Source of the DNA: a virus | Direction: 5' to 3' (one strand) | Virus genome (UHGV): UHGV-0349066 | DNA length: 19,595 nucleotides | Shown: piece after piece, positions 1 to 19,595 of the stretch | Layout of the letters: every line of letters begins with the position of its first letter | How positions within the stretch are numbered: the first letter of the stretch is position 1 | Program-made: the position numbers and the translations under genes | The notes under the pieces: model-generated | The model's input: only the letters and a program-made list of their open reading frames with translations | Databases searched by the model: none | What the model was told of the DNA's origin: nothing

Positions 1-164
1 TTGCTGTGAGTCCAGTAGAACACGATGCTTTCATCATTGACTTGTTCTACACGGAAATGTACACCTTTATCCAGGAATATGCGATAAAGTTGATCGAGTA
101 ATTGTGCTTCGGGAACCGGACGGATTTCAGTTTTAACGAGCGGGGTAATTTCGATATTAAACAT
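1..164 (-). CDS. hypothetical protein (N-terminal part only; ORF runs off the window start)
   Basis: ATG at 164..162 preceded by AAAAGGAAAAA Shine-Dalgarno; open frame MFNIEITPLVKTEIRPVPEAQLLDQLYRIF... continues to position 1 without a stop. Confidence 0.45.
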   Translation of the reverse strand, partial: MFNIEITPLVKTEIRPVPEAQLLDQLYRIFLDKGVHFRVEQVNDESIVFYWTHS

Positions 165-185
165 GTCATTTTTCCTTTTGGTAAA

Positions 186-614
186 TTAGCTGTAGTTGTG
201 CTTAAAGAACTCTAAAGCACGCTGGTCGTTTGTAATCGCCGTTGTGGACATTCGTTTTAACGCTTGGCGGCAGTAAGGGTCATTCAGAATACGTTGCTGC
301 CAAGCATTGACTATTTCCGTCACTGTTTCCCCTTCTACAGCAGTGTTAAGTTTATCGAGACAGTGTCGGCCTAACAGAAACGCAACCGCGTAATCGGTAA
401 ACATCTCTGTGCCGAAAGGACCGTCGGGATAATCGCAACGTTTACGTACTGACGTTGCGGTAATGGAGTTATATGCGGTTTTTATTATCTCGTGAAATTG
501 TTCCACAGTTAAGACGTTAACGTCAGTACCTGAAAGCGTAAGTGAAGCCAGTACAGGAATACTGGCTGGATACTTACGGATATAATCACGCAAATCTGAA
601 TTGAGTGTTTTCAT
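186..614 (-). CDS. hypothetical protein (142 aa)
   Basis: ORF with ATG at 614; AAAGGGG Shine-Dalgarno about 8 nt upstream; start lies inside the 3' end of the upstream gene (29-nt overlap). Confidence 0.6.
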   Translation of the reverse strand: MKTLNSDLRDYIRKYPASIPVLASLTLSGTDVNVLTVEQFHEIIKTAYNSITATSVRKRCDYPDGPFGTEMFTDYAVAFLLGRHCLDKLNTAVEGETVTEIVNAWQQRILNDPYCRQALKRMSTTAITNDQRALEFFKHNYS

Positions 615-1362
615 TCATGAACCCCTTTGTTTTTATCCAATATAAGCAATTTGTACCAACCTGAACTGGTTCGATCCTATCGAGTTCTTCCATCAAGGCC
701 AGATAAGTCTGCCAAACGATTTGACGTTCGAGGAAAAATGATGTTGTGCCGTTAGACCTAACACAAGCACGTACCAGGTGCTCGGTTTGTGAAAACTGTA
801 TATTAACGTTGTTCAGGACACGTTGAATAGTATCAGAATCGTAATGCGCGAATCGATCTTTGTGTACCAGAACCAACTCTATAGGCGTGGAGTTATCATT
901 GACTGAAAAAGGTTCGTCAATACGAATAAGGTTATTCCGGTGAGGTACCCCATCATAACCGAGCGTATAAACATCCATACCTTCCCCTGGGTTACAGTCG
1001 AAATACTCCAGAAGTTTATCAGCGTTTTTCTCCGCCGAACGTTTAAAGTAAACAATATAAACGCCATGACTAACCTTCTCAACTTCGTATACTTTTTCGG
1101 AGTGCGCCCTGAAAATTGCCATGATGTTTAATCTTCCTTTGTCTTTAGCAACGTAACTCGCAACTAAACACGTCGCGTCGCCATGAAGAACATCGTCAAT
1201 GAACTCTTTTGCACGTTTTAATTCTTCCTCGTTAAAACCACCGATAGTGAGCTCATTTCCACAAAACTGATAAGCGAGGTGCGAAGTAACGTTTTTCAGG
1301 AAACTCGTAATGATGTGCGAGTATGCCCAAAGACTGCTATTTTTAAACTCAACAGTTTTCAT
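586..1362 (-). CDS. hypothetical protein (258 aa)
   Basis: Long ORF, ATG at 1362 with AAAGGA Shine-Dalgarno; same strand as neighbours. Confidence 0.65.
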   Translation of the reverse strand: MKTVEFKNSSLWAYSHIITSFLKNVTSHLAYQFCGNELTIGGFNEEELKRAKEFIDDVLHGDATCLVASYVAKDKGRLNIMAIFRAHSEKVYEVEKVSHGVYIVYFKRSAEKNADKLLEYFDCNPGEGMDVYTLGYDGVPHRNNLIRIDEPFSVNDNSTPIELVLVHKDRFAHYDSDTIQRVLNNVNIQFSQTEHLVRACVRSNGTTSFFLERQIVWQTYLALMEELDRIEPVQVGTNCLYWIKTKGFMNENTQFRFA

Positions 1363-1385
1363 TTTTATTTTCCTTTTAGTTTTAC

Positions 1386-1421
1386 ATATCGAAATAATAG
1401 GGTAAGGGATTCCCTTACCCT
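1386..1421 (-). terminator. candidate weak terminator or mRNA 3' stabilising hairpin
   Basis: 10-bp stem AGGGTAAGGG / CCCTTACCCT (1399-1408 / 1412-1421) with 3-nt loop, followed on the minus strand by ATTATTTCG (short, interrupted U-tract). Confidence 0.4.
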
Positions 1422-1443
1422 GTAGTGTAATTAAACGTTGAAG

Positions 1444-1710
1444 TTAAATCGCACGTTTAGCAGTAATGGTACTGACGATTTCGCACACCATATTGAACAT
1501 TTCCTCATCGGTACGTACTGCGACAGTATAGCCAATATCGATAGAGTCTTTACGGAAACCCATAAAGAACAACGCACCGAAGTGTTTGCGGAACGCTTTA
1601 TACAGCGCATCTTTTTCATCTTCGGTTAATACGTAGTCTAGTTCAACAGTAAACTTGTAATCTTCTTTAGAAACGAATTCTTTAGCATAATCAGCTTTAG
1701 TGAAGTTCAT
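1444..1710 (-). CDS. hypothetical protein (88 aa)
   Basis: ATG at 1710 preceded by AGGAGA Shine-Dalgarno; located downstream of promoter-like motif and hairpin at 1739-1780. Confidence 0.6.
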   Translation of the reverse strand: MNFTKADYAKEFVSKEDYKFTVELDYVLTEDEKDALYKAFRKHFGALFFMGFRKDSIDIGYTVAVRTDEEMFNMVCEIVSTITAKRAI

Positions 1711-1738
1711 GGTATATTCTCCTAAAATGGTTCGTTAA

Positions 1739-1786
1739 GTGAGAGCTTTTGTACTCTCACCTAAGTAATATATATCTGAAATTATT
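1739..1786 (-). promoter_or_regulatory. phage promoter-like motif TCAGATATATATTACTTAGG followed by 5'-proximal hairpin (copy 2)
   Basis: Motif at plus 1761-1780; hairpin GTGAGAG / CTCTCAC at 1739-1760; AT-rich upstream flank; precedes the gene starting at 1710. Confidence 0.4.
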
Positions 1787-1790
1787 TTTA

Positions 1791-2072
1791 TTAAAATCCC
1801 GCAATAAAACTGCCTAGCGAGACACGCTGTAGGTATTTTGGTTTGCGTGCCAGGTAACAGTTCTTAGGATTACCTATTGCCATCTGTGCAACTGCACGTT
1901 CTAAACGCGGCGCTTCTAAGATGGCACGATAGTTCCCTTCGTAATGCATTAACCACGCACACTCTTCAACGAAACGTTTTGCTTCTCGGTATTCTAACGT
2001 ACGAATACGTTTCTTACCACGATACAAAACCACATCACCATTACTACGAAATACAACTGTTTCACGCTTCAT
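1791..2072 (-). CDS. hypothetical protein (93 aa; start refined from ORF track)
   Basis: ORF-track start at 2093 is GTG without a ribosome-binding site; internal ATG at 2072 has GGGAGG 6 nt upstream and overlaps the TGA of the upstream gene (ATGA-type coupling). Confidence 0.6.
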   Translation of the reverse strand: MKRETVVFRSNGDVVLYRGKKRIRTLEYREAKRFVEECAWLMHYEGNYRAILEAPRLERAVAQMAIGNPKNCYLARKPKYLQRVSLGSFIAGF

Positions 2073-2349
2073 TAATAACCTCCCATAGTTCACGTTTCAC
2101 TTCAAGTTTATATTTTTCTACTTCAGGACGACAGTGAATCGTTGCCTTCTTGACCAACTCTAACCCACCGTCTTTCGATATCTTACCTTCACTAATCAGT
2201 TCGGTAATAGCACAAAGTTTAAAATAAAGTTCGCCCATTTCAGTGAGCATCTTATCTTGTTGTTTTATTAGCTCATCTTGCGTAGAGATAATTTTATCGT
2301 TGGTTTCGCAGACAGGACATTCCTTACGTTTAAATAAATTAAAAACCAC
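2062..2349 (-). CDS. hypothetical protein with N-terminal CPVC motif (95 aa; start refined)
   Basis: GTG at 2349 with AAAGGAGG 5 nt upstream; the ORF-track ATG at 2388 lacks a Shine-Dalgarno and would overlap the upstream gene by 50 nt. Confidence 0.55.
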   Translation of the reverse strand: MVFNLFKRKECPVCETNDKIISTQDELIKQQDKMLTEMGELYFKLCAITELISEGKISKDGGLELVKKATIHCRPEVEKYKLEVKRELWEVINEA

Positions 2350-2647
2350 TATCGCCTCCTTTGGCAATCCAGGTCGCCACACGCACATGAGCGTCTTGAA
2401 AAGACGAAATCAGCAAGATCACACCGCCTAACGTACGTGGTACGCGTAAGGCTTCGAAACGACGGCAGTAAGAGCGTACGCAATACTCGGAACCTAAGAT
2501 AACGATTTCGCAGTATTCTGAACGAATAGGCAGTAGTTGAGAAACGAGTTTATCGCACGTTTCTTTATTGTCTTCTAACAACCCACCGCGGAGAATATAG
2601 TTGACGATGTTCTCAGGTACCGATGTGTTTGTGATTTTGTTTTCCAT
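2339..2647 (-). CDS. hypothetical Cys-rich protein (102 aa)
   Basis: ATG at 2647 with GGAGAT Shine-Dalgarno; five Cys in the central region. Confidence 0.6.
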   Translation of the reverse strand: MENKITNTSVPENIVNYILRGGLLEDNKETCDKLVSQLLPIRSEYCEIVILGSEYCVRSYCRRFEALRVPRTLGGVILLISSFQDAHVRVATWIAKGGDSGF

Positions 2648-2650
2648 CTT

Positions 2651-3016
2651 TTAAATCTCCACCGTGGTTCTTTCAGTTTCTTTAATAAACTTACTGAGCG
2701 AATCATTTAAACGTTTTACTCTTTCACCAAACTTAACCATCGTGTCGTAAAGATTCTGTGCTGTAGCATTAAATAGAATCGGACCGTTTTTCAATTCCAA
2801 GGCAGAAACTAGATAGTATTCAGCATTGAAGATTGCTCCTCCCTCGCGCCCTATTCTAACAACTACATTACGAACTTGTACGTTTTGCAATCCTCCATTT
2901 GCTAACGTAATAATTTCTGTATACCAGTCACCTGATTTAACTACTGTTTGGACATTCTTACCGCAAGCCCAGGTTTTAAACGAATCGTTTAACCAATATT
3001 TAATTTTGTTCAGCAT
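2651..3016 (-). CDS. hypothetical protein (121 aa)
   Basis: ORF with ATG at 3016; packed 3 nt from the upstream stop. Confidence 0.6.
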   Translation of the reverse strand: MLNKIKYWLNDSFKTWACGKNVQTVVKSGDWYTEIITLANGGLQNVQVRNVVVRIGREGGAIFNAEYYLVSALELKNGPILFNATAQNLYDTMVKFGERVKRLNDSLSKFIKETERTTVEI

Positions 3017-3019
3017 ATT

Positions 3020-3328
3020 TCATTTACTTCTTACATTATCTCTTAAATTAAAAAATTCTTGTAACGAGCCCAGAATTAAATGATCTCTCATGTAAGGAAG
3101 TCTTTTACCGTACAATCTACGCTTAGGTTTTCCTTTTAAGATTCCCCCGGTAGAGTAAACGTCTATCACAACATCTCGAACCATGACTGTGTATTCCTTT
3201 CCAAAACGAATCACTGTTTCTTCATGGGGTTCGGATTCCGATACAACCTCTTCTACAATACGGCCGTAAAACAAAGAAAAGGCAATTTTGTATAGTTTGG
3301 CTTTAAGAATAATCAAAATACCGTGCAT
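3020..3328 (-). CDS. hypothetical protein (102 aa)
   Basis: ATG at 3328 with GGGAGGAG Shine-Dalgarno; the Shine-Dalgarno partly lies in the stem of the hairpin at 3342-3365. Confidence 0.6.
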   Translation of the reverse strand: MHGILIILKAKLYKIAFSLFYGRIVEEVVSESEPHEETVIRFGKEYTVMVRDVVIDVYSTGGILKGKPKRRLYGKRLPYMRDHLILGSLQEFFNLRDNVRSK

Positions 3329-3341
3329 CTTTCTTTCTCCT

Positions 3342-3365
3342 CCCTCTCAGGGGTTCCTGAGAGGG
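3342..3365 (-). promoter_or_regulatory. GC-rich intergenic hairpin overlapping the Shine-Dalgarno of the downstream gene
   Basis: Perfect 10-bp stem CCCTCTCAGG / CCTGAGAGGG with 4-nt loop; on the mRNA the 3' arm ends in GGG, which forms the start of the GGGAGGAG Shine-Dalgarno of the gene starting at 3328; no U-tract follows. Confidence 0.4.
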
Positions 3366-3371
3366 GTTATA

Positions 3372-3653
3372 TCACAGTTTCTCTTCTATTGTATCTAATC
3401 GAACTAACGCATCGTGACTGACTTTACGTGCATGTCCAATCGTACTGCCTAAAGCTTTTGTTGTTGGGTCTAAGGTATTCAGACGGTGATACTGATAATC
3501 GATATCCCGTATACAACGCGCCTGTTGTTTTACCATCCGAATTAATTGTCGTTTGGTTTGGCGATTGTTACTAAGTTCCTGCCGTAACCGTGCGTTTTCT
3601 TTATAAAGCTCCTGTTGACGTGAGTTAATTAATCCCAACAACCAATCTAACAT
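3372..3653 (-). CDS. hypothetical protein, coiled-coil-like N-terminus (93 aa)
   Basis: ATG at 3653 with GGGGGT Shine-Dalgarno; heptad-like charged N-terminal half (QQELYKENARLRQELSNNRQTKRQLIRMVKQQ). Confidence 0.6.
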   Translation of the reverse strand: MLDWLLGLINSRQQELYKENARLRQELSNNRQTKRQLIRMVKQQARCIRDIDYQYHRLNTLDPTTKALGSTIGHARKVSHDALVRLDTIEEKL

Positions 3654-3655
3654 TT

Positions 3656-4171
3656 TTACCCCCGGTGCAAGAAAATACGGTTAGTGTTTTCGAATTTCGG
3701 TTCTGTCCACTCCAGTTCCCAGTAAGCCTGGTTAATATCACGAGACGTGAGTTTCAAATTCAAAACACCGGGGATATCGATCTGTTGCAGTAAATTAATA
3801 ATCGACACCAGCTCTTTACGAGGGCGGTTCCAGATAACTTCAAGATACTCTTTCAGACGTTCTGGGTAAGCGACAGGTCGAATATAGACTAACCCAGCGG
3901 GATACTCAATTGCTGAGGGAGTTTTAGGGACTAACCAAACCCAGTCTTTTAATAGCGGTCCTGGGTGATAGTTGGAGAGTTGGGTAAGCGCGTTTGCGAC
4001 CGAACAGCAACGGAAGTAGGTGATATCCCAATCGCGTTCATGACAATTTCGCGCAACGATAACTTTTAAACGGTCAATAGGTTTACCGTCGATAGTCGTA
4101 ACACCAGGTTGATTCGCCAGAATCTGACGTTCACGTTTAGTATAAAGATTCATGTTAATATTTACTGACAT
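3656..4171 (-). CDS. hypothetical protein (171 aa)
   Basis: ATG at 4171 with AAGGAG Shine-Dalgarno 6 nt upstream. Confidence 0.65.
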   Translation of the reverse strand: MSVNINMNLYTKRERQILANQPGVTTIDGKPIDRLKVIVARNCHERDWDITYFRCCSVANALTQLSNYHPGPLLKDWVWLVPKTPSAIEYPAGLVYIRPVAYPERLKEYLEVIWNRPRKELVSIINLLQQIDIPGVLNLKLTSRDINQAYWELEWTEPKFENTNRIFLHRG

Positions 4172-4213
4172 TTAATGCTCCTTTAGGTAGATAGTGTGGT
4201 GTTTAAGCCTTCA

Positions 4214-5059
4214 TTATTTAAGATTTCGAATTTCTCTCATCTCGTTACAAAACTTATCAAACAACTGTGCGTATTTGTCAATGCGATTTTCGAACTCCCC
4301 AAAAAGGTGGCGTGAAAGGCGTTCGCTGATTTCCTTTTCGTATTTCTCGAAAACGTGTTTAAAAGATTCATTACATCTCTTAATTTCCCGCACATGAGTT
4401 TTCAAAGCTTTAAGAAACCGTGGTTTGTTTCTGATCAGGAGATGTAAATTATCTTTAAGATACTTGCTTTGACAAATTATAAACCCACCGAGTTCTTTTT
4501 CAACATTCACGGCTCGGATAATAAGCTCATCAGCATCGGCTTCTGTGATATTTTCAACGGTAAATAGCAGAATATTCTCGTCCTCTATATCTTTCAATAG
4601 TTGATCTATAAGAGCACGATAACCAGTATATTTATAGCTCGCTTTAAGCACGTTGTCTTCAATCACATACGTGAATTTATCGCTGAAAAAATGGTGTAGT
4701 ATTGGTTCAATTTTATCTGCTTGTTTAGGGGTAAGTGGAAACTCGCTTGTGTAACGAGCGGTGTCTTTCATAGTTGGCTTGTCCATTAGCCCACAAGTCG
4801 ACTGTTCTGGTAATTCTGGATCTTTAGACACCTCAACAGACCGTACTAAAATATCCGTAATCGCACTAATGAGTTTGTTAGGGAAATCGACATCACCTTC
4901 TACCCAGAAAATATTAAATGTTTCCGATTTAACTTTATAGTAAAAAGTGTACTTATTTTGTAATTCAATGATTTCCTTAATTTGTTCTTCAGTAGGGATA
5001 GGGGAGATCTTAAACCTGCCGATGACTTTTTCTTCTTCGGTGAGTTCGAACTGTAACAT
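4214..5059 (-). CDS. hypothetical protein (281 aa)
   Basis: ATG at 5059 with AAGGAA Shine-Dalgarno; long uninterrupted ORF. Confidence 0.7.
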   Translation of the reverse strand: MLQFELTEEEKVIGRFKISPIPTEEQIKEIIELQNKYTFYYKVKSETFNIFWVEGDVDFPNKLISAITDILVRSVEVSKDPELPEQSTCGLMDKPTMKDTARYTSEFPLTPKQADKIEPILHHFFSDKFTYVIEDNVLKASYKYTGYRALIDQLLKDIEDENILLFTVENITEADADELIIRAVNVEKELGGFIICQSKYLKDNLHLLIRNKPRFLKALKTHVREIKRCNESFKHVFEKYEKEISERLSRHLFGEFENRIDKYAQLFDKFCNEMREIRNLK

Positions 5060-5070
5060 GTTATAGTTCC

Positions 5071-5514
5071 TTAAATCATACCTGGGAATTCGAAATCGAT
5101 TTTATCTAAAAGTTTGTAGTCATCTTTTAGCTGAAGCATCAGTGTATTCTTAAACAGCTCAAGTGAACCGATAAAGTAAGCCGTATAGCAGCTACCACGA
5201 ACAGAAAAGGAAACAGCCAACGCTCTTAAACACTGTTTCAAGATTTCATGTTCTTCAGCGGTACCGAACAACTGGAAATTGATGACGGTAATCTGTTTAT
5301 TAATGATCGCCGATAACCATTCTTTAATTCTTCTTGTGGTTATACGTTCTTTGAAATCACTAGCTTCTGGCAACCAGGTAATGTGTACAAATGGGGCAGC
5401 ATAGTCGACGAGAACTTTTTGCTGCCAACGTACTTGCATCAAACCACGAATACGGTTTGCTAACGTTTCAGAATCACAAAGTAACATAATGCCGTTAGTA
5501 GTATTTGGCTTCAT
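5071..5514 (-). CDS. hypothetical protein (147 aa)
   Basis: ATG at 5514 overlapping the TGA of the upstream gene (ATGA). Confidence 0.65.
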   Translation of the reverse strand: MKPNTTNGIMLLCDSETLANRIRGLMQVRWQQKVLVDYAAPFVHITWLPEASDFKERITTRRIKEWLSAIINKQITVINFQLFGTAEEHEILKQCLRALAVSFSVRGSCYTAYFIGSLELFKNTLMLQLKDDYKLLDKIDFEFPGMI

Positions 5515-6362
5515 AATTGCCCTTCCTTCTTAATGTAATCTTCAACCAACTTATCAAACACGATTTTTATTTTCTCGCGTTCTTCTTCACCCAATTCACC
5601 AGAACAGGTTAGCCCATTTATCTTCCCGTACCGTAATTCCAACACATACTTCAACCGATGACGTAAGGCTTGTTCAAAATGCGTCGGGATATAGATCGGT
5701 TCGAAGTTGTGTAATAAAGTAAAATTGTCTTCGGTGTGTTTAGGGGGTTCGAATTTTACTTTATCTAAGATAGTAAGCCAACGGTGTCTGTCGACTAACC
5801 GATCGTCCCAATATACCGGTTTTGTCTTAGAGGGAGTAAGTGTATTGTAGTTACTGGAATCAGAGACACGGAAATTTGCCGTGACATAAGTCTTCGAGAG
5901 TAACGAGAGAAGACAAATCGTGCCTTCTTCAGGGTAGCTTAAAAGCTCCCCGAGTATGTCTTTAGCTTTCTTGAAGTAGTCTCTAATATAGTCTTCAGCA
6001 ATTGGCTGAATTTCTACTTCTATAGCGCTAATTTGAGGTCCGTCTATCCGTAAAGGAAATTTTAGCTCAGCTTTATATTGCCTATCCGACGTATAAGCGC
6101 GTGTAACAATAGGGTACGTAACAGGCTTAGCTAAATGACGATATTCATCATCTCTAATGACTGAGTAACGTCCAAACCCACCTTTATTCGATTTTGAAAA
6201 AGCGTAAAGGTCTTTTAGATACTCCAGATACTGGCCATCGGTCATTTCATCGGTATTAAATTCACGAATATAAAGTCGTTCAACAAATCCCTTTGTTTGT
6301 TCGTAGTAATAACTGGGGTCCCTATTTGCTAGAATGTGCGGGAGATAATACGGGTGTGGCAT
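5511..6362 (-). CDS. hypothetical protein (283 aa); first gene after terminator and promoter-like motif
   Basis: ATG at 6362 with AAAGGAGG 5 nt upstream; preceded by hairpin and TCAGATATATATTACCTAGG motif. Confidence 0.7.
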   Translation of the reverse strand: MPHPYYLPHILANRDPSYYYEQTKGFVERLYIREFNTDEMTDGQYLEYLKDLYAFSKSNKGGFGRYSVIRDDEYRHLAKPVTYPIVTRAYTSDRQYKAELKFPLRIDGPQISAIEVEIQPIAEDYIRDYFKKAKDILGELLSYPEEGTICLLSLLSKTYVTANFRVSDSSNYNTLTPSKTKPVYWDDRLVDRHRWLTILDKVKFEPPKHTEDNFTLLHNFEPIYIPTHFEQALRHRLKYVLELRYGKINGLTCSGELGEEEREKIKIVFDKLVEDYIKKEGQL

Positions 6363-6389
6363 CTAATCCTCCTTTAGGCTATAACTAAT

Positions 6390-6440
6390 AGAGCGAATGT
6401 AAATTTCGCTCTCCCCTAGGTAATATATATCTGAGAAAAA
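6390..6440 (-). promoter_or_regulatory. phage promoter-like motif TCAGATATATATTACCTAGG followed by 5'-proximal hairpin (copy 1)
   Basis: Minus-strand motif (plus 6417-6434) directly downstream of the terminator T-run; 8-bp hairpin AGAGCGAA / TTCGCTCT at 6390-6412; near-identical motif plus a different hairpin at 1739-1780. Confidence 0.4.
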
Positions 6441-6481
6441 ATAAAAAAAAGAAAGGTAGTAGGGGCTTAGCCCCTACTACC
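6435..6481 (-). terminator. rho-independent terminator ending the fibre/adhesin gene block
   Basis: 12-bp stem GGTAGTAGGGGC / GCCCCTACTACC (6455-6466 / 6470-6481), loop TTA, followed on the minus strand by TTTCTTTTTTTTATTTTTT. Confidence 0.8.
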
Positions 6482-6487
6482 TAAAAA

Positions 6488-7108
6488 TTATTTCATTCCG
6501 TTCTGAGAAAGCGTTGTCCCTGTAAGATGCTTAATAACGATCTTAACAGGTAAATTACTATTCTCGTATTGTACTTCGGTTTCAGACAAATCGGTGATAT
6601 CGATAACTTTAGAGGGTAACTTCGCTAAAACAACACGAATGGTGTGGGTTATTGTACCCGCTGTGGTTTTTGTACCACTAACGTAGAAGTACGCATCAAT
6701 AATACCACCATCTGCTGCCAGGTAAACCAATTTATTTTCCAACAGACACTGGCTATAAATTGACACTCCAGATAATTGCGTAACACCCAGCCTGTTATTA
6801 ACGTCAACCGTTGTTTTGCAGATTACCGCACCACCTGTCAACGTTTTTTCTACCACCATATTTCCCGATAAGGTTTTTGCATCCATTTTTGGTATAATCG
6901 GATGAGCGCCGTCAACAAACAACCCATCGTTGTTAGACTTAAGGATGTTATTCGCCGACGGACTCACTGTAACCTCGGTACCCCCTAATTTCTCAATCGG
7001 GAGTTGGTATTCAGTTTGTTCCTTAGACGCTAAGACTACTACACCCGTGATGTCTTCTGAAAGTGTCTCCAGTTCATGAATGCGCACCTTTCCTACCAGT
7101 TCAGCCAC
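6488..7108 (-). CDS. short fibre-like protein sharing the N-terminal anchor domain of the long tail fibre (206 aa)
   Basis: GTG start at 7108 with GGAGGT 5 nt upstream; N-terminus MAELVGKVRIHELETLSEDITGVVVLASKEQTEYQLPIEKL aligns with the long-fibre N-terminus MAKAVKKIRLHDLRPYTGDIGEGVLLFSKDERDYQLPVREI. Confidence 0.7.
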   Translation of the reverse strand: MAELVGKVRIHELETLSEDITGVVVLASKEQTEYQLPIEKLGGTEVTVSPSANNILKSNNDGLFVDGAHPIIPKMDAKTLSGNMVVEKTLTGGAVICKTTVDVNNRLGVTQLSGVSIYSQCLLENKLVYLAADGGIIDAYFYVSGTKTTAGTITHTIRVVLAKLPSKVIDITDLSETEVQYENSNLPVKIVIKHLTGTTLSQNGMK

Positions 7109-7110
7109 TA

Positions 7111-7623
7111 TTAACCTCCAAAGGTTAAGACACGGTTATCTGCGGTAACGATTAAATCGTTGTCTTTTACTACAGCGGCTTCTTCATCGTTACCGAAAAC
7201 CAGAACGGAGAATTGGCCTTTATAACCTAACGAGTTGGGTGAAACCTGTAACGTTACAGCGTCTTTCCCCACGGTAAATGAATCGTCCTGAAGATCTTCG
7301 GGTTGCAGGTTACTGCCACAGGCTGCGTTAATCGCGTCGATTAAATCGTGTGTGCTAAACCCCTCACCAGTTACTTGCACCAGAATAGGTTGCTGGTTTA
7401 ACCAACGTTCTGCGGTTAAACGGTTGTAATAGATTTGTAACGTTCTGTTACCGGGACGTTTTATCTTTACAACAGCAGTGGTGTCACGATCCATTTCGTT
7501 ACTGGTCTTTACGTCGCTGACTTCAACCTCGTTCTCTTGCAAGTCGAGCTGGAGGTCATGGTTAACCAGTGAAATAACCATGTTAAGTGAAGTTAACGAC
7601 AAATCTGGCGTGAATTGTTCCAC
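7111..7623 (-). CDS. hypothetical fibre-associated protein, paralog of the 13829..14389 product (170 aa)
   Basis: GTG start at 7623 with AGGAGG upstream; shares motifs PDLSL, VNHD and CGSNLQPEDL with the other paralog (FCGTNLQPEDL). Confidence 0.7.
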   Translation of the reverse strand: MEQFTPDLSLTSLNMVISLVNHDLQLDLQENEVEVSDVKTSNEMDRDTTAVVKIKRPGNRTLQIYYNRLTAERWLNQQPILVQVTGEGFSTHDLIDAINAACGSNLQPEDLQDDSFTVGKDAVTLQVSPNSLGYKGQFSVLVFGNDEEAAVVKDNDLIVTADNRVLTFGG

Positions 7624-7678
7624 GTATGGTTACCTCCTATGATTGGGGAGACGTAAAATGTTGGCTAAAAACATTTCA

Positions 7679-7688
7679 CCCCCCCCCC
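7679..7688. repeat. homopolymer C10 (G10 on the coding strand) in an intergenic region
   Basis: Ten consecutive C at 7679-7688 between the gp38-like paralog stop (7723) and the start of the 7111..7623 gene, flanked by two AT-rich hairpins. Confidence 0.9.
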
Positions 7689-7722
7689 GATTACGTTTTC
7701 AAGCACATTCGCTTGAAAATTA

Positions 7723-8166
7723 TTAACTGATTTTGAAATCTCTTAACGTACCAGTTGATTTCATCACGTTTTGGAACGCGGCACTAATGTTGTTGGTCCA
7801 GTAATAATGTTGACCATTAATAACCTGTTGATAAGTCAACGTACAAGTATTACCACCCAGGTTTACAGTAATGTTAGAAGCTCTCCCACCTTGTAAGTAA
7901 ACCGCTAAAGTAGGCTTTGCGTTGGTAAATATCGTCGTTAACTGTAACTCGATACCTACTAAAGTTCCCACCCCGCAGTTACCCGCGTTTTGAATGGTCC
8001 CCTGATTTTTCTGGTTTAACGGCCAGTTTGGTCCTACTGCACCCCATTTATTACCTAAGGAATCGCTATATGCGGCAGTTGCAATTTTACAGCCCATTGA
8101 TCGTCCCACCATTTGACTCATCATAAAAGGTCTACCCAATCCTAATTTACTACCCGCAGCGCTCAT
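7723..8166 (-). CDS. gp38-like adhesin paralog with divergent C-terminal domain; N-terminus apparently disrupted (likely extends to ATG at 8225 across a frameshift)
   Basis: Minimal ORF from ATG 8166. The in-frame sequence upstream back to the stop of the preceding gene encodes VDGVASGWVGSSARNETGEQW, homologous to the N-terminus of the 8242..9024 product; AAGGAGG plus ATG at 8225..8223 is in another frame, separated by a G4 run. Confidence 0.55.
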   Translation of the reverse strand: MSAAGSKLGLGRPFMMSQMVGRSMGCKIATAAYSDSLGNKWGAVGPNWPLNQKNQGTIQNAGNCGVGTLVGIELQLTTIFTNAKPTLAVYLQGGRASNITVNLGGNTCTLTYQQVINGQHYYWTNNISAAFQNVMKSTGTLRDFKIS

Positions 8167-8241
8167 CCATTGTTCGCCCGTTTCATTCCTAGCTGAAGAT
8201 CCGACCCATCCTGACGCTACCCCATCTACCCTCCTTTTTAA

Positions 8242-9024
8242 TTAAACACGTGAACCGTATATTGCACCTACTGCGTCCCATCTTGGCGCATTACCAGTAA
8301 CAGCTTTACCAGCTGCTCCGCCGTTATATTCTGTACCGTTACCATGAGTATTACATCTTCCTCCAGCAGCACCGACATTACCACCCGAACCGCCTGTATA
8401 TGCACTAAGAGACCCCTCACCAACAGATCCTTTACCAGGAGCGGAAATAGTACCAGCAGTTGCACCGGAACTCATATGAGAGGAAGACCCGCCAGCACCG
8501 AATGGGCGACCACCGCCACCACCAAATATTAGTCTACCCCTGTTACCGCCACCACCGCCGCCACCGCCTCCGGCAATAGCGCCACGGTTGGTTATACGCA
8601 GTCTGTTTCCTATTCCGTTCTGTATTGCGGTTCCACCTGCACCGCCTGGTGAGTTAGAACCGCCGTTGCCTCCTCTGCCGTATACTGTAACCCCAGGATT
8701 GATAACGAGTGTAATGGAGGAGTTCGGTAGGTCGCCAGGGAACTCTAAACAAGGAACTCCGCTACTATAAGACACTAAATCCCCCGTAATAGTCACAACG
8801 ACAGCAGTAGAGCCTAAAGAACGTAAATAGTTAATAAGAGTATCCTTATTATAGCTATGGTTAGCACCAATAGAATAATGGACCTCTTTTGATTTTCCCG
8901 CCAATTGCGACATCCAGCCTGGAACCGGCACACCAAGTGTGCGCATCGCGCCAGACATCCATTCGTTACCAGCTTCAGCTTTTGCTGAAGAACCAATCCA
9001 ACCACCTACGCCGACAACTGCCAC
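8242..9024 (-). CDS. T2-type gp38-like tail-fibre tip adhesin, glycine-rich (260 aa)
   Basis: GTG start overlapping the fibre TAG stop (TAGTG) with GGGAGA Shine-Dalgarno. N-terminus MAVVGVGGWIGSSA...WMSQLAG and motifs ITGDLVSYS, YGRGGNGG, AIAGGGGGGGGG, GGGGGRPFGAGG match my recollection of T2/K3-type gp38 adhesins with glycine-rich motifs. Confidence 0.75.
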   Translation of the reverse strand: MAVVGVGGWIGSSAKAEAGNEWMSGAMRTLGVPVPGWMSQLAGKSKEVHYSIGANHSYNKDTLINYLRSLGSTAVVVTITGDLVSYSSGVPCLEFPGDLPNSSITLVINPGVTVYGRGGNGGSNSPGGAGGTAIQNGIGNRLRITNRGAIAGGGGGGGGGNRGRLIFGGGGGRPFGAGGSSSHMSSGATAGTISAPGKGSVGEGSLSAYTGGSGGNVGAAGGRCNTHGNGTEYNGGAAGKAVTGNAPRWDAVGAIYGSRV

Positions 9025-12000
9025 TAGGATCTCCCTTTGATTTCGTTAACCTCTTGACGCAACGCTTTCATACCCTCTACTAACAGCGCAATAACACCAT
9101 TGTAGTTTAGACGTAAACGTTTTTCGCCTGAAATGACATCATCATCCTCAGACACAAGTTCAGGTAACGCTTCTAATGCGTCTTGAGCAATTAGACCTAC
9201 AGAGGTCTGCCAGCCGTCGTCAGGATGCTGAATTTCGTACAAATAACCGGTTAGTAACTCTAACCGATCCAAAGCTTTATCTAGTTTCACCAGATTACGT
9301 TTGTTACGACGGTCAGAACGAATCTGTACGTCGTTAAACGAACCGTTACCGCTGCCAGTAACGTTATGACCAAAGGTTACTTGACCGTTAGCATTATTAA
9401 AATACAACGGACGTAGACCGTTCCAGGAACCCGTTGCAGCTTGACCGGCGTCGGTTACTAAGAAATAGGTATTGGCACCATCGTTACGTAACATAAAGCC
9501 GTAGTTGCCGTAAGCGATTCGAAAATCAGGGTACTTAGTGACCAATTTACCGTTAACGGTTAAATCGCCACCTATAGTACCGCCCCCTGACGGTAACGCA
9601 CCGATGTCACCAGCGTTAGGCTTGTTGTGTGTGCTGTAAATCAGATAGACGGTACCGTCTGTTAGTCCTGCGGGTTTATTAGCCGTATAACTTGGCGATG
9701 TATGAATCGTTACGTTGGCATTACTAGTGTAATCCCACTGAATAGTAACACCGGTGGCGTAATTACCTATTTCAACATAAATATCGTAAGTGTCACCAGA
9801 TGTATTCACCCATGCAAAATTAGCGAAGCCGACTGAAGTCAGTCGCCATAACGCACCAGTAATACCTTTTGGATTCCCATTTCCTGCACGCAGAACCAGC
9901 TCAGAGATACCTGCTTGATGTGGGGAACCAACGTTAAACCCTGCACCACCAATCATGCTTATGTAAACCACGGAACTGGCTTGCGGCATCGTTACAGTTG
10001 CCAGTTTGAACCATCCGGCACCACCATTAAAAGACACAGTTGTTGTGTTCGCGGCACCAACATTTCGTAAGAATTTTCTCTTATCTGGAATATCGGCACC
10101 ATTCTGTTTCTTCTGCAATGACCCACCGGCCAATTCTACAGTTTGGCCAAGATTTAAACTTTCAGCCGTTATTTCGATGTTTTTGGTGCCGTCAAATGCG
10201 ATACCGTTAATGGTACGCGCTGTCTGCAATTTTGTTGCAGTGGCCGCGTTTCCGGTGGTCGACTGATTGCCCGTTTGGTTTACGCCAGGTAAGTTGATGT
10301 CTTTAGTACCATCAAAAGCTACACCACCTATATTTCGCGCAGTCTGGAGCTTAGTCGCTGTCGCGGCATTCCCCGTAGTCGATTGGTTACCGGTTTGGTT
10401 CACACCGGGCAGACTAATGTCTTGCGAACCGTCAAAGTTAACACCACCGATCTTACGTGGCGTTTGTAACTTAGTAGCGGTCGCTGCATTACCTGTCGTA
10501 TTCTGGTTACCTTGCTGGTTAACCCCCGGTAAATTGATATCCCCAGTACCGTCGAAGGTAACGCCCCCGATTCTGCGAGCGGTTTTCAGTTTCGTCGCGG
10601 TAGCGGCGTTGCCAGTAGTATCCTGATTACCGGTGGTATTTACACCAGGAATACTATCACGGGCAGTATAAACTTGTGCCCAATCTGACCACGGCGCATC
10701 CGCTGTATCACGTCGACTACGAATATAAACGGGTGCGTGCGCACCACTCGTGCCCGACCAACCAATTAACAGCTCACCTTCACCTAATGCGGCAGAACCA
10801 CCCAAATGCAGCAAGTTACCATAAGCGGTCGGATAACCGTTATTGTAAACTTCGTACATCTGAATACCAGGCGTACCTTTGTTTGAACCGGTTAGTGCAG
10901 TAACCCGACCACGACCTACCAGGGTGTTGATATTGATGTCAGCAGAACCATCGAATCTTACACCGTTAATATTTCTGGCGGTTTGAAGTTTAGTGGCTGT
11001 ACCAGCATTACCCGTGGTGTTTTGATTGCCCTGTTGGTTAACACCTGGGAGGTTAATATCACCACTACCGTCGAAAGCGACTCCACCAATTCTACGTGCG
11101 GTCTTTAATTTCGTTGCGGTTGAAGCATTGCCTGTTAACTCGCCTGCTAACCCTTTTGCAAAGGTCTGTTTTTCTGCCCAGGTGTGTGCTGCATTCAATA
11201 CAGGCATCTGTCGTGGTGTAATCGTACGACTACCTTTCTCACCAGCGATACGTACTGCAAAGAATCGATAGTTGGCAGTAGACACCGTACTACGCCAAAC
11301 CAACATACTCCGGCCTGATGTAGCGCCATCTGATGGACCAACCAGAATGCTAACTAGGTTACCGTCAATAACACCCCAATCCATTCCCGTAGGAATGTTT
11401 TTCATGGTGTTAAGCGGCGTACAGATTAACTCACCCGGTTTAAAGTCATAGGTTTGCCAGTCTAAAGGATCAACATTCGCACGTTCACCGCCGATACCTA
11501 ATACCAGCGGAAGCGAATACGATGTGAAAACCTCACGCCAATCGCTCCAAGCGTTACCCGTACGGATACGTTGAAATTTACGACCTTTAGTTTCTGTACC
11601 CGTACCGTAAGTAGTATAATTCTGTTCGACCCCTGTACCGTCTAAGCGTAAGGTAACTTCACAAACGCCTAATATGGTTTCACCAGAAGAACCGGTAAGT
11701 GGACCGTTAGTTGCTTCACCAGTGACACTGAAACGTCCCGGTTTAACGAGATCGTTAAAATTGGCTTTAAAGAAAGCACCGTCAGTCTGATAACCAACCT
11801 GAATCCAATCTTCCCATTGCGGGTTTGATGAATCCCATGTTGCGGTCAAACCACGAACATACATCGTACCACGACGTGTGGTGTATCGTTGCAACCGTCC
11901 GAAAAGACCACCTTCCATTACTTCTAGTACGCCTTGCGCGCCACCACCTTCTTCAGGGTAATGTCTGCTAAAAACAGCCAGCGAACTGCTTGAGTTTCGC

Positions 12001-13625
12001 CAGTTACCCATATGCTCAGCGCCACCCAAACTGTTCAAGTCTATAGCGGTAGATAATGGACGTACACCAGTAGTTACCATTCTCCACGGTGACCAGGGTC
12101 CATTGGCACCATTCCACTCGCCACTCAGCATACGGTTGTACACGTTACCATTACGACAGGTAAAACGCTGTGCGCCACTGTAATTACCGGCTTTATACAC
12201 TTCCAGATAACCGACTGCACCGTCTTCTGGGAAATGTTTTGCCATCGACGCATTGGTTGACGTCGACTTAGCCCACGTTCCTGTGTAATTGGCATCTGGA
12301 GCAAATGTGTTAATATCAGCATCTACAGGCATTTCGCCACGGAAACGCAGATAAGTGTCAGGAGACAGACCGATATTGCGAGCAAACGTTTCTTTATCTG
12401 GGATATCAGCGCCGTTAGAGTTTTTCTGTAACGCGCTATTCGCTTTATCTACAGTGGCTTTTAATCCCAAGAAATTGATGATATCCGCAGTTGACCCTTT
12501 CGCTAACAAGGATCTGGCCGTTTCTGTAAAATCCGTTAATCCGACTTTATTACTGCCAGTGAAATACATGAGTTTATTTGCCGCTGTGGTGACTGCGGCA
12601 ATGGCGGTGAGCAACGGACTGAGGGGTTGTTTCTGCGCAAGTTCCCCAGTAATCGTTGTTGCGAAGTTAGGGTCATTACCTAACGCCTCAGCTAATTCCG
12701 CTAAGGTATTTAACGTCTCGGGTGAAGAACCAACCAGTTCCGCAATCGCGTCACGCACCCAGGCCGTTGTGGAAATACTCGTGTCGTTTGAATCTTTCGG
12801 GGGTGTTGGGGATGACGGTTTACCCGTAAAATTCGGCGAATGTTTATTGGCTTTTAACTGTAATTCGTCATTCAGCTGTTTAACCGTGGACGGTGTGGCA
12901 GCCTCAGTCACGGATTCGCTAGTCAGCGTATCGTTAAGTTTAACGATACCTTTACCGGTTGTACTAGCGTCGATTAAGCCCTGCGCAGCGATTTTCTCCG
13001 CACGTAAGGCAGCTGACTCCGAACGTGTTGCTGCGCCCTCTGAACTTTCTTTATCTTTCGCGACCTGTGCAGCAATCTTCTCCACTGCGCCCTTACTGGC
13101 CTCAACTGAAGCCGCAGTATTCTCGACACCGGTAGCCGTCTGTTGGACTTGTCCGGCCTGTTGCGTAACCGTTTCTGCTTTCTTAGTTACATCAGCCGCT
13201 GCAGCCGTCACCGATTGTTCGCTTGTGGCGACAGCTTGAGCTTTCTCATTTACCGACTGTAATACAGTATCTACGGCAGTTTTCGCGGCTAAAACTTCAG
13301 CGTGTTTTTTGTTAACCTCAGCAGTTTTAGTGGCAACGGTTCCCGCTTGCTCGCTAACGGTGGAAGCTAACGTGTCAGTTTGTTGCTTCGCTGTTTCTGC
13401 TAAGTCTTTTGCTTGTGTGGCTTCTGTTGCAGACTGTTGTGATTTGGCCGCAGCCGTTTGTGCGTCAGCAACCGCGTTTCTGACGGTGTCAATATCCGCA
13501 ACAATCTCGCGGACAGGTAACTGATAATCCCTTTCGTCTTTCGAAAAAAGTAAAACGCCTTCACCGATATCCCCGGTGTATGGACGTAAATCGTGTAAAC
13601 GAATTTTCTTTACCGCTTTAGCCAT
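9024..13625 (-). CDS. long (L-shaped-type) tail fibre protein with C-terminal intramolecular chaperone / autoproteolytic domain (1533 aa)
   Basis: ATG at 13625; Ala-rich coiled-coil stalk; fibre motifs TLNTLAELAEALGNDPNFATT; 40-aa tandem repeats (GNAATATKLQTAR..FDG..DINLPGVNQ); C-terminal SDRRNKRNLVKLDKALDRLELLTGYLYEIQ...GLIAQDALEALPELV...NYNGVIALLVEGMKALRQEV typical of peptidase-S74-type chaperone domains. Confidence 0.9.
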   Translation of the reverse strand: MAKAVKKIRLHDLRPYTGDIGEGVLLFSKDERDYQLPVREIVADIDTVRNAVADAQTAAAKSQQSATEATQAKDLAETAKQQTDTLASTVSEQAGTVATKTAEVNKKHAEVLAAKTAVDTVLQSVNEKAQAVATSEQSVTAAAADVTKKAETVTQQAGQVQQTATGVENTAASVEASKGAVEKIAAQVAKDKESSEGAATRSESAALRAEKIAAQGLIDASTTGKGIVKLNDTLTSESVTEAATPSTVKQLNDELQLKANKHSPNFTGKPSSPTPPKDSNDTSISTTAWVRDAIAELVGSSPETLNTLAELAEALGNDPNFATTITGELAQKQPLSPLLTAIAAVTTAANKLMYFTGSNKVGLTDFTETARSLLAKGSTADIINFLGLKATVDKANSALQKNSNGADIPDKETFARNIGLSPDTYLRFRGEMPVDADINTFAPDANYTGTWAKSTSTNASMAKHFPEDGAVGYLEVYKAGNYSGAQRFTCRNGNVYNRMLSGEWNGANGPWSPWRMVTTGVRPLSTAIDLNSLGGAEHMGNWRNSSSSLAVFSRHYPEEGGGAQGVLEVMEGGLFGRLQRYTTRRGTMYVRGLTATWDSSNPQWEDWIQVGYQTDGAFFKANFNDLVKPGRFSVTGEATNGPLTGSSGETILGVCEVTLRLDGTGVEQNYTTYGTGTETKGRKFQRIRTGNAWSDWREVFTSYSLPLVLGIGGERANVDPLDWQTYDFKPGELICTPLNTMKNIPTGMDWGVIDGNLVSILVGPSDGATSGRSMLVWRSTVSTANYRFFAVRIAGEKGSRTITPRQMPVLNAAHTWAEKQTFAKGLAGELTGNASTATKLKTARRIGGVAFDGSGDINLPGVNQQGNQNTTGNAGTATKLQTARNINGVRFDGSADININTLVGRGRVTALTGSNKGTPGIQMYEVYNNGYPTAYGNLLHLGGSAALGEGELLIGWSGTSGAHAPVYIRSRRDTADAPWSDWAQVYTARDSIPGVNTTGNQDTTGNAATATKLKTARRIGGVTFDGTGDINLPGVNQQGNQNTTGNAATATKLQTPRKIGGVNFDGSQDISLPGVNQTGNQSTTGNAATATKLQTARNIGGVAFDGTKDINLPGVNQTGNQSTTGNAATATKLQTARTINGIAFDGTKNIEITAESLNLGQTVELAGGSLQKKQNGADIPDKRKFLRNVGAANTTTVSFNGGAGWFKLATVTMPQASSVVYISMIGGAGFNVGSPHQAGISELVLRAGNGNPKGITGALWRLTSVGFANFAWVNTSGDTYDIYVEIGNYATGVTIQWDYTSNANVTIHTSPSYTANKPAGLTDGTVYLIYSTHNKPNAGDIGALPSGGGTIGGDLTVNGKLVTKYPDFRIAYGNYGFMLRNDGANTYFLVTDAGQAATGSWNGLRPLYFNNANGQVTFGHNVTGSGNGSFNDVQIRSDRRNKRNLVKLDKALDRLELLTGYLYEIQHPDDGWQTSVGLIAQDALEALPELVSEDDDVISGEKRLRLNYNGVIALLVEGMKALRQEVNEIKGRS
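10134..10613 (-). repeat. four tandem ~120-bp coding repeats within the tail fibre gene (40-aa units GNAATATKLQTAR.IGGV.FDG..DINLPGVNQ.GNQ.TT)
   Basis: Protein residues about 1005-1164 show period-40 repeats; the DNA copies differ mainly at synonymous positions. The ORF track shows the repeat as mirrored plus-strand ORFs 10006..10266 and 10267..10626. Confidence 0.8.
10893..11132 (-). repeat. two further copies of the 120-bp fibre coding repeat
   Basis: Protein residues about 832-911 (GNASTATKLKTARRIGGVAFDGSGDINLPGVNQQGNQNTT, GNAGTATKLQTARNINGVRFDGSADININ...). Confidence 0.75.
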
Positions 13626-13684
13626 GATATTTAATTCTCTATCGGGAGCTAAAAGATCTGAGGAAGTGTTTTACCCCCTCAACA

Positions 13685-13706
13685 TTTTTATAAGCGGATT
13701 ATTATA
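13685..13706 (-). promoter_or_regulatory. candidate promoter elements upstream of the long tail fibre gene
   Basis: Perfect TATAAT on the minus strand (plus 13701-13706) and an adjacent TATAAAAA (plus 13685-13692) resembling the T4 late promoter TATAAATA, inside an unusually long 203-nt intergenic spacer; no good -35 element. Confidence 0.3.
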
Positions 13707-13828
13707 CTGGTTTTAATCCATCATCTTCTAACGTGAAAGTGATGCCCAACTCCGCGCTTCATGATTTGGGATTGTTAAGTTTTGATAAATGTTTGCTTTG
13801 ACCTCCATTACCGGTAAAACGGTCAAGT

Positions 13829-14389
13829 TCATGTAGCCGGGTTTTCTTCAGCTGTGTCGTCATCTGGAACCTCAAAGGTAAGAACAGCATCATCACCAAT
13901 ACAGAAGATCGCGTCATCTTCGTTTGCTAATGCTCGTTCGGTTGTATCGAATAACGTTACCATAAACGCATTCATCCACGCAGGAGAATCGTCAGCAACG
14001 TTAACAGCAATGGGTTCGTTACCTAAGGTGATATCTGCAGCACGTAAATCTTCGGGTTGTAAGTTCGTTCCGCAGAATTCATTTACAACACCTAAAATGT
14101 CACGAAGGTTGTCTTCGGTACCATCTAACGAAATCAAAATAGGTTCAGACGCTAACACTTCGTCCGCATCCAAACGGTCGTAATAAACAACCACAGAAGC
14201 ACCATCAGGTTTCCTGATTTTTGTAATCTCTGTCAGTGTGTTACGACGCGAAGTGGTCGGGGACGGGTTTGCCATAGTGTTGCTAATACGGATTTCGTTT
14301 AGAGACAACCGTGAACCGTTATCGTGGTTGATTAAAGCGACCACTAATTCGGCTGAGGCCAGACTTAAATCAGGTACGTAAGTAGTCAC
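13829..14389 (-). CDS. hypothetical fibre-associated protein, paralog of the 7111..7623 product (186 aa; start refined)
   Basis: GTG at 14389 with GGGAGG 5 nt upstream; start position matches the paralog start (MTTYVPDLSL vs MEQFTPDLSL). The ORF-track N-terminal extension to 14458 is the translated terminator hairpin and T-run. Confidence 0.7.
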   Translation of the reverse strand: MTTYVPDLSLASAELVVALINHDNGSRLSLNEIRISNTMANPSPTTSRRNTLTEITKIRKPDGASVVVYYDRLDADEVLASEPILISLDGTEDNLRDILGVVNEFCGTNLQPEDLRAADITLGNEPIAVNVADDSPAWMNAFMVTLFDTTERALANEDDAIFCIGDDAVLTFEVPDDDTAEENPAT

Positions 14390-14404
14390 TAAAACCTCCC
14401 AGAT

Positions 14405-14450
14405 CAAAAAAAAAATAAAAACACCTACCGCCCATAGAATCGGGCGGTAG
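14405..14450 (-). terminator. rho-independent terminator, 6 nt upstream of the ribosome-binding site of the 13829..14389 gene
   Basis: 9-bp GC-rich stem CTACCGCCC / GGGCGGTAG (14425-14433 / 14442-14450), 8-nt loop, then GTGTTTTTATTTTTTTTTT on the minus strand. Confidence 0.75.
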
Positions 14451-14484
14451 GCAGTCATTTTACAGCTAAAAATCGAAGTAGTTA

Positions 14485-14919
14485 CTACGCTTTAACGGAC
14501 TTTGCTAGATTGATATCAAAGAATCGGATTTCTAAAATTTTATCGTTGCGATACATTATGCGTGGTTTTAGATCTACGTAACCATGCTCAATAATAAAGT
14601 TTCGAACATCGTCACCGTACACACCACCCGGACAAAACTCACCATAAACTTCAACGTTATTATCGTCCGCTGTCACCATGATGTCAGTAAGATGGCCACC
14701 AGAAAATTCAATTCTGACAGTTTTTGGAAAGTCAGTATTGAATTCTGTAGGATCTTTAATAGCCTCACAAACGCTCATGTGATGTCTTAGTAGGCGCGCA
14801 AACGCTGCGGAGGGATTTTCAGGATCGTAGAAATCCGAACGAGGTAATGTCAATAATAACCCTTTAACTTTAATATCCTGTCTTTCAGGTATCACCGTTA
14901 TTTCTGCTTTTACTTTCAT
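14485..14919 (-). CDS. hypothetical protein (144 aa; start refined)
   Basis: ATG at 14919 overlapping the TGA of the upstream gene (ATGA), GGAGAA Shine-Dalgarno; ORF-track start at 14937 lies inside the upstream gene. Confidence 0.6.
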   Translation of the reverse strand: MKVKAEITVIPERQDIKVKGLLLTLPRSDFYDPENPSAAFARLLRHHMSVCEAIKDPTEFNTDFPKTVRIEFSGGHLTDIMVTADDNNVEVYGEFCPGGVYGDDVRNFIIEHGYVDLKPRIMYRNDKILEIRFFDINLAKSVKA

Positions 14920-15290
14920 TCGATTAATTCTCCACACAACTCAACGTCGATACCAAACATCAATCCCACTTCTTGAAGCTTGCTCGCCAGTAGATGACGA
15001 TGGCAAAACTTGCCTGCGGGACAATAACACATCAAAACCAAATCTTCGTGTCTAAGTAATGACACTAAAGTTTCGGCGTCGGTATCTAACAGTCGTTCGA
15101 GTTTGTACAAATACTTTATCGTGTACTCGCGTTCAGCAGCTGCATCCTTTGCAGAGTTTTTATACGCCATTAAGAAATCCCAGTCGGGGGCGAGTTCCTT
15201 TCGCCCTGACTTCACAGTGATATCCACTGCGTGAAACCCTTTCTGCTTAGCTAACCGCCACTTAGCGAGCTGTAACGTCCAGATACGCAT
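14916..15290 (-). CDS. hypothetical protein with C-terminal Cys/His motif CYCPAGKFCHRH (124 aa)
   Basis: ATG at 15290 overlapping the upstream TAA (TAATG); motif C-x-C-x5-C-H-x-H suggests metal binding, possibly DUF488-like (unverified). Confidence 0.6.
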   Translation of the reverse strand: MRIWTLQLAKWRLAKQKGFHAVDITVKSGRKELAPDWDFLMAYKNSAKDAAAEREYTIKYLYKLERLLDTDAETLVSLLRHEDLVLMCYCPAGKFCHRHLLASKLQEVGLMFGIDVELCGELIE

Positions 15291-15490
15291 TAGGAACGAG
15301 TCTGCGATTCAGCCATCAGCGCACAACTTTTCACAGCCTGTGCATGAAGCTCTGTACCGGGTGTGTAATCCTTTATACAATCCTGATACAATTCACGTTT
15401 TGTTTCTAGAACACGATTATCGTACTCAGCACTTGCTAGTGCACCTGCGATAAGGATAAAAACTAGAATCGGCAACCAAATTTTCATCAT
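15290..15490 (-). CDS. small secreted or membrane-anchored protein with predicted signal peptide and Cys pair (66 aa)
   Basis: ATG overlapping upstream TGA; N-terminus MMKIWLPILVFILIAGALASA is signal-peptide-like (ASA then EY); paralogous to the adjacent upstream small protein. Confidence 0.55.
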   Translation of the reverse strand: MMKIWLPILVFILIAGALASAEYDNRVLETKRELYQDCIKDYTPGTELHAQAVKSCALMAESQTRS

Positions 15491-15696
15491 CCATCTCCCA
15501 TTCGTTTAGCGTATTCCGTACACGCCATTACTAATTCGGCGTAACGTGGATCGTCTACGGTCTTTCCAGACATACACTCACGATAAAGGCTTTCTTTGCG
15601 CGAGTCATCTGACACACGGACATAAAACATCAGCATCGTCACAACCAGCACGGTTGAAACAATCGCTGAGATGATGTATCCATTAGCTCTTTTCAT
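15487..15696 (-). CDS. small membrane-anchored protein with Cys pair (69 aa from ATG 15696; alternative start ATG 15711 gives 74 aa)
   Basis: Hydrophobic segment YIISAIVSTVLVVTMLMFYV; ATG at 15696 overlaps the upstream TGA (ATGA). C-terminal region (YRECMSG...DPRYAELVMACTEYAKRM) is paralogous to the 15290..15490 product (YQDCIKD...AQAVKSCALMAE). Confidence 0.5.
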   Translation of the reverse strand: MKRANGYIISAIVSTVLVVTMLMFYVRVSDDSRKESLYRECMSGKTVDDPRYAELVMACTEYAKRMGDG

Positions 15697-16214
15697 CGTA
15701 TAAAACACCATGGTTCTGGATAAAACCCTGTAAGTAAATCAACGTAAAAACTATGTAAATTTGTTAGTGTTATAACGCACCCTAACAAATCATGCTCAGT
15801 ATGGTGATAAATCACTACAGATGTTTCTGATACCCGTTTAACATGTATATGACCCACGTCTTTAATGCTCTGATACAATCGTCCGAAATCGACCGTACCG
15901 ACAGCATCAGATGAATCCGTAACCGAGTACCGTATTCGTGGAGTCTCATTATTTACTAACGAAAGAAATTTCTCCACACTTTCAGCATGGATTTGTTCCA
16001 TAAAGGATAAGTGTGGGAACACTTCTTTACGTAACGCGCTGCTTGAAATCTTAGCAAAAACCTGACGTTCCGTTAAGCGCATTAACTCGCCTAATCTTTT
16101 CAAGTCTTTGTTATAGTTCAGAAAAGCAACCACCTTTTCATCGTGCGTAATAGGCGGCCATTCGACCGCCTTTGCCCGACGTTGCTTAAACCAACTCGCA
16201 AGTCGCGCTATCAC
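15693..16214 (-). CDS. hypothetical protein (173 aa)
   Basis: GTG at 16214, 2 nt after the upstream TAA, with AGGAAGAGGA upstream. Confidence 0.55.
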   Translation of the reverse strand: MIARLASWFKQRRAKAVEWPPITHDEKVVAFLNYNKDLKRLGELMRLTERQVFAKISSSALRKEVFPHLSFMEQIHAESVEKFLSLVNNETPRIRYSVTDSSDAVGTVDFGRLYQSIKDVGHIHVKRVSETSVVIYHHTEHDLLGCVITLTNLHSFYVDLLTGFYPEPWCFIR

Positions 16215-16216
16215 GC

Positions 16217-16909
16217 TTAGTAATCCTCTTCCTGATTCACTACCGATTGGATACGGGATGCGACTTCGTTAGTGTCCAGGTCAGTTTCGTCTACCTTATC
16301 CACAAGTTTCTGTACTTTACGTACATGTGATTCGGTAATATCAAAACGACCACGATCAGCTAACAGCAACGTTACCATGTCCTTACGTGTAACCATCAGT
16401 TCTTCTTCAGGTAAGTGTAAGGATTTGTCTAACAGACCCGAATGCATGAAGTTTTCCAGTAAGCGTTCTTCCCCCTGGTCGAAATCATAACGTTCGTTAG
16501 GTGCAGCAACGAAAGCATAACCGAAGTAGTTTTCTTCCGTCTCGCGTAACGACTTGATGATCTTGTCACCGTGTTGACAGAAATCACTTAACGTGTAGTC
16601 GTCAAGCGTTGCCACGATGGTTTCTGCTTGCACACCGTTATCTGTTTCGTACAGATGAGCAACCCAGAGTTTCCAGTTACGTGGCTCGTCAAACAAACCA
16701 CCGATTAACATATCGGTAGCCGCCATGCGCATACGCGGTGACGTTGTAAACTGGAAACCACGGCCCGCGTACGGACCGATAGGACGAATAGAGCTACCGA
16801 CGAAAGTAATGCGGTTTAGCGCATTTTCAGCAATGGTGTGCGCAGTACGGTTAGCAGCGGCTTTCGGGTTATACTTTTTGTTACGTGGTTTCTTTTGTTT
16901 GGTAGCCAT
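16217..16909 (-). CDS. hypothetical protein with basic N-terminus (230 aa)
   Basis: ATG at 16909 overlapping the upstream TAA (TAATG); Lys/Arg-rich N-terminus MATKQKKPRNKKYNPK. Confidence 0.65.
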   Translation of the reverse strand: MATKQKKPRNKKYNPKAAANRTAHTIAENALNRITFVGSSIRPIGPYAGRGFQFTTSPRMRMAATDMLIGGLFDEPRNWKLWVAHLYETDNGVQAETIVATLDDYTLSDFCQHGDKIIKSLRETEENYFGYAFVAAPNERYDFDQGEERLLENFMHSGLLDKSLHLPEEELMVTRKDMVTLLLADRGRFDITESHVRKVQKLVDKVDETDLDTNEVASRIQSVVNQEEDY

Positions 16910-17391
16910 TATTTATTCTCAACTAATACTGTGTGAAATGCTTTGTAGAGAGCTTGACGTGTCTCAATTAACGCGGGACGATTAATCAAGCACATGTATC
17001 CGATTTGCCATGCCCAATAAGACGTGTCATCGGTATTTAACCCGTAATCAGGCTCAGGATATAATAATTCTGAATCCACTTCTGGCAAATGAAGACGACA
17101 CAAACTAAGATTCCAAAAATTGGCTAAGTCACTTTTTGCAAGTTCAGACATCACCTGCATCGGTATCCTATTTCCAAGAGCATCCGTTGCGAAGATAATA
17201 CGGAGGTGCCCTGGAGACTTAGAATAGATGCCATGTCCTTCACAAGACCAGATCGAAACAACATGCGGATAATCGTTAATCAGTTTACAAATATCACGAA
17301 CACCTTTCTCAATGTCACCGTTTTTGGCTGCAAGCTGAGCACGCTCTTTAAATGACGCTAGTCTTTCTGCATCAACAGAAAATTGATTCAT
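16909..17391 (-). CDS. hypothetical protein (160 aa)
   Basis: ATG at 17391 overlapping the upstream TGA (ATGA). Confidence 0.65.
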   Translation of the reverse strand: MNQFSVDAERLASFKERAQLAAKNGDIEKGVRDICKLINDYPHVVSIWSCEGHGIYSKSPGHLRIIFATDALGNRIPMQVMSELAKSDLANFWNLSLCRLHLPEVDSELLYPEPDYGLNTDDTSYWAWQIGYMCLINRPALIETRQALYKAFHTVLVENK

Positions 17392-17852
17392 GTTGGATTC
17401 TTCCCTAAAATTATCTCACGCATTTCCAGGTAGGTGTCAAACGGCACCACGGTGTCTTTATAACGTAGCGTTACGTAGGTTACAAAATGTTGGGGTGCCA
17501 GGAAAGGACGTTTTGGTGACCCGTCGTGATTGTAATACTGCTTCGGACGATATTTGTTGAAAATATCTTCCCGTGGGAACAGTGATTTCTGAATAACCAC
17601 TTCCCAACGGTGTGGCGTTTCCAAGAGCCCAATACGGATCAGCATACCGTCTACCCACCGGCTCATGTTTTCGGTTAATACGAAACTGACGTGGTGGTGC
17701 TGTACCTCTGCTAACGCGACTTCGGGTTCTTTATCCAGTCGCATTAATACCGCAAACAGTGGGCGATAATCAGAATCGTACAAGTCACGGAAAGCAGTTT
17801 TCTCGCGCTGTTTAAACAACTCAACAATTTCTTTAGATTCGAAGTAATTCAT
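17388..17852 (-). CDS. hypothetical protein (154 aa; start refined)
   Basis: ATG at 17852 overlaps the upstream TGA (ATGA) with GGGGA Shine-Dalgarno; ORF-track start at 17894 is GTG inside the upstream gene. Confidence 0.6.
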   Translation of the reverse strand: MNYFESKEIVELFKQREKTAFRDLYDSDYRPLFAVLMRLDKEPEVALAEVQHHHVSFVLTENMSRWVDGMLIRIGLLETPHRWEVVIQKSLFPREDIFNKYRPKQYYNHDGSPKRPFLAPQHFVTYVTLRYKDTVVPFDTYLEMREIILGKNPT

Positions 17853-18244
17853 TTTGAAATCCCCAATTCGTAAGTAACTAAATCGAACAAACACATTTCC
17901 AACATCGCTTGATACAATGTGTGTTCCCCATTACCCACAAAACCATTGTTCAACATTTTATACGTATCTACCCCAAACATCGTCTTTACGTCTATAGGAC
18001 GTTTTTCGAGAATACGTAATAGCGATATTTCCATTACAATCCAATAAGCAGGCTCAATCCTAATTCTGAATAACGGATTGATTTTACTTATTGTTTTATC
18101 CCAGATATTAAACCAGCGAACCCATTCGGTGCTATTCTGGGGTTTACGCAATCTAAGACGCGTATACGGTGAGTTGTTATATTGGTCGATAAATGTCCTA
18201 ATGACATCAGCTTTTCTTGACATTATACCTATTATTGCGGTCAT
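17849..18244 (-). CDS. hypothetical protein (131 aa)
   Basis: ATG at 18244 with TAGGAGAA Shine-Dalgarno. Confidence 0.6.
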   Translation of the reverse strand: MTAIIGIMSRKADVIRTFIDQYNNSPYTRLRLRKPQNSTEWVRWFNIWDKTISKINPLFRIRIEPAYWIVMEISLLRILEKRPIDVKTMFGVDTYKMLNNGFVGNGEHTLYQAMLEMCLFDLVTYELGISK

Positions 18245-18290
18245 CTCTATATTCTCCTAATCATTAAAATAGCCGCAGTTGTAAAAAAGA

Positions 18291-18812
18291 CTACGGGTTA
18301 AAAGGTAGCGGTTTGCAATCCCGCTTTTTCAACTCCTCTACTAACTCAGGTAATGTACACCAACGTTTAAATTGGTTGTTAGCTTTAAAGTGGCTGAGAA
18401 TCTCCTCAATGCGCTCAATAGACCACTTCCCTTTCCCTACGTTGTCTAGATCCTTACGTAGCGAGAGCGTCTCAATGGTAAACGCTAACTCTGAACTATC
18501 CGAATGGTCGTACAACAATCTTACTGGTGTTGGTTGGTGTAGCGTAACACGCCACCCTGACTCTTTAGCCCAGTAGACGTCTTTAATACGTCCACTAACA
18601 TCAATTATAGAACTAATATAAGTCCACTCTCCTTCTAGTTTGTTCTCTTCAGCAGTTAATGCTTCTTCTAATCGTAGAGAATTAGGGGACGGAATCCACC
18701 AACCGTACTTACCGTAATAATCGTCTATTACAGTAATACCTTCGTAATACAGATATTGTGTTTTTGTATTAACGAATATTTCATCGCCAATTAAGACAGC
18801 GTTTATCTTCAT
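18291..18812 (-). CDS. hypothetical protein (173 aa)
   Basis: ATG at 18812 overlapping the upstream TGA (ATGA). Confidence 0.65.
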   Translation of the reverse strand: MKINAVLIGDEIFVNTKTQYLYYEGITVIDDYYGKYGWWIPSPNSLRLEEALTAEENKLEGEWTYISSIIDVSGRIKDVYWAKESGWRVTLHQPTPVRLLYDHSDSSELAFTIETLSLRKDLDNVGKGKWSIERIEEILSHFKANNQFKRWCTLPELVEELKKRDCKPLPFNP

Positions 18813-19297
18813 CGTAAGTGCTTCCTGTAAAATAAGTCATAGGTGGTCGAGCTAGATGGATCAATAGAACCTACCAATGGCATAATTTTCTTTTCTGATA
18901 TTCCAGTTGCCCAAGCAGCCCGCGCAAAGCCGCCACCAGAACCCGTTGTCCAAACCGCATTTTTATTTATTACAAACGTTTTAAACTTATCTGCTACTAA
19001 CGTCAACCAATGTGTTTCTCTAGCCGTAAAAATGACGATTTGATCGTATATTCGCTCTTTTTCGATAAGATCTGCAAACAGGGGCTCAACTTTCTTACGT
19101 TTATCCTCGTCTAAATATTTTTCTATAGCAGCGGTAATCGACATTTTCCAAAACTCGGTGTCCAGTACACGTTCACCCGTGTAGAAAACAAACTTGTTTT
19201 TGTGTTTATGCAGTTTGGGCAATTCTTTAACCGTACCAGCATAATCCACAAGTCGGTCAGCTAAAATGTAATCCTTTGTTACTAATACCGTTGTCAT
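18809..19297 (-). CDS. hypothetical protein (162 aa; start refined)
   Basis: ATG at 19297 with GAGGT 5 nt upstream, immediately downstream of the terminator; the ORF-track extension to 19411 would translate the terminator hairpin. Confidence 0.6.
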   Translation of the reverse strand: MTTVLVTKDYILADRLVDYAGTVKELPKLHKHKNKFVFYTGERVLDTEFWKMSITAAIEKYLDEDKRKKVEPLFADLIEKERIYDQIVIFTARETHWLTLVADKFKTFVINKNAVWTTGSGGGFARAAWATGISEKKIMPLVGSIDPSSSTTYDLFYRKHLR

Positions 19298-19311
19298 CAC
19301 GCACCTCGAAG

Positions 19312-19348
19312 AAAAATAAAAGTACCCTCTCTCCAGACGGAGAGAGGG
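19312..19348 (-). terminator. rho-independent terminator
   Basis: Perfect 10-bp stem CCCTCTCTCC / GGAGAGAGGG (19325-19334 / 19339-19348) with 4-nt loop, followed on the minus strand by TACTTTTATTTTT. Confidence 0.7.
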
Positions 19349-19355
19349 GCACTGC

Positions 19356-19595
19356 TTAAATCTTACGACTGCTACCGTAGCAGCCACAACCTGCTGTCGT
19401 TTTCGCAGCACTGGCCGGTGCTAACGCAACCATCGTGCCGTCGTCCTTAACAATCTGCAAGTTACCTGCGCGAATCAGACCTTTAAAGGTAATCTTCACA
19501 CCCTTACGTAAACTCTTCACATTGAAGCCGTCGAGTTTGAGTGTTTTAACCTTTTCAGGTTTACCTTCTTCGTAATAGGAAAGAACATTACCTGC
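19356..19595 (-). CDS. hypothetical protein (C-terminal 79 codons only; gene starts beyond window end)
   Basis: Open frame from the window edge to TAA at 19358..19356 (…KTTAGCGCYGSSRKI), followed by a rho-independent terminator. Confidence 0.5.
   Translation of the reverse strand, partial: AGNVLSYYEEGKPEKVKTLKLDGFNVKSLRKGVKITFKGLIRAGNLQIVKDDGTMVALAPASAAKTTAGCGCYGSSRKI

Follow-up and report, generated by a model that had tools for sequence, protein, structure and literature searches.

What reads a motif that stands before two genes in one stretch of phage DNA, and what does the hairpin that follows each copy do for the transcripts that would begin there? We addressed this in UHGV virus genome UHGV-0349066, using the whole 19,595-nt stretch analysed (hereafter 'the window'), in which all gene-like open reading frames (ORFs) lie on the minus strand.

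Two exact copies of one motif

A scan of the window located the 20-mer TCAGATATATATTACYTAGG in two exact copies, both on the minus strand, at 6434..6415 and 1779..1760. The preliminary description of this DNA was right in reporting two minus-strand copies; the positions that it gave, 6417–6434 and 1761–1780, were off by 1–2 nt. No further copy with up to 3 mismatches occurred in the rest of the window. A chance origin of the motif was ruled out because none of 200 dinucleotide-preserving shuffles of the window contained a match to TCAGATATATATTACYTAGG.

Promoter copy 1 (6415..6434, minus strand) has the conserved 20-mer TCAGATATATATTACCTAGG with the phiKZ-type core TATATTAC inside it, and its extended conserved region covers approximately 6450..6409. 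Promoter copy 2 (1760..1779, minus strand) reads TCAGATATATATTACTTAGG. Both copies contain ATATATTAC, an AT-rich core of about 10 nt of the TATATTAC or ATATTAY type.

As had been described, copy 1 directly follows a terminator. At 6436..6482 (minus strand) lies the terminator-like hairpin of the upstream tail-fibre operon with its T-run; the stem-loop itself (6482–6454) has 13 bp, 8 of them G-C pairs, a loop of 3 and the tail TTCTTTTTTT, and the T-run continues into the AT-rich upstream part of promoter copy 1.

A sigma-70 promoter scan listed no sigma-70-like site at copy 1 and only a weak match, 9/12 (TTAATA-16-TATATT), at copy 2, in agreement with the earlier remark that the motif has no TTGACA −35 element.

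A giant phage of the SPN3US group

By megablast, the sole match of the window was to a gp38-type adhesin segment common to T4-like phages. The product of ORF 16217–16909 is 62–64% identical to SPN3US gp151 and to the proteins of relatives with genomes of 233–246 kb, and the window is collinear with 101.7–112.6 kb of Salmonella phage SPN3US. SPN3US matches were obtained for nine window ORFs, of which seven (17391..13829 and 4171..2339) are in collinear order; the two tail-fibre ORFs between these collinear blocks gave short matches only, at approximately 105.8–106.5 kb of SPN3US.

SPN3US is a phiKZ-related giant phage (PMC5312081). Several genes in its record are annotated as RNA polymerase beta subunits, which agrees with descriptions of this group as having two multisubunit RNA polymerases, one of them packaged in the virion. 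The polymerase genes lie outside the window, and a phage polymerase is attributed to the window phage through its relatedness to SPN3US. Judged by gene content and gene order, the window phage is a phiKZ-like, nucleus-forming giant phage of the SPN3US group (Salmonella/E. coli).

The window also carries two gp38-type tail-fibre adhesin genes (ORF 8242–9024 and ORF 7723–8166). At 8240–8700, in ORF 8242–9024, the DNA is 82–92% identical to adhesin genes of T4-like coliphages (RB49, JSE and others), which suggests that a host-range module was recently exchanged between T4-like phages and a phiKZ-like giant phage. The 1533-aa tail-fibre gene and the adhesin genes lie between two ORFs, 7111–7623 and 13829–14458, that encode paralogous 'virion structural proteins' (PHROG 2935/1037) and both match SPN3US 105.8–106.3 kb; these paralogues suggest a duplication of the fibre module. 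In the intergenic region 7624–7722 (minus strand), a run of ten G lies in an imperfect inverted repeat (cgtaatcgggggggggg ... cgtctcccc), just 5′ of the ribosome site of ORF 7111–7623. At 3329–3371 (minus strand) there is a G+C-rich hairpin, CCCTCTCAGG-aacc-CCTGAGAGGG, whose 3′ arm runs into the Shine–Dalgarno sequence (GAGGGAGGAG) of ORF 3372–3653; possible roles are control of translation and, despite the missing T-run, termination.

Match to the phiKZ-like early promoters

The core TATATTAC present in the motif is the published early-promoter core of phiKZ (PMC7058600, Table 2), and longer consensuses are given in the same table for OBP, N1M2 and 201phi2-1 (TTTCARRYAKATATTATYWAAGTGWA; ..TTTRARR_BTATATTACDWHDGTG). 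Copy 2 with its flanks (1781–1756) agrees with the N1M2 consensus at 23 of 26 positions, with 3 mismatches (chance expectation 0.00), and differs from the 201phi2-1 consensus by 2 mismatches in 24 (chance expectation 0.03). Copy 1 has more than 3 mismatches to the extended consensus (TTC for TTT, GGG for GTG) and still has the 20-mer in common with copy 2.

Early motifs are centred at about −10 from the mapped early starts in phiKZ and 201phi2-1 and have been assigned to the virion polymerase (PMC7598289, PMC8244752, PMC11512511). Early transcription by phiKZ is insensitive to rifampicin and independent of both the host polymerase and new protein synthesis (PMC7598289, PMC13282480). On the strength of the TATATTAC core, the fit to the N1M2 and 201phi2-1 consensuses and the recurrence of the 20-mer upstream of genes (below), the promoter is almost certainly a member of the known phiKZ-like early promoter family. 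By homology, the polymerase that reads it would be the injected multisubunit virion RNA polymerase. From the published position of the core, transcription would start at a G 5–7 nt 3′ of TATATTAC, which corresponds to 6413..6415 for copy 1 and 1758..1760 for copy 2 (both minus strand).

A T4 late promoter and a T7-type single-subunit promoter were rejected because the phage is phiKZ-like. The preliminary description had called the motif a phage-specific promoter, neither sigma-70 nor T4 late; the published core bears this out, the promoter being a phiKZ-type early one and so of a known kind rather than a new one.

Recurrence among related phages

The exact 20-mer was found in 37 stretches from about 12 giant-phage IMG/VR contigs (nine of them of 220–246 kb), SPN3US included. 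Nearly every one of the 42 occurrences listed was followed by a ribosome site and an ATG in the same orientation; Shine–Dalgarno sequence and ATG lay within 127 nt (median 57 nt) in 37 of the 38 distinct promoter instances, and the core matches in SPN3US were on the coding strand in 19 of 20 cases. When the leaders were aligned, conservation reached from about −35 (GATTAAAAA) past the inferred start as far as +6 (GAGAGT). Enrichment of the motif upstream of genes elsewhere, on which the original proposal had hinged, was found: multiple co-oriented copies are present in about 12 related giant-phage genomes.

SPN3US has two variants of the promoter. Variant A, the form in the window (AGATATATATTAC), has approximately 8 copies, situated before small unknown genes and a gene for an HTH protein. 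Variant B, which is OBP-like (AGATAGATATTATCT), has approximately 13, one of which precedes a gene annotated as an RNA polymerase beta subunit. Leaders after variant B in SPN3US are shorter and have fewer hairpins (mean z −1.08). In SPN3US the place of window copy 1, directly behind the tail-fibre genes, is taken by an OBP-like site (109,890); the window itself contained no copy of AGATAGATATTATCT. Variant B, (T)CAGATAGATATTATCT, is an imperfect palindrome that resembles the OBP/N1M2 consensus (in SPN3US, for example, at 28966, 23807, 72681, 109890 and 191599).

Some copies have an unusual downstream arrangement. At L006 210–290 and L034 8711–8630 (minus strand), promoter and hairpin are present with no ribosome site or ATG within 80 nt; a tRNA scan 3′ of these copies without a nearby ORF found no tRNA, and what follows them may be a long leader or a non-coding RNA. 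At SPN3US 165,684–165,760 (also L041 15685– and L032 8430–), promoter and 5′ hairpin are followed directly by a strong terminator-like hairpin, GGCTACCTTCGGGTAGCC, and by TATTCTTTTTT, still ahead of the next gene, an arrangement that would yield a transcript of about 50 nt or act as an attenuator.

The leaders in the window and their genes

The preliminary description had reported a hairpin of differing sequence after each motif copy, and we found these at 6412–6390 and 1761–1738. The leader hairpin of copy 1 (6390..6412, minus strand; AGAGCGAA / 7-nt loop / TTCGCTCT) has 8 bp, with arms at 6412–6405 and 6397–6390, and a folding energy of −10.6 kcal/mol (z = −4.5). That of copy 2 (1738..1761, minus strand; GGUGAGAGU / 6-nt loop / GCUCUCACU) has the 7 perfect pairs GTGAGAG/CTCTCAC and 2 wobble pairs, 9 pairs in all, at −12.6 kcal/mol (z = −4.7). 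Directly after the stems come ATTAGTTA (copy 1) and TTAACGAA (copy 2).

The strong Shine–Dalgarno sequence and ATG reported after each hairpin are likewise in place: AGGAGG at 6373–6368 with a start codon at 6362–6360 for copy 1 (6360..6373, minus strand), and AGGAG at 1723–1719 with a start codon at 1710–1708 for copy 2 (1708..1723, minus strand). The spacer had been put at 20–25 nt; as measured, it is 15–16 nt from hairpin to Shine–Dalgarno sequence and 27–28 nt from hairpin to ATG. Between hairpin and Shine–Dalgarno sequence the spacer is unstructured, and the ribosome site is unpaired in the predicted folds of both leaders.

The first gene of copy 1 is a 283-aa ORF (5511..6362, minus strand) for which we found no homologue in Pfam, PHROG or phage databases and no match in SPN3US; that of copy 2 is an 88-aa ORF (1444..1710, minus strand) for which Pfam, PHROG and tblastn recognized no family. 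Two ORF-sized differences separate the window from close relatives: 5547–6377, where L028 is without the 283-aa ORF, and 4222–5066, where L018 is without a 281-aa ORF (4214–5059). As the contig behind L028 does not have the 283-aa ORF, its promoter and hairpin would drive the next gene. The early-gene region is, on these comparisons, plastic.

In SPN3US, a GACYAT box stands a fixed short distance 5′ of the Shine–Dalgarno sequence (consensus approximately AATCGACYATnnAAGGAG; sites at 23835, 56339, 65459, 94284, 114034, 167596 and 223322), and a weaker form occurs in the window at 1734–1727 (CGAACCAT). The combination of GACYAT, Shine–Dalgarno sequence and ATG lay at most 150 nt 3′ of an early-promoter core at 7 of 9 sites in SPN3US, and GACYAT alone showed no enrichment genome-wide in that phage. 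The box looks like a conserved part of the early leader.

Folding and co-variation of the leader hairpin

A hairpin of at least 5 bp was present in 34 of 36 distinct leaders, starting 0–5 nt from the GG of TAGG, with a mean stem of 8.1 bp and loops of 3–11 nt; by the same threshold, the other 2 of the 36 had none. Its 5′ arm consists of the conserved start sequence (G)GTGAGAG with a variable extension, and its 3′ arm lies downstream and is variable. Inner stem columns contain 4–5 pair types.

Many of the leaders are paralogues or orthologues of each other and are not independent, so that the following p-values overstate independence: mean z against dinucleotide shuffles was −2.2 (t-test p = 1e-11); native leaders folded at −8.19 kcal/mol compared with −5.89 kcal/mol for arm-swapped chimeras, in which a 5′ half was joined to the 3′ half of a different leader (p = 1e-5); and sense RNA folded at −8.19 compared with −5.79 kcal/mol for antisense (Wilcoxon p = 1e-5). 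There were 51 G-U pairs in sense and 13 in antisense, and this bias, together with the better folding of the sense strand, therefore points to the transcribed strand and not to a symmetric DNA site. Taken one by one, the hairpins are modest: compared with random 34-mers from SPN3US, their median of −7.9 kcal/mol is no lower than the 15th percentile.

Orthologues of copy 1 (window, L018 and L028) differ by one compensatory double change, C-G to U-A, in L018 and L028. Among orthologues of copy 2 (window, L015, L018 and L025), six columns differ, almost all of them in the loop; of 11 predicted stem pairs, 10 do not vary, and the one that closes the loop has a change on one side and remains paired (U-G/U-A). 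A covariance model was built on an ungapped MAFFT alignment, with all matches realigned, and was dominated by the conserved promoter sequence; 60% of cells were paired in its alignment compared with 57% in shuffles, a weak count because the 3′ arms were out of register. The case for co-variation is accordingly made by the arm-swap chimeras, the sense/antisense comparison, the hairpin search and the orthologue alignments.

No Rfam covariance model matched the window, searched in full at the gathering threshold, and we found no description of the leader hairpin in the searchable literature on early promoters or transcription of these phages. No consistent hairpin was seen at the eight early-type sites that lie within the first 50 kb of phiKZ, and the leader hairpin is for this reason seen as a clade-specific addition, not as a requirement of the promoter family.

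The preliminary description had argued for a functional RNA structure at the 5′ end, and the hairpins in 34 of 36 leaders, the arm co-variation, the sense bias and the compensatory change all speak for it. Across the leaders compared, the hairpin is real and general in the SPN3US clade, and an RNA-level structure is very probably under selection.

Hairpins of the copy 1 type have a common loop form, GAAATTTAC / AAAATTA (window 6404–6398, SPN3US 109,9xx and 92,5xx, L010 and L011), and the stems beneath this loop differ (GCGAA, GTGAA, GCGCG, GTGTG and ACGTA). A conserved loop on a variable stem could be a candidate binding site.

Proposed role of the hairpin

Our best explanation of the whole, to which we give a probability of roughly 0.6, is a virion-polymerase early promoter with a protective 5′ hairpin. 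Both sites would be early promoters read by the multisubunit RNA polymerase of the virion, which enters the cell together with the phage DNA. Transcription from the G 5–7 nt 3′ of TATATTAC would give an RNA that begins (G)GUGAGAG, and this would pair with a complementary stretch 10–20 nt further on. As the inferred start places (G)GUGAGAG first in the RNA, the stem-loop would form no more than about 2 nt from the RNA 5′ end, and after it would come a spacer free of structure, a strong ribosome-binding site and the first early gene. The stem-loop would hide the 5′ terminus from 5′-end-dependent decay (RppH, RNase E), and the first messages made after injection would then live longer. RppH and RNase E need a single-stranded 5′ end, the reason for which 5′ secondary structures stabilize mRNA (PMC3997798), and 5′-end protection of the earliest messages is for the same reason the simplest reading. 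Taken by itself, the stabilizing role of the hairpin is a tentative proposal that we rate a little short of an even chance.

The stems, beginning 0–5 nt from the GG of TAGG, coincide with a start that is itself placed by homology. Because the paired region often takes in the GG(T) just 5′ of GAGAG, the 5′ end could be flush with the stem or have 0–3 unpaired bases. The reading at RNA level depends on the start, as so placed, not lying 3′ of the hairpin, and would fail otherwise.

Alternative explanations

The hairpin might act instead during transcription, as a pause, an attenuator or a site of premature termination that gives short leader RNAs or tunes read-through. Premature termination in 5′ UTRs, with short RNAs, has been reported for phiKZ and 201phi2-1 (PMC11512511), TT(T)A directly follows the stem in many leaders, the copy 1 hairpin came up in a terminator scan as weakly terminator-like, and at SPN3US 165,684 the 5′ hairpin is followed by a true terminator-like hairpin and T-run. 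The leader stems, however, with their mean of 8.1 bp, contain only 2.6 G-C pairs, the 8-nt tail after the stem has a mean of 2.7 T and no T-run longer than 3, unlike an intrinsic terminator, and the stems of the window copies run on into ATTAGTTA and TTAACGAA; we consider such a role improbable. The inverted repeat might equally work as DNA, either in recognition by the virion polymerase as in N4, which sets a precedent for hairpin-dependent virion-polymerase promoters, or as the operator of a dimeric repressor of early transcription. In favour are the partial conservation of the outer half-sites GTGAGAG ... CTCTCAC and the fact that the virion polymerase had, as of a 2020 review, never been purified (PMC7598289). 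A palindrome or cruciform acting as duplex would nevertheless be symmetric, whereas the sense strand folds much better than the antisense strand and has G-U pairs four times as often. Because loop length (3–11 nt, which sets the arm spacing) and inner stem sequence both vary, a fixed protein operator is unlikely; moreover, the hairpin here lies 3′ of the −10-like core whereas that of N4 lies 5′ of the start, and phiKZ promoters of the same family work without one. Together these points make a DNA-level site very improbable.

A third possibility, compatible with the protective leader, is that promoter and leader form mainly a recombination cassette, like the PeSL (promoter-early stem-loop) cassettes, that shuffles orphan genes and carries the hairpin along; recombination, many times over, would then account for its uniformity. 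About 50 nt of near-identical sequence are repeated around each genome 5′ of orphan ORFs, what the contig behind L028 is missing is precisely the 283-aa ORF that comes next to copy 1, with homology resuming at window 6378 just past the hairpin, and PeSL is a precedent in T4-type phages (PMC2839356). Yet the arms of the hairpin differ between copies while pairing is kept, the opposite of simple homogenization, and the other ORF-sized difference (window 4222–5066, absent in L018) does not adjoin a promoter copy, which leaves the cassette as the main explanation with little probability. As for the promoter itself, host RNA polymerase might read these sites early in infection as ordinary sigma-70 promoters with TATATT as the −10 element: TATATT lies inside the core, TTGATT or GATTAAAAA stands about 17 nt upstream in many copies, and the sigma-70 scan gave copy 2 a score of 9/12. 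Invariance, though, extends over more than 20 consecutive positions and takes in bases that belong to no sigma-70 element; at copy 1, which the scan did not list, the −35 place is filled by T-run sequence alone; and in phiKZ this core drives early transcription that is insensitive to rifampicin and needs no new protein synthesis. Host sigma-70 promoters are on this evidence highly improbable. Finally, the (G)GUGAGAG hairpin and, in many copies, the GACYAT box together might be a specific tag of early messages and do more than block decay passively: a phage or host factor might recognize the tag for export from the early infection vesicle in which the virion polymerase works, or the tag might serve preferential ribosome loading or escape of the virion polymerase from the promoter; we regard this as unlikely.

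Significance

The promoter kind was already known; the clade-specific leader hairpin is a modest extension, open to testing, of what is understood about early gene expression in nucleus-forming giant phages. The hairpin is a clade-wide, co-varying feature that the accessible promoter literature does not mention. We found no transcript maps for SPN3US-like giant phages in the searchable literature, and the motif permits the immediate annotation of early transcription units in such phages of Salmonella, E. coli and relatives. If the hairpin does stabilize or mark the transcripts made first after injection, it would have a bearing on how these phages prevail in the first minutes of infection; a related question is by what route early mRNAs get out of the infection vesicle (PMC13282480). 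The arrangement offers a compact promoter-plus-leader module for expression from virion-polymerase promoters.

Comparison with known systems

With the early promoters of phiKZ, 201phi2-1, OBP and N1M2, the sites described here have in common an AT-rich core and the extended consensus TTTCARRYAKATATTAY..GTG, many copies per genome that are co-oriented with operons of small early genes of unknown function, and a phage group with both virion and non-virion multisubunit polymerases. The SPN3US clade differs from these relatives in that its 20-mer is invariant over about 12 genomes and in that it adds the conserved start sequence GAGAG and the leader hairpin.

The hairpin promoters of N4 are similar in combining an injected virion polymerase with a promoter-associated inverted repeat. 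The virion polymerase of N4 is a single-subunit enzyme, and its promoter hairpin forms in the DNA upstream of the start, with a fixed small loop, and is recognized as single-stranded DNA. Here, by contrast, the repeat lies downstream of the core, is variable in loop and sequence and is biased towards the sense RNA, and in these points the sites are unlike promoters of the N4 type.

PeSL cassettes consist of a promoter and a stem-loop ending in a Shine–Dalgarno sequence and are found before orphan early genes in variable regions (PMC2839356). A composite, repeated promoter and stem-loop motif before orphan genes is shared with the present sites, where one ORF gain or loss adjoins the cassette and another does not. 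PeSL has sigma-70-like promoters, and its G/C-rich stem-loops lie within or upstream of the promoter and terminate incoming transcription; in the window there is no −35 element at copy 1, and the stem-loop is AT-rich, follows the inferred start and is not terminator-like, so that neither the promoter nor the terminator of PeSL is matched.

The 5′-terminal stabilizing stem-loops of the ompA and papA mRNAs are short stem-loops on the very first transcribed bases, with an open ribosome site, and the leader hairpin would resemble them in this. The leader of T7 gene 10 also has a 5′ stem-loop of the stabilizing kind. The leaders described here differ from such stabilizing stem-loops in that their 5′ end is placed by homology and in that the structure is tied to one promoter class genome-wide, not to one gene.

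Follow-up and report, generated by a model that had tools for sequence, protein, structure and literature searches.

A gene for a short protein with the N-terminal module of the long tail fibre probably encodes a minimal accessory receptor-binding protein in an SPN3US-like giant phage

The last gene in the fibre block of an SPN3US-like giant phage encodes a protein of 206 aa. It is probably a minimal accessory receptor-binding protein (RBP), that is, a stub fibre made of two exchangeable modules. The gene is found in the window, by which is meant the whole 19,595-nucleotide stretch of virus genome UHGV-0349066 that was analysed; all long ORFs of the window are on the minus strand. The first module (residues 1-46) would be a lineage-specific plug which is present on every RBP of the SPN3US-like giant phages and which fixes these proteins to the outer (peripheral) baseplate. 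The second module (residues ~47-206) would comprise a short neck and a beta-sandwich tip; elsewhere, this tip forms the distal end of long trimeric fibres. The most likely ligand of the tip is a structure on the host surface, probably a saccharide. Stub and long fibre would be expressed from one late operon bracketed by terminators, and the stub fibre would sit on the virion beside the long fibre and its gp38 adhesin. There it would add a second specificity, which lineages can gain and lose. Since the proteins that bear this tip family are obligate trimers, the stub fibre is probably a homotrimer; for the 206-aa protein, trimer formation is inferred, as are docking and receptor binding. The features of the fibre region are listed in Table 1.

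Table 1. Features of the fibre region in the window (all on the minus strand)
Feature	Position	Strand	Basis
Intrinsic terminator after the 206-aa gene, closing the fibre operon	6454..6482	-	13-bp stem, 8 GC pairs, loop of 3, T-run
206-aa gene (proposed stub fibre)	6488..7108	-	ORF list; GTG start, TAA stop
Neck (~47-75) and predicted beta-sandwich tip (~76-200) of the 206-aa protein	6491..6970	-	Neck motif SxxANNxLxxxxDGLFV...HPIIPK; conserved C-terminal GTxLSQNGM
N-module (plug) of the 206-aa protein, residues 1-46	6971..7108	-	BLASTP and profile matches
DUF7941 paralogue b, 170 aa	7111..7623	-	PF25613 E=5e-17, 62.6 bits vs cutoff 27
Second gp38-like ORF	7723..8166	-	Gp38_N profile positions 21-40 only; phrog_1121 E=1e-32
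gp38-type adhesin of the long fibre	8242..9024	-	PF05268 E=2e-69
Long fibre, 1533 aa	9024..13625	-	Phage_fiber_2, Gp34_trimer and C-terminal Peptidase_S74 domains
N-module of the long fibre, residues 1-46	13488..13625	-	Match to the N-terminus of the 206-aa protein
Relic of a third N-module gene (SPN3US gp123-like), 34 codons, MTTQLKKTRLHELDRFTG...	13759..13863	-	Profile E=1e-7, module positions 1-21
DUF7941 paralogue a, 186 aa	13829..14389	-	PF25613 E=1e-18; start corrected to GTG 14389
Terminator 5' of the fibre operon	14422..14453	-	13-bp stem, 8 GC pairs, T-run

Sequence comparison places the window with the SPN3US-like giant phages, which are of the chimallivirus type. The genes flanking the fibre block are syntenic with those of two phages, SPN3US of Salmonella and Asesino of Erwinia, and share 39-65% amino-acid identity with them. 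The window aligns over 68% of its length, at 85% nucleotide identity, to NZ_CP134650.1, a record that is circular, 222 kb long and annotated as a plasmid of Enterobacter ludwigii. This record (L015-L019) is syntenic with the fibre region of the window; its genes include those for a family B DNA polymerase, for an S80 morphogenetic protease and for six DUF7941 paralogues. It appears to be the genome of a giant phage that the isolate carried or that was co-assembled with it.

The fibre block is a single unit between two strong terminators. In the direction of transcription, the upstream terminator is followed by DUF7941 paralogue a, the relic ORF, the long fibre, gp38, the second gp38-like ORF, DUF7941 paralogue b, the 206-aa gene and the closing terminator. 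The strong terminator that the sequence-only reading had placed immediately after the 206-aa gene is thus present (6482..6454, read on the minus strand). The same reading had made this gene the last of the fibre block. This is the case in the window but not in the relatives L002 and L003, where a further fibre gene comes after it. The ORF as called for DUF7941 paralogue a (209 aa, to 14458) is too long, because the upstream terminator (14453..14422) sits within its first codons; a GGGAGG-GTG at 14389 gives the start MTTYVPDLSL, which is the same as in L005 and relatives.

The 206-aa ORF is not a chance artefact. It has 20 homologues (51-100% identity, mostly 205-206 aa); most are full length, and start and stop are conserved. 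Their sources are gut metagenomes and assemblies of Salmonella, Shigella and E. coli, in which they lie on contigs of ~170-226 kb. The GTG start is also sound, since GGAGG is found 7 nt upstream, homologues have ATG at the equivalent position, and the register is that of Met1 of the fibre.

The gene directly upstream of the 206-aa gene encodes DUF7941 paralogue b, which passes the Pfam gathering threshold and covers positions 3-166 of the 276 in the PF25613 profile. Its stop codon lies 2 nt ahead of the GTG, and the 206-aa gene is translationally coupled to it. A DUF7941b gene or domain is found upstream of every 206/205-aa gene for which upstream DNA was seen. In L005 (8067..10001), and also in L006 and L007, DUF7941b forms residues 480-634 of a 644-aa ORF and the 206-aa gene comes directly after. 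The first ~470 residues of this ORF match the C-terminal part of fibre families phrog_13714 and phrog_7032; the ORF is a fibre fragment joined in frame to DUF7941.

The similarity between the N-termini of the 206-aa protein and the 1533-aa fibre, for which the sequence-only reading had quoted correct peptides and coordinates, holds in both pairwise and profile alignment. Residues 1-41 align without gaps, with 17/41 positions identical (41%) and 29/41 positive (BLASTP, E=2e-8 for this single pairwise comparison); every other segment of the two proteins gives E>1. A profile made from both N-termini finds the module at the start of proteins from related genomes, with E-values of 1e-22 to 1e-27. 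It heads five classes of protein: the 206/205-aa proteins, the long fibres, and proteins of 273 aa, 153-156 aa (including SPN3US gp123) and 710 aa. Positions M1, K7, R9, H11, L13, V24, L26, S28 and Y34 are invariant over the five classes.

The module is ~46 residues long and ends near residue 47 in all five classes. Past this point, each class runs into the C-terminal part of another fibre family. In the 206-aa and 273-aa proteins, where the junction falls at residues 44-48, the remainder corresponds to positions 684-841 of the 842 in phrog_33169 (residues 47-205, E=4e-28) and to positions 347-568 of the 568 in phrog_2636, respectively. These alignments mark out the plug as a discrete and apparently exchangeable module with a sharp boundary. 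As in modular RBPs, the N-terminus is conserved among several RBP genes and a sharp junction leads into the distal fibre parts of other phages. Relatives have between one and five plug-bearing proteins per genome; there are five in L003, two and a relic in the window, and one in SPN3US. In the complete 222-kb relative genome the plug is confined to the fibre block.

The plug matched no Pfam family. A scan of IMG/VR found it at seven loci, all in the same group of Seoulvirus/Erskinevirus-like phages, and a census of plug architectures by word-indexed protein search returned nothing beyond fragments of 31-74 aa. Plug-only mini-ORFs of 43-74 aa are called on several other contigs (P0053, P0056-P0060), one of them 225 kb long, which suggests that relics or truncated plug genes are common in this phage group.

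Plugs of different classes are 32-59% identical and show no sign of homogenisation. At the DNA level, the plugs of the 206-aa protein and the long fibre are 47% identical, and their third codon positions agree at just 8/41. This similarity must be old and kept at the protein level; recent duplication or gene conversion is ruled out as its origin. The two plugs are the products of an old paralogy under protein-level selection.

Other origins for the plug found no support. It could have been a sequence mimic of the DUF7941 tail or linker, which docks onto the next protomer in the model for phage Goslar; however, the plug showed no similarity in hhalign to DUF7941 proteins in any of their parts, including the C-terminal tail and linker. 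It could also have been a diverged form of the 'LPxAxxLTGxExFPVVQ' N-terminal motif of other tip-domain proteins. Here hhalign gave the expected register, but with E=0.059 and a probability of 0.9%. Weak matches by tblastn in Felixounavirus (E 0.1-1) were put down to chance, as they lie in the C-terminal end of a protein annotated as hypothetical, among other small hypothetical genes and with no tail genes near.

The nearest described system is found in SPN3US. Gp123 of this phage (156 aa; phrog_9017, 'tail fiber protein') has the N-module in common with the 206-aa protein (E ~1e-24 to the profile). Its gene lies directly after, and overlaps, the short DUF7941 gene gp122, and the 206-aa gene likewise follows a DUF7941 gene. 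The likeness ends with the module; just residues 1-41/43 align, and past residue ~47 the two proteins are unrelated. Phrog_9017 is not found among the PHROG matches of the 206-aa protein, and the two are not homologous over their whole length. Their downstream neighbours also differ. After the gp123 gene comes that of gp124, a large plug-less protein (1005 aa, tail-associated); after the 206-aa gene comes a terminator. SPAsTU and Asesino have the same three-gene layout as gp122-gp123-gp124, and in both the gene at the DUF7941-like place is annotated 'virion structural protein'. The order of DUF7941 followed by plug, with the genes overlapping or coupled, is found in the related contigs and also in SPN3US, whose DUF7941 was confirmed.

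Both gp123 (SPN3US_0123, 16.5 kDa) and gp124 (113.7 kDa) are listed in purified SPN3US virions without a 'Head' flag (PMC5694885, Suppl. Table 1). By analogy, the presence of gp123 suggests that the plug belongs to the tail-associated structural proteins. The interpretation of the module as a virion attachment domain is reasonable and is now better supported than when it was proposed: the plug is placed proximally in a fibre that is marked distally by S74 and gp38, it has a discrete junction, and it occurs on a protein found in virions.

The design of a shared anchor with exchangeable tips is already established; it is the plug and tip families that are new. Klebsiella phages of the anchor-branch type reportedly have several RBPs per genome, in which the N-terminal anchor is conserved and the C-terminal domains can be exchanged. 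In the Ackermannviridae, the branched tailspike complex is likewise said to comprise several RBPs with a conserved N-terminus and unrelated distal parts. The plug proteins resemble both in having a short common N-terminus, a sharp junction, and distal parts that are gained and lost horizontally. The plug differs from these anchors in its sequence, which is undescribed and has no Pfam family, and in its host virus, a giant phage of the chimallivirus type.

The DUF7941 paralogue directly upstream is the best candidate for a socket. According to a preprint on Goslar (2026), DUF7941 is specific to chimalliviruses; its members are proposed to be associated with the peripheral baseplate and to oligomerise head to tail, their N-domains accepting a peptide from the next protomer. 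The same preprint reports that attachment of tail fibres to the peripheral baseplate could not be resolved in the PhiKZ and Goslar structures. The candidacy of DUF7941 stems from these proposed peptide-accepting N-domains and from the DUF7941-then-plug gene order. The plug could then be a ligand of DUF7941's globular N-terminal domain, with the upstream short DUF7941 protein as its socket, but this proposal is tentative and on present evidence somewhat doubtful. SPN3US gp122, the upstream DUF7941 protein, is absent from the proteins detected in wild-type virions; moreover, the SPN3US authors proposed from PSI-BLAST that it may belong to paralogue family B, the members of which they take to be head proteins. 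Both points argue against a DUF7941 socket. So does the lack of plug-DUF7941 similarity in hhalign, and so does Goslar, in which a short DUF7941 is paired with a fibre that does not match the plug. PDB sequence searches with DUF7941b and with SPN3US gp123 returned noise only.

In Goslar, the short DUF7941 gene gp91 is directly upstream of the fibre gene gp90, which is followed by gp89 (Tfa); the long fibre of the window likewise lies behind a DUF7941 gene. Gp90 does not match the plug profile. Its N-terminus is visibly different from that of the window fibre and, judged by eye from the sequence, looks P1 S / P2 H-like. Goslar is also without a stub fibre. Gp90 shares the shaft of the window fibre (see below) but does not match the plug, which points to exchange of the N-terminal part as a way of adapting a fibre to the baseplate in question. 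If the DUF7941 socket were true, DUF7941 would tie each fibre into the peripheral-baseplate DUF7941 network of chimallivirus-type phages, and a new host specificity could be added by a two-gene cassette consisting of a socket and a plug-tipped binder. It would be the first concrete model of tail-fibre attachment in this virus family.

The sequence-only reading had offered two consequences of a shared attachment domain, namely competition for one docking site or a branched fibre. This choice is too narrow, because relatives carry one to five plug proteins and each 206-aa gene comes with its own DUF7941b. In the case of same-site competition, there would be one type of socket in fixed copy number, stub and long fibres would exclude each other, and virions would be mosaics set by expression levels. 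This is unlikely, although it is the strongest of the alternatives. The 9-10 plug positions that are invariant over five classes and several genera include several polar ones (K7, R9, H11, S28, K29, Y34), which argue for a common partner surface, and the number of plug genes varies from one to five among relatives whose neighbourhoods are otherwise syntenic. On the other hand, the DUF7941b gene or domain that belongs to each 206/205-aa gene could supply an extra site, and the plugs of different classes have diverged without any sign of homogenisation.

The part of the 206-aa protein beyond the plug had been described as unrelated and short. This is correct relative to the long fibre, but the part is a conserved fibre-tip domain, and many unrelated fibres carry it at their C-terminus. 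When 1.84 billion representative proteins were searched exhaustively with a profile, 36 matches at E<=0.001 were obtained. About 30 of these 36 (clusters) align to residues ~44-205 of the 206-aa protein, nearly always up to their own C-terminus. The proteins in these clusters are mostly 181-865 aa long; short forms (181-219 aa), which have other brief anchors at the N-terminus, occur repeatedly. The N-terminal parts include P2-type tail-collar (PF12571) and lambdoid Stf (PF08400) domains, collagen repeats, and YadA head and stalk, all of which are trimeric fibre architectures. Serratia phage BF gp223 (555 aa), other members of phrog_33169 and the proteins P0022-P0055 have the tip domain in common with the 206-aa protein but have long shafts and anchors of these same four types; none has the plug. 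Across these families, the position of the domain at the fibre tip can be regarded as firm.

The tip domain has no Pfam family. AlphaFold2 (AF2) with a shallow alignment of close homologues gave a pLDDT of 33, and distant tip-domain homologues had to be added. The model then obtained predicts an all-beta sandwich for residues 70-200 (pLDDT >90); the plug remains below 50 in this monomer model (residues 1-43). Foldseek matched the tip model to Serratia phage BF gp223 in BFVD (E=4e-13), but gave nothing significant against PDB, and the fold assignment is for this reason only approximate. There is a weak fold-level likeness to H-type lectins (2ccv, 2w94) and to R-type pyocin fibre knobs (6cxb, 6cu2), at 2-9% identity and not significant by Foldseek. 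When the window protein is compared with P0020, a variant with 51% identity, the plug is 78% identical, the neck 69%, the tip core 33% and the C-terminal end 62%. A conserved anchor with a variable tip is a pattern typical of receptor-binding proteins, and the 206-aa protein appears to follow it.

It is improbable that the 206-aa protein is instead an adaptor or branch point, that is, a baseplate-plugged connector carrying another protein, as gp123 presumably carries the 1005-aa gp124. The ancestral plug protein is indeed small (153-156 aa), and the gene after it encodes a plug-less tail protein of ~1000 aa. In L002 and L003, the 205-aa gene is followed by those for a 710-aa protein and a DUF4376 chaperone-like protein, and a gp38-like ORF with a truncated N-terminal domain is found two genes upstream of the 206-aa gene. 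However, the 710-aa protein bears its own plug, and in the window and in L005-L007 a terminator comes directly after the 206-aa gene. The 206-aa protein and gp123 have nothing in common except the plug. The tip domain is nearly always at the C-terminus of other fibres and is never an internal joint, and the tip core is the most variable part of the protein.

It is more improbable still that the 206-aa protein is a non-structural or transient assembly factor whose plug occupies or prepares docking sites, or, in a variant, that its C-terminal domain is a module of the intramolecular-chaperone type rather than a receptor-binding tip: the protein is short and is encoded at the 3' end of the fibre operon, the usual place of fibre chaperones, and fibre C-terminal domains can be cleaved-off chaperones (the long fibre has Peptidase_S74), but it has no Tfa (Caudo_TAP), DUF4376, gp38 or S74 match in Pfam and PHROG, its tip is all-beta and lectin-like in the AF2 model and not of the helical S74 type, the fast divergence of the tip against the conserved plug is the opposite of what is expected for a chaperone, and free-standing tip proteins of ~180-220 aa with other N-terminal anchors recur.

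The stub fibre seems to be an accessory that can be lost. In the Enterobacter relative L001, DUF7941b is followed by just the last 12 codons of the 206-aa gene and then by the terminator, which has been kept although the gene was deleted; the 206-aa gene is therefore dispensable there. L001 8450..8631 aligns to window 6343..6525, and most of a 283-aa gene (window 5511..6362) is also gone. Both losses look like clean deletion scars. The window has suffered a loss of its own, that of its gp123-like gene and of the gene for the ~1000-aa tail protein. These two genes come after DUF7941a, or a like-placed gene, in L001, L003, SPN3US, SPAsTU and Asesino. The relic in the window contains the first ~18 codons of a plug and overlaps the end of DUF7941a exactly like the intact 153-aa gene in L001. 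Together with the extra plug-bearing 710-aa gene and DUF4376 gene of L002 and L003, these differences characterise the fibre block as a site of cassette turnover.

Phages with several RBPs on a common anchor are a natural template for host-range engineering, and the stub fibre would be the smallest complete example, with anchor, neck and tip. Its ~46-residue anchor, clean junction and small size would make it a convenient scaffold for tip swapping in SPN3US-like giant phages of Salmonella, E. coli and Shigella. The plug, in its pairing with short DUF7941 genes, is also a specific candidate interface for the attachment of chimallivirus fibres. Since both are absent from Pfam, the plug and the tip domain are annotation gaps.

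The long fibre is itself a composite. Past the N-module it has an alanine-rich segment, which is probably a coiled coil. Its shaft repeats have 72-75% protein identity to Goslar gp90 (L011 39500..42000 compared with window 9024..13625), and the 3' end of the fibre gene and gp38 have ~85% nucleotide identity to ~110-kb E. coli/Shigella plasmid records (H46-H59). These identities indicate that fibre segments may have been exchanged between unrelated phage types. The gp38 gene has 82-92% nucleotide identity to Krischvirus gp38, and the second gp38-like ORF has a Gp38_N attachment domain that lacks its first ~20 residues. The resulting set is unusual: the fibre has an S74 intramolecular-chaperone end (9024..9400), and this is followed by a gp38 of the T2/RB49 type and then by the second gp38-like ORF.

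Downstream of the fibre block, the window ORFs at 2651..3016 and 3020..3328 (minus strand) are paralogues of each other and both match L001 5852..6241. For the ORF at 186..614, L001 has a paralogue (1476..1907) with 34% identity. These genes appear to form small tandem gene families.

Follow-up and report, generated by a model that had tools for sequence, protein, structure and literature searches.

A two-gene cassette, in which a short DUF7941 protein is encoded next to a protein bearing an N-terminal anchor of about 41 residues, was found in the 19,595 nucleotides of DNA from the virus genome UHGV-0349066 (the window) and in other giant phages. The two short proteins of the window, here called A and B, are paralogs of the DUF7941 family with the fold of phiKZ gp127, their genes belong to a conserved pairing with anchor genes, and the cargo behind the anchor is exchangeable. 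Our preferred reading, to which we give an even chance, is that A and B serve as structural docking adaptors, not as chaperones, and sit at the baseplate periphery in jumbo phages. We infer here that adaptor and anchor are in physical contact, that the adaptors reside in the virion and that the paralogs differ in their pairing. The cassette as a whole probably serves as a plug-in mount on which host-recognition fibres can be interchanged.

The minus strand carries all genes of this region of the window, and the features needed for the argument are the following.

14422 to 14453, minus strand: rho-independent terminator that precedes A and delimits the fibre cassette on its upstream side (13-bp stem with 8 GC pairs, then a T-run)
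13829 to 14389, minus strand: paralog A, a short-form DUF7941 protein of 186 amino acids, orthologue of SPN3US gp122
13759 to 13863, minus strand: 34-codon remnant of a gp123-like anchor gene, a deletion scar (anchor HMM, E 3e-7)
9024 to 13625, minus strand: long tail fibre of 1533 amino acids with T4-like fibre repeats, a Gp34_trimer domain and an S74 intramolecular chaperone
13503 to 13625, minus strand: jumbo-phage anchor of the long fibre, residues 1-41
8242 to 9024, minus strand: T-even-type Gp38 adhesin of 260 amino acids (PF05268, E 1.7e-69)
7723 to 8166, minus strand: second, Gp38_N-related protein of 147 amino acids (PF21721; phrog_1121, 'tail fiber adhesin')
7111 to 7623, minus strand: paralog B, a short-form DUF7941 protein of 170 amino acids (Pfam DUF7941, 62.6 bits; 34% identity to A)
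6488 to 7108, minus strand: anchor-bearing protein of 206 amino acids with an all-beta C-terminal domain (phrog_33169 at the C-terminal end)
6986 to 7108, minus strand: anchor of the 206-residue protein, residues 1-41
6454 to 6482, minus strand: rho-independent terminator closing the cassette (13-bp stem with 8 GC pairs, then a T-run)

The two terminators bracket a cassette of about 8 kb, in which the genes follow in the order A, long fibre, Gp38 adhesin, Gp38_N-like protein, B and 206-residue protein. The first-pass annotation had placed a partner gene directly upstream of each anchor-bearing protein. This holds for B and the 206-residue protein, whose genes are separated by a spacer of 2 nt. 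Between A and the long fibre there is a gap of 203 nt that contains a truncated third anchor gene, and this adjacency is secondary, as described below. The 206-residue protein was also modelled from its single sequence by AF2, which gave an unusable model (pLDDT 37).

The part of the cassette from 7723 to 13625 (minus strand) is a T-even-type host-recognition set within an SPN3US-like jumbo phage. The long fibre has T4 gp34/gp37-like repeats grafted onto the jumbo-phage N-terminal anchor, and the Gp38 adhesin gene has 82-92% nucleotide identity to RB49/JSE/Phi1-like phages. This set is a clear inter-family mosaic. When phage GenBank records were searched at the nucleotide level, the Gp38 segment was the sole match and the phage had no close relative among those records. 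Another peculiarity is a run of about ten G at 7678-7688 (minus strand). It falls within the 99 nt that precede B and is part of an imperfect but conserved hairpin (GGGG..AAATGTT-loop-AACATTT..CCCC). The run varies in length from about 8 to 12 among the relatives and is interrupted in two of them. This variation may affect the expression of B and of the 206-residue protein, or it may be sequencing noise.

The paralogy of A and B had been claimed from shared motifs, and the alignment confirmed it. A and B aligned from end to end with 34% identity and 56% positives (E 3e-35), and the two are true paralogs. The motifs PDLSL...NHD and CG(S/T)NLQPEDL were found as described, whereas the tail motif is VLTF and not AV.TF. 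The GTG start codons behind a strong Shine-Dalgarno sequence were likewise found, as AGGAGGT-N8-GTG for B and GGGAGGT-N4-GTG for A. A longer open reading frame of 209 residues that starts at an ATG was considered for A and rejected as spurious, because its extra codons are the rho-independent terminator at 14422-14453. The A-type orthologues have 186-188 residues, in agreement with the GTG-started A of 186 residues.

Both proteins were assigned to DUF7941 (PF25613) with scores of 68.4 bits for A and 62.6 bits for B against a curated gathering threshold of 27 bits. Both matched the N-terminal half of the profile, from position 3 to about 160 of 276. Their PHROG matches are annotated 'virion structural protein'. 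A and B matched only these and DUF7941, and no chaperone family of Pfam or PHROG. The closest characterised relative is SPN3US gp122 (45% identity to A, 31% to B), which makes the phage of the window an uncultured relative of SPN3US, a giant Salmonella phage. A protein identical to B is indexed in 36 blocks of a public assembly collection. In the SPFM Salmonella phage records P0013 and P0071, the gp122 homologues have sequence blocks in an apparently reversed order, which suggests an artefact of assembly or annotation.

The fold of the family points to the baseplate. A profile of the family found phiKZ gp127 (PDB 9XQD chain 0) with an E value of 1e-19, and A and B have the N-terminal globular domain with this fold followed by a flexible tail. 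In an AlphaFold2 model of A, made with an alignment of 32 sequences, residues 1-150 form a confident domain, whereas the tail (residues 155-186) has a pLDDT below 50 and is predicted to be disordered. Both A and B thus consist of a globular domain of about 150 residues and a short, conserved C-terminal tail that ends with ...D-D-x-V-L-T-F. Despite the predicted disorder, the D..V-L-T motif of the tail is invariant across the gp122-type proteins, which would be the pattern expected of a short binding motif. Where A and B stop after a tail of about 20-30 residues, phiKZ gp127, an outer peripheral baseplate protein, is a long form of 290 residues with a C-terminal globular domain.

[quoted passage not shown] The first-pass annotation had offered an adaptor, a chaperone or a baseplate-attachment factor as functions for the partner. 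Since the homology is to gp127 of the fibre attachment platform, an adaptor or baseplate-attachment function is favoured over a chaperone. The phiKZ fibres themselves (the gp131 family) have an N-terminal attachment segment that differs from the anchor found here.

The family has been linked to host recognition in phage Goslar. The purified DUF7941 protein gp22 of Goslar forms filaments that were seen by negative stain, and AlphaFold predicted head-to-tail contacts between DUF7941 proteins via the linker or tail (bioRxiv 10.64898/2026.04.21.720040). Some members of the family bear carbohydrate-binding, hydrolase or LRR domains, and the authors propose baseplate-anchored DUF7941 fibres, some of them with sugar-binding or hydrolase domains (bioRxiv 10.64898/2026.04.21.720040). 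Goslar gp23, with 180 residues, has the same architecture as A and B, an N-terminal domain and a linker; for one virion the estimates are about 580 copies of gp22 and 2140 of gp23 (bioRxiv 10.64898/2026.04.21.720040). In a library of viral structures, fold matches were found to proteins of 639-829 residues that begin with a DUF7941 N-terminal domain, one of which is annotated 'tail fiber protein' in the Serratia phage Moabite. These fused forms link the domain to fibre display. The relatives L003-L008 have two further, adjacent DUF7941 genes (282 and about 159 residues) about 8 kb downstream of B and outside the window. In all relatives these lie directly upstream of an endolysin gene (Glyco_hydro_108), which brings the DUF7941 genes around the fibre region of this lineage to at least four.

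The pairing of a partner gene with an anchor gene was followed in related phages, and the synteny comparison bore out the first-pass annotation in this point. In SPN3US, gp122 is followed by gp123 with an overlap of 1 nt. In Asesino, gp139 is followed by gp140 with an overlap of 17 nt, and in L003 a gene of 187 codons is followed by one of 153 with an overlap of 35 nt. The pair is also present in Lh1B, where the anchor protein has 161 residues and was missed by the tblastn search with the anchor. Among the metagenome loci that were fetched with an A-type partner and whose DNA covered the downstream gene, the next intact gene bears the anchor in 11 of 11.

As an independent lineage, the Klebsiella phage Eowyn, which belongs to a different genus, provided the strongest evidence for the generality of the pairing. 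In a stretch of 25 kb, five short DUF7941 genes (172-221 residues) interleave with genes for seven anchor-bearing fibre, spike or beta-helix proteins, and three of the partner/anchor pairs are only 2-12 nt apart. The seven Eowyn anchors are homologous and read MAxxxxxKKLxDLPxY......GxLLYxE....YQLP at the start of the protein; one of the seven proteins had been left out when the anchor model was built. This region is probably a multi-depolymerase display system. Directly after its last pair there is a transposase gene (L019, record 200000-225000). Across the phage GenBank records that were searched, the anchor turned up in the same phage groups as the short-form DUF7941 genes. The regions scanned in Goslar and SA002 have DUF7941 genes of the long form, and no anchor was detected in them. 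We conclude that the partner-plus-anchor gene pair is a real and conserved unit.

The anchor itself behaves as an exchangeable tag. The 206-residue protein and the 1533-residue fibre have their 41 N-terminal residues in common (41% identity, E 2e-8). The consensus, MAxxVKKxRLHxL..Y.GD...GVLLFSKD..xYxLP, covers about 41 residues from residue 1 and is followed by variable cargo. It is present in the long fibre, the 206-residue protein, SPN3US gp123, Asesino gp140, the 161-residue protein of Lh1B and the seven Eowyn proteins. A profile search that covered 1.84 billion representative proteins returned 16 full-length matches, all of them starting at residue 1, in proteins of 31-1494 residues. Behind the anchor, the cargo can be a T4-like fibre, a SASA carbohydrate esterase with DUF6645 or Ig-like domains, among others. 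In the case of the esterase, the homology to many prophage tailspike-like genes usually sets in at residue 39-47, directly behind the anchor, and this onset of homology reads as the signature of a modular exchange of cargo.

Several other searches had negative or chance results. A word-indexed search of proteins by the anchor profile yielded three fragments only, and a locus search with P0095 gave no match. Compared with solved structures, the anchor had chance-level matches only (E > 0.1). Weak tblastn matches in Felix O1-like phages (E 0.1-0.9) were located C-terminally in a small protein of the early region and were rejected as chance. Compared by hhalign with the linker or tail of DUF7941, the anchor had no detectable similarity (probability 0.03), and the idea that the anchor mimics this linker or tail and docks alike was dropped on this result.

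The first-pass annotation had also proposed that partner and anchor protein were duplicated and diverged together, and the divergence of the two agrees with this. Among the partners B is the outlier, with 31-37% identity to the others, while partners from separate phage lineages have 41-49% identity to one another. The anchor of the 206-residue protein is likewise the most diverged of its set, with 38-45% identity to other anchors and 30% to the divergent anchor of L017. Most other anchor pairs have 48-57%, and the anchor of the long fibre groups with the gp123-type anchors. The mirrored divergence of B and the 206-residue anchor fits the idea that the cassette was duplicated as one unit, and the grouping of the long-fibre anchor suggests that A serves both the gp123-type and the long-fibre anchors.

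Sister genomes showed how A came to lie next to the long fibre. In most of the relatives that were read, the order is a DUF7941 gene (187 residues), the genes for a 153-residue protein and a 1001-residue tail protein, the long fibre, Gp38, the Gp38_N-like protein, B and then either the 206-residue protein or a deletion. The 153-residue protein bears the same anchor, and the long fibre of the sister genomes lacks a partner gene of its own immediately before it. Positions 13741-13822 of the window stand in for positions 779-4163 of L003, about 3.4 kb with the genes for the 153- and 1001-residue proteins. Of the lost anchor gene, the initial 34 codons persist at 13759-13863, and the sequence of this remnant begins MTTQLKKTRLHELDRFTG. 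A therefore adjoins the long fibre after a deletion of about 3.4 kb that removed its ancestral neighbours; the adjacency is real in the window but secondary. Synteny and the deletion scar led us to reject an ancestral cognate pairing between A and the long fibre. The same deleted architecture was found in the viral-catalogue contig L013 and in five metagenome contigs (L102-L105, L107), and four of the six are near-complete at 200-229 kb. The deleted architecture is a real lineage and not an assembly artefact.

The second cassette has also lost a neighbour in some genomes. Most of the gene for the 206-residue protein (window 6614-7108) is missing in L003, L005 and L008, where B is unchanged. 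The gene is absent from most sister genomes, many of which keep B, just as A is kept where the gp123/gp124-like genes were deleted. Both partners thus outlive the loss of their immediate neighbour. The gp124-like protein appears to be dispensable when the long fibre is present, since the genome type without gp123/gp124 homologues recurs in four near-complete contigs. Partners and anchors occur in ratios of 2:2, 2:3 and 5:7. These unequal counts give no support to the earlier proposal that each partner is specific to one fibre variant, and both the counts and the retention of A and B without their neighbours weigh against the adaptor reading.

The location of the partner in the particle was assessed with published proteomics of the orthologue in SPN3US. 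Spectral matches to gp122 numbered 7, 7 and 8 in wild-type virions, whereas tailless heads had none, a pattern shared by gp123 and gp124 (PMC10052503 Table S2). The authors classed gp123 and gp124 as tail proteins and gp122 as 'Non-virion'; the spectral counts of gp122 barely exceed those of other proteins in the non-virion class (PMC10052503 Table S2). In the 2017 virion data gp122 was undetected, and its membership was suspected in 'paralog family B', which comprises roughly 20 head proteins including gp83, gp138-154, gp161 and gp237 (PMC5694885). This suspicion was confirmed here by Pfam, where gp138-141, 143, 145, 148, 154 and gp122 all match DUF7941, and A and B align with the gp138-154 proteins. 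A and B could accordingly be capsid-associated like the rest of family B and unrelated to fibres, and most of the other SPN3US DUF7941 paralogs were indeed found in tailless heads (PMC5694885; PMC10052503). However, when am107 tailless heads are compared with whole wild-type virions, gp138 has 292 and 282 spectral matches and gp122 has 0 and 22 (PMC10052503 Table S2). Presence in tailless heads, which marks family B, is thus not seen for gp122 in these data, which are for the orthologue and not for the window phage. The genes are moreover placed inside a fibre cassette bounded by terminators, and the solved homologue, phiKZ gp127, is in the baseplate. A function of A and B in the head is therefore highly improbable. 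For the family as a whole the published locations are contradictory. The family B proteins of SPN3US are equally abundant in tailless heads and in virions, whereas in the Goslar preprint the peripheral baseplate is given as the family's location, and phiKZ gp127 was modelled there (PMC13250141). The head finding in SPN3US conflicts with a purely baseplate location of the DUF7941 family.

A chaperone would bind the anchor of the nascent fibre transiently for folding, trimerisation or delivery to the baseplate, and it would not be retained in the virion. The failure to detect gp122 in 2017 and its 'Non-virion' class with low spectral counts in 2023 agree with such a role (PMC5694885; PMC10052503), and so does the tight translational coupling to the fibre gene, which is also typical of chaperone/client pairs. 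However, the gp122 peptides were reproducible in tailed virions and never seen in tailless heads (PMC10052503), the fold of the domain is that of a bona fide baseplate component, and other DUF7941 members are abundant virion proteins. The long fibre already has its own S74 intramolecular chaperone and Gp38, and it is to these other genes of the cassette that the S74 and Gp38 matches belong, whereas A and B match no chaperone family. Known fibre chaperones are usually encoded downstream of the fibre gene, whereas the partner gene here is upstream. We consider a chaperone function quite unlikely on these grounds. It is also rather unlikely that A and B are independent fibre subunits, short links or caps in a cloud of DUF7941 filaments that make no contact to the anchor, with the gene pair reflecting only the clustering of host-recognition genes. 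The Goslar model needs no separate receptor-binding partner (bioRxiv 10.64898/2026.04.21.720040), which is in line with this possibility, as are the partner and anchor counts that depart from 1:1, the survival of B after the loss of the 206-residue protein and the missing sequence link between anchor and DUF7941. Clustering alone would not readily explain the regular alternation with overlaps of 1-35 nt or spacers of 2-12 nt in two distant lineages, the occurrence of short-form DUF7941 genes and the anchor in the same phage groups, with no anchor in the scanned long-form regions of Goslar and SA002, or the mirrored divergence of partner and anchor.

A docking adaptor would work as follows. The adaptor and the fibre would be made together from tightly coupled genes. 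The adaptor would join the baseplate rim, or another DUF7941 subunit, with its gp127-like domain or its tail, and would offer a site to the N-terminal anchor of about 41 residues on the receptor-binding protein encoded next door. Recombination just past the anchor could then capture new receptor-binding cargo, and duplication of the two-gene cassette would allow one virion to carry several different fibres. The number of cassettes is 1 in SPN3US, 2 in the lineage of the window and at least 5 in Eowyn. A bolder version, which we put forward tentatively and consider doubtful, is that the short DUF7941 protein and the 41-residue anchor form a hitherto undescribed plug-and-socket code by which fibres are mounted on the baseplate of jumbo phages. 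Each paralog would then be a link in a hetero-oligomeric rim chain that displays one specific receptor-binding protein, and the number of cassettes would set the variety of fibres.

Branched tailspikes of the CBA120/Phi92/G7C type and the hyperbranched fibres of Klebsiella jumbo phages have a conserved N-terminal attachment module. They combine it with interchangeable receptor-binding cargo and several different fibres per virion, and the cassette described here follows the same logic. Like SPN3US, with its gp122 orthologous to A and its gp123 bearing the same anchor, the lineage of the window has the first cassette. SPN3US has this single cassette, whereas the window lineage has a second, diverged one with B and the 206-residue protein, and has grafted a T4-like long fibre onto the anchor; in the genome type of the window the gp123/gp124 homologues have been lost. 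In Goslar, as here, the DUF7941 family is tied to host recognition and some members have sugar-binding or hydrolase domains. However, the recognition domains of Goslar are fused to DUF7941, whereas here they are on a separate polypeptide with its own 41-residue anchor, encoded in a two-gene cassette. Such a split cassette of a short DUF7941 protein and an anchor-tagged fibre is not described in the literature that we found mentioning DUF7941. The family has already been described, and the split cassette is a new variant of this recently described family.

The 2026 cryo-EM studies of phiKZ and Goslar leave much of the peripheral baseplate and the fibre attachments unmodelled. The conserved cassette of DUF7941 and the 41-residue anchor provides a concrete, sequence-defined hypothesis for the attachment of fibres in giant phages. 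It also ties the 'paralog family B' of SPN3US to the baseplate and fibre system and exposes the conflict between a head and a baseplate location. The window is a natural mosaic, in which a T4-type long fibre and a Gp38 adhesin are carried on a jumbo-phage anchor. With the boundary of the anchor at about residue 40-45 as a guide, receptor-binding proteins could be predicted in jumbo-phage genomes, and new ones could be grafted onto these phages. If the plug-and-socket reading is true, the host range of these phages would be open to re-engineering by a swap of the cargo behind the anchor.

Follow-up and report, generated by a model that had tools for sequence, protein, structure and literature searches.

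Contingency loci of the classical type lie within ORFs or between the hexamers of a promoter, and there a single repeat unit alters expression; poly-G tracts are contingency loci in Campylobacter phages. Translational riboregulators include leader hairpins that sequester the Shine-Dalgarno (SD) sequence, accompanied by an anti-anti-SD strand. Simple-sequence contingency loci have recently been reported in phages in a preprint on T2 and T4 (PMC12633550). In the pyrG attenuator of Bacillus subtilis, a 5′ poly-G binds the pyrimidine-rich terminator strand by base pairing (10.1101/732214); the extra G residues are added there by reiterative transcription, the system responds to CTP and the alternative helix is the terminator itself. 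The conserved intrinsic terminators of phiKZ consist of CCYCCCC-HWWD-GGGRRGG followed by TTAT (PMC10914365). We compared these systems with a run of ten C at positions 7679-7688 of the virus genome UHGV-0349066, of which a stretch of 19,595 nt, referred to here as the window, was analysed as a whole.

Relatives of the window are filed as circular ‘plasmids’ of about 222 kb: a 221,873-bp record from E. coli 98232, a urine isolate (NZ_CP173450.1), and a 222,441-bp record from an Enterobacter ludwigii gull isolate (NZ_CP134650.1). Further relatives came from IMG/VR (the longest of 220–225 kb, one of 151.6 kb and one fragment of 5.9 kb) and from metagenomes (four contigs of 200–225 kb and one fragment of 2.8 kb). 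When the region and the whole window were searched by megablast against 50,697 phage records, the gp38 segment alone matched, and neither a protein-based scan nor a degenerate DNA pattern gave matches in the genome contigs. The E. coli record encodes beta subunits of a multisubunit RNA polymerase (phrog_3295 and phrog_3015) and a phiKZ-type major head protein. A small virion protein of the window, 170 aa long, matches virion proteins of SPN3US and of Asesino-type giant phages at 30–34% identity. The polymerase, the head protein and these matches together indicate that the window derives from an uncultivated lineage of phiKZ/SPN3US-type giant phages. A highly conserved motif, TCAGATATATATTACCYAGGKGAGAG, occurs in the window at ~6409-6434 (minus strand), after an intrinsic terminator at 6454-6482. 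The 222-kb relative contains five copies of it, all in gene sense and each past an AT-rich stretch, and it is probably an early-type promoter of the phage polymerase.

All genes of the region lie on the minus strand. The gene of the 170-aa protein (7111-7623; phrog_2935/1037) is the first of the second fibre sub-module and a paralogue of ORF 13829..14458. For the latter, a GTG near 14388 is probably the start, rather than the upstream ATG chosen by the ORF finder; this GTG is preceded by a canonical terminator hairpin whose tail is T10 (A10 on the plus strand, 14406-14415) and by the SD GGGAGG. Downstream of the 170-aa gene, a 206-aa short fibre protein (6488-7108, minus strand), whose N-terminus matches that of a 1533-aa fibre, precedes the terminator at 6454-6482. 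The E. coli and Enterobacter relatives have lost its gene (window 6488-7108 against L001 5985-6031 and L002 6085-6136), where a remnant of ~15 codons, ending in …GTTLSQNGMK*, directly follows the 170-aa gene. On the other side of the spacer lies a gp38-like adhesin paralogue (phrog_1121; 7723-8225, minus strand, ATG at 8225-8223; 7723..8166 in the ORF list). In some relatives (L013 at ~270-300, L002 at 7340-7390 and L015 at ~3790-3840), this paralogue is preceded by its own G-run/C-run hairpin, for example GGGG-UGACCU-CCCCCC, and by a G-rich SD. The gp38 gene itself (8242-9024) has 82–92% nucleotide identity to gp38 of T4-like phages of the RB49/JSE type and is ~84% identical to ‘receptor-recognizing protein’ genes of ~110-kb phage-plasmids of E. 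coli and Shigella, a distribution that points to exchange of an adhesin cassette across unrelated phage families. In L012 (~880-960; MAVE01000154.1), the Gly-rich part of gp38 is joined directly to the middle of the N-terminal region of the paralogue, which appears to be a deletion or a fusion of the two adhesin genes.

The spacer between ORFs 7723..8166 and 7111..7623 measures 99 nt (7624-7722). A sequence-only reading of the window had located there, between the gp38-like paralogue and the gene at 7111..7623, the C10 run, a 9-bp palindrome at 7696-7719 and a 7-bp hairpin at 7656-7676, and had placed the run ahead of the second fibre sub-module; all three are found where it put them, the ORF list agrees on the position of the spacer, and the tract indeed belongs to the 5′ leader of the opening 170-aa gene. 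In the mRNA the C10 run becomes G10. In this sense, the spacer continues from the upstream stop with UUUUCAAGC GAAUGU GCUUGAAAA, CGUAAUC and G10, then with UGAAAUGUUUU UAGCC AACAUUUUAC G UCUCCCC, AAUCAU, AGGAGG and UAACCAUAC, and ends at GUG. The 7-bp inverted repeat is AAATGTT/AACATTT (7656-7662 and 7670-7676). The AGGAGG (7633-7638) is the SD of the 170-aa gene, 9 nt ahead of its GTG start (7623-7621), and the pyrimidine arm UCUCCCC (7645-7651) is complementary both to the G run, its partner, and to the GGAGG of this SD.

A tract of this length greatly exceeds chance expectation. The C10 is the single site with C8 or longer in the window, where dinucleotide shuffles gave a mean of 0.18 such matches (2 of 200 shuffles reached three), and no other G or C run of at least 6 was found across the 19.6 kb. 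In the complete 221,873-bp relative, C5 occurs 51 times, C6 once and G6 three times, followed by two long tracts alone, a C9 and a C10, the latter being the homologue of the tract studied here. With ten residues, the run exceeds the ~7–8 or more that is taken as the length criterion for contingency loci of G or C.

It had also been suggested that the C10 could be an assembly artefact. Homopolymers are error-prone in sequencing, and the window does have a 1-nt frame disruption in another G tract; however, all its other genes align in a single frame to the proteins of the relative, and 11 other independent assemblies, from isolates as well as metagenomes, have a tract at this position, in flanking sequence that differs from that of the window by about 4–20%; across the adjacent gene, the genomes have about 80–99% identity to the window. 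An artefact is thus exceedingly unlikely and effectively refuted as regards the existence of the tract, its exact count being certain to within one residue either way.

With the window, the element is present in 12 independent genomes of the ~222-kb lineage, and its length differs among them. The run is G10 in the window, L001, L003, L007 and L014, GAG10 in L013, G9 in L004 and L015, G13 in L012 and GAG7 in L016, while L002 and L005 carry GGAGGGGG. The longest uninterrupted G run therefore ranges from 5 to 13, and ten is the commonest length (exactly 10 in the window, L001, L003, L007, L013 and L014). The expectation that such a homopolymer is prone to slipped-strand mispairing agrees with this variation, and the comparison of lengths that had been proposed returns forms of 9, 10 and 13 together with interrupted ones, so that the tract is not invariant. 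Repeat number thus differs between close genomes, as in contingency loci, in a comparison made between genomes only.

The G10 run and the 7-bp hairpin described before are parts of one structure, a 17-bp composite hairpin in the RNAfold prediction, referred to here as hairpin 2 (7645-7687, minus strand). It comprises a basal stem of 7 G:C/U pairs (G 7681-7687 with UCUCCCC 7645-7651), a 1x1 mismatch, an AU-rich apical stem of 10 bp (7653-7662 with 7670-7679) and a loop of 7 nt (7663-7669). Within the G run, 7679 pairs with the C at 7653, 7680 stands opposite a G as the G/G mismatch, residues 7681-7687 form the basal pairs with 7651-7645, and 7688 has no partner. The helix therefore holds nine of the ten G residues, and it stops 6 nt short of the SD of the 170-aa gene. 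The 116-nt spacer sequence has a predicted energy of -36.7 kcal/mol (z = -3.45; none of 200 shuffles was equally stable), and hairpin 2 alone, a stable GC-rich hairpin, accounts for about -25 kcal/mol. The base of G-run:C-run pairs and the AU-rich apical stem were predicted in all seven variant sequences folded, including the deeply diverged L002 and L005. For L016 (GAG7) the predicted basal stem is weaker (MFE -20.3 kcal/mol) and is missing from the centroid structure. The L002 and L005 alleles are predicted to hold the SD and the AUG within a separate small hairpin, so the logic of the leader may differ between alleles. A search of Rfam 15 at a permissive E-value returned only noise, the sole match being sR24 (12.2 bits against a gathering score of 36, E = 8.3). 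A G-quadruplex was ruled out by reasoning, as a single G10 run cannot provide four G tracts with loops.

Outside the G run, hairpin 2 is 94–100% identical in the window-type genomes, while third codon positions of the adjacent gene are only 62–89% identical in most of them. L002 and L005 share a diverged allele of the hairpin, with 68–76% identity and the same fold. In a structure-aware alignment, 96% of the cells were paired, against 55–65% when the partners were slid; the substitutions comprise one pair changed from G-C to A-U and six pairs altered on one side that can still pair. Covariation was not significant (shuffles matched the observed score in 203 of 500), since the alignment represents only about three independent lineages of sequence. 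The high conservation in the window-type genomes could partly reflect recent recombination instead of selection. Two unrelated upstream contexts, one with the 9-bp palindrome and the other a long AT-rich spacer, meet the element exactly at AATC-G(n), and this junction indicates that hairpin 2 belongs to the cassette of the downstream gene.

The same junction also speaks for a tract that acts at the DNA level, as a recombination-prone cassette boundary, or that has no role at all and is a neutral by-product of slippage within one arm of a helix. Of the four conceivable combinations of hairpin and upstream alleles, three were seen, the locus is highly mosaic, with the 206-aa gene lost in some genomes, and the gp38 gene is common to T4-like phages and phage-plasmids. 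However, the edge of a functional cassette should form such a junction even where there is no hotspot, and in most window-type genomes the conservation of the hairpin exceeds that of neighbouring synonymous sites. Moreover, the sense strand of the window-type variants is 5.7–14.9 kcal/mol more stable than the antisense strand, since the helix relies on G.U pairs, which favours a structure formed by the mRNA over one formed by DNA. We regard a DNA-level role, or none, as quite improbable.

To relate the length of the G run to the SD, the full leader was folded in silico with G0 to G15, and every functional statement made here about the leader is a thermodynamic prediction. With G0-G4, the probability of the basal stem was ~0 and the SD was unpaired at ~0.27; the corresponding values were 0.25 and 0.38 with G5, 0.83 and 0.54 with G7, and at least 0.99 and 0.54–0.64 with G9-G15, this level of SD accessibility being already reached over G6-G15. 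From G9 to G15, the MFE shifts by less than 2 kcal/mol, and predicted energy, basal stem and SD accessibility are all flat over this range and nearly flat from G7. When the G run is reduced to five or fewer, or replaced, the UCUCCCC arm is predicted to pair with the SD instead. Without the run, SD accessibility in the window allele was 0.28 instead of 0.59. The L002 allele behaved likewise, with 0.17 instead of 0.50, and its alternative pairing is CCCUA with UAGGG. Mutation of the C arm in the window allele, the sole allele given this change, restored 0.59. The predicted change in SD accessibility is only about two-fold.

Our best explanation, which we hold tentatively and rate a little below an even chance, is that the G run is a structural arm of a conserved 5′-leader hairpin that would protect the SD and buffer drift in tract length. 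The G run forms the 5′ strand and UCUCCCC the 3′ strand of the 17-bp hairpin, which is part of the 5′ leader of the 170-aa gene and accompanies that gene in exchanges of upstream sequence. The C/U tract being complementary to the SD, the G run would hold it in a very stable helix, and the SD would stay open; hairpin 2 may also be a stable block between the two fibre sub-modules. The length of the tract corresponds approximately to that of the pyrimidine strand to be covered, roughly 9 nt. As G can pair with C as well as with U, a slip of a few bases would do no more than move the register, so that the fold and probably expression would be buffered. Contraction to five G or fewer is the only change predicted to matter. 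Protection of the SD, like the absence of consequences of the natural differences in length, is deduced from modelled folds, and according to these the G10 tract is probably not an on/off switch.

A role of this kind resembles the pyrG attenuator in that up to ~10 G would neutralize a C/U-rich strand through G-C and G.U pairs and block an inhibitory alternative helix. Unlike in pyrG, the G residues of the window are encoded in the genome and the predicted alternative helix would occlude the SD. In common with SD-sequestering leaders, the G run, the C/U tract and the SD have mutually exclusive pairings in silico, in two diverged alleles; unlike in such leaders, no ligand, temperature or trans-acting trigger is evident, and the protective helix has such stability that the element looks constitutively open.

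The alternative that slipped-strand length changes tune or switch the expression of the second fibre sub-module, making the tract a contingency locus, has several points in its favour. The locus serves host recognition, its G/C homopolymer has at least nine residues in most forms, the length differs between close genomes (5–13, and 9–11 in a sister element described below), and G/C runs of at least 7 are otherwise absent from the 222 kb. A nearby coding G tract alters the reading frame between genomes. In Moraxella catarrhalis uspA1, a 5′-UTR poly-G of 10 versus 9 reportedly alters expression. Homopolymers of at least 6 have been reported to be depleted from the tail-fibre genes of other coliphages, against which long tracts in this fibre locus stand out (PMC12633550). 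However, the tract lies outside annotated ORFs and no credible promoter spacer crosses it, so it does not have the length-critical placement of classical contingency loci; the G10 sits instead in a leader helix whose predicted fold accommodates differences in length, with structure and SD accessibility flat over most of the observed lengths. L002 and L005 have exchanged the homopolymer for GGAGGGGG and retained the hairpin, which makes a hypermutable tract dispensable. We consider a contingency function of this tract improbable, and a graded tuning of expression by slippage is the less likely outcome. The sequence-only reading had proposed that slippage could modulate expression through spacing or structure. 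Its premises of a mutable tract in an expression-control region hold, the tract lying in a leader, but a structural rheostat over the natural range finds no support in the flat G9-G15 predictions, and promoter spacing provides no basis for it either.

Indeed, a scan of 6300-9200 detected no sigma-70-like promoter with a valid -10 in the spacer, and the lineage has an RNA polymerase of its own. Inspection of the spacer also revealed no TATG, the late-promoter motif of phiKZ (PMC7598289), although this motif may not apply to the present lineage. Two candidates were rejected. TTGAAA-N18-TGAAAT, which spans the tract, is without the essential -11A and went unreported by the scan, and the other upstream allele lacks its -35. 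A promoter-like match at 7746-7719 lies mostly within the upstream ORF and does not span the tract.

The 9-bp palindrome (hairpin 1; 7696-7719, minus strand) is an AU-rich stem-loop of TTTTCAAGC and GCTTGAAAA that starts 4 nt past the upstream stop (7723-7725). It is present in the window, L003, L004 and L012-L016 and absent from L001, L002, L005 and L007; it accompanies the ‘FKIS/LRIS’ allele of the upstream gene and is missing from the other upstream allele. In L013, it shows one compensatory change from G-C to A-U.

Hairpin 2 also contains a speculative upstream ORF of 14 codons (MFLANILRLPNHRR*; 7630-7674, minus strand), which starts 4 nt past the G run and whose stop TAA directly follows the main SD. 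Accordingly, the G run could be the SD-like site of an ORF of 10–14 codons within the hairpin that couples or gates translation of the 170-aa protein. The window has G10-UGAA-AUG, and the diverged alleles have an AUG at the ideal spacing of 7 nt from GGAGG (MILATSYPLP* in L002, MLLETFHPLP* in L005), with GAGG cores in L013 and L016. An ATG or GTG (GTG in L013) with an SD-like G run is kept in all alleles, the stop lies within or beside the main SD in every allele, and L013 has a G10 tract at the SD position of a genuine gene, the gp38-like paralogue. However, the putative SD and AUG are buried in a hairpin of about -25 kcal/mol, with an unpaired probability of ~0 for the AUG, L012 has a +1 frameshift within the ORF, the peptide is poorly conserved, and the ORF is short enough to arise by chance; the sister element, furthermore, has no ATG. 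A translated upstream ORF is, on balance, very unlikely to explain the tract.

The sister element, E1 (NZ_CP173450.1, also L017, 32541-32563; C9 at 32552-32560), and the homologue of the C10 are the only long G/C tracts of the 222-kb relative. The sense strand of E1 reads AUC-G8-[GUGA]-CCUCCCCC-GAU and forms an 11-bp hairpin with a GNRA loop, in which the G run is again the 5′ arm; the U-rich tail AUAUUUCUCU comes next. The G run of E1 measures 9–11 in five relatives. E1 is intercistronic, between two small genes that match the PHROG families of the 170-aa protein (phrog_2935/1037), a link at PHROG profile level only, as a BLASTP comparison between the 170-aa protein and the product of the gene that follows E1 was not significant (E = 0.11). 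Both elements have AATC-G(n)-UGA...CUCCCC in common, and on sequence grounds the element of the window looks like E1 with an AU-rich insertion of 25 nt and without the U tail.

This kinship bears on the possibility that hairpin 2 is a degenerate or specialized transcript-boundary element without any role at the SD, be it an attenuating terminator, an RNase III-type site or a stabilizing stem-loop. The G run would still be only a helix arm, and attenuation would act on the phage RNA polymerase. A GGGG-loop-CCCC hairpin with a T run is the standard gene-sense terminator form of the 222-kb relative and also of the window (at 6454-6482 and in the hairpin upstream of the T10 at 14406-14415), and E1 has a U-rich tail besides the shared core. 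The 17-bp helix with one internal mismatch, placed between cistrons, also resembles the RNase III sites of T7, which are helices with an internal mismatch between cistrons; even with its mismatch, however, it falls below the ~20–22 bp typical of RNase III substrates. The terminators of phiKZ are likewise C-run/G-run hairpins (PMC10914365), and hairpin 2 shares with them short, GC-rich, nearly homopolymeric C and G arms, an intergenic position and a giant phage with its own RNA polymerase as host genome. Unlike them, hairpin 2 has the G arm first and a 10-bp AU-rich apical stem, lacks a U/T tail, abuts an SD and moves with the downstream gene rather than the upstream one. As a phiKZ-type terminator motif it was rejected, with arms in reversed order, a long apical insertion and no TTAT. 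A terminator scan of 6300-9200 found no site within 7624-7722. Whichever allele is considered, the sequence after hairpin 2 lacks a U tract (CCCCAAUCAUAGG for the window type, CCCCCUACCGUAGG for the L002 type), the 3′ flank in the window being AAUCAUAGGAGG. We judge a pure boundary element unlikely, though it is the chief competitor of an SD-protecting leader.

A second G tract of the locus lies within a gene. In the gp38-like paralogue of the window, the ATG runs into G4 (8220-8223), giving ATG GGG TAG, so that the start codon is off-frame and the 172-codon frame is otherwise intact. The tract after AT is G5 in L001, L006, L007 and L014 and G8 in L004, all in frame, and G9 in L016. The G9 of L016 and the G4 of the window put the start out of frame, and in both the remainder of the ORF is undamaged. 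Either the tract at 8220-8223 is a genuine contingency tract within the coding sequence of an adhesin, or it reflects a sequencing error in a homopolymer; it is closer to the classical definition of a contingency locus than the intergenic C10. Taken together, the host-recognition locus might contain a small set of hypermutable poly-G tracts that jointly act as phage contingency loci, which we regard as rather unlikely. The coding tract after the ATG would then toggle the gp38-like second adhesin on and off, and the leader G10 would set, or at times collapse, expression of the second fibre sub-module, for which it could work via an anti-SD switch or the ORF encoded by the hairpin. If this were true, a phage population would have mixed receptor-binding equipment.

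For the biology of these giant phages, the favoured leader model means that an eye-catching homopolymer can be explained as a helix arm matched in length to its pyrimidine partner, real and mutable and yet structurally buffered in the predictions, and this account weakens the case for a regulatory switch at 7679-7688. Both long G/C tracts of the surveyed 222-kb relative are leader or intercistronic hairpins ahead of related small virion-protein genes. Should the contingency interpretation prove true, simple-repeat bet-hedging would extend to host recognition in giant phages. If protection of the SD is true, genome-encoded poly-G would serve as a ‘universal’ partner for C/U strands in the translational control of a phage.

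Follow-up and report, generated by a model that had tools for sequence, protein, structure and literature searches.

A start-codon poly-G tract whose contraction may have switched off the second Gp38-type adhesin of an SPN3US-related jumbo phage

The window, that is the whole 19,595-nucleotide stretch of DNA analysed here (UHGV virus genome UHGV-0349066), belongs to a group of SPN3US-related jumbo phages of ~222-226 kb found in Salmonella, Shigella and E. coli assemblies. It contains, as the second of two adhesin genes, a reading frame that is separated from its own start codon by a single base within a run of four Gs. The best reading of this lesion, to which a probability of roughly 55% is given, is that an accessory adhesin, intact in all other respects, has been switched off because a poly-G tract prone to slippage became one base shorter. 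The features on which the argument rests, all on the minus strand, are as follows.

9024..13625, minus strand: tail-fibre gene, 1533 aa, with the Pfam domains Phage_fiber_2, Gp34_trimer and Peptidase_S74
8242..9024, minus strand: first adhesin, a Gp38 protein of T2/S16 type whose C-terminal domain is rich in glycine; 260 aa from a GTG start, matching PF05268 and Gp38_N
8244-8242, minus strand: TAA stop codon of gp38, read from the sequence
8236-8230, minus strand: Shine-Dalgarno sequence AAGGAGG of the second adhesin gene, with the same motif and spacing in relatives that have an intact gene
8229-8226, minus strand: spacer GTAG (4 nt) between the Shine-Dalgarno sequence and the ATG, read from the sequence
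8225-8223 (ATG), 8222-8220 (GGG) and 8219-8217 (TAG), minus strand: start codon and the rest of its frame, a two-codon ORF (8217..8225)
8223-8220, minus strand: poly-G tract overlapping the start codon, exactly G4 in the window and out of frame
8167..8220, minus strand: N-terminal codons V3-W20 of the second adhesin, translated as VASGWVGSSARNETGEQW and including W7 and W20
7723..8166, minus strand: body of the second adhesin, 147 codons from an internal ATG to TAA, comprising the rest of Gp38_N and a non-glycine-rich receptor-binding domain
7645..7719, minus strand: pair of conserved hairpins in the intergenic stretch that follows the second adhesin (-34.8 kcal/mol, z=-4.25), which are not part of the switch

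The stop codon of the fibre gene overlaps the GTG start of gp38 by one base, and the second adhesin gene starts 17 nt downstream of gp38. A preliminary description of the window had noted a canonical ribosome-binding site and ATG just after the stop of the first adhesin gene, in a frame that continues GGG TAG, and every detail of that account proved accurate when set against the sequence. The frame of ORF 7723..8166 lies one base away from that of the ATG and is open upstream as far as the gp38 TAA, reading LKRRVDGVASGWVGSSARNETGEQWMSAAG... A peptide of this frame, ...GVASGWVGSSARNETGEQWMSAAGSKLGLGRPFMMSQMVGRS..., is identical to the N-terminus of the first adhesin at 20 of 38 positions (53%, E=4e-10), in agreement with the earlier claim that the shifted frame aligns with that protein. 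The TAG that follows the G4 comes from the sequence GTAGCG, which encodes Val-Ala in the normal frame and is here read one base too soon. Between 8241 and 8166 the adhesin frame contains no ATG, GTG or TTG; an alternative in-frame start was accordingly rejected, the ATG at 8209 being in the third frame and meeting a stop after 6 codons. Codons V3-W20 can be reached only through a +1 change in the tract or through a -1 slip of the ribosome, for which the putative slip-site context is AAGGAGGGTAGATGGGGTAGCG.

Addition of one G yields a 167-aa product that matches the complete Pfam Gp38_N profile (PF21721, 1-40/40, E=6.7e-20), whereas the unrepaired 147-aa ORF retains profile positions 21-40 only. 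Residues 1-161 of the repaired product also match phrog_1121, ‘tail fiber adhesin’ (E=2.7e-46), and the product is 96% identical to its homologue P0001. In tblastn comparisons its full-length identity is 61-64% to the short adhesins of Stx prophages, annotated as ‘tail fibre adhesin / receptor recognizing protein Gp38’, and to those of SSU5-type elements; Kanagawavirus phages have tandem gene-38 pairs to which it is 45-47% identical. The first adhesin belongs to Pfam GP38 (PF05268, E=1.7e-69) and to phrog_2056 (E=2.5e-93); the Pfam search found no PF05268 match in the second, which is without the glycine-rich C-terminal motifs and so falls outside the T2/S16 polyglycine-sandwich type of gp38. 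These matches, together with G5 at exactly this place in relatives, bear out what had been proposed beforehand, namely a paralogue with a shared N-terminal domain and a different, non-glycine-rich C-terminal domain that a fifth G would restore to 167 residues. A PDB sequence search returned no significant match. From its sequence, the protein is a putative receptor-binding tip of the Gp38 type.

In the window, as in most of the related loci, the order is fibre (window 9024-13625), gp38 (window 8242-9024) and short adhesin; the orthologue of the second adhesin directly follows the fibre gene in two loci where it stands alone (L003 and L056), and two further loci (L046 and L050) hold two short adhesins. 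As one- and two-adhesin cassettes coexist in the group, the second adhesin should in principle be dispensable. In the two-short cassettes the Gp38_N adhesins have 175 and 170 aa and there is no glycine-rich gp38. The short adhesin itself occurs with two C-terminal types, of 167 and 170 aa.

Both adhesins are expected to dock on the distal end of the 1533-aa fibre. The structure of S16 gp37-gp38 shows gp38 docked on the fibre by its N-terminal bundle of three helices, each of which makes contact through an exposed Trp at its apex (PMC6851490). W7, W20 and F34 are invariant in the alignment of the family and are the putative counterparts of these apex residues, with Phe in the third place. An AlphaFold2 model of P0001 from a 6-sequence alignment reached a pLDDT of 47.5, too poor to read the geometry of the apices. 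The fibre presents a puzzle of its own, since it has a C-terminal Peptidase_S74 intramolecular-chaperone domain (residues 1437-1491), and hence a C-terminus that is presumably auto-cleaved, yet Gp38_N adhesins come after it.

The docking residues bear on the idea that the 147-aa ORF from the internal ATG at 8166 is the real product and that the upstream similarity is a relic. This is the longest conventional ORF at the locus and gene callers report it in some assemblies. No ribosome-binding site precedes 8166, however, and a protein starting at M21 would have lost half of Gp38_N along with W7 and W20, which putatively correspond to Trp residues by which S16 gp38 is attached to gp37; by analogy, it should fail to dock. 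Moreover, the upstream ATG is used by 14 of the 15 tract-bearing DNA loci. Across nine loci, the 17 codons that separate the tract from the internal ATG include seven columns with synonymous variation only and three with conservative replacements (R/K, N/S and E/Q), and the 20 codons upstream of 8166 are, judged from the aligned sequences, coding and under purifying selection in relatives. With these codons conserved, and two of the putative fibre-docking aromatic residues among them, it is very improbable that the 147-aa ORF is the functional product.

Among the relatives, the start of the gene is ATGGGGGTA (G5, in frame) in 13 loci, a G8 form in one and ATGGCGGTA in two. The states of the tract in DNA are as follows.

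ATGGGGGTAGC (G5): in frame, intact 167- or 170-aa gene; 13 loci, namely L001/L039, L024/L037, L040, L041, L044, L045, L046, L047, L048, L049, L050, L054 and L056
ATGGGGGGGGTAGC (G8): in frame, MGGVASGW with one extra Gly; L002/L038
ATGGCGGTA (MAV..., no run): in frame; L003 and L026/L043
G4: out of frame; the window only

Read from the ATG, each of the 16 related DNA loci is thus in frame. The distant genes of Stx prophages and SSU5-type elements, which start with ATGGGGGTA or ATGGGGATA, are likewise all in frame (>25 loci), which indicates that the G5 start is old and generally stable. The preliminary description had suggested comparing related phages for G5 versus G4, and had counted a start of the relatives at the internal ATG, with unconserved sequence upstream, among the evidence that would speak against it; the comparison found G5 at this very place in 13 loci, conserved upstream codons and G4 in the window alone. 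Because the predicted fifth G was found together with an intact 167- or 170-aa gene in those 13 loci, the resemblance of the broken frame to an adhesin is not due to chance. Exact-protein look-ups with the 147-aa ORF, with gp38 from a V or M start and with the 283-aa and 206-aa neighbours gave no match and no near-identical genome, and the sole match in a scan of contigs was a chance one to a GC-rich deltaproteobacterial MAG.

Contraction of the tract would account for the lesion in the following way. The normal 5' end reads ATG GGG GTA, with the G of the start codon forming part of the G5 run, and one G would have been lost from the run in the window, most simply by slipped-strand mispairing during DNA replication. 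With one G gone and the adhesin frame left without a start codon of its own, ribosomes loaded at the strong ribosome-binding site would stop after Met-Gly. With the gene off, the glycine-rich gp38 should be the sole adhesin on the fibre tips of the virions. The second adhesin would be switched on again by a +1 slip, and since both proteins have a Gp38_N domain, the restored one would then be a competitor of the glycine-rich gp38 for these tips.

The same anatomy would result if the phage really had G5 and an intact gene, and one G had been lost in base calling or in the consensus. Such a sequencing or assembly artefact is a serious possibility, though a less probable one than a real contraction. 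The lesion coincides with a homopolymer, the gene is otherwise undamaged and shows 96% identity to intact homologues, and the related loci with a short tract are all G5 (13/13). The public assemblies of the group also hold indel noise, an example being the metagenome assembly CYGL01000001.1 (L041), with about ten scattered single-base insertions, not in homopolymers, in the part corresponding to window positions 7100-8502. The frameshifts of that contig were considered as pseudogenisation and rejected, as 1-bp insertions in the same stretch also affect the neighbouring structural gene; low sequence quality is the most likely explanation, rather than gene decay. L041 also has a G10 insertion, similar to the window's G10 run, at window position ~4203.

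Against an artefact, the window is otherwise clean. When it is compared with its relatives, the indel-rich L041 excepted, the tract is the sole coding indel that is not a multiple of three across 30 ORFs, all others being intergenic or multiples of three. All 67 coding homopolymers of at least 5 nt leave their ORFs open, and L003 and L024, two independent assemblies, agree with the window on the length of the G10 run at 7679-7688. A general proneness to indels is therefore not a property of the window, which makes an artefact less likely but still possible. Independent assemblies, moreover, show out-of-frame states at the same tract. The lack of any second lesion in the gene is as compatible with an artefact as it is with a very recent mutation. 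A point against the gene being switched off by contraction is the stability of G5, which is in frame in the 13 jumbo-phage loci as well as in >25 Stx-prophage and SSU5-type loci and is short for a hypermutable tract.

The out-of-frame states come from protein records. At 90% identity, the cluster around the orthologue comprises 328 members, and most of the members that were read have 167 aa; for the out-of-frame records, tract lengths were deduced from protein sequences, which are gene calls on public assemblies. P0018 is a G8 form of 168 aa. P0014 (EDF1098026.1), a 187-aa protein from an S. Enteritidis assembly, reads MGRSRCNLWFTCLIKKEGRWGGVASGW... and includes ...KKEGRWGGVASGW; from its sequence it would require a 9-nt run, which would put the adhesin frame out of register with the true ATG. 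In three further records (P0019, P0040 and P0043) the call has 147 aa and begins at the internal ATG, the first of these records being present on three contigs of up to 224,814 bp.

Constructed sequences were then looked up by exact match. The backbone of P0019 is recorded also in two G5 forms (P0037 and P0038) and two G8 forms (P0041 and P0042), so that on/off forms (G5, G8 and the 147-aa call) occur on the same 147-residue backbone in these protein-level records from public assemblies. A second backbone, that of P0014, is recorded at the same level both in the G9 frame and as a 147-aa call (P0040), and the L002/P0018 backbone also as a 147-aa call (P0039). A 147-aa version was found for one of eight G5-type backbones (P0043) and, as a control, for neither of the two MAV backbones that have no tract (0/2). 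Since the differing forms share backbones, tract length has changed repeatedly with no amino-acid change in the other 147 codons, and these changes are concentrated in the lineage with the expanded tract. Some of the 147-aa records may reflect the start chosen by the gene caller and not an out-of-frame tract. P0039 (JGI) may be such a case, as its longest contig, at 225,879, is the same as that of the G8 product P0018. Differences in homopolymer length among public assemblies can, moreover, be technical as well as biological in origin.

The multi-allelic tract raises the question of whether the start-codon poly-G is a genuine contingency locus of this widespread enterobacterial jumbo-phage group, which is at present a tentative proposal and on balance doubtful. 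If it were one, replication slippage would reversibly toggle an accessory tip, with G5 and G8 as ON and G4, G7 and G9 as OFF, and a population would hedge between single-adhesin and mixed-adhesin virions with different host ranges. With the tract reaching from the start codon into codon 2, a change of one base in either direction toggles translation, G4 being out of frame and G5 and G8 in frame. Its length falls short of what has been used elsewhere: a threshold of 6 nt was applied to homopolymer simple sequence repeats as contingency loci of T-even phages (PMC12633550), and the window has G4 and 13 loci have G5, with only the L002/P0018 lineage reaching G8-G9. The tract may be a selected switch or a mere mutational weak spot, and both readings stand.

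A G4 start could also be read by translational recoding, in which fMet-Gly-tRNA(Gly) slips -1 on ATG GGG UAG to give MGVASGW..., the G5 protein, at a level relevant to the virion. Perfect re-pairing is possible on G GGG, the A-site codon is the stop UAG, and stops beside slippery runs, the so-called shifty stops, are known to raise frameshifting. A slippery site is therefore present, yet the other marks of a programmed -1 frameshift, a stimulatory element and conservation among homologues, are absent. The combination of G4 and TAG occurs in the window genome only, and with all relatives in frame there has been no selection for anything that favours a shift. The sequence downstream has no stable structure (MFE -16.6 kcal/mol, z=+0.57 against shuffled sequences) and no Rfam match. 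The Shine-Dalgarno sequence lies 7 nt from the shift codon, which is not among the spacings that stimulate -1 shifts, known from dnaX and prfB, and dipeptidyl-tRNA at codon 2 is prone to drop-off, as established from minigenes. The TAG, as noted above, is no more than normal coding sequence out of register. With neither a stimulatory structure nor a conserved arrangement, a programmed -1 frameshift is unsupported, and recoding to a meaningful level is improbable; a low adventitious -1 leak on G GGG UAG is physically possible. Two of the three explanations first offered for the lesion, assembly error and genuine inactivation, consequently both stand, and expression by designed slippage does not. 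A precedent for a leak is herpes simplex thymidine kinase, in which a one-base indel in a G7 run can be rescued by low-level frameshifting and is potentially leaky by slippage (review PMC5009743). That run is longer and lies inside the gene, whereas a slip in the window would fall at codon 2 on G4.

Neither Rfam families nor tRNAs turned up when the whole window was scanned, and scans for promoters and terminators gave nothing above the expectation from shuffled sequence.

Several known systems are close to that of the window. They include the short adhesins of Stx prophages (P13374 ORF66, 75/02 Stx and phi191) and of SSU5-like phage-plasmids, members of PHROG 1121, which are similar to the window protein over residues 1-167, directly follow a tail-fibre gene and start with ATG GGG GTA or ATG GGG ATA. 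The window gene differs from these in belonging to an SPN3US-related jumbo phage of ~225 kb, in coming second in a pair of adhesins and in having lost its frame. Another homopolymer lesion is known in the short-adhesin family, in the prophage genes L032, L033 and L034, where a one-base deletion in an A run (GAAGAAAAAAGT) near codon 75 causes a frameshift. The T2/T6/S16-type gp38 proteins (PF05268; PDB 6F45) have Gp38_N in common with the second adhesin, and the GW.GSSA and W-M motifs are conserved, but the C-terminal domain of the latter is unrelated and its third apex aromatic residue is Phe, not Trp. Tandem adhesins after gene 37, both of them related to the short adhesin at the 45-47% level, occur in the Kanagawavirus phages of Edwardsiella (PEi20 and PEi26) and in Klebsiella phage KLB31; both copies are annotated as intact in these pairs, unlike in the window.

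Homopolymers that toggle a reading frame are also found in other phages. The tracts of Campylobacter phages are reportedly about 9 nt and longer. Hypermutable polyG tracts in these phages are attributed to Sorensen et al. (2021, Cell Rep 35:109214), as cited in PMC10877375, and homopolymer repeats of T2 and T4 have been described as phage contingency loci (PMC12633550). As in the window group, these are homopolymers within genes in which a change of one base in either direction toggles the frame, and both alleles occur among near-identical genomes. The T-even tracts have 6 nt or more, whereas that of the window is G4, commonly G5 in relatives, and overlaps the start codon.

Phages are thus already known to have Gp38-type adhesins, adhesin genes in tandem and receptor-binding genes that are frameshifted at homopolymers. 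What is new is their setting in an undescribed ~225-kb enterobacterial jumbo-phage group and the presence of a multi-allelic poly-G tract that overlaps the start codon of the second adhesin. If G4 is real, the window genome would be a natural OFF variant of an accessory host-range determinant, and the tract (G5, G8 or G9) would serve as a simple sequence read-out of the tips that a jumbo phage displays, which bears on host-range prediction and on the choice of therapeutic phages. It would also extend homopolymer phase variation of receptor-binding proteins, shown for Campylobacter phages according to work cited in PMC10877375 and proposed for T-even phages (PMC12633550), to SPN3US-like jumbo phages of Salmonella, E. 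coli and Shigella. Should the G4 prove to be an artefact, the practical lesson would be one of annotation, in that a 167-aa adhesin should be called here and not a 147-aa hypothetical protein.

As regards the phage group, other proteins of the window are 62-64% identical to those of Salmonella jumbo phage SPN3US and the SPFM phages. GenBank phage records contain no close relative of the window, the match at DNA level being confined to the 3' half of gp38. Close relatives, at ~90-93% nucleotide identity, are contigs of 222-226 kb from IMG/VR and metagenomes as well as many Salmonella, Shigella and E. coli isolate assemblies, and include the circular 221,873-bp ‘plasmid’ p98232-contig_4 in the complete genome of E. 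coli 98232. The group recurs in isolate assemblies as single large contigs; its members include L044 (NZ_CP173450.1) as well as L045, L051 and other contigs of ~225 kb. Together with the circular ‘plasmid’, these contigs suggest a carrier state or pseudolysogeny in cultured isolates.

The surroundings of the adhesin genes vary among these phages. Paralogues annotated as DUF7941 or ‘virion structural protein’ (phrog_2935) flank the fibre-adhesin module at 7111-7623 and 13829-14458. The one next to the second adhesin has 170 aa in the window and 644 aa in L001 (3592-5526) and L056. The 209-aa ORF of the pair probably starts later than listed, as its first ~25 codons, which contain a T10 run, have no counterpart in the paralogue. 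Of the two hairpins downstream of the second adhesin, the second opens with G10 (C10 at 7679-7688 on the plus strand) paired to CCCC; relatives retain the hairpin by compensatory changes, with a G run of G5 to G10. The 3' half of gp38 (8242-8700) is 82-92% identical at the nucleotide level to gp38 of Krischvirus (RB49, JSE and pEJ01), and this half plus part of the fibre gene (to about 10049) is ~84-86% identical to the SSU5-like element CMS-2020a. From these identities, adhesin modules have evidently been exchanged between unrelated phage families.

Follow-up and report, generated by a model that had tools for sequence, protein, structure and literature searches.

A jumbo-phage-type tail fibre with a predicted self-removing S74 chaperone and an adjoining gp38 adhesin gene

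The distal long tail fibre of the T2/S16 type pairs gp37, which ends in an intramolecular chaperone, with the tip adhesin gp38 (PDB 6f45; Dunne et al. 2018, cited in PMC7917993). The cleavage reported for S16 gp37, at DLNVS^SDRRIKK, uncovers the dock for gp38, and the T2-like fPS phages carry a predicted site at DVYIR^SDGRLKI (PMC7917993). In T5 pb1 (4uw8) and the K1F endosialidase (3gw6), a C-terminal S74 chaperone with a serine and a lysine at +5 is likewise released by autoproteolysis after the trimer has folded. The catalytic pair of pb1 is Ser1264/Lys1269, and the S1264A change blocks cleavage (PMC4690869). In these two, however, cleavage uncovers a domain that itself binds the receptor or acts as the enzyme, without docking of an adhesin. 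The tail fibres of the P1 S, Mu S, P2 H, lambda Stf and R-type pyocin group share shaft modules with the fibre studied here (Phage_fiber_2, NGADIPDK junctions, 40-aa repeats, Gp34_trimer and knobs), but their receptor-binding tip lacks S74 and is folded by a separate Tfa/U chaperone.

The window analysed here is a 19,595-nt stretch of the virus genome UHGV-0349066, whose backbone belongs to a Seoul-like jumbo phage, carried in the form of a "plasmid" of ~220 kb. The backbone is syntenic with the cultured Seoulvirus EC001. Database entries for related replicons class them as plasmids and leave nearly every gene as "hypothetical"; no virion description is known for the element. Seoul-like jumbo phage genomes have been reported in isolate assemblies as persistent infections (preprint 10.1101/2024.12.31.630880).

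The fibre gene occupies exactly the interval given by the first-pass annotation as one intact ORF (Table 1), in which all the peptides quoted there were found; its strand had not been stated. The precursor has a mass of 162.2 kDa and the predicted mature form (residues 1-1436) of 151.3 kDa. The gene is real: three related replicons carry an intact copy, and the codon differences to the Shigella copy (L003) amount to 73 synonymous and 10 non-synonymous ones; the fibre is under strong purifying selection. Antisense ORFs of 294, 119 and 86 aa within it lack a credible family match and were rejected as genes. For the fibre, gp38 and the neighbouring genes alike, the NCBIfam search was negative. 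A megablast search of the fibre against the phage collection returned a single 416-nt match, and the right flank none; that collection therefore holds no close cultured relative.

Table 1. Features of the fibre module, with window positions.
Feature	Position	Strand	Details
Strong intrinsic terminator	6454..6482	minus	closes the fibre module; partner at 14422-14453
Second, short Gp38_N-type adhesin gene	7723..8225	minus	frameshifted in a G-tract (8219-8223) right after ATG
gp38 tip adhesin	8242..9024	minus	260 aa; PF05268, E 1.7e-69, plus Gp38_N (PF21721)
Long tail-fibre ORF	9024..13625	minus	1533 aa; PHROG tail-fibre families, best E 1e-259
Peptidase_S74 intramolecular chaperone, residues 1437-1533	9027..9317	minus	97 aa, 11.0 kDa
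Distal tip, residues 1409-1436	9318..9401	minus	ends GNGSFNDVQIR; predicted gp38 docking strand
Gp34_trimer, residues 1342-1408	9402..9602	minus	YGNYGF...WNGLRPL; PF21446, E 1.2e-16
Second NGADIPDK junction (1175-1182) and globular domain, residues 1175-1341	9603..10103	minus	phrog_3299/phrog_21552
40-aa repeat block 2, residues 1004-1163	10137..10616	minus	4 copies, starts 1004, 1044, 1084, 1124
Fourth knob-like segment, residues ~911-990	10656..10895	minus	WSDW at 979; sequence pattern alone
40-aa repeat block 1, residues 831-910	10896..11135	minus	2 copies, starts 831, 871
Beta-rich domain, type unassigned, residues 703-830	11136..11519	minus	AF2 strands, pLDDT 45-77
Three consecutive knob-like beta domains, residues ~440-702	11520..12308	minus	each closes with W[SE][DP]W..V
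Side-fibre/collar motifs, residues 262-420	12366..12842	minus	Mu fibre S 5yvq, tail-collar fibre 9d93, 6v8i
Phage_fiber_2 repeat, residues 221-261	12843..12965	minus	PF03406, E 2.7e-10
Coiled-coil stalk, residues 46-215	12981..13490	minus	Ala/Thr/Val/Gln-rich; no proline
N-terminal anchor, residues 1-42	13500..13625	minus	MA..KK.RLH[DE]L...G...GV.L.SK..[DE]Y
DUF7941 virion-protein gene, preceding the fibre	13829..14458	minus	

An S74-type chaperone at the fibre end had been proposed at first pass, with a domain search named beforehand as the test able to refute it. The Pfam search was positive above the gathering score: Peptidase_S74 (PF13884) aligns with residues 1437-1491 over profile positions 1-57 of 58 (40.6 bits versus a cutoff of 22; E 3.1e-10). 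The domain forms the extreme C-terminus of the ORF, where S74 chaperones of about 100-150 aa sit in trimeric fibres and spikes, and its 97 aa are close to the ~100 residues given at first pass. The SD motif anticipated near residue 1437 is also present, as SDRRNK begins at that residue. Ser1437 (codon 9315-9317) and Lys1442 (codon 9300-9302) reproduce the +5 spacing of Ser1264/Lys1269 in T5 pb1, and every intact homologue keeps SD[KR]RNKRN, irrespective of the type of fibre body upstream. By analogy, self-cleavage of the chaperone is predicted at R1436^S1437. Known chaperones of this class have a mixed alpha/beta fold with a C-terminal trimeric helix, and a folding-sensor Arg/Asp upstream. An AF2 model of the monomer (residues 1340-1533) was discarded as evidence, since its mean pLDDT is 49.8 and a Foldseek search of the PDB yielded no match under E 0.5, with 4uw8 and 3gw6 at E > 2; in the chaperone part the model has an H-E-E-H-E-E order followed by a long helix (pLDDT 52-82).

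The first-pass annotation had named T5 pb1 and K1F as comparators. The chaperone is indeed common to them at the profile level, but no significant direct sequence match to the fibre C-terminus was found in either, nor a significant fold match. The closest system is instead the T2/S16 gp37 plus gp38 pair, because a complete gp38 gene directly follows the fibre gene. The last 114 residues of the fibre align end to end with S16 gp37 (PDB 6f45; E 8.5e-12), SDRR.K included, and a match to the S16 gp37 tip construct (6f45_A; E 4e-13) spans residues 1378-1531. The window counterpart of the S16 and fPS cleavage motifs is DVQIR^SDRRNK. The likeness to T2/S16 comprises a Gp34_trimer-like distal domain, a tip strand of the form ...IR^SD.R.K, a ~100-aa S74 chaperone and an adjoining gp38 in which a Gp38_N domain for docking is joined to a polyglycine-rich one for the receptor.

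Other features set the locus apart from T2/S16. The fibre is a single 1533-aa chain and not a gp34/35/36/37 assembly; its proximal end is a Seoul-like anchor followed by a coiled coil, its shaft is made of P1 S, Mu S, P2 and lambda-Stf-type modules, and the tip ahead of the last strand is only weakly similar to S16. The genome is that of a jumbo-phage relative and not of a T-even phage. The T-even long tail fibre class (gp34-gp35-gp36-gp37 with hinge connectors) was rejected on the single chain; no gp35/gp36-like gene was present among the neighbouring genes tested.

The pairing of such a fibre with an adhesin recurs on other backbones. The Stx phage P13374 (Oslovirus, ORF65/ORF66) and the SSU5-like phage-plasmid pAMPD1 have the same GNGSFNDV[QY]IR^SD junction, a 96-97 aa S74 chaperone and, immediately downstream, a Gp38_N adhesin. 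Their fibre bodies differ, with collagen repeats or shorter shafts, and the adhesin of P13374 is of the 170-aa short type, which corresponds to the frameshifted second gene of the window. In collagen-type E. coli prophage fibres the chaperone is ~80% identical to that of the window. Across six fibres from three backbones (window, L001, L002, L003, P13374 and pAMPD1), each followed by a Gp38_N adhesin, GNG[SN]FNDV[QY]IR^SD is essentially invariant. The gp38 of L001 is 97% identical to that of the window, beside a tip and chaperone merely 34% identical; therefore, we infer that the specificity between tip and adhesin rests on a very short conserved strand.

The gp38 gene, a context missed at first pass, starts at a GTG that overlaps the fibre TAG stop (TAGTG), with a Shine-Dalgarno sequence AGGGAG upstream. 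Residues 7-258 of its product match S16 gp38 (6f45_D) at E 9e-52, and all three of Trp 9, 22 and 37 are aligned to S16 Trp residues. In comparison with L003, its codon differences are 19 synonymous and 13 non-synonymous; set against the 73:10 of the fibre, this fits the expectation that the shaft is under constraint while the adhesin evolves fast. The window holds two adhesin types, the 260-aa polyglycine type and the 170-aa short type. No separate Tfa/U-type fibre chaperone gene was identified among the genes between the two terminators. The DUF7941 gene probably starts near codon 18-24 of its ORF, past the terminator.

The upstream part of the fibre has the modular architecture outlined at first pass. 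The anchor, then placed at residues 1-45, recurs (residues 1-42) in otherwise unrelated proteins, namely a 206-aa ORF of the window and a 153-aa ORF of L001 and L002; the latter protein is homologous to MGA_125 of Seoulvirus EC001. The proposed coiled-coil stalk shows a hydrophobicity power of 135.9 at period 3.5 (shuffle mean 8.3), a value reached in 0/1000 shuffles, and a weak SMC-like match covers residues 44-257. Phage_fiber_2 scores 40.1 bits against a curated Pfam cutoff of 22. The conserved side-fibre motifs are widely shared, match PDB entries (Table 1) and end in the junction motif NGADIPDK (404-411). A scan of the contigs of species-representative genomes with residues 1-420 found no second locus with the anchor or the coiled coil and recovered only the common motifs of residues 182-420.

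The knob-like domains with paired Trp were likewise found, although their number had been put at three: four W[SE][DP]W segments are present, with Trp pairs at 511, 604, 693 and 979. The three consecutive ones are modelled with a pLDDT of ~80-89. The AF2 model of the region (431-830, pLDDT 74.8) matches the R1 pyocin fibre 6cl5 in Foldseek (E 2e-5, probability 1.0), though with a TM of only 0.22; other matches include phage receptor-binding proteins, and NCBI labels the homologues "pyocin knob domain-containing". The Pfam and NCBIfam searches gave no model matching the knobs, and PDB sequence searches with the knob and repeat regions gave nothing except the NGADIPDK junction. The fourth knob separates the two blocks of the period-40 repeats, which had also been predicted and number six copies, with 63-100% identity (mean 75%) across a 30-residue core; TRF found no DNA tandem array beneath them.

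Two globular regions, ~703-830 and ~1175-1341, were missing from the first-pass annotation. For residues 703-830, neither a profile match nor a PDB sequence match was obtained. The best stretches of phrog_3299 and phrog_21552 cover residues 1175-1362, and Mu fibre S (8ju3) matches the junction at 1175-1182. The T4 gp34/gp37-like distal motif corresponds to Gp34_trimer, which scores 61.6 bits against a curated cutoff of 27 and also matches Mu S (5yvq) and T4 gp34 (4uxe). After the same domain, P0032 has a Tfa/U-type ending.

Starting from the domain identities, conserved motifs, gene linkage and purifying selection seen in the window, we consider it probable, at about 80%, that the locus encodes a fibre with a self-removing S74 chaperone and a docked gp38 adhesin, belonging to a Seoul-like jumbo phage. 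Residues 1-42 would anchor the single-chain fibre to the virion, and the shaft would consist of the coiled coil, the collar motifs, four knobs, six 40-aa repeats and Gp34_trimer. The 97-residue chaperone would nucleate trimerisation from the distal end. After correct folding of the tip, Ser1437, activated by Lys1442, would cleave the Arg1436-Ser1437 bond, and departure of the 11-kDa chaperone would expose GNGSFNDVQIR at the tip of the trimer. There gp38 most likely docks with its Trp-bearing N-terminal domain, as suggested by the gene linkage and the invariant pre-cleavage strand, whose docking role is taken from S16 (PMC7917993). The polyglycine-rich C-terminal domain of gp38 would then bind the host outer-membrane receptor. 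Cleavage, docking and gp38 as receptor binder are modelled on the S16, T2 and T5 precedents; since a complete gp38 adjoins the fibre gene, receptor binding would shift from the fibre tip to gp38.

The fibre tip might instead bind the receptor itself, as in T4 gp37 or T5 pb1, with gp38 acting as a non-virion folding chaperone of the T4 type. Some records do name gp38 homologues "distal long tail fiber assembly catalyst", and the knobs and globular domains could bind surface sugars. The gp38 of the window, however, matches PF05268 over its full length, and its S16 gp38 match (E 9e-52) takes in both the docking Trp and the polyglycine-rich domain. In addition, a chaperone is already part of the fibre, and the non-synonymous fraction is higher in gp38. 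We regard this alternative as quite unlikely, and the T4-type role was rejected on these grounds. Retention of the S74 domain on the mature fibre, as a non-cleaving relic that caps the C-terminus, would fit the low confidence of the chaperone fold model and the fact that cleavage is predicted. It is very improbable, as the serine and the lysine at +5 are kept in all intact homologues and in six cassette copies, and an uncleaved cap would occupy the gp38 docking surface described for S16 (PMC7917993).

That related replicons are deposited as plasmids with nearly all genes "hypothetical", and that the second adhesin gene is frameshifted, could also point to a decaying plasmid remnant, or to part of a tailocin-like particle, and not to the fibre of an infective phage. 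Strong purifying selection on the fibre, synteny with the cultured EC001 and the persistent infections reported for Seoul-like jumbo genomes (10.1101/2024.12.31.630880) leave this explanation with only a slight chance.

Under the preferred reading of a self-removing chaperone with a docked gp38, little is gained for the mechanism itself, as gp38 tip adhesins and fibre chaperones that cleave themselves off are both established; the value lies in the context, a T2/S16-type design in an uncultured jumbo-phage relative. The cassette of S74 chaperone and Gp38_N adhesin, with its invariant GNGSFNDVxIR^SD junction, moves between phage types, its carriers being T-even phages, Stx podoviruses, SSU5-like phage-plasmids and now Seoul-like jumbo genomes. 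The junction offers a practical landmark for the annotation of receptor-binding modules, for gp38-based host-range prediction and for the engineering of fibre chimeras. Seoul-like jumbo genomes with the cassette occur as "plasmids" in clinical isolate assemblies.

The cleaved tip might even be a universal socket for interchangeable Gp38_N adhesins, the 170-aa one being phase-variable through G4/G5 slippage; we hold this to be unlikely. If true, G4/G5 switching of the short adhesin would make the host range of a persistent jumbo phage phase-variable. The G-tract of this gene counts four G in the window and five in L001.

The interval assigned to the tail fibre coincides exactly with one minus-strand ORF of 1533 codons; when translated on the plus strand, the interval has stops throughout. 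All peptides quoted in the first-pass annotation were found in this ORF, and SDRRNK begins at residue 1437 (codon 9315-9317), as it had stated. This is a genuine gene and no chance ORF: it matches PHROG tail-fibre families (E down to 1e-259), is unbroken in three related replicons and differs from its copy in L003, a 221-kb Shigella flexneri contig, by 73 synonymous and only 10 non-synonymous codons. The long antisense ORFs within it lack family support. The full 1533-aa ORF is open in L003, where the public gene call is a 156-aa C-terminal fragment (P0002) alone.

Positions of fibre modules, adhesin genes and neighbouring features
Feature	Reference	Position	Strand	Source
Fibre ORF	window	9024-13625	-	
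Fibre ORF	L003	5870-10471		
Phage_fiber_2	fibre residues	221-261		Pfam
Gp34_trimer	fibre residues	1342-1408		Pfam
Peptidase_S74	fibre residues	1437-1491		Pfam
W[SE][DP]W knob motifs	fibre residues	511, 604, 693, 979		
NGADIPDK junction motifs	fibre residues	404, 1175		
Distal gp38, Krischvirus-like	window	8240-8698		
RefSeq gp38 start region	L001	10560-10760		
Second, short Gp38_N-type adhesin gene	window	7723-8225	-	
DUF7941/anchor pair loci	window	13829-14458, 7111-7623, 6488-7108	-	
DUF7941/anchor pair locus	L001	18445-19435		
DUF7941/anchor pair locus	L007	16958-17982		
Terminator hairpin in DUF7941 ORF	window	14422-14453	-	
Window-specific segments	window	5607-6343, 6541-7101, 14472-14916		

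Three Pfam domains were found in the fibre above curated cutoffs. The proposed N-terminal anchor is supported by the recurrence of the ~42 first residues on two otherwise unrelated proteins, a 206-aa ORF of the window and a 153-aa ORF of the related replicons L001 (from E. coli 98232) and L002; the latter ORF is homologous to MGA_125 of Seoulvirus EC001. The coiled-coil stalk also holds: residues 46-215 contain no proline, and their hydrophobicity power at period 3.5 (135.9) is far above that of shuffles (mean 8.3; 0 of 1000 as high). Within residues 1-420, species-representative genomes match only the side-fibre motifs at ~182-420, in prophage fibres of many phyla. Knob-like segments number four rather than the three claimed, and NCBI names homologues "pyocin knob domain-containing". 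An AF2 model of residues 431-830 (mean pLDDT 74.8) consists of small beta domains in succession. Its structural matches include the R1 pyocin fibre (6cl5, E 2e-5) and receptor-binding proteins of phages, though with a low global TM. The period-40 repeats were recovered as six 40-aa copies in two blocks (mean identity 75% across a 30-residue core); no DNA tandem array was detected beneath them. Globular regions at 703-830 and 1175-1341 and the NGADIPDK motifs, which match Mu fibre S, had not been listed before.

The proposed C-terminal chaperone is supported by its Peptidase_S74 match. An end-to-end alignment with the S16 gp37 construct of PDB 6f45 covers the final 114 residues (E 8.5e-12), SDRR.K included. 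In T5 pb1, the Thr1263-Ser1264 bond is cut, the serine being activated by Lys1269, and the S1264A mutation blocks cleavage (PMC4690869). The cleavage site is DLNVS^SDRRIKK in S16 and DVYIR^SDGRLKI in T2-like Yersinia phages (PMC7917993). The window fibre reads DVQIR^SDRRNK at the predicted cut, and Ser1437 and Lys1442 have the same +5 spacing as the pb1 pair. The predicted products are a mature fibre (1-1436) of 151.3 kDa and a 97-aa chaperone of 11.0 kDa. Homologues keep SD[KR]RNKRN whether it follows collagen repeats, 40-aa repeats or a Gp34_trimer domain; the chaperone is thus a portable module. A monomer model of the fibre C-terminus was poor (pLDDT 49.8), and a fold search on it gave no informative match.

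The key context missed by the first-pass annotation is the next gene, which encodes a complete gp38 tip adhesin (PF05268, E 1.7e-69, plus Gp38_N). The TAG stop of the fibre overlaps its GTG start (TAGTG), with a Shine-Dalgarno just upstream. This protein aligns with the S16 gp38 of the gp37-gp38 complex (E 9e-52), including three N-terminal tryptophans. Once the chaperone has left the S16 fibre, a hydrophobic tip is exposed, the docking surface of gp38 (PMC7917993). An S74-ending fibre directly followed by a Gp38_N adhesin is also found in L001, L002, L003, Stx phage P13374 and the SSU5-like plasmid pAMPD1, and in all these pairs an 11-residue strand, GNG[SN]FNDV[QY]IR, ends just before the scissile serine. 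In L001, gp38 is 97% identical to that of the window, yet tip and chaperone are 34% identical overall; the conserved strand would explain this pairing. Between the window and L003, the non-synonymous fraction is much higher in gp38 than in the fibre, as expected for a receptor-binding role.

The distal part of gp38 has 82-92% DNA identity to gp38 of Krischvirus (RB49, JSE, PaulHMueller), which suggests that this jumbo-phage lineage and T4-like phages have recently exchanged the adhesin. In L001, the RefSeq call appears to truncate gp38 at its start; beginning at a TTG further upstream yields MSVSATPGWIGSS... and restores a complete docking domain. Fibre and gp38 overlap in the window, whereas in L001 a hairpin, CAGTGAGGGGAACCCCTCACTG, lies between the two genes.

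We consider the following mechanism probable as a whole (about 0.8). The anchor would attach the fibre to the virion and the chaperone would start trimer folding at the distal end; Ser1437/Lys1442 would then cut R1436^S1437, the 11-kDa chaperone would depart, gp38 would dock onto the newly exposed strand, and its polyglycine-rich domain would bind an outer-membrane receptor. To the observed domain identities, motif conservation, gene linkage and selection, this reading adds cleavage, docking and receptor binding by precedent. Of the comparators originally named, T5 pb1 and K1F endosialidase do share the chaperone, but it is the only part that they have in common with this fibre. Judged from the adjoining gp38, the conserved tip strand and the gp38 variation, the closest known system is instead T2/S16 gp37-gp38. 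The original observation is confirmed and its interpretation supported, with gp38 as an important addition.

No nucleotide-close cultured phage was present in the phage collection searched. The window backbone shares ~86% identity with "plasmids" of ~220 kb from E. coli and Enterobacter ludwigii, the fibre module is 97% identical to the Shigella contig, and the one backbone protein tested has ~64% identity to Seoulvirus (SPN3US-like) jumbo phages. Among isolate assemblies, Seoul-like genomes have been reported as persistent infections (preprint, 10.1101/2024.12.31.630880). The ~220-kb replicons sharing this backbone (L001 to L004), which were submitted as E. coli, Shigella flexneri and E. ludwigii plasmids, carry nearly only "hypothetical" genes and three 1400-1700-aa ORFs; these distant kin of Seoulvirus are probably persistent jumbo phage genomes. 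The fibre module is flanked by two strong terminators. In Seoulvirus the syntenic locus is limited to DUF7941, an anchor protein of 161 aa and a tail protein of 1005 aa; the long fibre and gp38 therefore look like an acquired cassette onto which the lineage's own anchor was grafted.

A DUF7941 "virion structural protein" gene precedes each protein with the ~42-aa anchor, a recurring pair present twice in the window; the two may represent an adaptor and its fibre. In the DUF7941 ORF that precedes the long fibre, the 5' end as called contains a strong terminator hairpin, and alignment with the L001 homologue starts only at residue 23; translation probably begins at codon 18 or 24, on a TTG or GTG. 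Three segments are missing from L001 and the otherwise 97%-identical Shigella contig. They encode a 283-aa ORF without family, the short fibre-like, anchor-bearing 206-aa ORF, which matches phrog_33169 at its C-terminus, and a 150-aa ORF that weakly matches a head-maturation-protease PHROG.

The short adhesin gene directly 3' of gp38 has a strong Shine-Dalgarno and an ATG at 8225, followed by GGGG and TAG. With five G, L001 encodes an intact 170-aa protein; with four, the window and L003 are frameshifted past codon 2. A slippage switch, a pseudogene or a sequencing error in the homopolymer could account for this. Stx phages and SSU5-like plasmids carry intact homologues, as do some T4-like phages, where they stand in tandem with gp38.

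What the first reader, a model, noticed from the sequence alone, without database searches (positions are those of the whole stretch)
15290..15711. Tandem paralogous small exported Cys-pair proteins, reminiscent of periplasmic lysis-inhibition factors
Two adjacent, translationally coupled genes encode 66- and 69-aa proteins with an N-terminal signal peptide or signal-anchor and a ~40-aa C-terminal domain with two conserved Cys (YQDCIKD...AQAVKSCALMAE vs YRECMSG...AELVMACTEYAKRM). The architecture, and loosely the C-terminal sequence (DDP...AELVMACTEYAKRM), recalls the T4 RI antiholin periplasmic domain as I remember it; alternatives are superinfection-exclusion or spanin-like factors. The duplication suggests diversification of a periplasm-facing sensor.
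Basis: inference. Interest (0 to 1): 0.5.

Follow-up and report, generated by a model that had tools for sequence, protein, structure and literature searches.

The report
Paired exported Cys-pair mini-proteins, jumbo phage
Two tiny neighbouring genes of a giant phage encode related proteins, one anchored in the inner membrane and one free, that are predicted to face the space outside that membrane; they belong to an undescribed family shared with SPN3US-like phages, are not relatives of the T4 lysis-inhibition protein RI, and their function is still unknown.

Summary
On the minus strand, gene B (15490-15696, 69 aa) and gene A (15293-15487, 65 aa) are real, overlapping genes under purifying selection (dN/dS about 0.18-0.19; 0.04 in A's core). 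B has an uncleaved N-terminal membrane anchor. A has a classic AxA signal peptide. Both end in a roughly 40-aa helix-loop-helix with an invariant C-x17-C.

They are distant paralogs. The direct comparison is weak (P about 1e-3), but a metagenomic lipoprotein, P0085, bridges them (P = 8e-10 and 8e-6).

The RI interpretation fails every test run here: no sequence similarity to authentic T4 RI (P = 0.3-0.4), a different Cys spacing, no RI or Spackle among fold matches, and no recognisable holin or lysis gene nearby.

Instead, the pair belongs to an uncharacterised superfamily. Its other members, SPN3US gp116 and gp118 (phrog_28359 and phrog_10627), lie in the same gp115-to-DUF488 block.

The window comes from a 'Bapsvirus'-like chimallivirus known only from bacterial assemblies. 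Function is inferred only: periplasmic binding modules acting at the inner-membrane face, most plausibly in superinfection exclusion, less likely in lysis timing. Interest is modest.

The parts
15490..15696 (-). Gene B coding sequence (69 aa; stop codon at 15487-15489). Membrane-anchored Cys-pair protein.
   Evidence: ORF found. The start is supported by 70-aa homologs beginning MKINDGY/MKRADGY. dN/dS is 0.18. PGAP did not annotate it in the relatives.
15619..15678 (-). B residues 7-26 (YIISAIVSTVLVVTMLMFYV): uncleaved signal-anchor / transmembrane helix.
   Evidence: The best 19-residue Kyte-Doolittle mean is 2.43 (residues 8-26). K2 and R3 precede the segment and no AxA site follows it. This segment is the most conserved part of B, with dN/dS 0.11. 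AF2 models it as helix 3-42.
15490..15618 (-). B residues 27-69: helix-loop-helix ectodomain with Cys41 (15574-15576) and Cys59 (15520-15522).
   Evidence: Alignment A2 shows LYRECM and the second Cys (C59) invariant. AF2 predicts helices 3-42 and 52-67 at pLDDT 69.9. hhalign against P0085 gives P = 7.8e-10.
15293..15487 (-). Gene A coding sequence (65 aa from the second ATG; stop at 15290-15292). Secreted Cys-pair protein.
   Evidence: ORF found. 51 of the 52 homolog clusters are 65 aa (one is a 47-aa fragment). dN/dS is 0.19.
15428..15487 (-). A residues 1-20: Sec signal peptide (MK / IWLPILVFILIAGAL / ASA, cleavage before EYD). There is no lipobox Cys.
   Evidence: n/h/c regions are present and the -3/-1 AxA rule is met. 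The 11-residue KD mean is 3.19. This is the fastest-evolving part of A, with dN/dS 0.39, as expected for a signal peptide.
15293..15427 (-). A residues 21-65: mature helix-loop-helix domain with Cys37 (15377-15379) and Cys55 (15323-15325).
   Evidence: The core, residues 33-59, is nearly invariant across 17 clusters, with dN/dS 0.04 at dS 0.75. AF2 gives pLDDT 85.6 with helices 4-38 and 46-64.
15495..15499 (-). GGGAG Shine-Dalgarno for gene A, lying inside the 3' end of gene B.
   Evidence: Read directly from the sequence. The spacing suits the ATG at 15487, not the one at 15490.
15485..15490 (-). B stop / A start overlap (ATGATG-A).
   Evidence: Read directly from the sequence. The same 4-nt overlap is called in all relatives.
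15693..16214 (-). Upstream 173-aa ORF of unknown function. Its stop overlaps the B start (ATGA at 15693-15696).
   Evidence: It matches no family and has no SPN3US counterpart by BLASTP. dN/dS is 0.25.
14916..15290 (-). Downstream DUF488-N3a gene (homolog of SPN3US gp120). Its start overlaps the A stop (TAATG).
   Evidence: Pfam PF22751 at E = 8e-12. blastn hits to the STsAS DUF488 gene. Junction read.
14485..14937 (-). 150-aa homolog of SPN3US gp117 (diverged prohead-protease paralog). Last gene of the transcription unit.
   Evidence: BLASTP against gp117 gives E = 1.7e-9. phrog_7478 at E = 1.8e-5. gp117 is described in PMC5694885.
14422..14453 (-). Strong terminator-like hairpin (13 bp stem, 8 GC pairs, T-run) that ends the operon containing the pair.
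   Evidence: Found. It is intergenic once the 209-aa ORF is trimmed to the start used by its relatives.
16217..16909 (-). 230-aa homolog of SPN3US gp115. Upstream synteny anchor.
   Evidence: 63% identity, E = 1.7e-111. phrog_6965 at E = 9e-81.

Best explanation
Anatomy (shown or strongly supported):
- A and B are two co-transcribed, translationally coupled genes.
- They are anciently diverged copies of one small domain: a helix-loop-helix of about 40 residues with one invariant Cys on each helix.
- B keeps an uncleaved N-terminal transmembrane anchor, so its domain would be tethered to the periplasmic face of the inner membrane.
- A has a cleavable Sec signal peptide, so its 45-residue domain would be released free into the periplasm.
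- The domain defines an undescribed superfamily. Other members are SPN3US gp116 (membrane-anchored, phrog_28359), SPN3US gp118 and its Erwinia and Pseudomonas phage relatives (signal peptide or lipoprotein, phrog_10627), and a metagenomic lipoprotein, P0085.
- In SPN3US the two copies lie in the same gp115-to-DUF488 block as here.

Mechanism (inferred, not shown):
- The Cys pair is probably oxidised by the host Dsb system to clasp the hairpin, or to link subunits.
- The two proteins are made in coupled amounts and act as periplasmic binding modules at or near the inner-membrane surface, possibly as a heteromer.
- Their target would be a conserved envelope component or a phage component that crosses the envelope.
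- My single most likely functional guess is exclusion of superinfecting phage, following the logic of T4 Imm plus Spackle: one membrane-bound factor and one periplasmic factor. I put this at about 0.25-0.3.
- Control of lysis timing in the manner of RI is a less likely alternative.
- They are not homologs of RI, Spackle or spanins.
For: Real genes:
- Intact in 9 of 9 diverged loci with the order and overlaps kept.
- dN/dS is 0.19 and 0.18; A's core is 0.04 at dS 0.75.

Targeting signals: KD profiles, an AxA site in A, and K/R followed by a 20-residue hydrophobic helix in B.

Fold: AF2 predicts helix-loop-helix in both proteins, with pLDDT 85.6 and 69.9.

Paralogy:
- BLASTP E = 0.001, an ungapped 31-residue alignment with the same C-x17-C register, shuffle z about 6.
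- hhalign P = 7e-4.
- Each is the other's top hit in the window, and tied top among 1838 ORFs of a whole relative genome.
- P0085 bridges them: P = 7.8e-10 to B and 7.8e-6 to A.

Superfamily:
- The gp118-family profile against the merged profile gives P = 6.5e-7 at 92% probability.
- P0085 hits phrog_10627 at E = 7.7e-5 in a library-wide scan.
- gp116 against the merged profile gives P = 1.3e-4 in the same Cys register.
- Both Cys are invariant across all five lineages.

Synteny: gp115, gp117 and gp120 homologs flank the pair.

Periplasmic location of B's domain follows from homology. Four other lineages carry the same domain behind signal-peptide or lipoprotein signals.

Inner-membrane proximity: B and gp116 are anchored, and P0085 has Asp at position +2 after the lipid-modified Cys. 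Under the established E. coli Lol-avoidance rule this is an inner-membrane retention signal.

Timing hint: the pair closes a long minus-strand array of non-structural genes (Dam, DHFR and DnaB lie upstream in the relative), and a terminator separates it from the tail-fibre module. This fits early or middle expression rather than late lysis genes.

Ecology: the clade is known only as persistent episome-like contigs in bacterial isolates (PMC12768965). In that setting, exclusion of superinfection would be useful.
Against: - There is no experimental or homology-based functional evidence at all. Every related family is annotated 'unknown function'.
- Signal and topology calls are heuristic. No SignalP or TMHMM was available.
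- The positive-inside bias of B is weak in relatives whose N-terminus reads MKINDG.
- In the AF2 secondary-structure output, the first Cys lies at the end of helix 1 and the second lies two turns into helix 2. I could not see coordinates, so an intramolecular disulfide is unverified; intermolecular bonds are equally possible.
- The direct A-B similarity is only about 1e-3, and by raw score it is matched by two unrelated ORFs genome-wide.
- The gp116 link is weak on sequence alone (P = 1e-4 to 2e-3).
- Nothing points specifically to exclusion rather than to other envelope functions.
Confidence: 0.4

Rival explanations
1. RI-like antiholin. One or both proteins bind the periplasmic part of the phage holin and delay lysis, perhaps in response to superinfection. 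On this view they are functional analogs of T4 RI, not homologs.
For: The general architecture is similar: a small protein, an N-terminal export or anchor signal, and a helical periplasmic domain with two Cys. T4 rI is also unlinked from its holin gene (established T4 genetics), so distance from lysis genes does not exclude the idea. Inner-membrane tethering (B, gp116, P0085) would place the domain next to a holin.
Confidence: 0.12
2. Modulators of a host envelope sensor or machine, in the manner of the small membrane proteins MgrB and SafA, which act on the periplasmic domain of PhoQ. The phage would use the pair to reprogram envelope stress signalling, cell-wall synthesis or transport during infection or during carrier-state persistence.
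For: B has the same layout as SafA and MgrB: a type II membrane protein under 70 aa with a short periplasmic tail, which in MgrB carries two essential Cys (established knowledge). The strongly conserved surface (dN/dS 0.04) fits a conserved host target. The family occurs in phages of Salmonella, Escherichia, Erwinia and Pseudomonas, which fits a target common to Gram-negative envelopes.
Against: There is no Pfam hit to MgrB or any such family at E <= 1. The resemblance is architectural only. It does not explain why a soluble copy and a tethered copy are both kept.
Confidence: 0.1
3. Two-component spanin-like pair. B would be the inner-membrane subunit and A the outer subunit, joining to disrupt the outer membrane at lysis.
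For: The genes are adjacent and overlapping. One protein is a type II membrane protein and the other is exported. Both carry periplasmic Cys, as in Rz and Rz1.
Against: A has no lipobox Cys and ends its signal with ASA|E. B's ectodomain (about 43 aa) plus A (45 aa), both folded as hairpins, are far too short to span the periplasm. A and B are homologous to each other, unlike spanin subunits. They are not near endolysin genes.
Confidence: 0.03
4. Dispensable or non-functional small ORFs: conserved filler with no specific role, or gene-calling artefacts.
For: PGAP did not call B in two RefSeq records. No function is known for any relative.
Against: Both show purifying selection, with synonymous divergence up to 0.75. 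Both are retained in all 9 loci, and there are dozens of 90%-identity clusters of each. Cys, aromatic and Ala positions are conserved across five lineages. The synteny with SPN3US is maintained.
Confidence: 0.03

Closest known systems
SPN3US gp116 (phrog_28359) and gp118 (phrog_10627), both uncharacterised 'hypothetical proteins' of Seoulvirus and Erskinevirus jumbo phages
   Same: They share the Cys-pair helix-loop-helix domain, with both Cys, the aromatic at -3 and the Ala at +4 conserved. Both phage groups have the same division into one membrane-anchored copy (gp116, like B) and one signal-peptide copy (gp118, like A). Both pairs occupy the same genomic block, between the gp115 homolog and the DUF488 gene and close to the gp117 protease paralog. 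Profile links: P = 6.5e-7 for the gp118 family against the merged profile, 1.3e-4 for gp116, and P0085 to phrog_10627 at E = 7.7e-5.
   Different: A and B hit neither PHROG directly. gp118 has C-x21-C and a C-terminal extension of about 45 residues that A lacks. In SPN3US the two genes are separated by gp117, and gp119 lies before DUF488; here B and A abut and overlap. One-to-one orthology could not be resolved: A, B and gp116 are roughly equidistant.
T4 RI (lysis-inhibition antiholin)
   Same: It is a small phage protein with an N-terminal membrane-targeting segment and a helical periplasmic domain containing two Cys. Its gene is not linked to the holin gene.
   Different: There is no detectable sequence or fold relationship. 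RI has C-x5-C rather than C-x17-C. RI has a releasable SAR-type anchor, whereas A has a cleavable signal and B a strongly hydrophobic anchor. No T-type holin partner was recognised.
T4 Imm plus Spackle (Sp) superinfection-exclusion pair
   Same: The logic is the same: one inner-membrane protein and one small Sec-exported periplasmic helical protein, made by a virulent phage.
   Different: There is no sequence or fold similarity. Imm and Sp are unrelated to each other and their genes are not adjacent, whereas A and B are paralogs and are translationally coupled. The function here is untested.
Rz/Rz1 two-component spanins
   Same: Adjacent or overlapping genes encode a type II inner-membrane protein and a second exported protein, both with periplasmic Cys.
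   Different: A has no lipobox. The ectodomains are far too short. The subunits are homologous to each other. The pair is not in a lysis cassette.

Membership tests
T4 RI antiholin family | Detectable sequence homology to RI | tested here: not met
   The RI sequence was verified at 100% identity to the T4 rI product. hhalign P = 0.37 (B family) and 0.31 (A family). Shuffle z = -1.2 and +1.6. No RI chain appeared in the PDB profile searches at E <= 10.
T4 RI antiholin family | RI periplasmic-domain fold | tested here: not met
T4 RI antiholin family | Signal-anchor-release (SAR) N-terminal domain | tested here: inconclusive
   B's segment is strongly hydrophobic (19-residue KD mean 2.43), with only 5 of 20 residues being Ala, Ser or Thr. 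A has a standard cleavable AxA signal. This is a heuristic assessment only; there is no experimental release assay.
T4 RI antiholin family | Binds the periplasmic domain of a cognate (T-type) holin and delays lysis | not testable with these tools
   No holin was recognised among candidate membrane proteins of the complete relative genome by PHROGs or Pfam or in the PGAP annotation. Binding and lysis timing need experiments.
SPN3US gp116 / gp118 superfamily (phrog_28359, phrog_10627; function unknown) | Shared Cys-pair helix-loop-helix domain at profile level | tested here: met
   B family to P0085, P = 7.8e-10. A family to P0085, P = 7.8e-6. P0085 to phrog_10627, E = 7.7e-5. gp118-family profile to merged profile, P = 6.5e-7. 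gp116 to merged profile, P = 1.3e-4. The direct A or B hits to either PHROG are not significant.
SPN3US gp116 / gp118 superfamily (phrog_28359, phrog_10627; function unknown) | Export signal placing the domain outside the cytoplasm | tested here: met
   All members have an N-terminal signal peptide, lipobox or anchor. These are heuristic reads of the sequences.
SPN3US gp116 / gp118 superfamily (phrog_28359, phrog_10627; function unknown) | Syntenic position between the gp115 homolog and the DUF488 (gp120) gene | tested here: met
   win230 = gp115 at E = 1.7e-111. win150 = gp117 at E = 1.7e-9. DUF488 identified. SPN3US gene order.
Two-component spanin (Rz/Rz1 type) | Outer-membrane subunit is a lipoprotein (lipobox with Cys) | tested here: not met
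   A's signal ends ...AGALA-S/N-A|E, with no Cys, in 16 of the 17 aligned A-family sequences; the one exception has stray Cys that are not a lipobox.
Two-component spanin (Rz/Rz1 type) | Periplasmic domains long enough to bridge inner and outer membranes, located in a lysis cassette | tested here: not met
   The ectodomains are 43 and 45 aa and are predicted to be folded hairpins. The nearest endolysin-type genes are about 20 kb away.
T4 Spackle (Sp) | Sequence or fold homology to Spackle | tested here: not met
T4 Spackle (Sp) | Inhibits the tail-associated lysozyme of superinfecting phage | not testable with these tools
   This needs exclusion assays and binding to the virion SLT or lysozyme proteins of this clade.
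Cor / Llp lipoprotein exclusion factors | Lipoprotein signal and family homology | tested here: not met
   A and B have no lipobox. There are no PHROG hits to Cor or Llp families. Only the signal peptide of the distant relative KoPa4_95 grazes the Cor PHROG, at E = 0.055.

The most novel reading that the evidence does not exclude
The tethered and soluble Cys-pair proteins may form a heteromeric periplasmic device conserved across Seoulvirus, Erskinevirus and 'Bapsvirus' chimalliviruses. It would control an envelope decision: immunity to superinfection, or postponement of lysis. It would thereby contribute to the carrier-like persistence that makes these virulent jumbo phages turn up as episome-like contigs in hundreds of bacterial isolate assemblies. 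That would be the first envelope-level regulator described for nucleus-forming phages, and a new protein family for that role.
Probability: 0.15. Interest if true: 0.6.

Novelty: new variant of a known kind. Interest (0 to 1): 0.3.

Why it matters
Nothing is known about how nucleus-forming jumbo phages (Chimalliviridae) control events at the cell envelope, such as lysis timing, exclusion of competitors, or the carrier-like state reported for Seoulvirus and 'Bapsvirus' in bacterial isolates. The recent review I consulted says nothing about lysis or periplasmic factors.

This analysis defines a small, sequence-novel family of exported Cys-pair proteins. It is kept as a tethered-plus-soluble pair at a syntenic locus in at least two genera, including the genetically tractable phage SPN3US (gp116 and gp118). 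That gives a concrete, cheap target for knock-out and expression experiments.

The analysis also corrects the RI analogy. In addition, it shows that gene B is missing from the RefSeq annotation of these genomes.

If the proteins prove dispensable accessory factors, the finding is ordinary: one more family of small phage periplasmic proteins of unknown function.

Tried and rejected
1. RI homology. It was tested with a verified RI sequence, PDB profile searches and fold searches, and all were negative.
2. Direct hits of A or B in Pfam, PHROGs, NCBIfam, PADLOC, and tblastn against 50,697 phage genomes. None was found.
3. Exhaustive profile search of 1.84 billion representatives. Only P0085 is a real new relative. 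P0086 and P0087 are repeat-driven artefacts: a eukaryotic RRM protein with low-complexity repeats, and a translated tandem repeat.
4. A third word-indexed search with a profile that included P0085. It found no new families.
5. Further paralogs in the genome. There are none in the window or in a complete 221,873-bp relative.
7. The idea that the family is always paired with the gp117 protease paralog. Rejected, because KoPa4_94 is an HExxH zincin unrelated to gp117.
8. Scans of viral contigs and genome contigs with P0085 and KoPa4_95. They gave only spurious matches through the lipoprotein signal word: a MazG-like protein and an Acinetobacter lipoprotein. The superfamily alignment was too diverged for pattern scanning.
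9. The moron hypothesis, that the pair has its own promoter and terminator. Rejected, because the pair is chained by overlaps inside an operon.
10. Holin identification. None was recognisable among the candidates.
Full report
**The observation.** Both ORFs are present at the stated coordinates, on the minus strand.
- Gene A occupies 15290-15490. The second ATG (15487) is the probable start, because a GGGAG Shine-Dalgarno lies 6 nt upstream and 51 of the 52 homolog clusters are 65 aa (the other is a 47-aa fragment).
- Gene B is an ORF at 15487-15711. The 69-aa start at 15696 (MKRANGY...) matches the MKINDGY/MKRADGY starts of the relatives.
- B's TGA overlaps A's ATG. In addition, the upstream 173-aa ORF overlaps B (ATGA) and A overlaps the downstream DUF488 gene (TAATG).
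- Four genes are therefore chained with no room for separate promoters. The unit ends, after one more gene, at a strong terminator-like hairpin at 14422-14453.

**Are they real genes?** Yes.
- A has 52 clusters at 90% identity, and B has 32. All come from one clade, found on contigs of about 220-230 kb from E. coli, Salmonella, Shigella and Enterobacter assemblies and from metagenomes.
- In nine loci spanning the clade's diversity, both ORFs are intact and the order 173/176-aa gene, B, A, DUF488 is kept (overlaps as called).
- Nei-Gojobori dN/dS is 0.19 for A and 0.18 for B. For A, the signal peptide is the fastest part (0.39) and the hairpin core, residues 33-59, is nearly frozen (0.04 at dS 0.75). 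For B, the membrane segment is the most constrained part (0.11).
- PGAP did not annotate B in the two RefSeq records that carry it.

**Anatomy.**
- A starts with MK, then a 15-residue hydrophobic core, then ASA followed by EYD. This is a textbook Sec/SPase I signal with no lipobox Cys.
- B starts with MKR, followed by a 20-residue strongly hydrophobic helix (KD mean 2.43) with no cleavage motif. It reads as a type II signal-anchor. These are heuristic reads, since no dedicated predictor was available.
- AlphaFold2 with the family alignments predicts the same layout for both proteins: helix, loop, helix, with one Cys near the end of the first helix and one two turns into the second. pLDDT is 85.6 for A and 69.9 for B. 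I could not inspect coordinates, so I cannot say whether the disulfide would be intra- or intermolecular.

**Are A and B paralogs?**
- Direct evidence is modest. BLASTP gives E = 0.001 over an ungapped 31 residues with identical C-x17-C spacing. Shuffle z is about 6. Profile-profile comparison gives P = 7e-4.
- Within the window, each is the other's clear best match. Among the 1838 six-frame ORFs of a complete relative genome, however, B is only tied for best non-self match to A.
- The exhaustive profile search of 1.84 billion representatives supplied the missing link. P0085 is a 70-aa metagenomic lipoprotein with LSAC|D followed by LFRNC-x18-C. It matches the B profile at P = 7.8e-10 (96.5% probability) and the A profile at P = 7.8e-6.
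- Taking this together with adjacency, the shared architecture and the shared register, I regard homology as well supported.
- The genome holds exactly two copies.

**A wider family at a syntenic locus.** The window is distantly related to Seoulvirus (SPN3US, STsAS) and Derbicusvirus phages.
- In SPN3US the same block reads: gp115, gp116, gp117, gp118, gp119, gp120 (DUF488).
- The window's 230-aa protein is gp115 (63% identity, E = 1.7e-111). Its 150-aa protein is gp117 (E = 1.7e-9).
- gp116 (69 aa) has a membrane anchor followed by FRMC-x17-C, which is the layout of B.
- gp118 (110 aa) has a signal peptide followed by FLEC-x21-C plus a tail, which is A-like.
- The gp118-family profile (Salmonella, Erwinia and Pseudomonas phages) matches the merged A/B/P0085 profile at P = 6.5e-7.
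- P0085 hits its PHROG (phrog_10627) at E = 7.7e-5 in a library-wide scan.
- gp116 (phrog_28359) matches at P = 1.3e-4 to 1.8e-3, always with Cys aligned to Cys.
- Across all five lineages both Cys are invariant, with a conserved aromatic at -3 and Ala at +4.
- The domain is displayed behind three kinds of signal: cleavable, lipoprotein and uncleaved anchor. This places it outside the cytoplasm.
- All these families are annotated as of unknown function. The only literature mention I found is a remark that gp118 has the right length to be the missing C-terminus of the protease paralog gp117 (PMC5694885). The signal peptide makes that reading unlikely.

**The RI interpretation.** I verified my recalled RI sequence against T4 records at 100% identity.
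- RI shows no similarity to either family (hhalign P = 0.31 and 0.37; shuffle z +1.6 and -1.2), and its Cys pair is C-x5-C.
- Profile searches of every PDB sequence at E <= 10 found nothing phage-related.
- The pair is not near lysis genes. In the complete relative, endolysin-type domains lie about 20 kb away among tail genes, and a secreted transglycosylase lies about 60 kb away. No holin family is recognisable.
- Membership in the RI family is therefore rejected. An RI-like mode of action remains possible but unsupported.
- The spanin alternative fails on anatomy.

**Most likely mechanism.**
- Shown or strongly supported: two coupled genes produce one tethered and one soluble copy of a conserved, Cys-containing helical hairpin on the periplasmic side.
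- Inferred: oxidation by the Dsb system; joint action, possibly as a heteromer; and binding of a conserved target near the inner-membrane surface. Supporting the last point, B and gp116 are anchored there, and P0085 carries the Asp+2 retention signal known from E. coli.
- The pair sits at the end of a long array of non-structural genes rather than among late genes.
- The clade matches the proposed genus 'Bapsvirus', known only from bacterial isolate assemblies and suggested to persist in a carrier-like state (PMC12768965).
- On these grounds my leading guess is superinfection exclusion by the logic of T4 Imm plus Spackle (about 0.25-0.3). It is ahead of RI-like lysis delay (about 0.12) and modulation of a host envelope sensor (about 0.1). 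A large remainder is simply unknown.

**Novelty and verdict.** The specific analogy to RI is wrong. What remains is a sequence-novel but architecturally familiar family of small exported phage proteins with no known function. It is conserved as a pair in SPN3US-like jumbo phages. Interest is modest (0.3). The value lies in giving the chimallivirus field a defined, testable pair, SPN3US gp116 and gp118.

Noticed in passing
window 1-19595; relatives NZ_CP173450.1 (L005, L007-L011) and NZ_CP134650.1 (L004): The window belongs to a jumbo-phage clade of about 220-230 kb with no close relative among 50,697 GenBank phage genomes. The clade is nevertheless abundant in E. coli, Salmonella, Shigella and Enterobacter isolate assemblies. 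In RefSeq it is deposited as circular 'plasmids' (p98232-contig_4 of E. coli 98232, and unnamed1 of Enterobacter ludwigii 51A:C). This fits the proposed genus 'Bapsvirus' of PMC12768965.
   Followed up: partly
L005 3571-3783 (-) and L004 3684-3896 (-); window 15490-15696 (-): Gene B is intact and under purifying selection, but PGAP leaves it unannotated in both RefSeq records, where a gap of about 195 nt appears instead.
   Followed up: yes
window 14485-14937 (-): This 150-aa ORF is a homolog of SPN3US gp117, the diverged paralog of the prohead protease described in PMC5694885. Its presence downstream of DUF488 varies within the clade. It is present in the window and in L018, L019 and L025, and absent in L004, L005, L021, L022 and L024.
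   Followed up: partly
window 13829-14458 (-) and 14422-14453: The mechanical 209-aa ORF (DUF7941 virion structural protein) probably starts at about residue 23 (near 14392), as its 186-187-aa relatives do. The strong bidirectional terminator hairpin then falls in the intergenic space between the non-structural operon and the structural module.
   Followed up: partly
window 9024-13625 (-) compared with L005/L008: The tail-fibre region differs from that of the relatives. The window has a single 1533-aa fibre (gp34-type trimerisation domain plus an S74 intramolecular chaperone) directly after the DUF7941 gene. The relatives instead have a 153-aa gene and a 1001-aa 'phage tail protein' before a long tail-fibre gene. 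This is probably a swap of the host-range module.
   Followed up: no
window 14916-15290 (-): The DUF488-N3a gene, which is translationally coupled to gene A, gives weak hits to two candidate defence-system models in PADLOC: PDC-M45C at E = 1e-4 and PDC-M19A at E = 4e-4. Its role in the phage is unknown.
   Followed up: no
NZ_CP173450.1 211308-212270, 215948-217683, and 1909-3628: Other exported or membrane proteins of the clade could be lysis or envelope factors. They include a 167-aa protein with T4-holin-T-like topology (TM at residues 33-51) next to a 151-aa secreted protein, and a 159-aa multi-TM protein next to a signal-peptide SLT transglycosylase. There is also a cluster of three secreted Cys-containing proteins of 129-160 aa. 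None matches a family of known function.
   Followed up: partly
L013 142-339, L014 157-333, L017 160-336 (Erwinia phages pEa_SNUABM_29, Stratton, Asesino): In the Erwinia jumbo phages, a 58-65-aa protein with two transmembrane segments and no Cys pair is encoded immediately upstream of the gp118-family gene. It may be a membrane partner or may be coincidental.
   Followed up: no
L006 551-802 (+): On the metagenomic contig that carries P0085, the gene just upstream (83 aa) also encodes a small protein with an N-terminal hydrophobic segment and several Cys. It overlaps the P0085 start by 4 nt, which makes another coupled pair of small exported Cys-containing proteins.
   Followed up: no
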